NCBI GenBank assembly: GCA_051362555.1
Contig: CM120647.1
Location: forward strand, 2,418,001-2,482,000
Reading direction: 5' to 3'
Length of the DNA: 64,000 nt
DNA from: Lingula anatina
Lineage: Eukaryota; Animalia; Brachiopoda
Part shown: positions 1 to 64,000 of the stretch, piece by piece
How the letters are laid out: each line of letters begins with the position of its first letter
Numbering within the stretch: the stretch's first letter is position 1
Notes under the pieces: generated by a model
Database searches by the model: none
What the model was told of the DNA's origin: nothing
What the model saw: only the letters and a program-made list of their open reading frames with translations
Translations under genes and position numbers: made by a program

Positions 1-231
1 CCACCCCACTTGACACAAGCGAGACACTTGTGATCAAGCATGATACTATAAAGCCGAGATGGCTCGTATCATTCACAATGGCGAGACACCATTGATGAAA
101 ACTCACTAAACAAAAGCGAGACACCTTTGCTTACCTTGGACCTAAGTATGAAAGGTTCTCTTATTATGTCCATGTGCTTACCAACCCCCTACGTCCCAGA
201 ATTTTTCTTTTTTTTTTTTCATCTCGGACTC

Positions 232-280
232 TGCAGCTGATGAAGGCCACTTAATTGTTGACCGAAAAGCGCTTTCTGCA
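232..280 (+). ncRNA. Minimal type-I hammerhead ribozyme motif (Penelope-like element/retrozyme style)
   Basis: TGCAG-CTGATGA-A-GGCCAC(ttaatt)GTTGACC-GAAA-AGCGCTTT-CTGCA. Core boxes CUGAUGA and GAAA; stem I TGCAG/CTGCA; imperfect stem II; palindromic short stem III AAGCGCTT; predicted NUH site at 273-275. Confidence 0.6.
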
Positions 281-1417
281 ACCAGTCCACCCTCCCCCTT
301 CCCTCGACAGGCGAGACGCCTCTATCGTGCCAATCACGAAATGCCCTTTTCAGGGCACCCTATGTAGATCGGTATCTATAAATCTCATACTATGTAGGTG
401 AGACACCTACCTTCCTATCAGAGACGATATTTCCTCATAATAAAAGCGAGAAGCCTAACACACTCTAAGAGTCGCTCTCTACTCTGCACGGAATGTCCTT
501 TTCAGGGCACCCTATATATATATATCAGTGACTATAAATCTCATACCAGGCAGGCGAGACCCCTACCTAACAAAAACACACGTCCTCGGAGGCCCAGCTC
601 TGAATCGTGTTATTTTGGTAAAGTGGAATCTAACAAGGACATTAGCCCACCACCCCCAACACCCACGGTTTAAATTAAAGTGACCAGTACGGCAACCCAC
701 CTGGCTGGGAAACCAGTGTAATGTAGTTGTATATGTAAAGGTATAAAATGATAGAAAAAATGTAGGGGTCAGTAGTCTGTACTCAGACGGAGGGCACTGT
801 ACGCTGGTCTCTAGAAAGCAAAACATGACGTTATGTAAGGTGGTGGAGAGACCTGTGAACCCGAAGTTCCTCTCACTAAGATGCCAAGTGAATGAAATAC
901 TATAGCAGCAGTTAGATACCCCAGCATTCAGCCTTATAAATACAGATAAACCAGGGAAAAATGGATCACTAAGCAGATGAGTGACCTCAGCCACAAGCTG
1001 ATCCCCAAGGACCCAACCTCTAAGGCTTTTATTTATAAACAACTAGGCAGATTGAGAGTGCCACAAGCAATGAGCATACAACATTTCACAAGGAAAAAGA
1101 TATGATCCCGTACGGTGGATAACGCGGTACAAAGGGGTAGGGGGTGGACTCAACTACAATTCATATCAAGTATTAAATAATACAGATTTTGCTCCGCATG
1201 TTACATTAAAACACACCGTAAAGCCATCACATGCAGTAGGCCTACTATCCAGGAACAACCACTGACACCTGTGCCAACTGACCTCAGGGTCGAGTTGCTT
1301 AGAATGTTTAAAAATAGCACAGTGAAGGCAAAATAATTCACCGTTTTATAAAAAAACATTATCAAACTAGTATATTTACTTGAAAATATTTCAGATAATT
1401 TTTTTTGATAAATTTTG

Positions 1418-1590
1418 TTACCATAGATCTTGGTAAAGTGAAGCTGCAAGAGTACTGAGCCTGCAGTATTTGGTCTTAGGGTCAGTCTCAACATGATTGT
1501 GACGATGTCCACAAATTTCATCATATTGTGTTAGTGGAGACATTGATGAAAGATAGTAGTCTGGTTGTAACAAGGGGTTCACGTACGACC
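1418..1590 (-). other. Terminal-exon-like cassette, copy A (intact): (G)SYVNPLLQPDYYLSSMSPLTQYDEICGHRHNHVETDPKTKYCRLSTLAASLYQDLW*
   Basis: ttgcttgtcAG acceptor at 1592-1591, 173-nt phase-1 open frame ending in TAA. Same length and phase as copy E at 28685-28857. No upstream exons identified. Confidence 0.45.
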
Positions 1591-2957
1591 CTGACAAGCA
1601 ATGTGAAGATAAATTTTCCTAATCCATGATGTTTAATTTTTTCTAGGTTTTCCCAGAACAAATCAGTGTGGTTTACTTTAACATTATATCACACACTTGG
1701 CCTTAAATTAGAACATTTATAATGGGGATAGGGGAAGGAAATTGCTCATTGCATGAAGATGCAACAATGATCTATCCACCATTGTGTAGCGAAAGGGTTT
1801 CTTTACAGATATATGTAATGTTTTAAAGCAAATAGTAATAATGGGCTCCATTTGTCTATGCGTTCGGACCAGTTTACCACAGTGATTTCCTTCCTAATGT
1901 GGGCGCAGTGAGAAAGTTCGTTAAAAGCAGCGCACGGCACCCACAGCTGTCTGTAGGCCTATTATACGCTTCGGGTGGATTGGAGATTAAATGGGCCTAC
2001 ATGTAGAACTGTATAGTGTGTTAATATTATAGGCCTACATGTAGAACTGCACTTGTGCGTGTTTTATAGAGATAGAGAAATCTTGTCATGAATATCAAAT
2101 TAAAACTTGTCTTTTAAAATGTGAAACAGGGTAAATTTGTAAAACGTGCCGGTCTTCATGAGTCACCAGTGGTAGACTGTTTATAGGGGCAGCCAGGACG
2201 GCCTGTGAACAAAAAGCTTGGTAATTTGTATCACTGGCAACAGTACCGCGGGTGTCGTTTTGGGAAGGTTTACGAGAAATTAATGTAATAGGCCTACGCC
2301 TCTGTGAATCAATTTTGGGCATCGTTCGATATAGGACAATGGTCATCAAACAAGATAAACTTCCTGTCCTTTTAAATAATGTACAATGTTTATAAAATCA
2401 AATTCCTTTCAACCAAAATATTATCAATATATATTTGAACTAAAAATCAAAAGATCTAGGCCGAAATAGCTTGAACGTAGCGCTGAACTAGGATGCGCTT
2501 GATGTGCCCCGATTCTCCTCCGATATAGTGTGTTAGTTGTGACAGATAGATCTATGTTGATTGCGTTTTCACTGCGGGGTCTTCTTTTTTCACCAAGATA
2601 CTTGTTCATATGGATCGGAATTATATTCTCAAGCATTTCGCACGTTATGGATTACACCTAGGAATATTTACGACCTAAGAAAATGTAATCTTCTCCCATT
2701 CTATCGCCACTGGCACCTCGCCTTACATATGCAAAGATTCAGTGAAGATTATTTTGGGATTGGAAAGAGCGGAAATCATGTAGTCATGTAGTTTTACAAG
2801 TTAACAATCGAAAAGGAGTGCATTTTAGTTTATTGGGTAAGTATAAAGACTATTTGCTTCCCTTCTGATAAATGCTCTAAGACTTCTGGTTTGTGATAAC
2901 AGATAAATCTTATCTACATTCGTGTCTTTCATTTTTATCCTACAAAACCATAGATCT

Positions 2958-3229
2958 CAGGGGCGGATCCAGGATTATTTGAAGGGGGGGGGGATGTGAA
3001 GCTGCCCCCCCCCCCCCCCCCCCCCGATGTGGGGTTTGGAGCCTACTGGAGGGCCCCGAAATTTTTGGTAATTTAGAGGGCGAGCGGTGTCATTGATAAG
3101 ATTTAGAACAATATAATTCAGCTAGTCAAACTTCTAATTTCAAGAGCCTGGAGGGGACTGTTGGTGTGATTTTTTTCAGAAATCGAAGGGGGTCAGGACC
3201 CCCCCCCACCCCATCAAATCTGCTACTGG
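2958..3229 (+). mobile_element. MITE of the CAGGGGCGGATCCAGG family (other copies ~14640-14740, 29474-29718, 42431-42671, 59988-60282)
   Basis: Shared ends (CAGGGGCGGATCCAGG ... ATC(C/T)GC(C/T)ACTG) and shared internal sequence across at least four dispersed copies in both orientations. Confidence 0.6.
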
Positions 3230-3587
3230 ATCTAATCAACATAAAACGGTGGTTCAGTCATCCATATTTTTCCCGAAGTCAAATTTCGTCTTCCGGGAGA
3301 CATTTATTTGGCTTAATTGCATGGACACCAGACAGAATTGAGTAGACATTGATATATATGAGTGGGTCACATTCCTAGAAAACTTTATATCTGGTTTTCT
3401 TAGAATGTGTTTCCATAGTAACAAAGCTTACATGGATACTCATCTGTTGCTGCATTATTGTCAAATAAGGCATTATGGGCTATTTTAAAATTTTGAATGA
3501 AATAGATATTTTGTTAAAAATGCTGCAAGGTAAAACTCGTAGACTAACGTTGTTTAATCTTCCCAAAAGGTTTTTCATAATTGCAAA

Positions 3588-3622
<35 letters not shown>

Positions 3623-4247
3623 ATTAGAGTAAATAAAGATTAATTTGTTTTAAAAGAAGTGAAAATTAAAAGGTAAAAATATAGCTAAAAATGCCAGGGT
3701 GTAACACTTTTTAGCTGCAATTTATTTTAACTTTTTAAAAGTCACATTATTTAAAAACTGTCCATGGTATTTGTTTAACTTATTGCTTGTAGGGATTCTC
3801 CCCCCCCCCCCAGCACCCCCCCCCCCAAAGGAAAAAAAAATTCTTGGGGCAAGGTGAAATTTTCTCATATTCACTAACTGCTACTTGACCCATCTCTAGA
3901 CTTATATTTGATGTTTTATTCCATTTTTAATTTAAATGACTGGCCAGTGAAATAGAACAACAGCATCTACTGTCACAAGCATTGCTTAGTTTTTACACAA
4001 GAAAGTAGGTTGTTAAGTATAGCAGCCCTGGACCATGTATAATTATAGACCTTGCAATGGCAACCTGATGAGGCTTACAAAACAAGGCAGCAAAGCTGCC
4101 AAATGTACAGACAAAAAAACAGAAAATAAAGATGCAAAATAGGTCATTTTGTCAATTTTGATGCAATAATAAATAATGTTTATAATAGCACAGTCAGTCA
4201 ACACTGAATTTTAATCATGCACAAGAGGTAACATGGTCAATAACAGG

Positions 4248-4400
4248 AGCAGATCCAGGGATATTTTCTGACAGTACCCCAAAGTATCTTTGTTGATTCA
4301 TCCTCCATTTTTGATGGTCTTACAACAGAAAAAAAATAGATACCGGTCAATATAAACTTAAAAACCTGACCGTCTTCCGGAAGACCCAGAAGATGATCTC
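4248..4400. repeat. Dispersed repeat with an inverted copy at ~15265-15410
   Basis: TGACCGTCTTCCGGAAGACCCAGAAGAT and its flanks recur as the reverse complement from 15265. Confidence 0.55.
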
Positions 4401-5687
4401 AATCCACCCTTTTAAGAAGATTACAGTTTTAGGCCCATGAGAGTTCAAATTCACATGATGAAAGTCCCAATATTTGAAAAATGGTGACAGTGCATAAAAT
4501 ACTATTTACATAATGTTTAAAGACATAAATACCAATACAACTGCTTATGTGGAACTACAGAAAATGTGCAGAGCCTCAGGTGGATGGGAGTTAAAGGTCA
4601 CATCTTAAAAATGCCAGTGTTTGAGAAAAAATTAAAAAGAAAACATTAAAATATAATTCCGATGAAGCTGCTTAACTTTAAATCTTGGAGTTTGATATAT
4701 ATATACTGTATATATATATATTGAAAACTTATTTGCAATATTAAACAAAATTTACATGCATAATTATCACTGCTTCCCTATTATGGACACTGTAATCTAG
4801 CAGAGCTTAACCTTTGGGAGTTTACAGGGGAATATCAACAAGAGTTGTAATATGTAAACTCATTTAATGGCCACTTAATTAGGCAAATTACTTAATAGCT
4901 CTGAACTTAGCCTAGTGATTATCTAAGGGGAATTTACAGACTGACCACACAGATTTGTCTAGAAAAGGTCTTCAGGCCCATAAGTCACATCTTAAGAAAA
5001 GCAGAAAATAATAATGCACAAAATAGGAGACTGCCAATTCTGATGCAATAATACATTATGATTAACTGCACAGTCAACATCAAAATTTAATTATATATAT
5101 ATTAATTATATATTCATATATATATATATGAAAGTAAAAGCATAAGGCTTCAGGCCCATCAGAGTTCAAGTTTACACTTAGAAAGTGCCAGAATGAGAAA
5201 AATGAAAATTTGACAAAAAATGCATAAATTTAATAAAAATGATAATCCAATAGAGCTGGTTTTCTAATATGAGCTGTATGTCAATCCTAAGAATCATTCT
5301 TGTAAGACTAGTTAAGAAATAGTAAGTAATACAGTTTACTTTCCATAACGTTAATGGTGGCAGTGCACAAAGTAGGTTTTTTGTCAATTTTGATGCAACT
5401 ACATTGAAAATTCCAATATGTGAAAGATAAAAATGTTCACAAAGTGAAAAAACAGCATCACTTTCATAAAAATAGCCCAATCATGCTGATTTTTAAACTT
5501 GACCTGTGTATCATATATATTCATCAGTTCTGTAATTTTCAAGCCTAAAGAAAAAATGGTTTTCCACTTATTGTGTTATTGGTAAAAGTGCACGGCAGCA
5601 ATGACAGACACAGGTGACTGCTACTGGTATATGTACAGACACATCTGTACAGACAAAAAACAGAAAATCTCTGTCTGTATCTGTACA

Positions 5688-7052
5688 TAATAATAATAAT
5701 GACACTAGGTATGCTTCAAATAAACTTTTGATCTAATTTTTTATGAAATGTAACTGTTGCATGATGATGACTAAAAAAGTTTTTAAATTCTTCTTAAAAC
5801 AGTAATATGAGTCATCCAGAGACACATTATATCTTGTGATAAAATTAGACCATAAAATCGGTGCACAAATCTCGAAACTTCTGTGTCCATATGTTTTAAG
5901 AGTCTTTTTGGTGTCTTTTCGCTTAAGTTGAAGTTGTCCACTAGATCGAAGTGATCTGGTAGGAGTTAAAAGTTCTGTGGTAGAATTTAAGTAAAATGGA
6001 CAGTTGCCCTTTAAAATCTTAAAAGTCAAAAGTTATATTTTAAAAACTATTCGTTGAGACACGGGTAGCCAGTGGAGGTTTCGCAGAATTGGTGTGATGT
6101 GGTCGGACTTCTGAGCTTTACAGAGGAGACGAGCAGCAGAGTTCTGAATTGATTGTAGCTTTTCCATTTGATAGTAAGGTATTCCAAACAATAGGCTATT
6201 GCGATAATCCAGTCTAGAGGTTACAAATGCAGGGATGAGTAATTAAGTTTGCTTGGTGTTAATAAGGTGAAAGATCTTGGATATCCGTTGGAGACTAAAA
6301 TATGCTGTTTTACATACTTTGTTAATGTGTGATGTCATTTCACATTTGTTATTAAAAATAACACCCAAGTTCCTTACTTCTGTTGGTTTTATAAAGAATC
6401 CCCAACTCTAATACTATCAAGTGCAGTATTGTCTTTGGAAAACTTAGAGTTGAAATGGACTAATTCAGTTTTTTCATCATTAAAAACTAAGTAGTTGGAC
6501 TTGAGCCAAGATCTAAGTTCATTCACACAAGCCTCAATAGTTGCTTTTTCATCACAAGGATTTTCACATATAACATATATCTGGGAATCATCTGCATACA
6601 ACATCAAATTGAAACCAAACTGAGCAACTATATCCTCAGTTGGTGAGGTGTAGAGTGTAAACAGTATAGGACCAAGCACGGAGCCTTGTGGCACACCATA
6701 AAGTAATTTGCTTAATTTTGAAATAGAAGAGCCTATGCGTACATGTTGCTCGCGTCCAGTTAGATAAGACCGAAACCAGGAGAGAACTGTCCCAGTTATC
6801 CCAAACCGATGTGCAAGTCGTTGGAGCAATATGTCGTGATCGAGAGTATCGAAAGCTGCTGATAGATCAAGAAGAATCAATATCACATGTTTCTGATCAT
6901 TCAGGGCTTGGAGAATGTCATTCTGCACCTTAAGAAGGGCTGTTTCTGTACTGTGGTTTGGTCTATATGCAGACTGGCATTTTGCATATAAGGAAAAGCT
7001 GCTCAAATAGTCATTTAATTGGCTTTCAACAATATGTTCCAGGAGTTTGGAA
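5688..7052 (-). mobile_element. 5'-truncated, frameshifted non-LTR retrotransposon (L2/CR1-group LINE), RT and ORF2 C-terminus
   Basis: SNLSFLSKLLE, QSAYRPNHSTETALL, LLDLSAAFDT, GVPQGSVLGP, YADD, then LHWLPV and RSLRS...YGHRSF..APILW across frameshifts; ends in an (ATT)n tail at ~5688-5701. Confidence 0.9.
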
Positions 7053-7369
7053 AGAAATGACAGATTTGATTTCGAACTTAATTGACCTGCATTTTAGTAA
7101 GATTGAGTACTCCTGTACACAGATGTGTTTGTACATACTGCCGTCACCTGCATCTGTCATCGCCGTCGTCACCGTCGCCGTGCACTTTCAGCATAAACAC
7201 GATAAGTGGAAGACAATTTTACTTTTTGGCTCAATATTTACAGAGCTGATGAATATTCATAAAACGCAGTTATGCTTTTTTTTCACTATTCAGCATATAT
7301 TCAACACTGTAAACACATTTCAAGGCAAACCGATATGCCTGTTGTCATGAAACTCACATTTCATTTGAC

Positions 7370-8380
7370 ATAGTCATCTGATAAGCTAATCACAGATTTT
7401 TATTGTTGTTATACATCATTTGTACAAATTTCACAAATATTGGAATAGATTTGTCAAAATTATTAACGTTTAACTTTTTTAAACCATGGAAATTGCCACT
7501 CTTTTCAATGTAATTTTCAATTTTCTCAAATATATTGGGTGAAAAAATCTTTTTAATTGGACATAGTCAACTGATAAGCTTATCACAGATAAGCCATTTA
7601 ATTGTAGTATGTTCAATTCCAGGTGACCCTTTCCATACAGCATGGCTGCTTCTTCTTCTCAACTGACACTTCCTGTCTGGTCATGGCTATTTCCTTTAGA
7701 AAAAGCCGGCAGTGAAAGACAGCAGCAAGAGCTAGTCCATGTCTCATCCATGTGTACAATACATGGTATGTGGCAAGCTTTAGTACATTGTCAAATGGTG
7801 TGCTAAACCTGATGCCAGAAACCCATTGTAAGGAGGAATCTGCATCTGGTATTGGTAGTAAGGAGAAGTCTTGAATGTGCATATGTTGTTTTCCAAATGA
7901 CAATTATATGTAATTTGCCACTTCTTACACAAACGAACTCAAATCATAACATTTGATGTTTCATTTGAGATTAAATGATATATTGAAAAATTGGAAAATT
8001 TGTTTGTAGCAGTTCACGTTTCTCACACAAATTGCCAATAAACTACACTTCTATTTCACACAGTCAACTGATAAGCTTATCGTAGAATTTTATTGTTGTT
8101 ATGCATCATTTGTACAGTTTTCACAAATATTGGAATAGGTTTGTCAAAGTTATTAAAGTTTTACTACTATAAGCCTTGTACAATTCTAGTCTTTTCAATT
8201 CCAGGTGATCCTTTCCGTACAGCATGGTTGCTTCTTGGTGAACTGACACTTCCTGTCTGGTCATGGCTAATTCCTTTAGAAAAAGTAGGCAGTGAAAGAC
8301 AGCAGTAAGAGCAAGGCATGTCTCATCCATGTGTACAATACATGTTTTGTGGAAAGATTCAGGACATTGTCAAATGGTCA
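7370..8380. repeat. Local tandem duplication
   Basis: 7613-7800 closely matches 8196-8378; AGTCA(A/T)CTGATAAGCT blocks at ~7372, 7565 and 8062. Confidence 0.6.
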
Positions 8381-9408
8381 TTGTCAACTGAATAGAGGTT
8401 TAAGTTTTAAAAAGGGGTGGGAAAAGAATGATTTGTCTCAATTTACTGAATTTATGTAAGATGTAAGTATGATTTATATAATTTTGTGGGACATATAGGT
8501 TATAAACGTCATGTAAGATGGAAGCATGTATAAGTAAATTAGTCAAATATCCAATGATGTCTAATTTGAAGCATTTTAGGAAAATAGGGCAAAAAATTAA
8601 TTTAATATGATAATTTGAACCTAGAATATGGAATTTTTAGGGTAATTTTTTATTATATGTTCTACATTTCATTGATTTAATATTTTTAAAAAATTATTTT
8701 AAAAAGTAGGTGTAATCTGTGACTGAAACAAGTACTGAAGGGTTGCTCAGTTCAATTGTAAAAAAATTGTGAGAGGAAAAGGACATCAATCACAGTAGGA
8801 TATTTAAGTAAGATATAACTTTAATTCATATATCATTGTGTAGCTTAAAGGGTTGCTCCAAACATAACTAAAAATGACGTGTTAATTGAATCATGTCTAA
8901 GCAAAAATGGGGTCAATATATGGCATTTGGTCAATTTTGAAATTTTTTAAGGAAAGTAATCCAATCAAGATTATTTGCTATAGAGAATTTTAGGCTAGAC
9001 ATTTGTCTAGGAATATGTTTGGTTAAGTCAATCTAGAAAAAATGTAGGGAGTTCTGTTCTACTGCTGAAGAAAGGGGTCAAATAGGTAAAAATCAACATC
9101 ATTTCATATTTAATACAATGATTAAAATGATATACATACTATATACTTCTACATGTCAGATTAAAACACACTGTCAGGCCCTTACATCTACTTAGTATGA
9201 ATGATTGGTCACTGTGTCTTCCTTCATGACCTATACGCAATAACAATTGCTGACACCTGTGCCATATGAACTCACTGTGGAGTTGATAAGATTGTTTTAA
9301 AGTAGTAAAGTGAAGGCAAAATAATTCACTGTTTTATTAAAAACATTGTCAAACTACTGTGATTACTTGAAAATGTTTCTTAATAAATTTGATAAAATTT
9401 ATTTCAAT

Positions 9409-9572
9409 AGTTCCTTTATATGTGAAGCTGCAAAGAGCTGAGGCTGCAGTATTTGGTCTTAGGGACAGTCTCAACATGATTGTGACGATGTCCACAAATT
9501 TCATCATATTGTGCTAGTGGAGACAGTGATGAAAGATAGTAGTCTGGTTGGAACAAGGGGTCCACGTACAAC
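9409..9572 (-). pseudogene. Terminal-exon-like cassette, copy B (disabled)
   Basis: Same LFQPDYYLSSLSPLAQYDEICGHRHNHVET core, but 1 nt shorter after the acceptor and with a 1-nt deletion near the end. Confidence 0.45.
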
Positions 9573-10249
9573 CTGTGACAAACAATATGAAGATATATCT
9601 TCTTAATCCATGATACTTAATTTTTTTTTTTTTTGGTTTTTCCCAGAACAAATCAATGTTCCATGGAGGTTTATTTTAATGTTATGTCACACACTGTGCC
9701 TTAAATTGGAGCATGTAAAAATTGGGGTAGCAGAAGGAAATTGTTCAAATTTGGCATTTTGAGAAGATGCAGTTACTAAAGAGCTAGTTAAAGGGATAAT
9801 AACTCTTCATTCAAAAAATGAATTTTCCTGGAGTAAGCAACAATTTTCCCATACTTACCAATGGTTAATGAATCCATTTTTACATTCAAAGTTAGTCCCT
9901 GTTTTTTTTCTAAAAAGTTTGTTATATATAAGTTATTAAATAAATGCTATTTAAGATTGAATTACACTGAAATAGATAAGGGTGAAGTACCAAATTAGTT
10001 CAGATTTGGGGCATTTTCAGGGAATTGTACTAATATATATATATATATATATATATATGTATAAATGATTGGTAATTGACTTTTTGCCTGAAATGGAATG
10101 CACGAACAAATTGTGCAAACTGAATTCACAAGCAAGTTGCTAAAAATGTTTTAAAATAGCAAAGAGAAGGCAAAATAATTTTATTAAAAATATCATCAAA
10201 CTAGTATGATTACTTGAAAATGTTTATGTGTGAAATTTGACAAGTTTTA

Positions 10250-10375
10250 TTGTAATAGATCTTGGAAAAGTGAAGCTGCAAAAGTACTGGGGCCGCAGTA
10301 TTTGGTCTTAGGGTCAGTCTCAACATGATTGTGCTAGTGGGGACAGTAATGAAAGATAGTAGTCTGGTTGGAACA
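10250..10375 (-). pseudogene. Terminal-exon-like cassette, copy C (internally deleted; split by an insertion, remainder resumes at 17621)
   Basis: Cassette sequence stops at TCTGGTTGGAACA (10363-10375) and resumes with the same 13-mer at 17621-17633. Confidence 0.5.
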
Positions 10376-11154
10376 TGAAATTATATCAGAGTGGAAACGG
10401 GTGGCGGATTATCGCTGTGTTTGTTATGGGGCAGGACAAAGTGTATGAGTGACAGGCCAAAGCGACAGGGGGGGAGGGGGATCACCTGTTGAAATCCACA
10501 GGGTAGTCGGTTAACTTGCAAGAATACGCGAGAACAAACCATAACTTAATCTGTTGTGCTGGTACGCGGAAACTGCGAAAACCACAGAAAAAATACTAAT
10601 ACTCCTAAATTATTGACAAGTTAATTCAAAATTTGGATAACTGAGACTACATCACACACATTATGATCTTTATCACAGATTCTTCAATGAATTGACTATG
10701 TAAAAGCGGAGTTTTCGACACTGATGACCTACCAAAATTATTTGGTTTACCTTCGACATGTATAAACAACAGTGTCCCCTCAGGCCCATTAGGTGCCCTC
10801 TCAGGTAGTAGATAACAGCACAGATTACTTATGTGCTTATATAGTACATATAGTAGAAATTGAAAATATTCACATAGTAGAAATAACAAGTTTTTTTTTT
10901 TTGATCAGAAGTTAAAATACAAATCAATGCTTGTAAATAGTTTTGTTATCAATACATGTGAAAACGTAGGTCTATTTGTTTGTGATAAGTATGCATAATC
11001 AAAATAACAATGCAATTTACATGGTTTTCTTAAGAATCATTATATGTCAGTGGAGAGTAAATGTCGATGGGCAAGTACTAGTAAGGCCGTTCTCTTGCAC
11101 AATGTAGACTGGTAGGCTATATGCAAATTGACTTCTTTACATATCATATTTAAC

Positions 11155-14100
11155 AGACGTCTGTTAAGATACTTCATGGTATATTACCACTTCATAGGAT
11201 AAGAATTACTACTTCATGATAGAAGGCAACTTCATTGGTTAAAAAATAAGGACCCTTAGGAGACTTCGTAGTATATTACCACTTCATGGTACATTGTATC
11301 CAAACATGTTTCAGTTCTGGTTGGATGTGGAAATTAGGCGTAAAGGTCGATATGAAGTTTCATTCTAGACCATGATTTCCAGAGTGACGCGTGTATTTGA
11401 AATGGTGTGTGTGTGTGTGTGTGTGTGTAGGGGGGGGGGTGACATTACTCACTCTCATGATAGTGCGTATTTTATCGCGTTGGAGTTTAATGAAGCTGTT
11501 ATTTTCAGATGTTCTCGTAGATACCCGTGAGATTAACTTCTATAAATAATGTAATTTATTTCAAGAGCTCCGGTCCAGTGATGGAAAGCATAAAGCTAGT
11601 TTTTTGTTTTACCCATTTAGTTTTGAGATTTTTCAGATTTCAGGACGATTAAAAACTGACAATATTTGGACGTTGAATCATGGCGGGTCTAAGGCACTAT
11701 ATGTATAAGACAAACGAAGTGTATAAATAAACACATTGCCTGCCTTTAAACTAGGGCATAAAACTGACCACGTGTGGTTTGATTGACGGCGCAGGTTTAT
11801 AGATGTGGCTAGTACACGTACAGTAGCAAGAATGTATGTCTTTCCACTGTAGGTAGAGAACTCTACTAGGCAGAGAGGTTTTAATTTTGCTCCACACTAG
11901 GTGTACATTAATATCTTTAACAAACCGTCTATTCCATTACTCGTGTCATAGAAGTATCTCTTTTGTAACTGACATAAATGTTATGACTTGCAATAACAAG
12001 CTGTAAAAATAGGCTTTTCTATTGATATGCAACATAAATGTTTCGAAAATATCTCGGTCGTTTAAAAAGGATTGACCTCCTGACCTATATACTTAATGAA
12101 AACGCTTAGGTCGGAAAGTCTGAAATCTGAATGATTTGAAACGGTCAACTGTCCAGATAGATGTTGGGGAGAATGAAATGCTGGGGATTCATAAAACTGG
12201 TGTAGAGCCGCATTTTGCAACTGCAACGCATTTTGCAACCAAAGAAAATCGTGAAAACGAATTTTTCAACTGGAACGCATTTTGCAACCAGAATTTTTTC
12301 TTAGTCAATAAATAGCTAGTGTGAAGTTTTATAGAGGTAGAATTGGAATGTCTCGGCTAGGTACGCTTACATTGGTCAAGCTTTCCCTGTGGTGGACAAT
12401 TTATTATATACATGCATAATCTATTTCACATTGTTACTTCCTAAACCATCATAGTTAGGAACTTTATACGTCGGGGATTAATAAACCTATCATTATAGGA
12501 ATTTGCAAAGGCTCTTCGGAATTCAATTGTGACTTGGGGTGTGGTCGACCCTGGGGGTGGTCTATTCTAATTTTTACATCGTATTTTATGCTAGGAACAT
12601 GAAACGTGGCTACATACTATTTTGAATGTGGAAGGGTACTTCGGATTTTTTTTTTTTTGGGGGGGGGGGGGGGGGTCCTGGGGGCGGTTGAGTCTAATTG
12701 ACATTGTTATTCCTGCTATATCTATCCTTAGACCAATAAAGCTGGGAACGTAAGGCTATGGGGATTGAAAAATCTGTCTTTGGGGATGTGTATGGGTCCT
12801 TCTGGGGTTTTGTGACATTGGGTGTGGCCGTCCCTGGGGAGGTTGATTTTAAATTTTACATCGTTATTCGTGCTTCTACCCTTATGCCATTACAGTTGGG
12901 AACATGAAACCTTCCGGGCTGATAAGCTTACCATTGAGGATATGCATAGGTTTCCGGGAATGTTAGTATGATATTTCAGGTGTGGCTATCCCGGGGGGTG
13001 GTTGATTCTATTCTTCGCAACTTTATTTCTGCCATCTATACCCTTAAATTTTAAGGAACATGAAACGGAGATTGATGAACCAGTCATTTTAATGAATGTG
13101 CATGGGTCCTTGAGAAATGTAGAGAACAGCAGAAGCACATACAGAACTAAATGGACTTCCAGCCATATATGCATAAATATAGGTCAGGGAATCCAATTAA
13201 AAACTAATTCAAGGCCCCTCACACTCGATCAGGAATCCTAGCGTTTAACTGCTGTTGTGTCTTAACACAAAACAAAAATGTTTATTTCCCAAGAGCAATA
13301 CTTAACATGTGTGTTTTATGTTAAAGAACAATGGGACTTGGACCCTAGGATTCCTGAGAGTATGGGGTCTTGAATGGGTTTTAATTAACTTGACCTATAT
13401 TCAAGAATACGACTGAAGGTCTGTTATTTAGTACTGTCTGCTGCTTTCTCTACATTTCCCCTTCCTTCCTAACTCAAAGACCGCCATCAGATTCACACAT
13501 AGGATGTAGTACTAGCTGGGTCGGTCCAACTCTGCAAGGAATCTTAAGTGCAATCTATGGAATCAGCTTCATTGCCTGACAAACTACTAATCACTCCACC
13601 CCCTAGGGACGGCCACACCCCAAGTCACACTAATGTGGCCCACCCATGCACCAAAGACTCATGTTCCTAATTCGAATGGTCTAGGGGGAGATGAAATAAA
13701 TTACGGTAATATATGTGTACCATCCCCAGGGACAGCCACACCCCAGGTCCCCAAAAAAAAAAAAAAAAAAAAAAACTACCTATGCACACCCCGACATTTT
13801 AGTTTCCTCAACCTAAAGACCTATGGGTATATAGCAGAAAATACAATTTAAAGATAATAATCAACCACTCTTAGGTCACCAAAGTCACCAAAAATCCGAA
13901 GGACACGTGCACATCCCTAATGGCAAGTTTAAATATCCCCAACGTCTCATGTTCCTCACTTTAATGGATAGAGGATACCAGTAACAATGATATAAAAAGT
14001 ATATACCCCCCCCCCCCCCCCAAAGGACTGCAAAGTCCCACTACTAAAGGTCTACGGGTAGATAGCAGAAATTACGATGTAAAAATTACAATCAACCACA

Positions 14101-15086
14101 ATTACAATCAACCACAATTCTGAATAAATATCAATATACAAGCCTGTTGATCTCGCAGATCAACTACATTAATTAGACTGCTAAACAACGAGTAGGCCTA
14201 CCCCCCCCCCCCCCCCCCCCCCCCCCTCAGAACGCCTTATTAACAGGTTCCCAAATGCAGACTATGCTGCAGATAATACTTTCGGGTCAAATGAGAGCCA
14301 GCCAAGGGCACATTTCGGGGACACCATTGATCACATCATGATGGACATTCACAGGTGTAGGACCAGAACAGAGCATCTCGGAAACCAAGAGACAGACGTA
14401 AATCATTACACTTGCGCGTCTTTCCTCATGGAAAAATTTAGTCTTTTCAGAGTGTGACGCGACTTGATCAAGATAATTGTAGAGCACAATTATATACGTG
14501 ACCTTCTCTGCTTTTTTTTATTATCTATTTATTTATCTTTAATAATTGATTCCTATTTGTTTATTTATCCATCTTATAATCCAGTAACCTAAATTATGTT
14601 TTCATAGCCTGGTTTACCTGATCCATTAGTTTTATGCTTCAAGCGGATCTGGGAAGGGAGGGCCCAGGGGGTCTGGACCCCCTTTTCTTCAGCGCTAACC
14701 ATAATCTCCCATAATGTACTGACTTTAGAAATACTGGATCCTCACCTACATAAGCCTGTGTATTTTAAAATTACTCAAAACATGAAAGAAACCCTATTCA
14801 GAAACCACTAAAGAAACCCTATTCAGTCATACAAGTGAATTAAAACGTACAGTTTATCTATTTTGGATAATATTTACAGTACAAAAACATTATATTTCAA
14901 AAACGTTCTCTCTCATAGCGTTGGGCCAACAACAGGTACTTTTTCACCATTATCCCATGAAGTCGCAGGCAATATCTTATGTGGAGATGAAGTCGCAATT
15001 TATCCTATGAAGTCGATTTGACAGTAAAATCAGAGCATTTATCCCATGAAGTGGTAATATACCATGAAGTATCTTAACAGACGTCT
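11155..15086. mobile_element. Nested ~3.9-kb TIR element with internal foldback arrays
   Basis: AGACGTCTGTTAAGATACTTCATGGTATATTACCACTTCAT from 11155 matches the reverse complement ending at 15086; subterminal ACTTCAT/ATGAAGT repeats; inner inverted arrays at ~12520-13000 vs 13590-14100 and 13114-13458. Confidence 0.7.
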
Positions 15087-15854
15087 CCTATATTTATAAT
15101 CATGAACAGTGCTGACACAATATGAAAAATGCACAGGACATTTTTATCTGTGATCAGGAATGTGTTGTTAATGTTTTGTAGGAAGCATAATCTACTATAC
15201 CATTTTTTATCAGAATGTCATATGTGTAAATTGTCTGTATTATCTGGGGCAGCTGATTGAGGCAATCTTCTGGGTCTTCCGGAAGACGGTCAGATTTACA
15301 AGTTTACATTGACGGGTATCTAAGTTTTTTTTCTGTCAGAAGACGTTAAAAATGGAGGATGGATGCAAAGATAATTTGGAAGACTGTCAGAAAATATATC
15401 TTGATCTGCAGACAGGGGTATTTTGGATATTATTTGAATCCTATAACTTATTCATTTGCTTGTACATGTAGCAGTACATGTATTACAGGATTTTGATGGA
15501 CATTTCAACTGTATAATATGGATAAAGTGTCAGACAGCAGTCTAAGTTGCAATGGATGGATTTAATTAGTTTATGTCAATTTAAAATTCTATGCTGTATC
15601 TCTTTGTGATAACAGCAACCTCTGTATGGCCACGTGGAAATTTGTCAGCTTTGCAGTCAAATTCATCTTAGTGATTACTTTCAAATTACCCGACAATTAA
15701 AGTCATAAAGAGAACGGGGTGCGTCGCTTTGGATTGGTATGCCATTGATATTGGGCATGGAGATATCACCATTTTATAATTATACGAAATGCTGGCGGTA
15801 GCCAGTGATCATCGCCTGGGAAATTTCTGTGACATTCTGTCCAAAGCAGCACAG

Positions 15855-15890
<36 letters not shown>

Positions 15891-17296
15891 TAGCGAAAAA
15901 AAGGGTGTTGAGGTATTTGGTGGGCTGAAGGTCGGACTGGCCACCCGACAGTTTGGCTGCTTGGTATGAGTCAAAGTAGACAAAATGGCATCGACCAAAA
16001 TGACCTTTAATAGATTTGGTAGTATTTAGCATATATCTTTGCACCATTTTTTAAACATTTCTGTGAAGTGTTCATAATGCTTTGATATTCTGAGAATACA
16101 AATTAAAACACTGTTTGATTGCTATACCAACAAAATGCATGAAATAACCTTAAATAGATTTTGTAATATGCAGCATATCTAATTATGACTTTATTTTACC
16201 TTTCTACATTTTGAGAGCATGGATAAAGACATATTGTTAGTTTGATATGTGCTTCTGTGGTGAATTTGTGTTTCCAGCTGTGTACTGACAGCATTGCTTT
16301 ACTTAAGCAGTATTTTTTCTTGGACTGTTTTTTTTTCACCCTCTGGCACTGAATTCGGGGTCCCCAGAGGATGTCATCCATAAAAATAAAAAAGTGTGGC
16401 CTTACTAAAAATGTGCAAATTAAATTGGGCATAAATTTGGGTCTAAAGTCCAATATAAGTCTTGTTTGTTTGTTAAAACAGCTGCGTAACAATCTGAACA
16501 ACATAGCCCAATGCACGCTTAATACATATTTGTTTCTTTTTTTTTTAAATTAACAATTACATGTTTTCATCATACAAAGATTCATAAACTGAGAACCCCC
16601 GAAAGGTGTGTAAATGTTGTGTGCTGACATCAAACTTGGATCTCACTGAATGTGTCTCATATGTAACGGTTATTTATCACCATATTTTAAAGATGTAGAC
16701 AAACTTATCACAAAAGTACTTATCACAAAAGTACTGCAGAAGTAATAAGTTTTCTGTATATATATGTATACTTGATAAATCGTGTCACTCTCACAATTTT
16801 TTGAAAACTTGGAAATTTGCCAGAATCAAACGACTTCATTTTCAAGATGGCAGAAATGACCACATCCACTGTGTTCTTCATTGGTGTATTTTTTAAATAT
16901 ATTTACAGCCTTTAAAGCTACTGTTTTACCTACTTGTAGTCCCTCATGTTGCTAGTAAACTATCCTACCATAAACATATCAGACGAAAGTCACTTTTTAA
17001 AAGAATATTTTGAACAGTACCTTCCTGCTCGCTGATAAAAAAACCCCACGACCAACTTCAAAATAGCGTTTCAACAGCTTTCTGCATGATAAAAAAAGGG
17101 AACTTCACCTTACTCATGAGCTGATCCTCTTCATTCGTCTAATGCAGCAATACAAATAACAGTACACTGACAGTGTACAAATTCCTGAAAAAGATGTACA
17201 TGTACGTGCACACGAAACATCCGTGATCACAGTATTCTGTGATTGGCTATTGCTCGTCTCTGTTAAATTACGTGGCCTTAACACATGTACACTTAC

Positions 17297-17522
17297 ACCC
17301 CATTTCCATAGATTTTTAGATCGATCTATCCCTGTTGGGAGTCTCACTAGATTACTGTCAGCTTGGCAGGCTTAAGCGTCTGTCCCGCCCACTAAAATCT
17401 GTAAGGGGGTAATTAACTATGGTGCCCGCTCGGCTGACTGCAATTTAGCATGAACCCCCAGGGAGTTATGTCGATCTAAATCTTAATCTTTAGATCGATC
17501 TAAATCTCTGGGAAAGCACCCT
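17297..17522. mobile_element. MITE with a second, inverted copy at ~46862-47078
   Basis: Imperfect TIRs containing TAGATCGATCTA; the ~220-bp body recurs as the reverse complement at ~46862-47078. Confidence 0.7.
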
Positions 17523-18539
17523 TAGAGTTCTTTTGTTTTCAGCTCTCTATTAATAAGGACCAATGATATTGCTTGAAATTGTCACCCCCCCACCCGTTTC
17601 CATTCCCTCTGATATAATTCTCTGGTTGGAACAAGGGGTCCATGTACAACCCCTTGATAAGCAATGTAAACAAATTTTCTTAATCCATCATTTGTAGGTT
17701 TTCCCAGAACAAATCAATGTTCCATGGAGGTTTATTTTAATGTTATGTCACACATTGTGCCTTAAATTGGAGCATGTAAAAATTGGGGTAGCAGAAGGAA
17801 ATTATTCAAATTTGGCATTTTGAGAAGATGCAACAGTAATTATATAGCTCAAGGGTTACTCTACACATATGTCTAATGGAATTCATAAAATATTGAGTCA
17901 TGTCTTAGCACAATGAGGTAAAAGGTCATATGAAATGCATTTAATGCATTATGAAATGCATTTATTTAAATAAATTGAACCTCCTCATAGAATATGTTTT
18001 TTCGGGTATGTTTAATACATTTTGCCTGCATTTTAATAATTAATGAGATTTGGGAATTAATTTGATAGTAGGTGACACCATGGCTAATACAAGTACTAAA
18101 GAGCAGGTTAAGTTCAAACAATAGAAAATGGGATGGGGAAAGGAAATCGCTTAAAAAAGGGAGTCTAAGTAAGACATAAGTAGGGTTTATATATATCATT
18201 CTGTGGCTGAAGGGTTACTCTACATATATAAGTTATTAAATAAATGCTATTTAAGATTGAATTACATTGATATAGATAACGGTGAAGTACCAAATTAGTT
18301 CAAATTTGGGGCATTTTCAGGGAATTGTACTAATATATATGTATAAATGATTGGTAATTGACTTTTTGCCTGAAGTGGTATGTACGAACAAATTGTGCTA
18401 ACTGAATTCACAAGCAAGTTGCTAAAAATGTTTTAAAATAGCAAAGTGAAGGCAAAATAATTCACCGTTTTATTAAAAATATTTTCAAACTACTATGATT
18501 ACTTGAAAATATTTATGTGTGAAATTTGATAAATTTTTT

Positions 18540-18710
18540 TGCAATAGATCTTGGTAAAGTGAAGCTGCAAGAGTACTGAGGCTGCAGTATTTGGTCTTGG
18601 GGTCAGTCTCAACATGATTGTGACGGTGTCCACAAATTTCATCTTATTGTGCTAGTGGAGACATTGATGAAAGATGGTAGTCTGGTTGGAACAAGGGGTT
18701 CACGCACAAC
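18540..18710 (-). pseudogene. Terminal-exon-like cassette, copy D (premature stop)
   Basis: Full-length homolog in which the Tyr codon of YDEI has changed from TAT to TAA. Confidence 0.45.
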
Positions 18711-21700
18711 CTCTTGATAAGCAACGTGATGTTGAATTTTTTTTAATCCATCATGTTTAATTTTTTGTAGGTTTTCCCAGAACAAATCCATGTTCCATGG
18801 TGGTTTATTTTAATGTTATGTCACAAAATTGGAACATTTAAAATGAGGATTGGGGAAGGAAATATTTTTCATGATATGAAATTCAAAGGAGATGCTACAA
18901 TTATCTATACACCATTGTGTTGCTAAATTGTCACTCTACATATATTTTTGTATTATAAGTTATTTTACCTTGAATCATGTCTTAGTAGAATGGGATCAAA
19001 GATCCCAGAAGATCAAATTAGATGCATTATCAAGAAAAGAAACTAATAAAATGCATATATCAAAATAATTGGAACCTAAAGTATGCTGTTACAGTATGTG
19101 AATGGTACATTTTGTCTGCATTTTAAGGATTTAATGTTATATGTGTATTAATTTGATAGTAGGTGAGACCATGACTAATGCAATTACTAAGGCGTTGAAT
19201 TTAAATAACAAAAAAAGGGGAAAGGAAATTGCGCAATGTAGGAAATCTAAGTAAGATATAAGTACAATTTATATATATTCATACATGTATCATTCTGTGG
19301 CTGAAGGGTTACTCTACATATATAAATTATGAATGCTATTTAAGAGTGTATCACATCGAGGTTAATTTGGGTGAAGTAACAAATGAGTTCAAATTTAGGG
19401 CATTTTCAGGAAAATAAACTAATAAATTTATTTATTAAGATAATTTAAACCTAGAATAGGGTAACCTTAAGGCATATATTCTATATTTCAGTGATTAAAT
19501 GGGGTTTTGGAGTTTTTTAACAGTAGGCAAAATCTGTGACTGAAACAAATTTAATACTGCAGAGTTGCTCAGTGCAATTGTAAAAAAATTGGGGGGGGGG
19601 GGATCACTCATAGAGTAGAAAATTTAAGTAATATATAACTTTGACTTATATATCTTTGTGTATAGCTGTAAGGGTTCCTCTAAACAAATCAATAAAAATG
19701 TCATGTTAATTGAATTATGTATAAGTAAAATAGGATCAGTAGTCATACTTGGTCAATTTTGAGATATTTTTAGGGAAATGAACCACTCAAGATTATTATT
19801 TATTATAGAGAACTTGAGTCTAGAAATTTCTTTTGTAGAAATATGTTTGGTAAAGTCAGTTTGAATTAAAAGGAAAGGAAACTTTTATGGAGCATCTATT
19901 TTTATGTACAGACAAAGATGGGCATATAATGAACACTGATAACACATTTCAAGGAAGATTAATGGGCCTATATTGTCTTGAAACTCATAGAAATGATAAA
20001 AAAATCAGCTTGATCAGAAATATTTGCAAAAGTTATGATATATTTTTTTTTTTTTACTTTTTTCAGCATATTTTATCCACCATTATACAGTTAACTTGAA
20101 AAGCATGTCATATTTTGCTTTAAAACTTGTGGAACTATGATTCATAGGACTAATAAAGAGATCAAGTGGAAAAATAAGCTTGATGGGTTCAGTTAATATG
20201 ATGAAGTGACTTTTTTGTATGTAAATAAGGGGTTTACCTCAGATTCAATTCTTAGGCATATGTTAATATAGTCTTATTATTGAACTAATTAGATACGTAA
20301 AAGTGTTCTTTTGATATTTTCTGTTTTTTTACAATATTCTTAGTTGATTATCTGAAAATGATGGTAAACCCATTATTGTGTAATAAAGTGTCAGTAATGG
20401 AAATAAATAAGAGGGTAAAATGAACTTACTGTAGTGATACTTACCATATTTGACCTGGATACTGCATCACCGACTAGTGACGTAATAGGCTCCACATGAG
20501 AGATGCGCATGCAGCTCAGCGTCATTCATTGCGCCGTTTCTCAGCAAAGCAGATGTGGATTTATAAGCTGCATGAAATTAATATTTCTGCAGTGTTTTGA
20601 GCTTTTTGAGTGCTTAACTATGTCACAGCATCATATTTCAAAGTAGTTGTAGTATGGACCACAGAGTGACAGATCAATGGTTCACGGGAAGGGAAATATC
20701 CCAGGGTGGGATGTGAAACCTATTCTGTCACCGACGATGATGTGGAATCCAGGTCAAATATCACTCACCTACAGTAAGTTCATTTAACCCTCTAATTCCA
20801 CATAACTGTTTAGTGACATAACAGGCTCCACATGAGACATTCAAAGTGTGGTCCAGACACAACACCTTACAATTTTTTGAAACCAGCAAATAAAGGCACA
20901 AACACTGTGTTTAAATCAACATGTATTAACTGCAAAGAACAATTGATAAACTTGTTTATCAAACAACTTGTAACAGCATATTTGATGCAAAATAGAAATT
21001 CATCTGCACAATTTGCAGGAAACAACTCTAACTGCACAAGTTGCAGTTATAAACAGGATATTTAAATGCTCAAAAGAATTCCTTCTGCACAATTTGCAGG
21101 TAACAACTGTAACTGCACAAGTTGCAGTTTAAAAAGTAAAATCAAATAAACAGTTCATAAAACAGTTCCCTGTAAATCTGAATGTCCATGTCAGACACCA
21201 GAGACAGACAAAATTGCATCTGCAAACTGGCCGTGTTGAGTTATTTTTTATCCTAATATCTAGCAAATGTGCAATCTTTAGACCAGCCAGCCATCTTCAA
21301 AATAGTGTCTAATGGCACTTTAGCACGTTTTGTTTGTGAAGATGTGTGGAGTAAATACATGTATCTCCATGTCTATACCAGCCATATTCATAATTTGCTT
21401 AATCCATCTAGATATGGTAGATTTGACTGCTTTCTTAAATGGCTTTACTATGGTGGCCCCTATTGGATATTTCGACTTTTCGACTTTTAGAGTTTTCGAC
21501 TTTTAGAGTTTGCGACTTTTAGAGTTTTCGACTTTTAGAGTTTGCGACTTTTAGAGTTTTCGACTTTTTGACTTTTCGAGTTTTTGACTTTTCGAGTTTT
21601 CGACTTTTTTACCAGTCATATGGCAACTGGCTGCGCGTAGGAAGATATTCAGAACGGAGCGCGTGCTCTGAGATGACGTCGAGGTCGAAATTTGTAAATT

Positions 21701-22928
21701 GCGTAACCTTCGCGGAAGTTCAAGAATTGCACTTTATTCCCTTCATAAGTACCTGGTGAAAATTAAGACATGGTAGCAGAGTTTATTATGTGTATTATCG
21801 TGTGTGATTTACCTAGAAGTAAGAAGCAATGAATGAGGTAGATCTCGACGAAGTCCGCCAACTGGTCACTTTTTGGCCATAGCAACACTAACATTTTTAG
21901 ATATCTCATGTCACAGAAACTGAATAAGTTTATTCACGTCAATGGAAGGTGGCTTTTTGCATGAGAAAATTGACTATCAAGTTTCATTAAAATCTAACCT
22001 AGCAACTGCAGTCGGAAACTGGCATCGTGATACTAGCCGTCAGATGTCAGTGTTATTTGTTTATCAAGACAAGAGCAACTGATAGTTAAAATGTACTTCT
22101 TGTTTTGAGAATACATATGGAAGATAAGAAACATATACGATGTTTGTATAAAAAATAATAATAATGAAAAATGAAAAAAAAAACTCCGATATTACTTATC
22201 ATTATTACTTATTAATTACTTATAACTTATTTTGTCTTATGTCAACTTTTTAACAATTATGGCAAGTGTATTTTTATTTAAGAAAATCTATGCCAATTGG
22301 TATTTGCCTCAGTGAGACTTGTATGGAGTGACAAATGAAAGAAAAAACAACTATGCACATGTATATATATATATATATGTGTGGTAATTTATTAGCAACA
22401 AAATGGGCATTTAGACCATTATGCCCATAAAACAAAATAATTTATTGCACATTTCAGGCATGCAACCACTTCTTAAATGCTTGTACCAATTTCAACATTT
22501 AATTTAAATTTAAAATTTTTAAAAATCATATCATAATAGTAGCTTCTAGCAGATGTATCTTAAATCAAGTTTTTCTAGTTAAAATTTATCTGTCTAGACG
22601 GGAGTGTACCCCTCAGCTAAATACTATTTTAATTCTACAGTAACATTACAATAACCTTGATGTTCTCAGCAGATGAGATACTAGTATTAAATAATTTTTA
22701 ATCAGTTGAATTTAAATTGCACTGATGTCACTTTCCATCTTTATTTAAATCAGGCATTATCTTTGGCAATAAAAAAGCAAAAAATCCACGCTGCCACCAG
22801 ACAATGGCAACACACTAATATATGGAGACATAATTTTAGCATATAAAATACCCCAAGCAAAATATATAATTGTACAGTAACATCTAGGCACATGAGACAT
22901 TCAACCATTTGAAATTAAACAACAGATA

Positions 22929-22975
<47 letters not shown>

Positions 22976-23554
22976 ATAAAATGTCCATCTCTTGTCTCTT
23001 CTTAACAGCAAACAGTATGCATTCCTTGTATGTCCTTTTGATCAGTATGTGGCCCTTGCAATACTGTTATCTGAAAAATGAAACAAAGCTAATTTTAAAA
23101 ATTATTTCACACAAATTCATATTTGAATGTTTCAAAGGTTATATATTCCAAAGCAACTTTCCTCATTAAAATTACTTTCTTAATCATCCACCTTTACATA
23201 TATGCAATTTCTGTACTACGGACTGTATTTCATACCTTGGCTGTCAGACCATAGCAGAATCCATAGTTTATACAAGGTATGTGGGCAGTCAGCTGGTAAG
23301 GTGTGGTTAGGTTAAGACTTAAGAGTTTTATAAAAGTTGTTGAAGACCTCTCACTTCCTGTCTCTTTTTTCATTTACTGAAAAATATAAATAGCATATTA
23401 GTAATCTGTCTTATCTAAATAAAATTCAACCGATTAAACACCTGTAATAATAAAATCTTTATTTTACTCAGACAATTAAGAAAGTTCTATAAATAGTGTG
23501 TAACTCTACCCTTGACAAATCATAGCATTCATTGAAAAATTGAGAAGTTTAGAT

Positions 23555-24120
23555 CATGGTGAAAAGTAAACCAAAGGTCAACTTCAAGGTCTCAGTGAGA
23601 TTGCCAGAATATGACCTCCTATACAAGTTCAATAGCTATGCACCAATCTCTGTAAGTTTTGGAGATAAAACGGAATGAAAATTTGCAAAGATCAGTTCAT
23701 GGTGAAAAGTAAGTCAAAGGTCAATTTTAAGGTCACAGTTAAATTGCCTCGCATGACTTCCTAGTCAAATTCAATAGTAACTATGGGTGTATCTTTGCCA
23801 GTGTTGAAAGTATAAGCATTAAAAAAGTTGCAAAGTTCAGTTTATGGTGAAAAGTAGGTCAAAGGTCAATTTTAGGGTCACAGATTGCCAGTATATGACT
23901 TCCTATTCAAGTTCAATAGTAACTATGGGCATTTCTTTGCCAGTTTTGGAGATATAAAGGACTTAAATGTTGCAAAGTTAAGTTCGCGGTGAAAAGAAGG
24001 TCAAAGGTCAATTTCAAGGTCACAGTCAAATTGCCAGCATATGACTTCCTATTCAACTTCAATAGTAACTATGGATCTATCTCTGCCAGTTTTGGAGATA
24101 TAAGGGACTAAATGTTACAA
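23555..24120. repeat. ~143-bp tandem array (4 diverged units), possibly the core of a Helentron-associated non-autonomous element
   Basis: Units begin GGTGAAAAG..CAAAGGTCAA at ~23558, 23701, 23846 and 23987 and share TGAC(C/T)TCCTA and TTCAATAG. Confidence 0.7.
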
Positions 24121-25661
24121 TTTTGGAGTTACAATAATGTGCCATAAATTTCCAACAAAAAAAATTAATTGAAATAAAGAAAAGGTCATTTTGGTTGAAA
24201 TTCTTGAAATGGGAGGTGCTCAGAAGTTCTAGATGTTCAAATTTCATGAAATAATGGCATTTTTGATCCAAAGTTGTCTGCCTTGCCAAGCCTTATATTT
24301 TATTTTCCAGGTCAAATCCAAGGGCATATTTGAAATCTCCACATATAATTGACTTTCGGTCAGCCGTCTGTAGAAATTTTTCTCATAATTCCTTCGATAT
24401 GGTAGATAATTAGCATTTCATTTTGCCATTTTTGGACAAGGGTGCACTGCAATGAGCACCACACCTAGACCCCAGCACCGACAAAGCCCAAATTTAACGT
24501 GGAACGAATTGAGATTATAGGTGACCTAAATCCAAGAGATGGGTATGCAGGCCCTTGTAGTCTAGGAGGAGAAGTGGTAACGGTAACATGGTGGTAGAGA
24601 GGGCGGAATGATCCGGACGGGACTAAAACCATGTGTACCGCCAGCGCCTACGCTGGTGGTACAATAACAAAGCTGAGTGCAAAAAAAAAAAAACGTTTTC
24701 TGTACCTTTTTACAGATAGACCATACTTTTTCTTCAGTTGGGACCACATACCACGATAACCAAGACATCTGCCAGTTCCTTCAAGTTCTTCCTGCAAAGG
24801 TTTTACATCAAAACAGCCTCAGAAAATGAAAATCCATTTTCACGTTTAGTGACAGTACATGAAAAACAAGCATTTAAACCTCATTTTCACAAGATTCTAC
24901 ATAATAAACCACATTCTCAAATTAAAAAAAAATAGATTACAATAAAGACAATGATTACAAACAGTCTAATTCTTACATAAAACCCATTATAATTAAAATA
25001 ATCAATAGTAAAATAGTAATAAATAATATTATAGAATAGTAAATTGTAAAGTGCATCTTCTATAATTATCCAAGCTTATAAACTACATTATTTGCAACAA
25101 GGCATGTAAGGCAACTGAAAATGTTGCTTAAAACATGAGTTACTAATTTAATAAACCCTATCTTCACTGTAGTGGAGTAAGAGTTACCCCCTGATACTGA
25201 TTTAACAAAAAATAATTTAAATTTTGGATTTGGTAAACATAATAATATTAACAGAGTGTTCATTGGGCTCAACGACTGGTATATTGCACTGTTTGTCAAT
25301 TCATTTCAGAAGCCGAGATCATAAGCTGGACATCCAATTTTTGCATAGAAAAAAAAACAGGCATTCCTCAGTGTAACATGCTATAAAGACTAAAATGAGC
25401 AAAAAAATAATCATTCAAAGACACCCTGGTGCATAGCACGAAATTCATGCACTACATGTAGCACTCCTATTGACAATTCAGATATAGGCAAAGCATATCA
25501 GAATCACCAGTAAGAAGTGCTTGTACATGAATTTTGCACTACCTGGTGCAAAATGAGAATAAAGGCCAAAACTTGCAGAAGTTTTCAAATTTAACTACAT
25601 GTATGAGTTAGCAGGATATTTAACATTTTACAATCATATAGTTTCTCTTTAGAAGACTCAC

Positions 25662-26212
25662 TCTCATTGCATGAATCACTTCAGGTAAATCCTCTTCAAT
25701 TGATTTTCTTCTTAAGTTCAATTTGACAAGACGTTTCCTCAAGTAGGATTCACTAAGTATGAAATGAGAAAATATGTATATATACATTGTACAACAATCT
25801 AAATAAATACAAAACATGCAAATATATCTTTAACATAAAATGTTTAAATATGCAAGAATGCAAAAGCTTGATGAAGGGGGGGGGGGAGAGAGAAAGAAGG
25901 GAGCAAAGATGACATCTTTTTTCAATATAAAATACAAATAAATAAATGTGCAAAGCCCTCGAGGCTTAATTAAGCACTGAAAACTGGTATTACATAAGAC
26001 TACATCCGGATACTCCCCCGCACCGACGTGACCCCTTGCATAATCAGTTACAATAATTAAGTTTGATGAGTGAGGATACTAACCTTTCCAGTACCATATC
26101 ATAGGGAAAGTTACACTCACCTTACATAGGTGCCATGGGCAAGTGACAAAGTTTTAGCAATCTCAGTTGCTGTGTATCCTGCTTGGAAATAATAACTAAT
26201 AAGATTTTCCAT
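25662..26212 (-). pseudogene. First two exons of an IS3EU-like transposase (26212-26121, 25752-25662)
   Basis: MENLISYYFQAGYTATEIAKTLSLAHGTYV-S-ESYLRKRLVKLNLRRKSIEEDLPEVIHAMR with GTGAGT donors and a compatible phase-2 junction; helix-turn-helix/Clr5-like pattern. Catalytic exons were not found. Confidence 0.6.
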
Positions 26213-28684
26213 TGCTTGCCTTCCGCTTGCCAAATGTGCAGAAGTTCCGCAGCAAAAAGCTGTCCGCAGAAAAAAGTCAAAAACTCGAAAAGTCGCAAAC
26301 TCTAAAAGTCGCAAACTCTAAAACTCGAAAACTCTAAAAGTCGCAAACTCTAAAAGTCGAAATATCCAATAGGGGCCACCATACTTTACAGATGTTAAAA
26401 ACAATCTTGTGATATTTCCTCTCAAATGTTTGAGTCTGTTCATGTATTCCATTAAGACAGTACATAAACATAATATATCTGGTGCATATGCTGTCACTGT
26501 CATTTCACCAATGGTCTTGACTGCTTCAGTAAATCACCAAATCTAAATGTGACTTTAGACTTATTAATTGTGATGTTATATGAATGTCAATAAGGTGCAA
26601 CAATTGGGTTCTTTGACCTGTCAATAATATAGTCAATGTCACTGCTTTCTTGCTCAATTGTAAAAGATTAAGTTGTTTCACAGGTGAAAGTTTTTTAAGG
26701 TAATTCAAAAGCAAACTTGTGCCCCATATATCACATTGTTCCTTGGTAATGCAGGTCTAGAAGTAAAAACTCCTCTCATCAATCTAACCACATGAGGATG
26801 ACCACCTGCTGGACACTTATCCACCATAATAAAAGTTGCTTACCGTATATCTTGCTGTATTTAGAGCAGAATATCCAAGCTTCTCATCAAAGCAATATGG
26901 GCTAAAAATTTTACAACATCAGTTACATTTGGTGACAATGTATTAATGTTCCTCTCATTACAATATTGAATCCATCTTGAAATGTAAGATTCGTATTGCT
27001 TGACAGTTGTACCTCTCCATGAGGACATAACCAATTTGACAGCTATTGGCGAAAATGCCATATCTTCGAAACTTTCCCTGACAATACACAAGCCATTAGC
27101 TGTAACTTTGGAAGATGATTGTCCATGTTTTTGTGTGGGTGCAACAGCAATTCTTGATTCCTGGGAAGTAAAAAAAGACAAGATATTAACATATATGGCT
27201 CAATTTTGAAAACCATACTTGAGTTGTCCAATAAGGCACTACCACTATAATACTATATCCACTTGATCAAACTCAGTCTTGCTTAACATCTTTCCTATTA
27301 AAGAAAAAGGTGGAAATGCATAAGCATTCATCTGTGACCAGTCAATAGACAAGGCATCCATTTTCATAGCAAATGGGTCAGGTTCCATGAGACGTATTGA
27401 GGTAGTTGATTATTCAGCCTTGAAGCAAACAGATCCGTTTCTGGTAGATAAAACTGCTTAGTTATATCTTTAAATACTGTTGGGTGCAACTTCCATTCAA
27501 GATTATCATGATCAAGTCTACTTTCTTTATCAGTTTCTAGTTCTACATTATTTTCTGATTCAATATATGCAACTGATAGCCATATATTTTTTCCCTTGCA
27601 CCATAACCAAAATTTTCTGGCCAAGTCATTTAGTGAGGGTATTTTCCCTCCCATTCGAGCATTATATGACAAAGCAGTTGTATTATCTATACACATTTTA
27701 ATGTGAATATTTGTAAAAAGGATGGGGGGGGGGGGGGAATGCAGGGGTATTACATCAGGAGGGAACTGGTCAGCAGTTGAAAGAACTTTTCACATTAATC
27801 ATCTTGAATTACATGTATTAGCTGTATGGTTTGCTCTAAACTGCTTTGCACAAGATGAAACATCTCAGCGATTTTGATCACTTAAAAATTTTGATTTTGA
27901 TCACTTAAAAAGGATAGTAAATTGGCTATTTTGCATTAAGTAAAAAAGTGTTGAAAATGGAAATAAACTTGTTTCAGTACAGTTATCTCTTGTTTATTAC
28001 ATCTAGTAGATTGGGTTATTTGTTTTATTTTATATATATAATTTTTTTCCTTGCATGTATGAACATTTTTCTATTTCTGGCATTTACAAAGTGTGAACTT
28101 GAACTTTCATGGGTCTGAAGCCTTATATATATGTCAGTTACAATACTTACATCCATATCAAGTGTTTTGCATAATTAAAATTTGGTGCTTACTTTACTTT
28201 GCATAATGTATTATTGCAACAGAATTGCCAGTTGCCTATTTGGTGCATCATGTTTTTCTGCTTTCTTTCTGTACATTTGACAGTTTATAGTAGGTCAGAT
28301 TTATAGCTGATCCAAATACAGGAACAACAGAGAGGAGTTCAGGTCCATTGCAAAATGGGAAAACTCAACTACAATCTTTATTGAGTATAAAAATAAAATC
28401 AAATAATACTCCTGCATGGCAGCTATACACATGAGGTGAAACACACCTTCAAGACCTCCTCATATATATCTATGAATGATTGTACTCTGTGCCTTTTACT
28501 TGAAGTAGTGCCCAAGAACAATTGCTGACACCTATGCCAACTGAACTCACTGTTGAGTTGCTAAGAATGTTTAAAAATTGTATAGTGAAGGCAAAATAAT
28601 TCACTGTTTTATTAAAAACATTGTCAGACTAGAATGATTACTTGAAAATATTTTTGTATAAAGTATAAAATTTGATAAATTTTG

Positions 28685-28857
28685 TTACAATAGATCTTGG
28701 TAAAGTGAAGCTGCAAAATGACTGGGGCTGCAGTATTTGGTCTTAGGGTCAGTCTCAACATGATTGTGACGATGTCCACAAATTTCATCATATTGTGCTA
28801 GTGGAGACAGTGATGAAAGATAGTAGTCTGGTTGGAACAGGGGGTTCACGTACGACC
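28685..28857 (-). other. Terminal-exon-like cassette, copy E (intact): (G)SYVNPLFQPDYYLSSLSPLAQYDEICGHRHNHVETDPKTKYCSPSHFAASLYQDLL*
   Basis: ttgttacAG acceptor at 28859-28858; 173-nt phase-1 frame to TAA; matches ORF 28685..28879. Confidence 0.45.
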
Positions 28858-29724
28858 CTGTAACAAGCAATGCCAACATATCTTTTCTTCATCTGTGATG
28901 TCTAATTTTTCTCTAGGTTTTCCCAGAACAAATCAATGTTCCATGGAGATTTATTTTAATGTTATGTCACACACTGTGCCTTAAATTGTAACATCTAAAA
29001 TTATCATTAAAAATTATAAGCATTAGGGGAAGAAGATCAATCATAATTTGGAATTAAGTGAAAATGCAACAATGATTTCTACACCATTATGTAGCTTAAG
29101 GGTTACTGTACACAGATATGTAATGGAAGTTTTTTAACCTTATATGCTTTAGTAAAATGAGATCAAATATCAAATGAGATCAAATTTGAGGCATTTCAGG
29201 AAAATTAATTACCAAAATGCATATATTGATATAACTTAAACCTAGGGTATGTTTAGTAGATTTTCCTCTGCATTTTAATGATTTAATAAGGTTTTGGAAG
29301 TTGATTTGATAGTGGGTGAGATTTTTGACTAATACGAGTACTGAAGGGGGTTAAGTTCAAACCACGAATACAAAAAGGGAAAAGGAATTATTCATAGTAG
29401 GCAGTCTAAGTTAGATATTACAATGAAATAGACACACACACACACACACACGCACATACACACACACACACACAGTGGCGGGTGTTGGGGGGGATCCTGA
29501 CCCCCCCTTTTAATATCTGAAAACAAGTCACACCAATGGTCCCTTCAGAATTTTGACTAGCTGAATCATAGCTATAAACCGTGCCAAATGGCACCATTCG
29601 CCCTCTTAAATACCCAAAATTTTCTGGGCCCTTTAGCAGGCGCTGAACCCCATGCCAGGAGGCAGAAGAGTTGGCTTCACATCCGTCGACTCCCCCTTCA
29701 AATAATCCTGGATCTGCCTATATA

Positions 29725-30277
29725 CGAGGGCCAGTCAATAAATAACCAGCCTAACCTATTTTGGGTTGAGATCTACTTCTTCTTTTTCAATATAATTTCC
29801 CTCCTGGGCAATGCACTTGGACCAACGGTGTTCAAGTGCAATCAGCCTAGAAGTGAAGAAGTCAGGGTCCTTTCCACTGAACCACTCCTCAACTGTGGCC
29901 ACGACTTGGCTGAAAAGACCTGGCTTCATCTTCTAAAGACGTTCTACCGCATTTAAACTCCCCAACCCAGAATTGCACATAAGATGGTGCAGAAGACCCA
30001 TACACATCAACTAACTCGGCATGTGTGTCCTTACCAGTTTTACGAGTACCTTTCAAATGCAAGTACTGAATTACAGAACGGTACTCCATTTTTGATGAAA
30101 AGTTTGCTTTTACATCACTAGCCATGTTTGACATTCAATATCTGACAAACAAATGACCGTATTCATGTGTAGTTTTGTACCCAGGTACAATACATGTATT
30201 GAAACAATGCGTGAAAATCGTGGATGTCTCGGTTGATTGGAGATGTGTTAGGCTGGTTATATATTGACTCGCCCTCG
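29725..30277 (-). mobile_element. Internally deleted mariner element
   Basis: TA-flanked TIRs CGAGGG..AGTCAATA.ATAACCAGCCTAAC; HTH region MEYRSVIQYLHLKG...EFKCGRTSLEDEARS joined to a C-terminal remnant (EHRWSKCIA..GNYIEK). Confidence 0.85.
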
Positions 30278-31157
30278 TATATATATATTTTAAGTTCCTT
30301 TGGCACATTAAGAAAATAACAGTTTTTGTGTAAAATATGACCCATTATTCAGTCACACAAGGTGAAATAAAGGTCAGAAAAGATCATTAAAATGCAAGGT
30401 CACGTGATCAAATCTCTTTGGTTCTGCCTAGCCTCCAGCATCCCCAGGGCCCGCAGTCGTTCTAGTGTCAGACGTAGCATCACTGAACTTTTTTGTCATG
30501 TGTCATATTGGATTTGGTGACTACCTTATATAGGCTTAATTAGTCACCATATATTGAACCTGATAAATTCACACCTATCACGAGACAGGAAAAACACATG
30601 ATTTTGTAACAGCTGGTTATAAAATCAATGAAGCGGAAATTTTAAACATCCAAGTGGTCAGCCCACTCTCTTATGGCCAAACAAGTACATTTGTACTCAT
30701 TTACATGGTTGGAATCGTTTCTCGGTAAAGAAGTACAAGAAAGTTTTCTGATGCGTTTTCATTGACTGTCAGTATACATTTGGAAATTAAAAGAAAGTAA
30801 CACTCAGAATGACTTTAGATGGGACGTCATAAAAAAATCAGCGCCACACAGAAGAAATCAGCACCTATGCAACCTTTGCCTGGATGAAAAACTGTTAATA
30901 ATGATAACGCCAGATACTCTAAATAAAAGAACTGAAATAATTACCATGTGTTGGCACAAGGTGACGTAACTGACAAGGCGTGCAACGTCAGTGTCGTCAC
31001 ACCATGCAGATAATTATGTATATACATGTATATATAAATGGCTAAAACACCATTTTCAAATAAACACCTCCTGATAATCAGGCAAACTCGGAGTCGGGGT
31101 TGATACATGTCTCGTTTTTTTATAATTATTTATTAATTTTATATATATATATGTGTA

Positions 31158-31189
<32 letters not shown>

Positions 31190-31703
31190 TCTGCCTGTAG
31201 CTGAAGGGTTATGCTACAAAATGCTATTTAATATTGAGTTTTATATAAGTAATTGATGGTCAAATATCAATTGAAGTTAATTTTGAAGCATTTTCTGGAA
31301 AATAAACCAATATTTATTAAGATAATTTTCACATAGAATATGTCTTTAAGGCATGTTGGTTATATTTCAATGATTTAATAGGGTTTGGGGAATTTATTTC
31401 ACAGTAGGTGTGAGCAATGATTATTATAAGTACTGCAGGCAGTGTCTCAGTTCAATTGCCCAAAATGGGGTAAGAGAAAAGACATTATCAATAGCACATG
31501 TAGTAATTCTAAGTAAGATATAACTTTGATTTATATATCATTGTGTACCTGAAAGGGTTGCTCTAAACAACTAATGAATGTCATGTTAATTGAATTGTGG
31601 CTAAACCAGGTAGCTTCACATAATGTCTTTGTTTATAGTTAGTAATTCCTTAGAATATGTTGTATAAAGTTTAAGGAGGTAAGGTGAGCTTGTTTCTTAA
31701 TTT

Positions 31704-32193
31704 TATCAGGCTTAGAAGTTTAGCAAATACTGTTGATGTAGTTCACTTGTCAGAGGTTGTCAGAAGTCTGGGGATCTCGCAGCTCAAAGTAGACTCTAAC
31801 ACACAAATGTTCTCTATATTCAGTTTATTCAATATATTCTTCTACTTCTCAGCTCTACTCCTCTTAATACGACCTGCTCTCTTGCTCTACCTCTGTCAAC
31901 TCTACTTCTCTAGTCAAACCATCTCTTTACATAGGTTCTACACTATAATTTATGGGAGGAAATGGGGGACAATAAATTGAATCTGGGGCTACTAGGTGAC
32001 TACAATAAGACTACAAGAAAGGAAGTGTCTGATGTTCTGACTACAAGAAAGGAAGTGGCTATTGTTCTAAGCTATCTAATTGAACAGGTGAACAGGTCGT
32101 AAAGTCTGAGAGGAAGTGCCATTGCATAAACAAAGTAAAGAAATCTTGCAACTTTATGTAACTAAAGACAAATAAATAAAAGTAGTTATGATA
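31704..32193 (-). repeat. 3' LTR (490 bp)
   Basis: No differences from 41157-41646 found by eye; TATCA...TGATA termini; minus-strand AATAAA at 31824-31829. Confidence 0.95.
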
Positions 32194-32226
32194 TGTCTCC
32201 CGTGGTCGACAAAAATTGTGCCTCAA

Positions 32227-32742
32227 ATTTTTGTTTTGGTTTGAACTTATACAGATATGTGTACAAGAAATTCATTTAAATCAAAAGAAACATTATATAA
32301 TATCCCTAAATATTTATGAAGCAAATGCGTACATGTCCACGAACACAAATATATGGTTTGAACTTATACAAATATATTTATATACCCACAAGTGCTTTAT
32401 CTAAATCTAAATAAATGTACCATTAATATGTATGCAGACACTACATACACATCTACAAAAGAAATCTTGCAACTTTATGTAACTAAAGACAAATAAATAT
32501 TTTTGTTTTGGTTTGAACTTATACAGATATGTGTACAAGAAATTCATTTAAATCAAAAGAAACATTATATAATATCCCTAAATATTTATGAAGCAAATGC
32601 GTACATGTCCACGAACACAAATATATGGTTTGAACTTATACAAATATATTTATATACCCACAAGTGCTTTATCTAAATCTAAATAAATGTACCATTAATA
32701 TGTATGCAGACACTACATACACATCTACAAAAGAAATCTTGC
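32227..32742. repeat. Tandem duplication (272-bp period) in the env-LTR spacer, with an embedded LTR fragment
   Basis: 32227-32470 equals 32499-32742; the junction 32458-32499 equals LTR sequence at ~32138-32179. Confidence 0.9.
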
Positions 32743-33324
32743 TAACTTACAGGTTATAATTATGGTCACATTGGACATGTTGGTTACTTAAAATCGCAAG
32801 CTAGTAAATATACAATTAAAACTATGACTATATAAAAGGCTATTGATAAATGTTACGGTACTAATAAATTAACAAAATACATTATAACATGATACCGAAC
32901 TCATGTTTAATTCAGTGTTCACCCATATTACACATATATTTAGTTACATATACTTTAATTAGGTTTAATATTTAATTAGGTCATTATTTTATTCTAATGC
33001 CCTTCATGCTTTGATGTTGTACCACATCTTGTCAAATATATATGATTATAACTCTATACATAATACCTTATATCCCAACACCATACATATTTAATAATAT
33101 CATATATTGTCAAACATATATTTATTATTCTAATTATTAAACCTTATGTTTCAATACCTATGACAACTCTTTATTTTTTCAATTATGTTGTAAACAGTGC
33201 AATATGATTATTTGTCTCATTATTGGTAAATAATTCTTACATTCATATCTACTTTCACACGCAAGTGAACAAGTCTTTCTTATTGTTTTGCATATGTATT
33301 CTTTTTCTTTGCGCAATATGGCTA

Positions 33325-35675
33325 TTATAGGTAGACTAATCTTTTGTGGTGTATCACCACTAAATATACATCAAACGGTACTTTGGTTAATCTTTTTAGC
33401 TTTAGATAGTTCCACAGTGGTAAGTAAACAGTGACAGGCAATTGGATGTCAGAATTTGGTTTTGCATGGCAGGTTTGTACTAGGACATCATCTCCCCATT
33501 GAATGATTATCTTGGGACGGAGTCCTTTGACTAATGTTATATCTTTAACTAATGGAGCTCCCCTAACAGTAATTTCATTCGGACAAGATTGGATTTTTGT
33601 CAGTGGAATTATTTCATTCATTTGATGGTTTGATACTTCGATTGCCAAACAGTTTTTCAACTTTCTATTTCTGCATCGTCTCCATAGAATTATGGACAGC
33701 ACTAGCATCAAAGTGGCCATAAAATACACAGTGGGTGTAATCTCAGCAGTCAGGATTTCATACATGTCGAATTTTGTAGTTTCAGGTTGAGTTGTGGTGG
33801 TGAGCTTGTAGACAAAGATAGGGGCAGGCGTTGCCCTTGCTTGCCCTATTGTTAGCATAGTAGCTCCCAAGATTTTTAGTTTGTATGCCAAAGAAAAGGT
33901 GAAAAGTATGCCTAAACAAGCTAAACCTAAGGCTACATATGCAACTATTTCTTTCAGAGCCATATCAGGTTTGGGTAATTGTAAGTCTCCAGATAATAGT
34001 GGTTCGGTGAGCGATTGAAAGATTGTTTCTCCCTTTTTGGCAGCCTTCATTGCCTCTTTGAGATCCATTTGTATTTCCGAATCCTGATTAACAAACTTTG
34101 AAAAATTATGTGCAAATAATTTTATTGTGGGGATGTCCACAATTGGGGGAGTAGAGAATGATGAATGGCTTAAAAGGTGAGAAAAATTTTGGCTATCGAA
34201 AAAATGTTGAATTACTGCTAAGTTTATGGGGTGTAACACTTCTACGTCACTGGATGTTTCGCAAATCTGTTGGGGTGGCAGAAAAAAGGTTGAATGCTTA
34301 ATAGCGCATGAGCAAGGCACAGTCATAATGCAAAAATCGCACCCTGTAACTGTGGTGTTTGTTGCACATTCAAAAGTGAGATTGTAAATTTTACTGATAA
34401 TGATGTGATCCTTTCCCAGACGCTTAACTGATGGGGATGCACTATTGGGAAGGAATTTAAAATGACATATTTCCTTAACTTTGGGTTTATTTTCTTCTAG
34501 AATGGCCTGAATACAATCATAATTAACCGCGGGTTTTAATTTGGTAGCTTTACATAATCTTATTTTGTTTCCCGTACACTCATCAAGAAAATCTCTGCTA
34601 AAAGTTATCGGTGCCTTGGCCGAGGAAGACTTCCCAAAATATTCTGGAATATTGGTTAGAAGCGAGGAATGGTTACTTGTTGCATTGAACGGTATTTTAA
34701 AGACTTCGGTTTCAAACACTTGGAAACTGTTATGAGGTGCAAAAATGGGAATTTTGAGTGTAACGATAATGGAATCATTCATTTTGTTAGTAGCAAATTT
34801 TGCATATTGGTAATAGTATTGCATGTCCTGTTGAATAGAATAATGCTTTCCATGTTGTTGCAGGGCTGTCTGAATATGTTTTAGTGTGCTAGCCAAAACT
34901 TGGGGAGGGAATAGTACTGGTGAAAGCTTGCCATGTGTTAAGTCGTTTAGTCCTATAACTGTGCTACTTATCTCTTGGCTAAGTTTAGCAGTAACTGTAC
35001 TTAGGTGCATCAGTTTAGTGATCAACTTAAAATTGAACTCCATTTCATTTTCCACTACTTTCAGGTCTCCACCTATCATAACACCTAAATGGTGGTTAGC
35101 CGCTATTTCCTTAACTATATTTGTTAGTCTCAGATTTTGGTGATGGAATATCGAACCAAACTGGCGTGAAAATTTAGAGAAGGTTGTTAGGGCTTTTTGT
35201 TGTCTTGCTTGCAAGATATTCATATGATCGATAACCTTGTTGACTTGGCTTTCGGTTGCAACTCCGAACAAAGATTTCGCTATGTTACCCACAAATGGAA
35301 GAACTGAACGCTTTTCTCTACTCAATTGGCGACTAGGGGTCTTGAAAATCATGTCAACTTTGTGGTGGAAGGCTCTCAACTCTGCAGCAGTCTGACTGTA
35401 GAGCCTTTTTCCTTCTGAAATGGCCCTTTCCACTAATACACATGTTTTGTCGTCCACACGCCCTTCACAGTCTAGGTCATACGCTGACTCTGACGGAATG
35501 TCAGGTATGTGGATCGTCATTGAATGCAGCCAATAGTCGCTTACAATCCTAACAGTTCCCTTATCATGCAACATCAGTCCGTAATTCATAAGGGCTCTAT
35601 CTGCTAGGGTAACAGGCACAGTAGCTAACATCATCAGGATAATGAGTATGAGGTTGATGTCTCTTGTTTGGGTCA
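33325..35675 (-). CDS. env: Envelope/fusion glycoprotein (baculovirus-F/errantivirus-like class I fusion protein) with C-terminal extension
   Basis: Hydrophobic signal (LILIILMMLATVPVTLA), furin site REKR then fusion-peptide-like SVLPFVGNIAKSLFGVATE, heptad region, Cys-rich ectodomain, N-glycosylation sequons, TM IVAYVALGLACLGILFTFSLA, second TM VYFMATLMLVLSIILW. The annotated GTG start overlaps a splice acceptor. Confidence 0.88.
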
Positions 35676-35708
35676 CTGAAGGGGAAGAAAGAAAGGGGAG
35701 AGATTAGC
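35676..35708 (-). promoter_or_regulatory. env splice acceptor (branch point, polypyrimidine tract, CAG)
   Basis: Minus strand reads gCTAATctctcccctttctttcttccccttCAG|TGACCCAA. Confidence 0.8.
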
Positions 35709-36002
35709 AATTGCTTGCCCATCTTCTGCCATAGACCAGCTATAAAGAAGTTAGGCCAGAAAAAGAAGTTAGGGTAGGCGCAACCTCAAACTTGATAAAT
35801 AAACACTCACAAGTGATTACCTATGAACAATGGACTACCTTATATTAGTTACAGAACAACACCTTAGCCATTTACTGACAACAACTGAGCTAACACAACT
35901 CGTTCTCAAAACTGCCGTTAGACCAAAATTTCCTATATAACAGAGAAAAAGGTAAAATAAAAGCATGAGTCACTCATGTCCTTGCACCGGCACAATTCAC
36001 AG

Positions 36003-39000
36003 CTAAACCTTTTGTTTGCGAGTTACTAATTTCCTGCGTCTTGCCTTTCCTGACATAGTTTTCTTTGCATGAAATTCAGAGATCAATATTTGTGGAACCT
36101 TCTCTGCCAAAACCCAATCTGATCCCTTTTTATGCTTCCATTTCACTCTGTACCACAGCACACTATTATTACCTCTAGCACCTTTCAGGATGCATTGAGC
36201 TTCATCACCTAGGGGTACCCCATTTTGATTAGGACTATCAGGAATATCACTGGATAGCATCTCCTTATCTACCCTTTCTGGATTTCTATCGTCCTCTGCC
36301 TGCTCGACTGGATAATCAGGTTCAGTTGCTGGTGGGGTTTCATTGTCAAATGGGGTGCGAATTATTGGGTCTGAGTAAGGTTTAAGACGATTGGCATTTA
36401 CTGGGTGTTTGAGCAGTTTATTGGTTGAACATTCCCTTAATTTGTAGGTGGCTTTCCCAATGATCTTGACTATGTAATACGGTCCTTTGAATTTTGGGGT
36501 AATTTTTGATGTTAGTCCCACTGGAGTACTTTCATTTCTTACCATGACCCTATCTGTTACGGCGTATGTAGGTTCTTTGGCCTTTTTGTTGTGTTGTCTA
36601 ATGTTCTGGGACTGTGAATTCAATTTAATTTGTGCAGCAGCTTTCCTACCTTTATTCAGAGAGTCTAGTTTTTGTGTAATGTAGTCTTCCATATTTTTGG
36701 GCAGGTCATTTTGGGGTAACAACTCGTAGTCTAAAGGGGTTGTCATTTCTTTGCCAAATAACAGAAAATATGGAGAATATCCTGTACCTTCAGCAGGTGA
36801 GCTCCTGTAGGCCATTAATATAGATTCTACATGGTTTGCCCAATCTGATTGGTCCTTTTTGCACAATGCCCGTAGGGACTGCCAAATAAATCCGTTGAAT
36901 CTTTCACAGACTGCATTGGTCTGAGGGTGGTAACTGGCCGTGTAATGTTTTTCTACATCAAAAATGTCACAAATGGCCTGAACTAATTTTGATCTAAAAT
37001 TTTGGCCTCTGTCCGTAATAATTTCGAAAGGAGCACCATATCTTGTGAAAATTTGAGAGTACAAAATTTCCGCTATTTCTTTAGCTTCTTGTGTTTTGAG
37101 TGGAAATGCTTCTGGCCATCGCGAAAATGAATCTACTGCCAAAAGAATGTATTTATGGCCAGATTTTGAAGGGGTTATTGGGCCTAAAATGTCAAGATGC
37201 CAGGTGCTGAAGACATCTTTGATGGGTAGGGGTTGCAAGGGTGCTGCTTGAATTCGATAACTTCTCTTTACTCTTTGGCAAACTTCACATGATTTTACAT
37301 ACCGCTTTACATCTCTAGGCATTTTGGGCCAGTAGTATTTTAGTCGGAGTTTCTCTAAACATTTGCGATAGCCTGGATGACAAGCTCCTGCTCTAACGTC
37401 ATGATATGCTCTCAAAACTCTCCGCCTATGCTGTTTGGGTACCACTAATTGTTCTAATACTGTGTCATCACCAGCCTTATGCCTTCTAGTACAGCGATGT
37501 TTCCTGTATAATACTTGATCTCTAAGGAAGAATATTTCTTGAATGCTTTTTCCTTTCTCCTCCAGACTACTAGGGGACTCTCCTAGTTTCTCAATCATGG
37601 GGGCTAAGTCTTTCGAGGACCGTTGCATCTGTACAAGGTTGTTTAAATTCACTTCCTTGGGATTATGTTCACTAATACTAGCTATTACCGTTGCAGTCTT
37701 GGGTTTCCTATAAACAAACCTTGTAGCTTCCCATTCACTCTTCTGAAAACCAACCTTACATGCATGAACTACACTGACTTCTTCCCGCTTTTGATCCTTT
37801 TCACCATCGTTAACCTCATCCTGTCTAGACAAGCAATCCACTGGATTCAGGCTTCCCTTTTTGTAAACCACCGTGTACTGTAAACCTTGAGTTTCCAAAG
37901 ACCATCTATTCAGTTTCTGATTGGACGACTGCTTGGACTCTAGCCATTTTAAGGGCATGTGATCTGTATATATAGTGAAATGACGGTTTTGTAAAAACTG
38001 GCGATATTCCCTTATGCCTTCAATTAAAGCTAAGCATTCTTTTTCCGTAACCCCATAGTTTCTTTCAGCATTTCTTAAAGTCCTAGAACCATAAGCAATA
38101 GCATGCTCTCGTCCGTCTTCTCCTACCTGACTTAACATGTAGCCTATAGCAAAATCTGAGGCGTCAGTTGTCAAATTAAACTCTTTATTCATATCAGGAA
38201 AAGCAAGTATGGGAGCGTTTGCTAGAGCTGACTTCAAATCATTAAATGCTTGATCACACTCATCAGTCCATTGGAAGTCCGTAGTTTTCTTAGTTAGGGA
38301 ACACAGAGGGGCAGCTATCTTGGCGTAACCTGTGACATATCGCCTGTAGTAATTACACATACCCAAAAAGCTACGCACCTGAGTACGAGTTTTAGGGATG
38401 GCAATCTTCTTAACGGCCTCTACCTTAGATGCATCAACCGAAATCCCGTCCTTGGAAATGAAATGACCTAGGAAAGCTACCCTTTTGGTGGCTAGTTTAC
38501 ACTTTGAGGTTTTGACAGAAAGATTGGCGTCTTGCAGCCTCTGAAATACTAACTCCAGGTGCTCTAGATGTTCTTCAAAGGTTTTGGAAAAGATCAGGAT
38601 ATCATCAATATAGCATGCTACCATGCGCCAGTTTAGATCTTTCAGAATACGAGCCATAGTGGACTGATAAAAACTCGCAGCGTTGCGAAGGCCAAAAGCT
38701 AAGCGTTTGAACTGAAAGTGCCCATGGTGAGTTACAAATGCAGATTTATGCCTGGTTTCCTCAGCTAGAGGCAGTTGCCAATAACCACTGAAGAGATCCA
38801 AAGAAGAAAAGAATTTAGCTTGAGATTCTGAAAGAATGTCCAGTACATCAGTAAGACGTGGTAAAGGAAAGTGAATAGGGGACGTGACCTTGTTGAGTCG
38901 CCTGTAATCAATAGCGAATCTCATGGAGCCATCTTTTTTTTTCACTAACACGACCGGACTAGCCCACTCACTGGTAGATTCCTCTATTATGCCATTTTTT

Positions 39001-40076
39001 AACATTTCGTCAGTCTGTCTCTCTACTTCGGCCTTCTGTTCAGGGGTTTGCCTATAGTGTCTTTGCCTCTGGGGAGGGGCATTTCCTGTGTCAATGACAT
39101 GACCTTTAACTCTACCTTCACCTACCTCAGACAAATTAGAGGCAAAAACTTCTCTGTACTTCCCTATAAGTATAAGGAGCTGTTCCTTTTGTGACTGAGT
39201 TAAATCTGCCTCATCTAGGCAAATACCAGTTTCTTGACCATGTTTTAAATACTGGGCTTTAGTCTCTACATCACTAACCTGCACTTGTTCATGAGAAGGG
39301 GTTGCTGACATAACGCTAGGTGGCCGTGGGTGAGTAAGAGATACAAGATTGCTTTCTTCTATTGGGTAAGCCTTAGCCATTAATTTATCATAGGGAATGA
39401 AAATGGTTTGGTTAGTGGGATTGTAGATGCGGCATGCACTCGTACCTTTGTCTATTTTCACCACACATCTGGCAACCATGTAACTATTTTCGATGGGTTC
39501 TAAAAGCAGATTTTCAGCGGTTGAGTTGTTAACTCCTGAAATTTTCACTGGTATTAATGCTTCTCTACCTGGGTCAATTCTACATTGTTGTACAGCACGC
39601 ACCAGGCCTAAATGATCAGGTTTGTTTGTCTTTGGGGCGTCATGGCTTTGGAAAGTAATAGTTTCATTTTTCACATCAAACTTAGCACCATTATTCCTAA
39701 GAAAATCTAACCCCAAAATAAGATTTCTCGGTAGCTGTTGAAATACATAAAAATTTTGGGAAAAGGGCTTTTTACCAATTTGAAAGTCTACTGTAATACA
39801 TCCCTTCACTTTATGCAATTCTCCCCCTACACCAGCTACTGCAACCAAATCAGCATTTTTTATTTTGAAATTTTGATTTTTCAACTGCCATAAGAGATTT
39901 TCTGAAATACATGAAACTGTAGCCCCAGTGTCTATCATTGCTTTTACCATTTTGTCACCTATCTCGACATCTATCAAATTGTGGTCAACGCGATCACCCA
40001 CAAAAATTACTCCTAAATTGCCAATTTTCTGTAAACTTTTGCTACCTATATTCTTAGTCATATTGCGCTCGCACCC
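36003..40076 (-). CDS. pol: Pol polyprotein: protease, RT, RNase H, integrase, chromodomain-like tail (in frame with gag; first ATG at 40061)
   Basis: IDTGA protease; SEWASPVVLVKKKDG, DYRRLN and YIDD in RT; TDAS and EKECLA in RNase H; H..H/CEVC, LDILGP, ITDRG and CERFN in integrase; KFKGPY; WYRVKWK...SDWV. Confidence 0.97.
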   Translation of the reverse strand, partial: GCERNMTKNIGSKSLQKIGNLGVIFVGDRVDHNLIDVEIGDKMVKAMIDTGATVSCISENLLWQLKNQNFKIKNADLVAVAGVGGELHKVKGCITVDFQIGKKPFSQNFYVFQQLPRNLILGLDFLRNNGAKFDVKNETITFQSHDAPKTNKPDHLGLVRAVQQCRIDPGREALIPVKISGVNNSTAENLLLEPIENSYMVARCVVKIDKGTSACRIYNPTNQTIFIPYDKLMAKAYPIEESNLVSLTHPRPPSVMSATPSHEQVQVSDVETKAQYLKHGQETGICLDEADLTQSQKEQLLILIGKYREVFASNLSEVGEGRVKGHVIDTGNAPPQRQRHYRQTPEQKAEVERQTDEMLKNGIIEESTSEWASPVVLVKKKDGSMRFAIDYRRLNKVTSPIHFPLPRLTDVLDILSESQAKFFSSLDLFSGYWQLPLAEETRHKSAFVTHHGHFQFKRLAFGLRNAASFYQSTMARILKDLNWRMVACYIDDILIFSKTFEEHLEHLELVFQRLQDANLSVKTSKCKLATKRVAFLGHFISKDGISVDASKVEAVKKIAIPKTRTQVRSFLGMCNYYRRYVTGYAKIAAPLCSLTKKTTDFQWTDECDQAFNDLKSALANAPILAFPDMNKEFNLTTDASDFAIGYMLSQVGEDGREHAIAYGSRTLRNAERNYGVTEKECLALIEGIREYRQFLQNRHFTIYTDHMPLKWLESKQSSNQKLNRWSLETQGLQYTVVYKKGSLNPVDCLSRQDEVNDGEKDQKREEVSVVHACKVGFQKSEWEATRFVYRKPKTATVIASISEHNPKEVNLNNLVQMQRSSKDLAPMIEKLGESPSSLEEKGKSIQEIFFLRDQVLYRKHRCTRRHKAGDDTVLEQLVVPKQHRRRVLRAYHDVRAGACHPGYRKCLEKLRLKYYWPKMPRDVKRYVKSCEVCQRVKRSYRIQAAPLQPLPIKDVFSTWHLDILGPITPSKSGHKYILLAVDSFSRWPEAFPLKTQEAKEIAEILYSQIFTRYGAPFEIITDRGQNFRSKLVQAICDIFDVEKHYTASYHPQTNAVCERFNGFIWQSLRALCKKDQSDWANHVESILMAYRSSPAEGTGYSPYFLLFGKEMTTPLDYELLPQNDLPKNMEDYITQKLDSLNKGRKAAAQIKLNSQSQNIRQHNKKAKEPTYAVTDRVMVRNESTPVGLTSKITPKFKGPYYIVKIIGKATYKLRECSTNKLLKHPVNANRLKPYSDPIIRTPFDNETPPATEPDYPVEQAEDDRNPERVDKEMLSSDIPDSPNQNGVPLGDEAQCILKGARGNNSVLWYRVKWKHKKGSDWVLAEKVPQILISEFHAKKTMSGKARRRKLVTRKQKV

Positions 40077-41129
40077 CTATTGTTTTATAGTCCTGCACAC
40101 AGTTGCTAGGTGACCTAAGCGGCCGCATTTATAACAAGTTTTATCTTTTGCAAAACAAGAAGAAGGAGAATGACTCGTCCACTTACCACACGTATTGCAC
40201 TTGCGCTTCTCACTTTCTCTCTCTCTGCTCCTTTCTCTACTTCTTTGCCTAAATTGACTACGGTTGTCCTCCCTTGCCTGAAAAGAAACTTTTCTATCAT
40301 TAGTATTGGTTGTTACAGCTTGAACACTTGCACACTTAGTGACCAGCTGGCTCAACTGGCTCATTATATCCTTGTGCATTCCCGCAAACTGTGACATGAC
40401 ACTGGCCATGTTCACAACTTCAGTCTGGGCCACTGTTGGTGCTGGCTCCTGACTTGGGCTGCATGCAGAGGCAGCGTCTGCCAGAGTGGCAGCCTCCTGC
40501 AAGTCTCTCAAGTTTTGGGGGTTTTTCATGATTATGGCTGTCCTTATAGAAGGATCAAGTCCATTCACAACAGCTGCAACTATGTGTTGCTCCGGCAATC
40601 CGACTTCTCTTCCCATTTTTGTCATTTTTGCTAGGTAGTCTCTGATTTTTGTATTTCCTTGCTGACATGAAAACAATTTTGCTGTCCTTGTTCTTATGGT
40701 GGCTGGGCTAGGTCCATACCTTGTCAAAAATTGCCTTTTTAAGGCTTCAAAGTCAGCTTTGGTATCACCATCCAAAGTTGAATACCAGGTCTTGGCATTA
40801 TCCATTAATAAATAAGCAAAATGAGACAGTTTCATTTGCAGGTTATACTGCATTACCTGGCAGTACTCTTCATATCTGCCCATCCATTCCTCTGCATTTT
40901 CACTCTCATCTCCTCGGAAAGGAAATGGAGAGAGGTGTTGTGGGAGGGATAAAATAACCTGATGTCCTGGTTGCCTTGGTCCCTCTGCTGCTTGTGATGG
41001 TGGTGGTGGTGGTGGAGGAGGTGGTGTTGGTGGTGCTCTGCTACTTACATTTACTGCAGATGGCCCTGGCCTTTCTGCCTCACGGGTTGGCTCCTCTTCC
41101 TGGGCTCTGGGTGATCTTCTGGTGGCCAT
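40077..41129 (-). CDS. gag: Gag (capsid plus two zinc knuckles)
   Basis: 350 aa; Pro-rich N-terminus; PFRGDESENAEEW..RYE and AKTWY..L...F..LK..FL..Y capsid pattern; CNTCGKWTSHSPSSC and CYKCGRLGHLATVC. Confidence 0.93.
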   Translation of the reverse strand: MATRRSPRAQEEEPTREAERPGPSAVNVSSRAPPTPPPPPPPPPSQAAEGPRQPGHQVILSLPQHLSPFPFRGDESENAEEWMGRYEEYCQVMQYNLQMKLSHFAYLLMDNAKTWYSTLDGDTKADFEALKRQFLTRYGPSPATIRTRTAKLFSCQQGNTKIRDYLAKMTKMGREVGLPEQHIVAAVVNGLDPSIRTAIIMKNPQNLRDLQEAATLADAASACSPSQEPAPTVAQTEVVNMASVMSQFAGMHKDIMSQLSQLVTKCASVQAVTTNTNDRKVSFQAREDNRSQFRQRSRERSRERESEKRKCNTCGKWTSHSPSSCFAKDKTCYKCGRLGHLATVCRTIKQ

Positions 41130-41137
41130 ATTTTTGC

Positions 41138-41155
41138 CCTTTTGGTTCTCCGCCA
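41138..41155 (-). promoter_or_regulatory. Primer binding site
   Basis: TGGCGGAGAACC... begins 1 nt after the 5' LTR; TGG is complementary to tRNA CCA. Cognate tRNA not identified. Confidence 0.7.
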
Positions 41156-41156
41156 G

Positions 41157-41646
41157 TATCAGGCTTAGAAGTTTAGCAAATACTGTTGATGTAGTTCACT
41201 TGTCAGAGGTTGTCAGAAGTCTGGGGATCTCGCAGCTCAAAGTAGACTCTAACACACAAATGTTCTCTATATTCAGTTTATTCAATATATTCTTCTACTT
41301 CTCAGCTCTACTCCTCTTAATACGACCTGCTCTCTTGCTCTACCTCTGTCAACTCTACTTCTCTAGTCAAACCATCTCTTTACATAGGTTCTACACTATA
41401 ATTTATGGGAGGAAATGGGGGACAATAAATTGAATCTGGGGCTACTAGGTGACTACAATAAGACTACAAGAAAGGAAGTGTCTGATGTTCTGACTACAAG
41501 AAAGGAAGTGGCTATTGTTCTAAGCTATCTAATTGAACAGGTGAACAGGTCGTAAAGTCTGAGAGGAAGTGCCATTGCATAAACAAAGTAAAGAAATCTT
41601 GCAACTTTATGTAACTAAAGACAAATAAATAAAAGTAGTTATGATA
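41157..41646 (-). repeat. 5' LTR (490 bp)
   Basis: Matches 31704-32193; followed by the PBS and the gag ATG 28 nt downstream. Confidence 0.95.
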
Positions 41647-43412
41647 ATTTGATTAAGAAGTTACAATGTAAGTTCAGGAATCCTTTGCCATGGTTTGAGA
41701 TTAAAGAGTGGGAGTTCCCACAGATTGTCAGAATGTACCTGAGCATGCAATGAGTGGACATTAAATGATTGAAACTGGTTATTGTTGTCAGCCTTGGATC
41801 TCCTAATAGCGATTTACACTATTAAATATTTTGACCACGAATCTGGAAAGTAGTTTAACATGTTATCCAACCTAAAAGTTAACAACGGTGTCCATGTTGA
41901 GAGCCTGTTTGTAATTTTTGTTCAGTGCTAACTTCGGGCTGGTTTGTATATACAGGGTAAGACCATGCAGCCTTAACAAGATGTGGCCAGACTAGGTAAT
42001 CCTGTGTAACATTGTACATTGTAAAGTGACAACTCTACAATTGATGAGTTCACCAAGACTTAGAAGAGGAAAATCTCCGAGACAATTCGCTTTAAATAAA
42101 AATGAGCCAGGAGCAATTCCAGTCCCTAATTGAAAATGTGCAAGTCTTAAACAATCAGAGTGACCAAGATCACTGCGATCAACAAAGATGACATTGACCC
42201 CAGAGGACTCTTGATAGAACAGGAAAATGAATTCAAAAGGGAGTTTTAACTATCTCTGAATGTAGATTCATAGTATGAAGTTTTAAGTGGCCATCTATAC
42301 TCCATCAAGAGACCAACCAGGACCAGCGCCATCTTTTCACATACAGTATATAATTACCATCACCATACCAAAGGAAGTGTGATTGAGGGCAACCAACTAG
42401 TAAAACTCTCGACAGAGTATGGCAGAGTTACAGTGGCAGGTTGAGGGGGGTTCAATTTCTGAAAAAAAATCACACCATGTGATCCCCTCTTGAAATGAAA
42501 ATTTTCACTATCTGAATCACAGTTCTAAACTGTCCAGAATGGCAGCGCTTGCCCTCTAAAATACCAACATTTTTCAGAGTCCTTCAGCGGCCCTGAATCC
42601 CAGGCAAAGGGGGGAAGGTTGGCTTTGCATCCTTGAACCCCCCCCTTTAAATAATCCTGGATCCACCCCTGGAATTATATACACACAATGGACAATAGAA
42701 CTGTCACCCCCTGAATCAGAGTAATCAAAGTCAGCAGATTTTGAGTAGTTATAATGCCTGGTCTACTTATAATGTGACTAATGAGTATAAAACCGCTGTG
42801 CCATGAAATTGTCTTTTTTTTTTTTTTTTGAAATATGATGTTAATAAAATGATGCCAGAAGAATATCATTCCACAGTCATTTATCTCCCCCAAAGGATTG
42901 GTTCAGAAGGGGTGACACTTCTATTGTCCATTGTGTGTATGGTCCCAAATGCGTGGTGATATCCAAAATCAATTAGATGATGAGCAATGTGCAAGGTGTG
43001 TATCCCGCGACAGCAACATGCAGGATATGGTGAAATGCCCATGTCAGTAGTCATTACTTAATCAAATGATTGGAGTGGATCTCATTGGCCCGTTTGTGGA
43101 ATCTTCAAAAGAAATATATTGCCTCAATTTAATTGATTACCTGTCCAGATGGGTGGAAAGTTACCCCATTCCCAACAAGACCTCTGTAGTGAACCATTAA
43201 TAGTGCTAATATATAAGATTTGCATATATGAGATTTTCAAATTTAATTTAAAATGTATCTACAATTAAGTTTTAATTTATTCGGATGTATATAGGCATGG
43301 CATGGAAGTTAATTTGACATGCTAATTAAGATCAAGCATTAAAGAGGCAACAGAGACACGGATAGATATACAGAGAGAGAGAGAGAGAGTAGGCTGGACA
43401 GACAGACTTTTA

Positions 43413-44933
43413 CACTAGTCGACATTTGCTATGGATCATATTTAATGGACTTTTTTTTACCTTTGTATATTTTTTGGGTCTCCAAAATGAAGTTGCACAA
43501 CCATATGTATTAGTCATTGATTTTGTTGTTGTTTTGGTTTAATGCACACGAGTAAAAACTTCAAAGCTGGTTCCTCAGCTCACATTCAAGAAGCTGTGTT
43601 CCCAGTACACAAACATGCTTGGTCAGTGGAGTGTTGTTGATGGCACAACCAATTCTCCTGATGTGCTTTTGATTGCCAAATTTCAAAATGCCTCCAACAA
43701 GACTAAGAAGTCATTTACCACCAGCAGAACTGAATTGGGCTATTAGGTTACTCCAGGATGGCCAGACACAGTGCCATGTAGCCACTCTCCTTGGTATGTC
43801 CCAAAGTGTGATATAAGGTACTGGAGGCATGGGCAGGCAGACCACTGTGGTGGTCGCCAGATACAGACAACACCTCAGCAAGACTGCTACTTGACCTTCC
43901 AAGGACGCCTGGATTGCTTGTTTCCAGCCAATTTGCTCCAGAATGAGTTTTAGAATGCAACAGGGGTACATGTGTCAACTCAGCTGGTCCGGAGATGTCT
44001 CCATGAAGCACAGTTGAGGGCCAGAAGTCCATCTGTTTGCACTGCTTTGACACGGCAACACAGACAAGTGTGTCTACAGTTTGCAAGGCATCACAGGTGG
44101 TGGATGATCCAGCAGTGGTCATCTGTGCTGTTCACAAATGAGTCAATGTTTTGCTTACACTTTCTGGATCGACGCAGGAGGGAGTGTGGAGACGGCCCAG
44201 GGAGCACAACACTCAGCCAAACATCTTCCAACATGATTGGTTTGGAGGACCATCAGTTCTCGTATGGGGTGGAATTTCAATCCATGGGTGTACTGACCTT
44301 CATGGGATCCAGAATGGGACTCTCACTGGTCTCAGGTATCGAGATGAGTTCATTGCCCCTATAGCCCATCCCTAGGTGCTGTTGGTGACAACTTCATCTA
44401 ATGGACAAAAATGCTCTTCCCTATCGAGCCAACGTTGGAGCAGGAAGGAAATACTGGTCACCACACCTCAGTTTGATTGAGCATGTTTGGGATTTGCTCC
44501 AGAACCGCAGTCGAGCTCGGCAGAATGCTCCCATACAATTCGGCAACTGGAGGATGCTTTGGTGGAAGAGTGGGACCAGATCACTGAACAGCAGTTATTC
44601 TGTTTTATTCAGAGCATGCACAGAAGTTGTGTCACGGTTTTTCAGCTAAATGGTGGTCATACACACTACTAGGGAAATTTTGCATCCAATTTCTTGCTGA
44701 CATGAGACATTTTACTGATGTTTGGCATAAAGTGTTTTTTAATGTGAATGTTTGTTGTGCTCTCCTGAAGTTTTTTTTGGTGGCGATTATGTTCTTTTGC
44801 AATTTGATCTTTTTTCTCACTTTACACTGAAATTGCTGAAATTTGGTCTCGTTTAATATTGTGAAGCAAACCAGTCATGATTGTCAAAATTTCATTAGCA
44901 AAAGACATGATCCCTAGCAAATGTTGACTAGTG
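43413..44933 (+). mobile_element. Tc1-family DNA transposon with pseudogenised transposase (~43688-44672)
   Basis: TA-flanked TIRs CACTAGTC(G/A)ACATTTGCTA(T/G)GGATCAT; WSSVLFTNES, VLVWGGIS, SPHLSLIEHVWD, GGHTHY* across frameshifts. Confidence 0.92.
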
Positions 44934-45666
44934 TAGTTTTAGAGACCTGAGTTTTTACTCTGTAGCAGAAAACTATATCTGCCTGTCTCAGTTGCCCTAT
45001 TGGTGAAATCCAAATCTAAGAATACGAATAACCAACAGGTTGGTTATTACACTCAGAGGCAGTAGAGTCAGCACTCACCAAACACTGCTTTCCATGATTT
45101 GGTTTTCCCGAAATCATCATTACTGACAAAGAAAAATAATTTTGTTAGAAATCTATCATACATTTCCTGCCAAAAGTAGGTGTTAAACATTGATGGACGA
45201 CCAGCCACTCACTAGAAGCCAATGGTAAAACAATGGTGCCAGATTACCTCTCACCAAATACCTAACGGCTTCTCCCGCAACACATCCACTGGATAGTTGA
45301 CTACAGGATATTACAGGATATGACATAAGCAAGGTATGCACCATTCGTCACCAGCAACCTGGAAAAGTCTTAACAGTAAACCAAAATAAATTATGTTTAT
45401 TGGACCCTAATTTATCTTCGGATGCCAATAGTGGTCGACCTAGAAGGCCATCACCCCGTCGCACCATCTGCCAATCCCATTTGTCACCAAAGATCAAAGA
45501 GAACAGGAATTAGATAACCCAGCAGCGGAGCCTACTGGCAGCAGTCATGGAAGAAGACTTCATCTGAGCTCGAGTGGGATCACTTCGCTGAAACTGAGCT
45601 GATACAAGAATATCGTCAGCCTCAACATCACCATCAGACCTACCCAACTACCAGACTCGGCACCGA

Positions 45667-45920
45667 ATGATCCCGAATTCACCGGTAGATCAGACCACAC
45701 TACCCGTTTTCAAAGTATGCGTCAGTATGCATTTCACAGTATCATACCTGGAACAAATTTTGAGATGAGATGCACTATTATCCAACCCGCTGAGAATCAT
45801 CACTCTCACATTGCTCACTAAGCAAGAGCGGTGTCGCTTCTGATACTTCAAAGCGCGTACTGATACTGTCACCTTGAAAACGGGTAGTTTGGTCCAATCT
45901 ACCGGTGAATTCAGGTTCAT
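45667..45920. mobile_element. Foldback MITE
   Basis: GAATTCACCGGTAGAT..GACCA.ACTACCCGTTTTCAA at 45675 has its reverse complement ending at 45912. Confidence 0.7.
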
Positions 45921-58100: not shown

Positions 58101-61100
58101 GAGAACATTGCACTAAAACCATGGGCTTGGAATTCTCTCCAAACGTGGACTGACCTGCCATCTCAGGCGATATTATCCTGCACAAACCTACCAAAAAGCA
58201 TTCTGCAACATGTCTACGGGTCCTAATTTGACCATCAAAGGCATACAAGAAATACCCTGATTCTTCAGCAAAACCAACTTGTTCCTAGTGATGGTTGACC
58301 AAGTTCTGGTAGTTCTGGGATCACTGAACCCAGCATTCTCAACTGATACCTCATTCCATCTGCAAGAGAGGACTTCGGGGGTGATCCAGGCTTCATCATG
58401 ACAGCACACTTGCAAACAGTTATCATGTGGTGAATGATTTGTTGCAGAAACCCAATTTCCGGAGGCTGGAGAAACCATGTTTAAATCCAGATAATAAACC
58501 TACTGAGCACCCGTGGCATGAATTGAAGTGTGCAATCCAAAGGAGAGCCAAATTCTAAATAGTCTGGACCAATTCCGCTAAGCTTTCTAGGAAACAATGG
58601 GCAACATTCCACAAAACAGAATTGTTACCCTTGTTGAAGGCAGTGGCGCCGTCTACATGAGATGATTACAGCACGCGGTAAACATACACGCTAATAGACA
58701 CGCGACCTTAACGAGCACACCCTAATGCTAAATTTGTGCAAATTTGGTGACACTTGGTGGTGTCAATTCAATTTAATGGGCATTTCTTTACCTCCGTTGA
58801 AATGACAGTGGAACATCGGATTTGAGGGGGTACATGTAATAAATGTGAATTAATGGTATTAAATTTTGATATCTTCATCGCTAGTTTGTATTTTCTTTAT
58901 CACTAATCATGTTAGTTATGGTATCTGGCATAAAAATCCCCATCAATAGCAATAAACCCCTGCGGTGTGATCATTTATAAATAAAAGCACATGAAGCTGG
59001 GGGTGGGACAACCTTTTTGACCAATGTTAATTCTCATGCCAAAAAGAAAATGTTGGAAACATCGTCATACCTGCCACAGACACTGCTTTGTTACCGCTTG
59101 CGTCCTCGCCGTTCCATATGTCATACCTGGTAGAGTAGTACGATATAGAAAAAATAGCAACCCGTAGCAAAATGAAACGTTTCCAGCAACATTGCAACAA
59201 CAAGTTTGCAAGAAAAAATCTTGCTCCTAATTTACAGCAATATTGCAGCAAATTTGCCTGCTAAGGGAACGAACGGAAGATAAAATGGCATTCATTTTAG
59301 TCCTTATCATTTTTTTTTTTCATTTCAAATTATGATTGTAAGCAACATCCATTTACAAGAGAAGCATAACTGGATGTTTAAACTATCAGCACCGAACTGG
59401 TTAGCTGACTTGTGTTGTACGGGTGTTATTAAAACATTGGGAAGACAGAAAAAAACTCGTTCAAAGCAAGGAGCAAGGGTGCACTTACCCAGTAAAGAGC
59501 ATCGCATGATCAAACGTGGGTAAAGTGTTTCTAGTACTATCTTCGTTAATCCAGTCTGTAAAGTTCTTTAATGCAAGCTTGGCGTTCACTAAAGGTCTTG
59601 GTGTCGCGTCGCTCTTAATGTCTGTTGATTCAGTCCAGATGGAGGACATCGGGTCCTGGAGTGGAAATATATAGACTACAGCAATACGTTAGATCACAGT
59701 GTTATATGTGACTTGTCCTGGAATGGAAATATATAGACTACAGCAATACGTTATATCAGTGTTATATGTGACTTGTCCTGGAGTGGAAATATATAGACTA
59801 CAGCAATACGTTAGATCACAGTGTTATATGTGACTTGTCCTGGAGCAACACGTTATATCACAGTGTTTTATTTCGTGTTACTTGCTTCAAGAGAAATAAA
59901 GCATTGAAAGTTCATATGAAGGCTTAACCGCTAAAATTGGTCGGTTTAATTCTTAATGCTTTTTTCTTCAAAAGGCTGAGTTAAATTCAGGGGCGGATCC
60001 AGGCTTATTTGAAGGGGGTCCGGAACGACAGGCCTCGGATGCAAGGCCGACCATAGCCCCTTTGGCCTGGGGTTCGGGGCCTGCTCAAGGGCCCCGAAAA
60101 GATTTTGGCGTTTTGAAGGGTAAACGGTGTCCTTTGGTATGGTCTAGAACTATGATTCAGCTTCAGCTGGTCAAAATTCTAATTTCAAGAGGGGAATATT
60201 AGTGTGATATATTTTTCAGAAACCGAAGTCCCACCTGCCCCCCCCCCCCCCACACACACATACACACTCTAAATTCGCCACTAAAATTTGTGACATAACA
60301 GCGGGTTAAGCGGATGCATACTAATTTAAGTACGAGGCAGGTAATACAGGGTTGTGGTACAGGCCCCATTGAAGAACAATTTAACTAAACCAGTTTATAT
60401 CCAAACTCTTACCGTTGCTATACAAAGACCAACCAGCCGGACGTATATTTCGAATGGCGCCTCGTCCATACTTTGATAACGCAGATCAACCTGAAATAAG
60501 GAAAACATTGCATATGTCTTAATCTCTGAGAATTAATATTTATTTTGATTGGGGTCATAATGCAACATTTTATTGTTTAAGATTGCCACAATGCTATCGT
60601 TAGTTATCAAATATTGAACACATGTTATTTACCAACATGTACTCACATCATTCTACATTTCAACATTTTGTAATATCTATCATTAACATAGCAGTACTAT
60701 GAACATATATTTGTGAAAACTTGCCCCGTTCGCTACATGGGCGAAATAATATCGTATCTTTTCAATGGCTGCTTTCTGCCTGTCCTCGTGTCCGGTCGTC
60801 GTATTGTACCACCTGAGAGTACAGAAACGACAAGCAATGATATTTCAGACATTTTGATCTTTGTCCACTATCATCTAAAAACGGCGCAGTTGCAACGAAG
60901 GTCGACATGAAGGTCTACATCAAATGTTGAAAAACACTGAATAAAGCAAATTATGCAGTAAGGAGCTGTCTCAATATTAACATATACAGATTATAGTGGA
61001 ACACACGCGGATCGGCGTACCTCTGATGGGACTGTCGCTAAATCCCAGCAGTTTAACAGATTAACACGCTCTCTGGCATTAAGTTGAATACAGACAAGCT

Positions 61101-62213
61101 GGCGAACACGGTAGAAACAAGATAAGATGTGGCATTAAGTTAAGCTGATTGCACTTTGCAGGAGACCTATCGGAGTTGGGACGATCCAAGTAGACCCATG
61201 GCGTGTCTGTGGGAATGGAGTCTTAAATTGGCCTGCATAATTCAAAGCAATATTCCCTTACATTCCGTCACTACTGATGCCCAAACATTACCTTGTGTAT
61301 ATGGCGTTGTCTACCACCATCATCAGCTCCACGCCGTAACGAGCTTTGGAGGAGGTGTCCCGCCTTTGGCGTGCATACGGTACATGTTTCCTTAACTTTG
61401 TCGGGCTTCTGCCGACTGTATGAAAATATATGCTTCATTACAAAAGGCAAAGTTAGAGTAGTAAATAAAAACCAACAGGTCTATCTCATGGTCATTGAAG
61501 ATAGGTCTTGTTCAGTGGGTACTGACATGTATGCATAGAGTGTAGGAGAAACACAAAAAGCACTTGGTTTTGGTGACTTAACGGCAGTCATTTTTGATTT
61601 CCTTGCAGTTGTACACCTGATGCTAACGGATGCTTTTTCGAAAATATTTTTAAAATGCAACGTAGTTAAAATAAGTAATATTGCACCTCATTTTAAGTCT
61701 AAAAGAATTAAAGTAAATTGGCGGCCATCTAAAATTCTGAGGAAAACGTTAAGATGCTCAAAAAGCATGCACACTCAATTGTCTTTGACATCCATACCAG
61801 AAAAAAACTGCGGCGGAGAAAGATCTGCTCAATAGATAGCACAGATTCGTTCTGAATCTATCGGAAGTCTCACCTGTGTCATCAATGTAGTCACTTTGTC
61901 TCTGAATTTTGGTTAGGGAATACAAGGCGCCATCTATGTGTTTGTCGTCACTGGACTGCCTGTGTGGCGCCTCCCTACTGTGTCTCTGTGCAGCAGACTG
62001 CAGATGGTACTCCCTGCCCCCTATCGTCAACGTACCTTCCTGGAATTGGATCGTCAAATTATCAAGACTTCATAGTAAATAGAAGAATGGGTTAAATTTG
62101 AAATGATTCAGTCGGGAGGTGGACCTTTCCCTGCACAGCGGTTCTTTTTAACAAGCTAAGTTGAATACTTATATTTCATAAACTTATGTTTCAAATGAGT
62201 AAAAAAAAAGTAT

Positions 62214-62248
<35 letters not shown>

Positions 62249-64000
62249 AAAATGTCCACCCACCACGAGACTGACGTTTTGTTCTCTCATGCGGCGCACA
62301 GACAAAGACGCTCCATGTCTCTTGTCCTGGTAGAAATCTAAGTTCTGAAATGGAATTATAATGACATGAATATTTGACAGTTATGATAATGTAAATCATA
62401 CCAATCTCAGTGTGGCTTCACAGGCAAATGATCTAGAACAATATAGCGGATCAAGGAGCACTGGTTGCACATGTTTATGAGCACTTAATTATATATATAT
62501 ACCTTTCTTTTCACAAAATATATTCAGGAGCAAAACGTGATAATACTAAATATTACAGTGAATTTGTTCTTGTTCCATTTTATCTGCATAACATAATCCT
62601 GGTTTCTAGTCTTAAAGGTACATACGAACAGAGCATCGGTGGAGCGTGAATTCCCAGTAACACATGTAAACCACTTCTACTAGTTTCTTATACGACTCTA
62701 ATAAATTCGACATGCCAAGGGATAAACTGAATAAATCACCCGATCAGCCATAAAAGAGCTTTTGAGTGCTCCTTTCTTTAAATTTTTGGTTGTCAATTTA
62801 ACCTACTTTCGTGACCTACTTTTCTGCCCCTTTGACATACAGCATAGAATGCTAGCAGAAAAATCTGTTCAAACATCACTTTCCGGTAAAATTAAACAAT
62901 GCCTTTTGGTAATTCTCTTAGTTATACTACTTGAAACTATATGCTGGCATTTGTTTGGTTTTTATGACAAAAAATTGACTTTGTATGTATCTTTAAATGT
63001 GCATTTTTAAAAGTTAACATGCCAATGGTAGTTAAATAACCACCCTTTCAAATATAGCTATTTTGATCTAAATAAAACGCACATACTGGGGTAACACACA
63101 TGACCTTTCTCTCGGCTGAAATGAAGAGAAGAAACATTTGGTCGTAATGGTTTATGTCAGGCCATCAGCGGAAAAATTCCGAGAATATGAGACGAATTCG
63201 CTGTATTATGTCACGATGTCCCATTAAGCAGGGCGTTCTTAATGCTTTGGCATGAACCTGATTAAAACCTTGGAACATTAAGAGACCGATATACCCCAGT
63301 ACATGCCTTGTTGGATGCCTCCACATTGGTCATGGTGACCATTTCCCTACGGCCACGATGGCCACACCCCTGTTGCCACGGTGACCATTCCCCTGCGGCC
63401 ACGGCCAGCCACCCACTGCAGTCAGCACACAAGGTAAATATGCTCGGCCTGACGTCAGTTTATAAACAAAGGGATATCAGTCACACGACCCGGCCTTCTG
63501 ATATATTTACTAAGGTCTCGGAGATCGATAGGCGACATTTTGTGGTCGGTATACACTGTAGGACTACCAGTTGTAACTAATTCTAGTTTGCTAGATTTAA
63601 AAAACCCTTCGAGTACTGGGGTTTGGGTTTTCCATTCAATTCTGTCATGTCACAAAAATGATTTTGATCTGGCCCATTATCTATTGTTATCAAGTATCCA
63701 CTCGTTGTTATAGTCAAGCCTTGCTCTGAGATCTCTGTTTAAGCAGGGTGTCATGACAGGGTAGACTTAGTCTTATCTAGTCAGATAAAATCCGTAAACT
63801 CATTCTGTCGTATTTAAAAGTTCTTGTATCACAGACCAACTCTACTTGCCTCTATCCTGTCTGTTTTAATTTCGGCAGGGATTCCATTTCGTATAACAAA
63901 CACTGGAACATTGGCATTCACGGTAGACGTCTTCTTTAGACTGAGGCTGACTTCCTTGTCGCTGATTTTGAGAATGTAATGTTCTTTGCTGTCCTCACCC
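51248..64000 (-). CDS. Membrane-anchored reprolysin (M12B) ADAM/ADAMTS-like zinc metalloprotease with ShK-like Cys repeats, SEA, 2 EGF and TM (5' end outside the window)
   Basis: 17 phase-compatible exons: >64000-63850, 62344-62264, 62039-61874, 61415-61292, 60812-60725, 60490-60413, 59655-59489, 59126-59071, 57127-57022, 56711-56544, 55967-55823, 55263-55144, 54738-54687, 53836-53675, 53458-53324, 52613-52479, 52122-51248. Motifs: furin RQRR, VELMMVVD, DHAMLFTG, HEMGHNLGAVHD, Met-turn YIMA, FSKCS, PGQKY..HEQC, GTTCGNKKWC..GSC. Confidence 0.9.
52290..53500. repeat. Intragenic tandem duplication (845-bp period) carrying a 135-nt Cys-repeat exon
   Basis: Exons 52613-52479 and 53458-53324 and their flanking intron sequence are near-identical. 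Confidence 0.9.
56544..57127 (-). CDS. Catalytic-site exons of the metalloprotease (57127-57022, 56711-56544)
   Basis: GVAKVGQICKRDRTSINEDHGGFACIGVGSHEMGH-N-LGAVHDGDNNTCNGSEQYIMAS; the HExxHxxGxxH motif is split by a GT-AG intron. Confidence 0.92.
57359..59028. mobile_element. Palindromic Tc1-derived element in an intron
   Basis: AACATTGGTCAAAAAGGTTGTCCCACC at both ends (inverted); both arms carry degenerate transposase C-terminus (DLLQKPN...WHELKCA(M/I)QR). Confidence 0.8.
59654..59866. repeat. ~61-bp minisatellite (3+ units) overlapping a splice acceptor
   Basis: TCCTGGA(G/A)TGGAAATATATAGACTACAGCAATACGTTA(G/T)ATCA..GTGTTATATGTGACTTG repeated at ~59654, 59716 and 59776. Confidence 0.9.

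Follow-up and report, generated by a model that had tools for sequence, protein, structure and literature searches.

The window analysed here, a 64,000-nucleotide stretch of DNA, carries on its minus strand (41646 to 31704) what we read as an intact Ty3/gypsy element with an env gene, likely inserted recently into a probable Lingula genome. The env product is predicted to begin with an F fusion protein of class I, behind which come another membrane anchor and a domain predicted to fold like the matrix (M) proteins of Mononegavirales, such as those of Borna, measles and Ebola viruses, the last likely serving as a matrix layer. We give this reading as a whole a probability of roughly 0.6. It joins observed features (LTRs, target site duplication (TSD), three open frames, the order of the domains, a fusion peptide with its furin site, two transmembrane segments (TMs) and conservation of the tail across the family) to two predicted ones, namely the folds of F and of the M-like domain. 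We did not find the matrix-like Env tail, which is shared across the family, in print, and the element otherwise belongs to a known class. In the open literature we found neither a retroelement Env nor an aliusvirus glycoprotein described as having a matrix-like domain, although subscription papers, Repbase Reports, figures and supplements could hold one.

Structure, age and copies of the insertion

The element is bounded by a 490-nt 5' LTR (41157..41646, minus strand) and a 3' LTR (31704..32193, minus strand), between which the sequence-only reading had seen no differences. Alignment bore this out, with 490 of 490 positions identical and no extension possible at either side. On the element's strand the LTRs begin with TATCA and end with TGATA, the non-TG/CA ends to which that reading had also drawn attention, and not with the TG...CA that is typical of, but not obligatory for, Ty3/gypsy elements and that the majority of LTR elements carry (PMC12440569). 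Each LTR has a single AATAAA, at LTR position 365, and no canonical TATA box. The TSD is intact as claimed, with ATTT at 31700..31703 and 41647..41650, an agreement that random 4-mers would show in ~0.5-0.9% of cases. A PBS-like 12-mer that starts with TGG (41144..41155, minus strand) lies 1 nt past the 5' LTR and has one mismatch to a tRNA end of the type 'others' and one to the PBS of Platynereis errantivirus_7 (eLife table, PMC13524379), and a weak, short, non-canonical polypurine-tract-like stretch (32194..32205, minus strand) stands just before the 3' LTR. Gag, pol and env are uninterrupted across ~7.5 kb, as had been reported. Since the LTRs show 0 differences in 490 nt, the insertion had been called very young, a description that holds within limits: the 95% upper bound on divergence is 0.61%, which corresponds to an age below ~0.3 to 3 Myr at assumed rates of 1e-8 to 1e-9. 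This Ty3/gypsy element with env is intact and was likely inserted recently.

Env shares 98% of its residues with P0001, an NCBI model from Lingula anatina; the two differ at 13 of 783 residues in Env and at 1 of 314 in Gag. In nine DNA runs from one organism and three studies, 77-85% of the words are present. Therefore, the host is probably Lingula, a brachiopod, and not the mollusc that had been supposed. For a population comparison we used contigs, which drop rare variants, from four of the nine DNA runs (X1, X2, X3 and X9); these differ from the window copy at 16 of 3,354 nt, 1 of ~1,570 nt, 34 of 4,068 nt and 21 of 3,970 nt, respectively. The 3' UTR of the window copy contains an extra 272 nt (32227..32498, minus strand), in which a duplicated 251-nt block is joined at microhomology through 42 nt that have the same sequence as the beginning of the LTR. 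This duplication, which looks like a template switch by reverse transcriptase, is missing from the X1, X2 and X3 contigs and is private to this copy. At 41297, both window LTRs have A where the contigs of all four DNA runs have C. The shared A and the LTR-bearing duplication fit a recent round of reverse transcription with template switching, with assembly polishing a possible source of the A and of the identical LTRs. In X1 and X3 the LTR contigs are about twice as deep as the internal ones, which hints weakly at few copies, and none of the contigs listed bridges an LTR and its flank.

RNA coverage, which the sequence-only reading had proposed as a check, was surveyed in four of nine listed RNA runs, with 6-25% of each read. 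At an identity of at least 99%, trace reads were found in X11 (14 of 12.4 M records), X14 (11 of 9.5 M) and X12 (15 of 12.4 M), and none in X17 (0 of 11.1 M). X17 instead yielded 132 reads of a diverged form, 90-95% identical and spread across env and pol, which may derive from another population or a sister family. In X11 and X12 there are transcripts, from other loci, of a short repeat that lies in the flank (41760-41819).

The trace level of RNA and the hint of few copies would suit a copy that is not currently active and belongs to an old, low-copy, silenced family, its LTRs made identical by gene conversion or assembly polishing. The restriction of the 272-nt duplication to this copy points the same way, as does the published screen, which lists Lingula as 'yes - No intact copies' and thus has no intact copy in LinAna2.0 (PMC13524379). 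We nevertheless hold such inactivity to be quite improbable, given the exact TSD together with three open frames, the A that both LTRs share against the C of all four runs, and the LTR sequence joined at microhomology within the duplication.

Several other features lie in the window: a mariner-like element (29719-30283) that has inverted ends of 37 nt and retains part of a Mos1 HTH, a very high-copy inverted-repeat element with 32-nt arms and a contig depth in the tens of thousands (42640-42940), a Tc3-like transposase remnant (43954-44364), an RT fragment, probably from a LINE (6389-7093), and a fragment (27364-27789) that may resemble DIRS RNase H. A single 311-codon ORF (51248-52183, minus strand) with SEA, EGF and a TM-like segment may be a host membrane-protein exon or a retrocopy.

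Gag, Pol and the UAG junction

The gag frame (40077..41129, minus strand; 350 aa from the ATG at 41129) encodes, in order, a Pro/Glu-rich low-complexity N-terminus, a Retrotrans_gag/Ty3 capsid and a zinc knuckle. Its N-terminus has no Gly2, and no matrix-like domain was detected there. The frame ends in TAG at 40079-40077 and pol continues in frame, in agreement with the earlier description of gag and pol as separated by a UAG. The UAG is followed by GGG UGC (40071..40079, minus strand), a type III-like readthrough context, since UAG-GGG fits the type III class (PMC3159437). The same stop is kept in the X1 and X2 contigs, which rules out a private nonsense mutation.

We consider it probable that Pol is made by readthrough of this UAG. 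An in-frame AUG lies five codons past the UAG and no stable 3' structure is predicted after it (z +1.99), and both observations would accommodate a Pol produced by re-initiation at that AUG or from a spliced RNA. Likewise, in 61 of 63 aligned Pol relatives the called protein begins at most ~110 residues from the protease motif, a count that is silent on mechanism. However, gag and pol fit together exactly in frame, Pol normally needs Gag for packaging, and MuLV (a gammaretrovirus) and tombusvirids likewise have an in-frame UAG followed by G/GGR, although no pseudoknot or stem is predicted here. These points make re-initiation or splicing the rather unlikely route to Pol. A metagenome scan returned 30 distant RT loci, none with env, and provided no test of UAG conservation. 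A profile search added nothing to 5 proteins that had already been matched. In two distant RT elements, L026:1-2995 and L012, a TAG lies in frame 72 codons ahead of the protease motif, with 416 open codons upstream of it in L026 and no env on either of these short contigs.

Pol (1357 aa; 36003..40076, minus strand) has protease (DTG), RT (YIDD), RNase H and integrase, arranged in Ty3/gypsy order. Its top PDB match is Ty3 Gag-Pol (E 6e-121), and the others are at E 4e-48 or weaker except for the Ty3-like 4ol8. The best 120 of 1,577 Pol relatives are mostly 38-51% identical, and the named ones include Mytilus, Pinctada and Haliotis. Domain order and closest similarity, together with the LTRs, a TSD within the 4-6 bp range and a tRNA PBS (allowing the one mismatch), place the element in Ty3/gypsy (Metaviridae). 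BEL/Pao and Copia are ruled out by the domain order and the Ty3 match, and Troyka by its CG..CG ends and 3-bp TSD.

The integrase ends in a chromodomain-like tail (36069..36206, minus strand), as had been proposed. Pfam alone returns Chromo_shadow at only E 0.087, but PF00385 is present in 35 of 63 aligned Pol relatives and an HMM built from these 35 matches the tail at E 4e-9. The central W is kept; because aromatics are missing at two other cage-like columns, methyl-lysine reading by this tail is doubtful.

Env and its matrix-like tail

The env ORF (33325..35703, minus strand) spans 792 codons from stop to stop. It has 783, the length given in the sequence-only reading, if it starts at a predicted polypyrimidine-AG splice acceptor (35675), and 769 if it starts at the first ATG. 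Since this ATG sits within the hydrophobic core of the signal peptide and the acceptor is in phase with donors in gag, env is predicted from the sequence to be expressed from a spliced RNA. The candidate in-frame (phase 1) donors are at 41083, 40213 and 40186, whereas the donor at 41048 would not join env in frame. The RNA survey described above showed no splice joint. Thus, of the spliced multi-TM Env that had been claimed, splicing stands as a prediction and the membrane segments are borne out, with at least two TMs in 103 of 109 aligned Env C-termini.

A furin site (REKR) and fusion peptide (35245..35319, minus strand) mark a class I F-type ectodomain, and a furin-like site is present in 81 of 93 aligned Env rows. 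Env is matched by 1,849 clusters at 50% identity, among which the best 150 were listed. Neither Pfam, for Env or its tail, nor phmmer against the PDB, for Env alone, returned a match. An alignment of 112 Env rows, picked mostly by length, matches PDB 9w4d, a 'fusion protein', at E 5e-22, and an AlphaFold model of Env (pLDDT 82) matches the F proteins of RSV, hMPV, NDV and hPIV3, so that a gB-type Env is rejected. The ectodomain is therefore predicted to be a class I F fusion protein, in keeping with the earlier identification of an env-bearing Ty3/gypsy element with an F-type Env. With uninterrupted gag, pol and env, the element is an errantivirus in the operational sense of Chary & Hayashi, and an F-type one by its furin site and fusion peptide. 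Errantiviruses in this sense commonly, though not necessarily, have several near-identical copies in the genome, whereas the contig depth described above hints at few.

TM1 (33892..33948, minus strand), the anchor of F, is followed by a conserved segment of basic, eight hydrophobic and small residues (33832..33882, minus strand) that resembles an internal signal peptide and is probably cleaved, then by a short Pro/Thr/Ser-rich linker, TM2 (33685..33741, minus strand) and a 110-aa C-terminal domain (33328..33657, minus strand). In a structure search with this domain, ranks 1-9 of 48,161 chains are all matrix proteins, from four virus families, and the matches span almost the whole domain at 6-16% identity. 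An independent viral library (BFVD) returns the same group; the ESM Atlas gave no usable match, which is evidence of neither novelty nor absence. The domain is conserved across more than 100 diverse relatives and lies immediately behind a TM and a basic stop-transfer patch, the position expected of a matrix. The tail is thus predicted to have the Mononegavirales M beta-sandwich fold. It is M-like and not a member, since it continues the env frame behind a TM and is not a separate soluble gene product. Its likely role is that of a matrix layer carried by Env itself. Lingula has a second env family (P0002, LOC106163521), 50% identical, whose gene model stops after TM2 without the tail domain, through model error or true loss.

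In the mechanism that we propose, full-length RNA would yield Gag, low-level readthrough of the UAG would yield Gag-Pol, and RNA spliced from a gag donor to 35675 would yield the Env precursor. In the ER, F would be held by TM1, and cleavage at the signal-like segment would free a small type I membrane protein with a Pro/Thr-rich luminal stub, TM2 and a cytosolic M-like domain. This domain may coat the inner leaflet, arrange F trimers and capture Gag capsids, and furin-activated F could then take particles from cell to cell, as in Drosophila errantiviruses. We infer the cleavage, topology and oligomerisation of the tail as well as its contact with Gag. Since the Gag capsids have no myristoylation signal or matrix domain, the tail would provide the missing membrane-lining layer; the RSV M lattice positions F (PMC11247094), and gypsy Gag is likewise non-myristoylated (PMC3383448).

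The element could also be an ordinary ancient errantivirus whose small beta-rich tail resembles M by convergence or very remote ancestry and serves trafficking, F regulation or host antagonism. We regard this as unlikely, because the top ranks of the structure search are occupied by matrix proteins over nearly the full domain, the viral library agrees, and the domain adjoins the membrane where a matrix would sit. A further alternative accepts a true M homolog and leaves Env uncut, either as one multi-pass protein or as a Gag-Env fusion like that of P0001, with the M-like domain tethered to F. AlphaFold merges TM1 and the signal-like segment into one helix, P0001 connects gag codon 314 with env by way of the perfect donor at 40186, and the RNA reads surveyed contain no splice joint that could decide. 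On the other hand, the tripartite signal-like pattern is conserved, and TM1 and TM2 alone would put the domain in the lumen; therefore, a cytosolic domain needs either a third span or cleavage. An uncut Env seems less probable still than an unrelated tail, and cleavage followed by a cytosolic M-like domain is the reading that we prefer.

Related systems and implications

Chary & Hayashi (eLife 2026; PMC13524379) describe 1,512 such elements with F-type Env, including a chromodomain clade of ancient errantiviruses whose hosts are Cnidaria, Mollusca and Annelida. Our element shares with these the gag-pol-env order, Ty3/gypsy Pol, PBS, >99% identical LTRs, an F ectodomain with furin site and fusion peptide, and a chromodomain after integrase (the HMM match above), but its host phylum is probably Brachiopoda. 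Its placement in the clade is suggested by named Pol relatives only, and an Env relative clusters with Mytilus proteins. The combination of features that had been thought rare is not so, since F-type env with a chromodomain is published for lophotrochozoan and cnidarian gypsy elements (PMC13524379) and a multi-TM Env is the family norm; the features stressed by the sequence-only reading are mostly family traits. The published analysis concerns ectodomains only, and the main text of PMC13524379 does not mention matrix, splicing, readthrough, cytoplasmic or target site.

Drosophila errantiviruses (gypsy, ZAM and idefix; PMC12992720, PMC3383448) have an F-type Env and a non-myristoylated Gag, as the element appears to have from its sequence, and express Env from spliced RNA, with the idefix donor inside gag. 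Their Env is described as having one TM and a cytoplasmic tail, in contrast to the second anchor and M-like domain here (PMC12992720, PMC3383448). Unlike theirs, the present Gag has a zinc knuckle, Pol has a chromodomain, and gag and pol are joined by UAG. In Drosophila errantiviruses this junction is a frameshift. The predicted fold of the tail is that of Borna M (3f1j), paramyxovirus and pneumovirus M and filovirus VP40; the tail is a single domain, like Borna M, and has an F-type fusogen as its partner, like the M of paramyxo- and pneumoviruses. Those M proteins are separate soluble gene products, whereas the tail makes up the end of env, behind a TM, in a reverse-transcribing element, at the low identities given above.

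The best viral-library matches of the tail are glycoproteins of Aliusviridae (Jingchuvirales), such as those of Taiyuan leafhopper virus and Hubei coleoptera virus 3. These are negative-strand RNA viruses with glycoproteins of >1,000 aa, a class I fusogen (Viro3D) and no named M gene, and their glycoproteins likely have the same F-plus-M layout. The BFVD matches (e.g. A0A455LK50 and A0A1L3KMZ8) are aliusvirus or chu-like glycoproteins of 1,050-1,235 aa, which may hide a matrix function seemingly missing from those genomes.

We propose tentatively, at slightly less than even odds, that a large family of invertebrate retroelements carries F and a membrane-tethered matrix in one env polyprotein, a layout shared with Aliusviridae, that this F-M cassette was exchanged or co-inherited with Monjiviricetes, and that the budding matrix is borne by Env. 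If so, the M fold would extend beyond Mononegavirales, and budding would be solved by an Env-borne and not a Gag-borne matrix. Two questions are touched: by what means Ty3/gypsy elements with env bud when they lack a myristoylated matrix domain, and whether, as is debated, their F originated by baculovirus capture or has pre-Cambrian ancestry. A matrix-fold Env tail would offer a testable answer to the former and a second, independent marker for the latter. With this element, Brachiopoda joins the phyla that have an intact copy, and its matrix-like Env tail links the envelopes of retroelements and negative-strand viruses, suggesting where the missing matrix gene of some Jingchuvirales may be located.

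Follow-up and report, generated by a model that had tools for sequence, protein, structure and literature searches.

How might the capsids of a Ty3/gypsy element be wrapped in membrane, when its Gag shows no matrix domain? The question is raised by a retroelement lying within the 64,000-nucleotide stretch of Lingula anatina DNA analysed here (the 'window'; all features of the element are given in window positions, minus strand), and the answer we propose, which is open to test, is that the matrix function may be supplied with Env and not with Gag. The element is bounded by two 490-bp long terminal repeats (5′ LTR, 41157..41646; 3′ LTR, 31704..32193) that are 100% identical, with termini TATCA...TGATA and not TG...CA, and is flanked by a 4-bp target-site duplication (AAAT); together, the identity of the LTRs and the duplication point to a very recent insertion. 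Between the LTRs, gag (40077..41129; 350 amino acids), pol (36003..40076; 1357 amino acids, with the PR-RT-RNase H-IN order of Ty3/gypsy elements) and env (33325..35703; 792 amino acids from stop to stop) are all open and laid out as gag-pol-env, the last encoding an F-type (class I) fusion protein with a C-terminal module. With this layout, this pol order and an F-type Env, the element belongs among the errantiviruses with F-type Env surveyed by Chary and Hayashi (eLife; PMC13524379).

The gag stop codon (TAG, 40077-40079) is in frame with pol, as it is in the related locus L003 (1504-1506), the next codons being GGG TGC in the window and CGG TGC in L003; such an arrangement suggests that the stop is read through, with no frameshift, and resembles that of gammaretroviruses. 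The C-terminus of pol (about 36040-36180) looks chromodomain-like by eye, likewise in L003 and in L001, and a Pfam scan of the window pol returned no chromo match; in both of these loci the same type of Env is found downstream of a gypsy-type pol. The 3′ non-coding region is long and AT-rich, and a 251-bp segment is present twice (32227-32477 and 32499-32749; spacing 272 bp, 99% identical). Elsewhere in the window, fragments at 26861-27789 (minus strand) resemble DIRS-type retroelement proteins by eye, and the repeats D1/D5 (21436-21627 and 26256-26383) form inverted arrays of an 8-bp unit, about 4.7 kb apart.

Gag begins M-A-T, without a glycine at position 2, and its N-terminus is Pro/Glu-rich and of low complexity. 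In Pfam, Gag has notable matches only to a capsid (98-215) and one zinc knuckle, and a search of the window Gag for PS/TAP, YPxL and PPxY motifs found none. The initial annotation had described Gag as lacking both a myristoylation glycine and an obvious matrix domain; the former is confirmed by its N-terminus, the latter appears to hold as judged from the Pfam matches.

Working along Env from its N-terminus, we see a hydrophobic run consistent with a signal peptide (residues 16-34; 35602..35658, from hydropathy), then a furin-type site, REKR (129-132), together with a fusion-peptide-like segment (35254..35319). The window Env alone has no match in Pfam or to PDB sequences; at the level of the family, a profile matches the PDB entries 9w4d ('fusion protein'; E = 7.9e-20) and 9w4c (E = 2e-18), and Pfam Baculo_F is found in 11 of 35 homologs scanned. 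The ectodomain, on this evidence from sequence profiles, is F-type at family level, and its signal peptide, furin site, fusion peptide and F-like ectodomain are of the errantivirus type; the sections available of PMC13524379 describe the same elements, followed by a transmembrane segment (TM), in gag-pol-env Ty3/gypsy elements. The first in-frame ATG of env is codon 24, such that the hydrophobic run of the signal peptide begins upstream of it, though downstream of a splice-acceptor-like site. A donor-like GTAAGT is found at 40186 and an acceptor-like pyrimidine tract with AG at 35676, in frame; the gene models P0002, P0003, P0004 and P0104 all run from Gag into Env at the first zinc knuckle of Gag (Gag without NC, then Env), which may reflect the real Env mRNA or a habit of the gene predictor. 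Eight RNA runs from the same species, with 12-126 reads each, contain no splice joints, the reads being too few to test splicing.

Class I fusion proteins usually end in a single C-terminal TM with a short tail. The window Env departs from this layout, with a second TM and, after it, a tail of 118 amino acids in which the basic cluster is counted: its two C-terminal 19-residue hydropathy peaks lie at 586-604 (mean Kyte-Doolittle 2.24) and 655-673 (2.09). In the order of the protein, the anchor of F (TM1, 586-607; 33883..33948) is followed by a basic linker, K-L-K (608-610; 33874..33882), predicted to be the n-region of an internal signal, by an uncharged eight-residue stretch (612-619; 33847..33870), the candidate h-region, and by A-R-A (A622-R623-A624; 33832..33840), a putative signal-peptidase site with the cut after A624. 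Beyond this lies what would be the short luminal ectodomain of a second protein (33739..33831), formed by a conserved P-x-F-x-Y and a Ser/Thr/Pro-rich spacer (28% Ser+Thr), then TM2 (656-674; 33682..33738), a basic cluster, RRCRNRKLK (33655..33681), which by the positive-inside rule places the tail in the cytosol, and a domain of about 109 amino acids (684-792; 33328..33654). Every string of Env quoted in the initial annotation is present in the 792-residue ORF and its second TM coincides with the second hydropathy peak; of its 'signal-like segment', the hydrophobic stretch and A-R-A are there, but there is no 19-residue hydropathy peak of the segment's own. The window Env thus carries about 185 conserved residues after TM1, unlike the F-type Env proteins of the eLife survey, which in the sections available covers ectodomains only and whose supplement lists the Lingula assembly without intact copies (PMC13524379).

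Conservation of this layout was assessed with a full HMMER scan with Env, which gave 1,839 representatives at E <= 0.001, the homolog counts below being drawn from the best 150 listed. Both TM1 and tail are covered in 112 of the 152 proteins compared among the matches listed, a count to be read with the bias of a full-length Env query toward homologs with tails; a profile of the tail matches 117 of the 152, 17 stop before TM1, and 18 have TM1 with no tail match and look, by eye, like fragments or gene models with a wrong end. Among named relatives the nearest, at 98% identity, is a Lingula anatina protein; dropping this paralog leaves 111 rows, diverse in sequence (median pairwise identity 0.21, maximum 0.47, in 1,500 sampled pairs), and other homologs that carry a name belong to Saccostrea, Mytilus, Pinctada and Mya. 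Homolog searches based on words had little sensitivity, finding 2, 3 and 9 proteins, a single-protein scan of viral contigs turned up one locus that was an exact copy of the query, and a search of longer proteins with the tail profile returned Env-type proteins only (labelled Baculo_F or gag-fused, or unlabelled). Among the 111 homologs listed, a Kyte-Doolittle value of at least 1.6 is reached at TM1 in 108 and at TM2 in 108, and net charge is higher after TM2 than before it in all 111; P628 is kept in 89% of the alignment, and the position of Y632 is aromatic in 95%. The conservation across homologous env ORFs that the initial annotation had suggested examining is therefore there, and none of the findings it had named as speaking against its proposal (a single TM, homologs ending after TM1, a tail unconserved or unstructured) was obtained.

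Is the second protein released? Lys or Arg occupies two columns after TM1 in 94% and 83% of rows, and a charged residue occurs within the next eight positions in only nine of the 111 homologs listed. A site obeying the (-3,-1) rule follows in 100 of 111 (shuffle mean 50.8, maximum 66), most often at a distance of 19 residues from the Lys (59 rows versus 12.4); in the window copy the offset is 16, not 19. Since a control anchor in the tail also passes this loose test (80 versus 36), the test is non-specific, and we rejected it as sole evidence. A site with Ala at -1 is present in 74 of 111 (shuffle means 28-29, maxima 39-46) compared with 4-20 at five control anchors, one of which (20 against a maximum of 19) lies just above its shuffles, and the full basic-hydrophobic-site (n-h-c) pattern occurs in 87 of 111 compared with 0-3 at controls; both patterns are home-made and were set after the data had been seen. 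On this evidence of residue patterns, the h-region and A624 likely form an internal signal peptide cut by signal peptidase, and the suggestion that Env may be a polyprotein gains support from an n-h-c signal conserved at a fixed distance from TM1. Cleavage would yield F2 (11 kDa), F1 plus signal (55 kDa) and a second protein of 19.5 kDa.

Two other topologies bear on these data. Env could remain an uncleaved, three-pass fusion of F and matrix-like domain (F-M), each spike carrying its own cytosolic matrix domains: AlphaFold joins TM1 and the signal stretch into one continuous helix, the h-region of the window copy is weaker than in most relatives (its best 8-mer, at 1.75, is the 13th lowest of 111) and the site of this copy departs from the common offset, at 16 and not 19. 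We nevertheless regard such a fusion as unlikely, given the concentration of Ala at a fixed -1 and of small residues at -3. Moreover, a cytosolic tail requires the chain to cross the membrane between TM1 and TM2, and a stable TM usually takes more than eight hydrophobic residues; we infer that the h-region is better suited to a signal that is cut than to a permanent TM. Alternatively, the signal-like stretch could stay cytosolic with TM2 inverted, making of the tail a second, luminal ectodomain, as the continuous helix and some conserved cysteines of the tail (C707, in 79% of rows) would allow; this we hold to be extremely improbable, since the charge bias favours a cytosolic tail in 111 of the 111 homologs listed and the late motifs and matrix fold described below make sense only in the cytosol.

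We thus return to a cleaved second protein with its tail in the cytosol. In two models the tail is predicted to adopt the beta-sandwich fold of Mononegavirales matrix proteins (Borna M, VP40 and the C-terminal domain of paramyxovirus M), and the nine top rows of the fold search all fall in a single fold family, represented by three virus families. Matrix proteins of this kind serve Borna, Ebola and measles viruses in budding. The structure prediction and fold search envisaged in the initial annotation therefore give a confident fold, matching, at the level of models, Mononegavirales matrix proteins. At the level of sequence, the tail profile finds a single unrelated row among PDB sequences (E = 0.63), and no Pfam family is matched by the tails of more than one of 23 members. 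Net charge of the tail, juxtamembrane cluster counted, is positive in 105 of the 111 homologs listed (median +5; +11 in the window copy). A tetramer prediction of the tail scored 0.00, the alignment not being used and the fold uncertain, and is given no weight either for or against. Small uncharacterised ORFs (126-178 amino acids) of arli-, lispi-, nyami- and rhabdo-like viruses match the tail with weak probability and may be unannotated matrix genes.

A viroporin, which the initial annotation had offered as one option for the second protein, finds no support. A small single-pass product of an envelope polyprotein processed by signal peptidase does recall the 6K protein of alphaviruses, with the tail then incidental to an ion channel. 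We judge a role of this kind very improbable, however, for conservation is lowest in TM2, at 13% mean identity to the query and without any polar residue that is kept, and it is the tail that holds the conserved columns and the confident fold.

The other option raised there, a matrix-like or budding factor, is supported by the predicted fold and by what follows the domain in many relatives. LYPxL and PS/TAP are the motifs through which budding viruses bind ALIX and Tsg101, and ESCRT late-domain motifs of this kind are present in some Mononegavirales matrix proteins. Among the homologs listed, 93 of 111 extend at least 12 residues past the domain; [LIMV]YPx[LIV] is found in 42 of these 93 extensions (shuffle mean 0.52, maximum 4) and P[ST]AP in 16 (mean 0.34, maximum 5), with either motif in 43 and both in 15, and no enrichment of PPxY in the same set. 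The window Env ends at the domain and has no late motif. In many homologs (such as P0018, P0027, P0049, P0053, P0061) the tail goes on, beyond the matrix-like domain, to a C-x-x-x-C-x-x-C cluster, possibly a small zinc site or an acylation patch. The late motifs, strongly enriched in relatives, bear on a further reading, in which the module is cleaved and its likeness to matrix proteins is a chance one, or the fold has taken up another job (fusion regulator, trafficking adaptor or RNA-binding factor) with no role in budding. Together with the single fold family of the nine top rows and the high to near-complete match probabilities of the bornavirus M models, they make this reading improbable in our estimation.

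We think it reasonably probable that env specifies a class I fusion protein with a second, conserved membrane module behind it in frame, likely cleaved to a single-pass protein of roughly 19 kDa that has a predicted matrix fold in the cytosol and likely drives envelopment and budding. Env would enter the ER and TM1 would stop its transfer; the h-region, acting as an internal signal, would then go back into the ER membrane, and signal peptidase would cut after A624, leaving F with a hairpin of TM and signal. The freed second protein, made one-to-one with F, would be of type I, its N-terminus outside with about 30 luminal residues, then TM2, and its matrix-fold domain at the cytosolic leaflet. 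By analogy with M and VP40, such domains might assemble beneath the membrane, collect F spikes and link them to the Gag capsid, so standing in for the matrix function apparently missing from Gag. In many family members, LYPxL and PS/TAP after the domain would recruit ESCRT for scission, the window copy being without both motifs.

Envelope polyproteins processed by signal peptidase are familiar from flaviviruses (prM-E), alphaviruses (E2-6K-E1) and bunyaviruses (Gn-Gc). There, as proposed for the window Env, an anchor is followed by a basic linker and then by an internal signal through which the next membrane protein is freed; in contrast, their fusion proteins are of class II and what is freed is a luminal glycoprotein or a channel, not a cytosolic matrix-fold domain. 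Mononegavirales M, for its part, is a separate, soluble product of a negative-strand RNA virus and has no TM. The tail is like Borna disease virus M (PDB: 3f1j) and the two-domain M/VP40 proteins in predicted fold, with no detectable sequence similarity, but is encoded inside env, in frame behind TM2, tethered by its own TM and carried by a reverse-transcribing element; being TM-anchored and part of Env, it is not classed as a matrix protein and would, going by the models, at best work like one. M and VP40 of Paramyxoviridae, Pneumoviridae and Filoviridae are described as two-domain proteins in the sections available of PMC3887258. The lokiretrovirus Env, a retroelement protein related, like that of the window, to the F of Mononegavirales, differs in having one TM in the description available (PMC7947760).

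Structural matches also lie elsewhere. Searched against a library of viral structures (BFVD), the tail finds glycoproteins or long uncharacterised proteins in its six best rows, followed by bornavirus M models; the best is the glycoprotein (G) of Taiyuan leafhopper virus (Aliusviridae; E = 2.8e-3, probability at its maximum, TMq 0.59). The whole module, membrane part included, gives eight rows at E <= 0.001 over 300-410 columns, led by Shayang fly virus 1 (6.7e-7), and five of the eight are, by name, chu-related or chu-like, mivirus or Shayang entries. By best tail and whole-module matches, then, the window module resembles the glycoproteins of Jingchuvirales (Aliusviridae and chu-like), although these are proteins of 1040-1235 amino acids from negative-strand RNA viruses. 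We infer from the models that jingchuvirus G may share the order F-TM-signal-TM-M, the target ranges being unreported and the whole-module TM-scores low (0.22-0.27, rmsd 21-31 Å). In the available part of the Viro3D paper, Aliusviridae G are long class I fusion proteins, with no mention of a matrix domain (PMC12583693). The words 'matrix', 'cytoplasmic' and 'budding' do not occur in the main text of the eLife survey (PMC13524379), nor 'matrix' in the lokiretrovirus paper (PMC7947760) or a preprint on endogenous jingchuvirus glycoproteins; in the Tasmanian devil chu-like virus preprint it appears only as a distance matrix. Within the literature searched, which comprised openly accessible papers and the main texts of bioRxiv preprints, no matrix domain is described in a retrotransposon Env or in jingchuvirus G.

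In the literature searched, a Borna/VP40/paramyxovirus matrix fold within a reverse-transcribing element, and in membrane-anchored form, is without precedent. Our broader proposal, which we advance tentatively and with slightly less than even confidence, is that of a broad marine-invertebrate Ty3/gypsy lineage equipped with everything a negative-strand virus needs for envelopment, fusion protein and matrix alike, in one F-M polyprotein (a TM-anchored matrix, with late domains), whose layout is also present, unrecognised, in jingchuvirus glycoproteins. If this is true, jingchuviruses, for which the sources available annotate no matrix protein, would gain one, and a jingchuvirus-like relative would be indicated as the origin of these env genes or as their sister; a TM-anchored, single-domain M would become a candidate ancestor of Borna M and of the duplicated VP40 and paramyxovirus M; and an F-M unit held in common with jingchuvirus G would be a much more specific marker than F alone for the origin of the F-type env of errantiviruses.

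Follow-up and report, generated by a model that had tools for sequence, protein, structure and literature searches.

Organization of the element

The 64,000-nt stretch of Lingula anatina DNA analyzed here (the window) carries one intact errantivirus-like Ty3/gypsy element, whose gag, pol and env-like frames are all open; the element and all of its features described below lie on the minus strand. It is bounded by a 5' LTR (41157..41646) and a 3' LTR (31704..32193) of 490 nt each, 100% identical to one another, and a 4-nt target-site duplication can be read from the sequence at 41647-41650 and 31700-31703. Because the LTRs are identical and the duplication flanks them, the insertion is young and otherwise intact. 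A putative primer-binding site (41138..41155) starts with TGG one base behind the 5' LTR, with no tRNA matched to this stretch, and just a short purine-rich run occupies the position of the polypurine tract upstream of the 3' LTR.

In this element, the gag gene (40080..41129) begins at ATG 41129 and codes for 350 residues, including capsid and zinc knuckles, within a frame of 372 aa that extends from stop to stop over 41195-40077. The pol frame (36003..40076; 1357 aa, no internal stop) encodes protease, RT, RNase H and integrase. Pfam searches place Retrotrans_gag and a zinc knuckle upstream of the stop codon that separates the two genes, and protease, RT, RNase H and integrase downstream of it. 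The env-like ORF (33325..35703; 792 aa from stop to stop) appears to be of the F type by homology: its product has no direct Pfam or PDB match, and is 50% identical to protein P0271 and 25% identical to the Env of locus L303, both of which, like the homologue P0272, bear the Baculo_F domain (PF12259). A RefSeq model protein of L. anatina is 98% identical to the element's protein. LTRs at both ends, a gag with capsid and nucleocapsid, and a pol in the order PR-RT-RH-IN are the traits by which Metaviridae are defined (PMC7879559), and all were found here. Judged by its sequence, the element is errantivirus-like in the broad sense of PMC13524379, in which an env of the F or gB type lies downstream of integrase.

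A predicted splice donor (G|GTAAGT, 40181..40187) lies in the first knuckle, with the exon ending at 40187; RefSeq model P0121 has its gag-env joint at the corresponding place. The acceptor-like AG of env, at 35677-35676, is preceded by a nearly pure pyrimidine tract, and the predicted joint runs from 40187 to 35675. Two further RefSeq models, P0271 and P0272, likewise pass to env within that knuckle.

The gag-pol junction and its stop codon

The minus strand reads AAA CAA TAG GGG TGC GAG CGC AAT ATG ACT across the junction, the TAG occupying 40079-40077. The initial annotation had proposed that gag and pol share one frame across a single UAG, and this is borne out, gag extending over 41195-40077 and pol over 40076-36003. 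ATG 40061 is the sixth codon after the UAG, 15 nt behind it, with an A at -3. MLV has a UAG GGR NGU context (type III of Beier and Grimm), an 8-nt spacer and, at +12, a pseudoknot of the H type, as described in PMC13517186 and PMC3159437. The window element has the UAG-G and the purine-rich 8-nt spacer of a type III site (UAG GGGUGCGA; spacer at 40069..40076, GGGUGCGA), and the first 7 nt of the spacer fit the sequence GGGURCG found in the related loci L084, L088 and L241. A compact H-type pseudoknot at +12 was not found in the window, nor any stable local fold; folding programs do not model pseudoknots, but the local first stem that such a structure would include is itself absent. The earlier remark that no convincing pseudoknot could be seen thus holds: in a comparison with 200 shuffles, every one of them folded better than the 150 nt that follow the stop (z +2.43). 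We also considered a local +5/+90 stem and rejected it (z +0.9).

The UAG (40077..40079) is inherited as the end of gag: runs X1, X5, X8 and X20 keep it. Contigs of runs X1, X8 and X5 span the codon with no alternative letter listed, and on that ground the UAG is no assembly error; altogether, it was seen in runs from three studies and, in a diverged copy, in a run from a fourth. This last copy, a 7.6-kb contig of run X20, differs from the window at 13 of 152 nt (91% identity) and retains the UAG. One of its changes, at 40072, replaces TGC by TAC in the codon that follows GGG, giving the spacer variant of L084 and L088. Moreover, a separate 5-kb contig of run X8 matches positions 40061-40100 only (34 of 40 nt; the positions of the six differences are unlisted) and nothing else within 39500-40800, which points to local conservation at the junction. 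A sense codon in other copies, by which the TAG would have been exposed as a nonsense mutation, is found neither in the X20 copy nor in the DNA of any of the six nearest relatives. The RNA runs X11, X14 and X12 gave 0, 4 and 1 partial reads at the junction and no full-match read. The window sequence may itself stem from run X1 or run X5.

Junctions in related elements

The six best matches to the protease region in assemblies G001 and G002 (E 2e-25 or better, the next match being at 1e-13) all have one in-frame stop, placed 6-16 codons after the knuckle; the stop is UAG in four of them and UGA in two. Among the loci with a readable junction, five of these rank first in RT-RNase H identity to the window (50-53%), and the sixth, L241 (the same as L302), was added by a search of the two assemblies that hold the five; junctions were classified by script. 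G001 and G002, titled as bacterial MAGs, appear to be host-contaminated assemblies, the relatives' contigs being most likely animal-host DNA, and since the two assemblies are related the six relatives probably come from one other host. Homologues of env are present in the contigs of L087, L088, L083 and L092; pol is broken in L084, and gag in L088.

The stop is followed by similar letters in several of these elements. The context is UAG-GGG-UGC-G in the window and L241, and UAG-GGG-UAC-G in L084 and L088, so that UAG-GGG-URC-G is common to the window and three UAG relatives; L087 has UAG-GAU, L081 UGA-CAG and L082 UGA-CGC. Among the five UAG elements, G at +4, U at +7, G at +12 and C at +13 are invariant, and an A is found at -1 in six of the seven elements. 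The peptide between the stop and the catalytic Asp is 45 to 71 residues long, and its residues vary while the junction letters stay fixed.

On the tree, the window, the stop-containing elements, three long-branched elements with a -1 junction and about 100 database Pols form one set (SH-like 99; a quick tree and FastTree were built, with SH-like support in place of bootstrap and with no reference elements). The three -1 loci are basal in this clade, and two proteins within it, P0064 and P0089, are single fused Gag-Pol ORFs; the in-frame stop is therefore common but not universal in the clade. Among 79 metagenome loci listed, 4 have a single in-frame stop, 18 a -1 shift, 9 a single ORF, 1 a +1 shift and 1 four stops, another 18 being unclassified and 28 having no protease motif. 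On the tree, which includes a minority of the 79, the four with an in-frame stop lie outside the clade of the window. A family search of 201 genomes and five more assemblies gave no further clade member, and a word search with gag gave no match. Viral contigs gave no match when searched with a single protein and 80 distant loci when searched with an alignment; the viral-contig loci L006-L080 (25-32% identity) are left out of all counts. A search of representatives returned 2616 Gag homologues. The knuckle is present in 136 of the best 150 of these, and most of the best 150 end 5-14 residues past it, which fits readthrough and frameshifting alike. A scan with the junction motif produced six matches with no gag or pol context, which we treat as chance.

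Sequences downstream of the stop codon

In all four UAG relatives the 8-nt spacer is followed by a predicted hairpin that starts at exactly +12, with z scores against mononucleotide shuffles of -3.0 for L084, -2.0 for L087, -5.0 for L088 and -2.9 for L302; the hairpin of L087 is non-significant with dinucleotide shuffles and with other windows. As for the UGA relatives, the stem of L081 is weak and L082 has none (z +0.5). Where the relatives' stem can be compared in three sequences, 8 of 8 pairs are kept, with two two-sided changes, and this covariation exceeds slid controls but not the shuffle control (98/500, n = 3). The window is the sole one of the five UAG elements in which no local hairpin was found.

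The +12 start, fixed beforehand by the relatives' hairpins, was then used to seek a partner throughout the window element (five query windows). A candidate long-range stem emerged, which the initial annotation does not mention. For the 10-mer at 40068-40059 the element contains a single perfect complement, which occupies 33320-33311 and lies four bases past the env stop; of 7790 10-mers in the element, 78 have any perfect partner. More extensively, 40068-40042 can form 22 Watson-Crick pairs in 27 nt (10 + 3 + 9) with 33334-33311. Three arms near the junction would be involved: arm B (40055..40068), which starts at +12, contains ATG 40061-40059 and has its predicted partner at 33324-33311 (10 bp, then a mismatch, then 3 bp); arm C (40042..40050), with its predicted partner at 33334-33326 (9 of 9); and arm A (40149..40167), which lies upstream of the stop, with its predicted partner at 33292-33274 (17 of 19). 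Their partners follow in the nested order C, B, A within a 60-nt distal patch (33274..33334) at the env stop, 6.7 kb downstream of the gag UAG. Since all three 5' arms lie in the stretch that the predicted gag-env splice takes out, only full-length RNA would carry the stem.

Several comparisons set this complementarity apart from background, the helix being already known when their cut-offs were fixed. With a score of 32, the 27-nt arm exceeds all 1102 control windows; at 30 nt it is equaled or beaten by 1 of 1101 windows and at 40 nt by 3 of 1099. Cofolding yields a gain of -32.4 kcal/mol, compared with a background of -8.1 +/- 3.7 in 230 windows. When the junction was held fixed, a single one of 600 shuffles gave three nested helices of at least 9 bp; when the whole element was shuffled, a nested triple appeared somewhere in 19-36 of 150 (13-24%). 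Whereas these strict Watson-Crick tests did separate the distal patch from background, a loose duplex scan that admits GU pairs and large loops did not (-28.7 vs -24.7 +/- 3.3). In the X20 copy, which covers the 5' side only, one of the 22 paired positions is changed, in arm C, as are 7 of the 55 unpaired ones (p 0.27). No long-range partner was found in L302-L305, among which the env end is present in L303 and L304 only. The complementarity in the window element is thus unlikely to be due to chance, and we consider it likely that the pairing itself is real; that the helix would act as a stimulator of readthrough is a narrower claim, for which the case is close to evenly balanced.

Discussion

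Reading through the stop codon at the end of gag is a classic feature of gamma- and epsilonretroviruses, and the survey of gag-pol recoding by Gao et al. 2003 reportedly contains a few stop-separated elements, animal cases possibly among them. For the Lingula element, we regard programmed readthrough of the UAG, yielding Gag-Pol with the aid of the 8-nt spacer and of the predicted stem at +12, as the probable explanation of the junction. The initial annotation had offered this reading, and the retention of the stop in the X20 copy and at the same place in all six nearest relatives argues for it. Most ribosomes would terminate at the UAG and release Gag, while a few, slowed by a stem at the mRNA entry site, would decode the UAG with a near-cognate tRNA and go on to make Gag-Pol, so that the frequency of readthrough would set the ratio of Gag to Gag-Pol. 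Gag-Pol would then be cut by the protease; such processing is well known in retroelement biology. In four relatives, the stimulating stem is predicted to be a local hairpin. In the window element its two strands would be 40068-40042 and, at the env stop, 33334-33311, and a third predicted helix, 40167-40149 with 33292-33274, would clamp it. Taken together, a widespread, env-carrying clade of animal Ty3/gypsy elements may use MLV-style readthrough, and the member in the window may have moved the 3' half of its stem 6.7 kb away, so that Pol would be made only from complete, unspliced RNA; this combined proposal is tentative, and we hold it with somewhat less than even confidence.

Doubt attaches chiefly to the helix. 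Readthrough could be real and the distant complementarity a matter of chance, or serve another step such as intron retention, packaging or strand transfer, while the stop context or an unseen structure drives the recoding. This is a sub-case of the readthrough explanation, and we think it doubtful, although it takes a sizable share of all outcomes. A translating ribosome would presumably unwind arm A, given its position 20 nt past the donor and 70 nt ahead of the stop; the nested triples that turn up in whole-element shuffles also speak for chance. Set against this, the helix starts exactly at +12, as the relatives' hairpins do, and with the same two letters, precisely in the one UAG element that lacks a hairpin of its own, and PMC13517186 reports that type III contexts require a structure.

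The remaining alternatives dispense with readthrough. Pol might be made separately, by re-initiation at ATG 40061, a course that the initial annotation had also considered, by internal initiation at the same ATG, or from an internal promoter at the junction. The distance of that ATG from the stop and its A at -3 would suit initiation, the ATG is unchanged in the X20 copy, and a precedent exists in Tca2, for whose gag-UGA-pol junction PMC2194720 describes a minor promoter and a sequence that directed no readthrough in a yeast reporter. Re-initiation is weakened, however, by the position of the first Met codon after the stop, which varies among the relatives (codon 27 in L081, 49 in L084, 13 in L087, 56 in L088 and 10 in L241, against 6 in the window), and L082 has no Met at all between the stop and the catalytic Asp. 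Moreover, 24 AUGs lie between the gag AUG and the pol AUG, the location of ATG 40061 within arm B could account for its retention, and separate initiation leaves both the retained frame and the constant letters at +4 to +13 unexplained; we therefore consider it unlikely. Splicing could instead link the donor at 40187 with an acceptor where pol begins, skipping the stop, so that Gag-Pol would be translated from a spliced RNA. The donor is of the consensus type and precedes the stop by 108 nt, L084 and L088 have similar phase-1 donors, and several in-phase AGs precede the catalytic Asp. These AGs, however, have at most 10 pyrimidines in the 19 nt before them, as against the almost pure tract at the env acceptor; the AG within the stop codon itself is out of phase; the RefSeq models join the donor to env and not to pol; and donor-like sites were not found in four of the six relatives. 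Splicing around the stop is in our view very improbable. Hardly credible, finally, is that the TAG arose by nonsense mutation in a single-ORF element now dead, or that RNA editing turns it into a sense codon. The clade does have its single-ORF members, P0064 and P0089, but the LTRs of the element are identical and its other frames open, and the stop is kept in the 91% copy and recurs in six distant relatives as two different stop codons; the nonsense-mutation reading is largely refuted already.

How far the putative readthrough site resembles known systems can be stated feature by feature. The comparison with MLV that accompanied the original proposal holds for the 8-nt spacer and the stem at +12 but not for the compact pseudoknot. 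As in MLV, the UAG lies between knuckle and protease, UAG is followed by GGR, G occupies spacer positions 1 and 5, and structure is predicted from +12 on; unlike MLV, this is a Ty3/gypsy element, the relatives have simple hairpins and the window a predicted 6.7-kb helix, and neither has a compact pseudoknot. PMC3159437 gives UAG-GGG-UAC as the context of a benyvirus and xxA-stop-CGx-xxx-xxG as that of tobraviruses, and the context of L082 fits the latter. The tombusvirus carnation Italian ringspot virus needs pairing of a PRTE with a 3' distal DRTE for readthrough (PMC3234231). The window element shares with it a UAG-GG context and a complementarity, above chance, between sequences close to the stop and far 3' of it. 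The tombusvirus, however, is a plant RNA virus in which the pairing engages a bulge within a local stem-loop, reaches over about 3.5 kb and has a proven effect, whereas in the window the whole stem would be long-range, spans 6.7 kb (about twice the distance), belongs to a retroelement and is predicted from sequence. The fission-yeast Ty3/gypsy elements Tj1, Tcry1 and Tosmo1-3 have a conserved in-frame stop between gag and pol that was read as programmed readthrough (bioRxiv 10.1101/2022.12.06.519325), but they have a UGA-CU context and a fungal host, and the accessible text mentions neither env nor a downstream structure. Readthrough in retroviruses and in yeast Ty3/gypsy elements is already known, as is long-range stimulation in tombusviruses. 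Our literature search, with Repbase-type annotations outside its scope, found no report of readthrough for animal errantiviruses and none of a long-range readthrough signal in a retroelement.

If the proposed readthrough is correct, a geometry of spacer plus stem arose, or persisted, outside Retroviridae, in an errantivirus-like clade of invertebrates. A stimulator 6.7 kb away, if it acts as such, would link the synthesis of Pol to the completeness and splicing of the genome, as has been proposed for plant RNA viruses. In its gag-pol-env order, its LTRs, its F-type env and its lophotrochozoan host, the element resembles the "ancient errantiviruses" of PMC13524379; the text of that study and its readable supplements contain none of the words "read-through", "readthrough" or "frameshift", and Lingula is entered there as "No intact copies". 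If readthrough does occur, stops at the end of gag should not count as damage when copies are scored as intact.

Discussion

Single in-frame stops at the gag-pol boundary are not confined to the clade of the element described here. At least four gypsy elements from outside this clade, among the metagenome matches listed, carry one in-frame stop codon each between gag and pol, in the contexts UGA-CUA (L176), UGA-CAA (L179), UGA-GCC (L183) and UAG-GUC (L212); a further locus, L216, may also have a single in-frame gag-pol stop. Moreover, in the related loci L090-L092, which form long branches within the same supported set of the tree as the window element, pol lies in the -1 frame, and thus the mode of recoding has switched within this group.

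On the minus strand, a predicted splice would join the first gag zinc knuckle to env (40187 to 35675) and yield a capsid-Env fusion. Three RefSeq protein models, two from Lingula (P0121 and P0271) and one from Saccostrea (P0272), have a gag-env joint at the same knuckle, where phase-1 donors are also found in the in-clade UAG relatives L084 and L088. The predicted splice donor (40189-40181) has a perfect 9-nt complement near the end of env (33425-33417), which may be due to chance; this pairing would cross the nested helices predicted between the 5' arms and the env-stop patch. Arm B also has another, incomplete complement at 33207-33196, a stretch that is complementary to 40201-40193 as well. 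On the contig of the relative L304, an env homologue (1047-3278) lies upstream of gag, probably because the assembly is circularly permuted or because the homologue belongs to an adjacent copy.

All three frames of the element (31704-41646) are open, whereas the Lingula entry in the eLife survey of ancient errantiviruses records no intact copies (PMC13524379). Between env and the 3' LTR, a 1.1-kb A+T-rich region contains a 251-nt tandem duplication (32227-32477 and 32499-32749; 99% identical).

Elsewhere in the window, two arrays of 8-nt units (21436-21627 and 26256-26383), in inverted orientation and 4.7 kb apart, may mark the two ends of a DNA transposon, and a 136-aa frame (43954-44364) presumably resembles a Tc1/mariner transposase fragment. 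A dispersed repeat family has four to six copies within 1250-31600, and a pair of 271-nt inverted repeats at 57360-59028 encloses another such pair.
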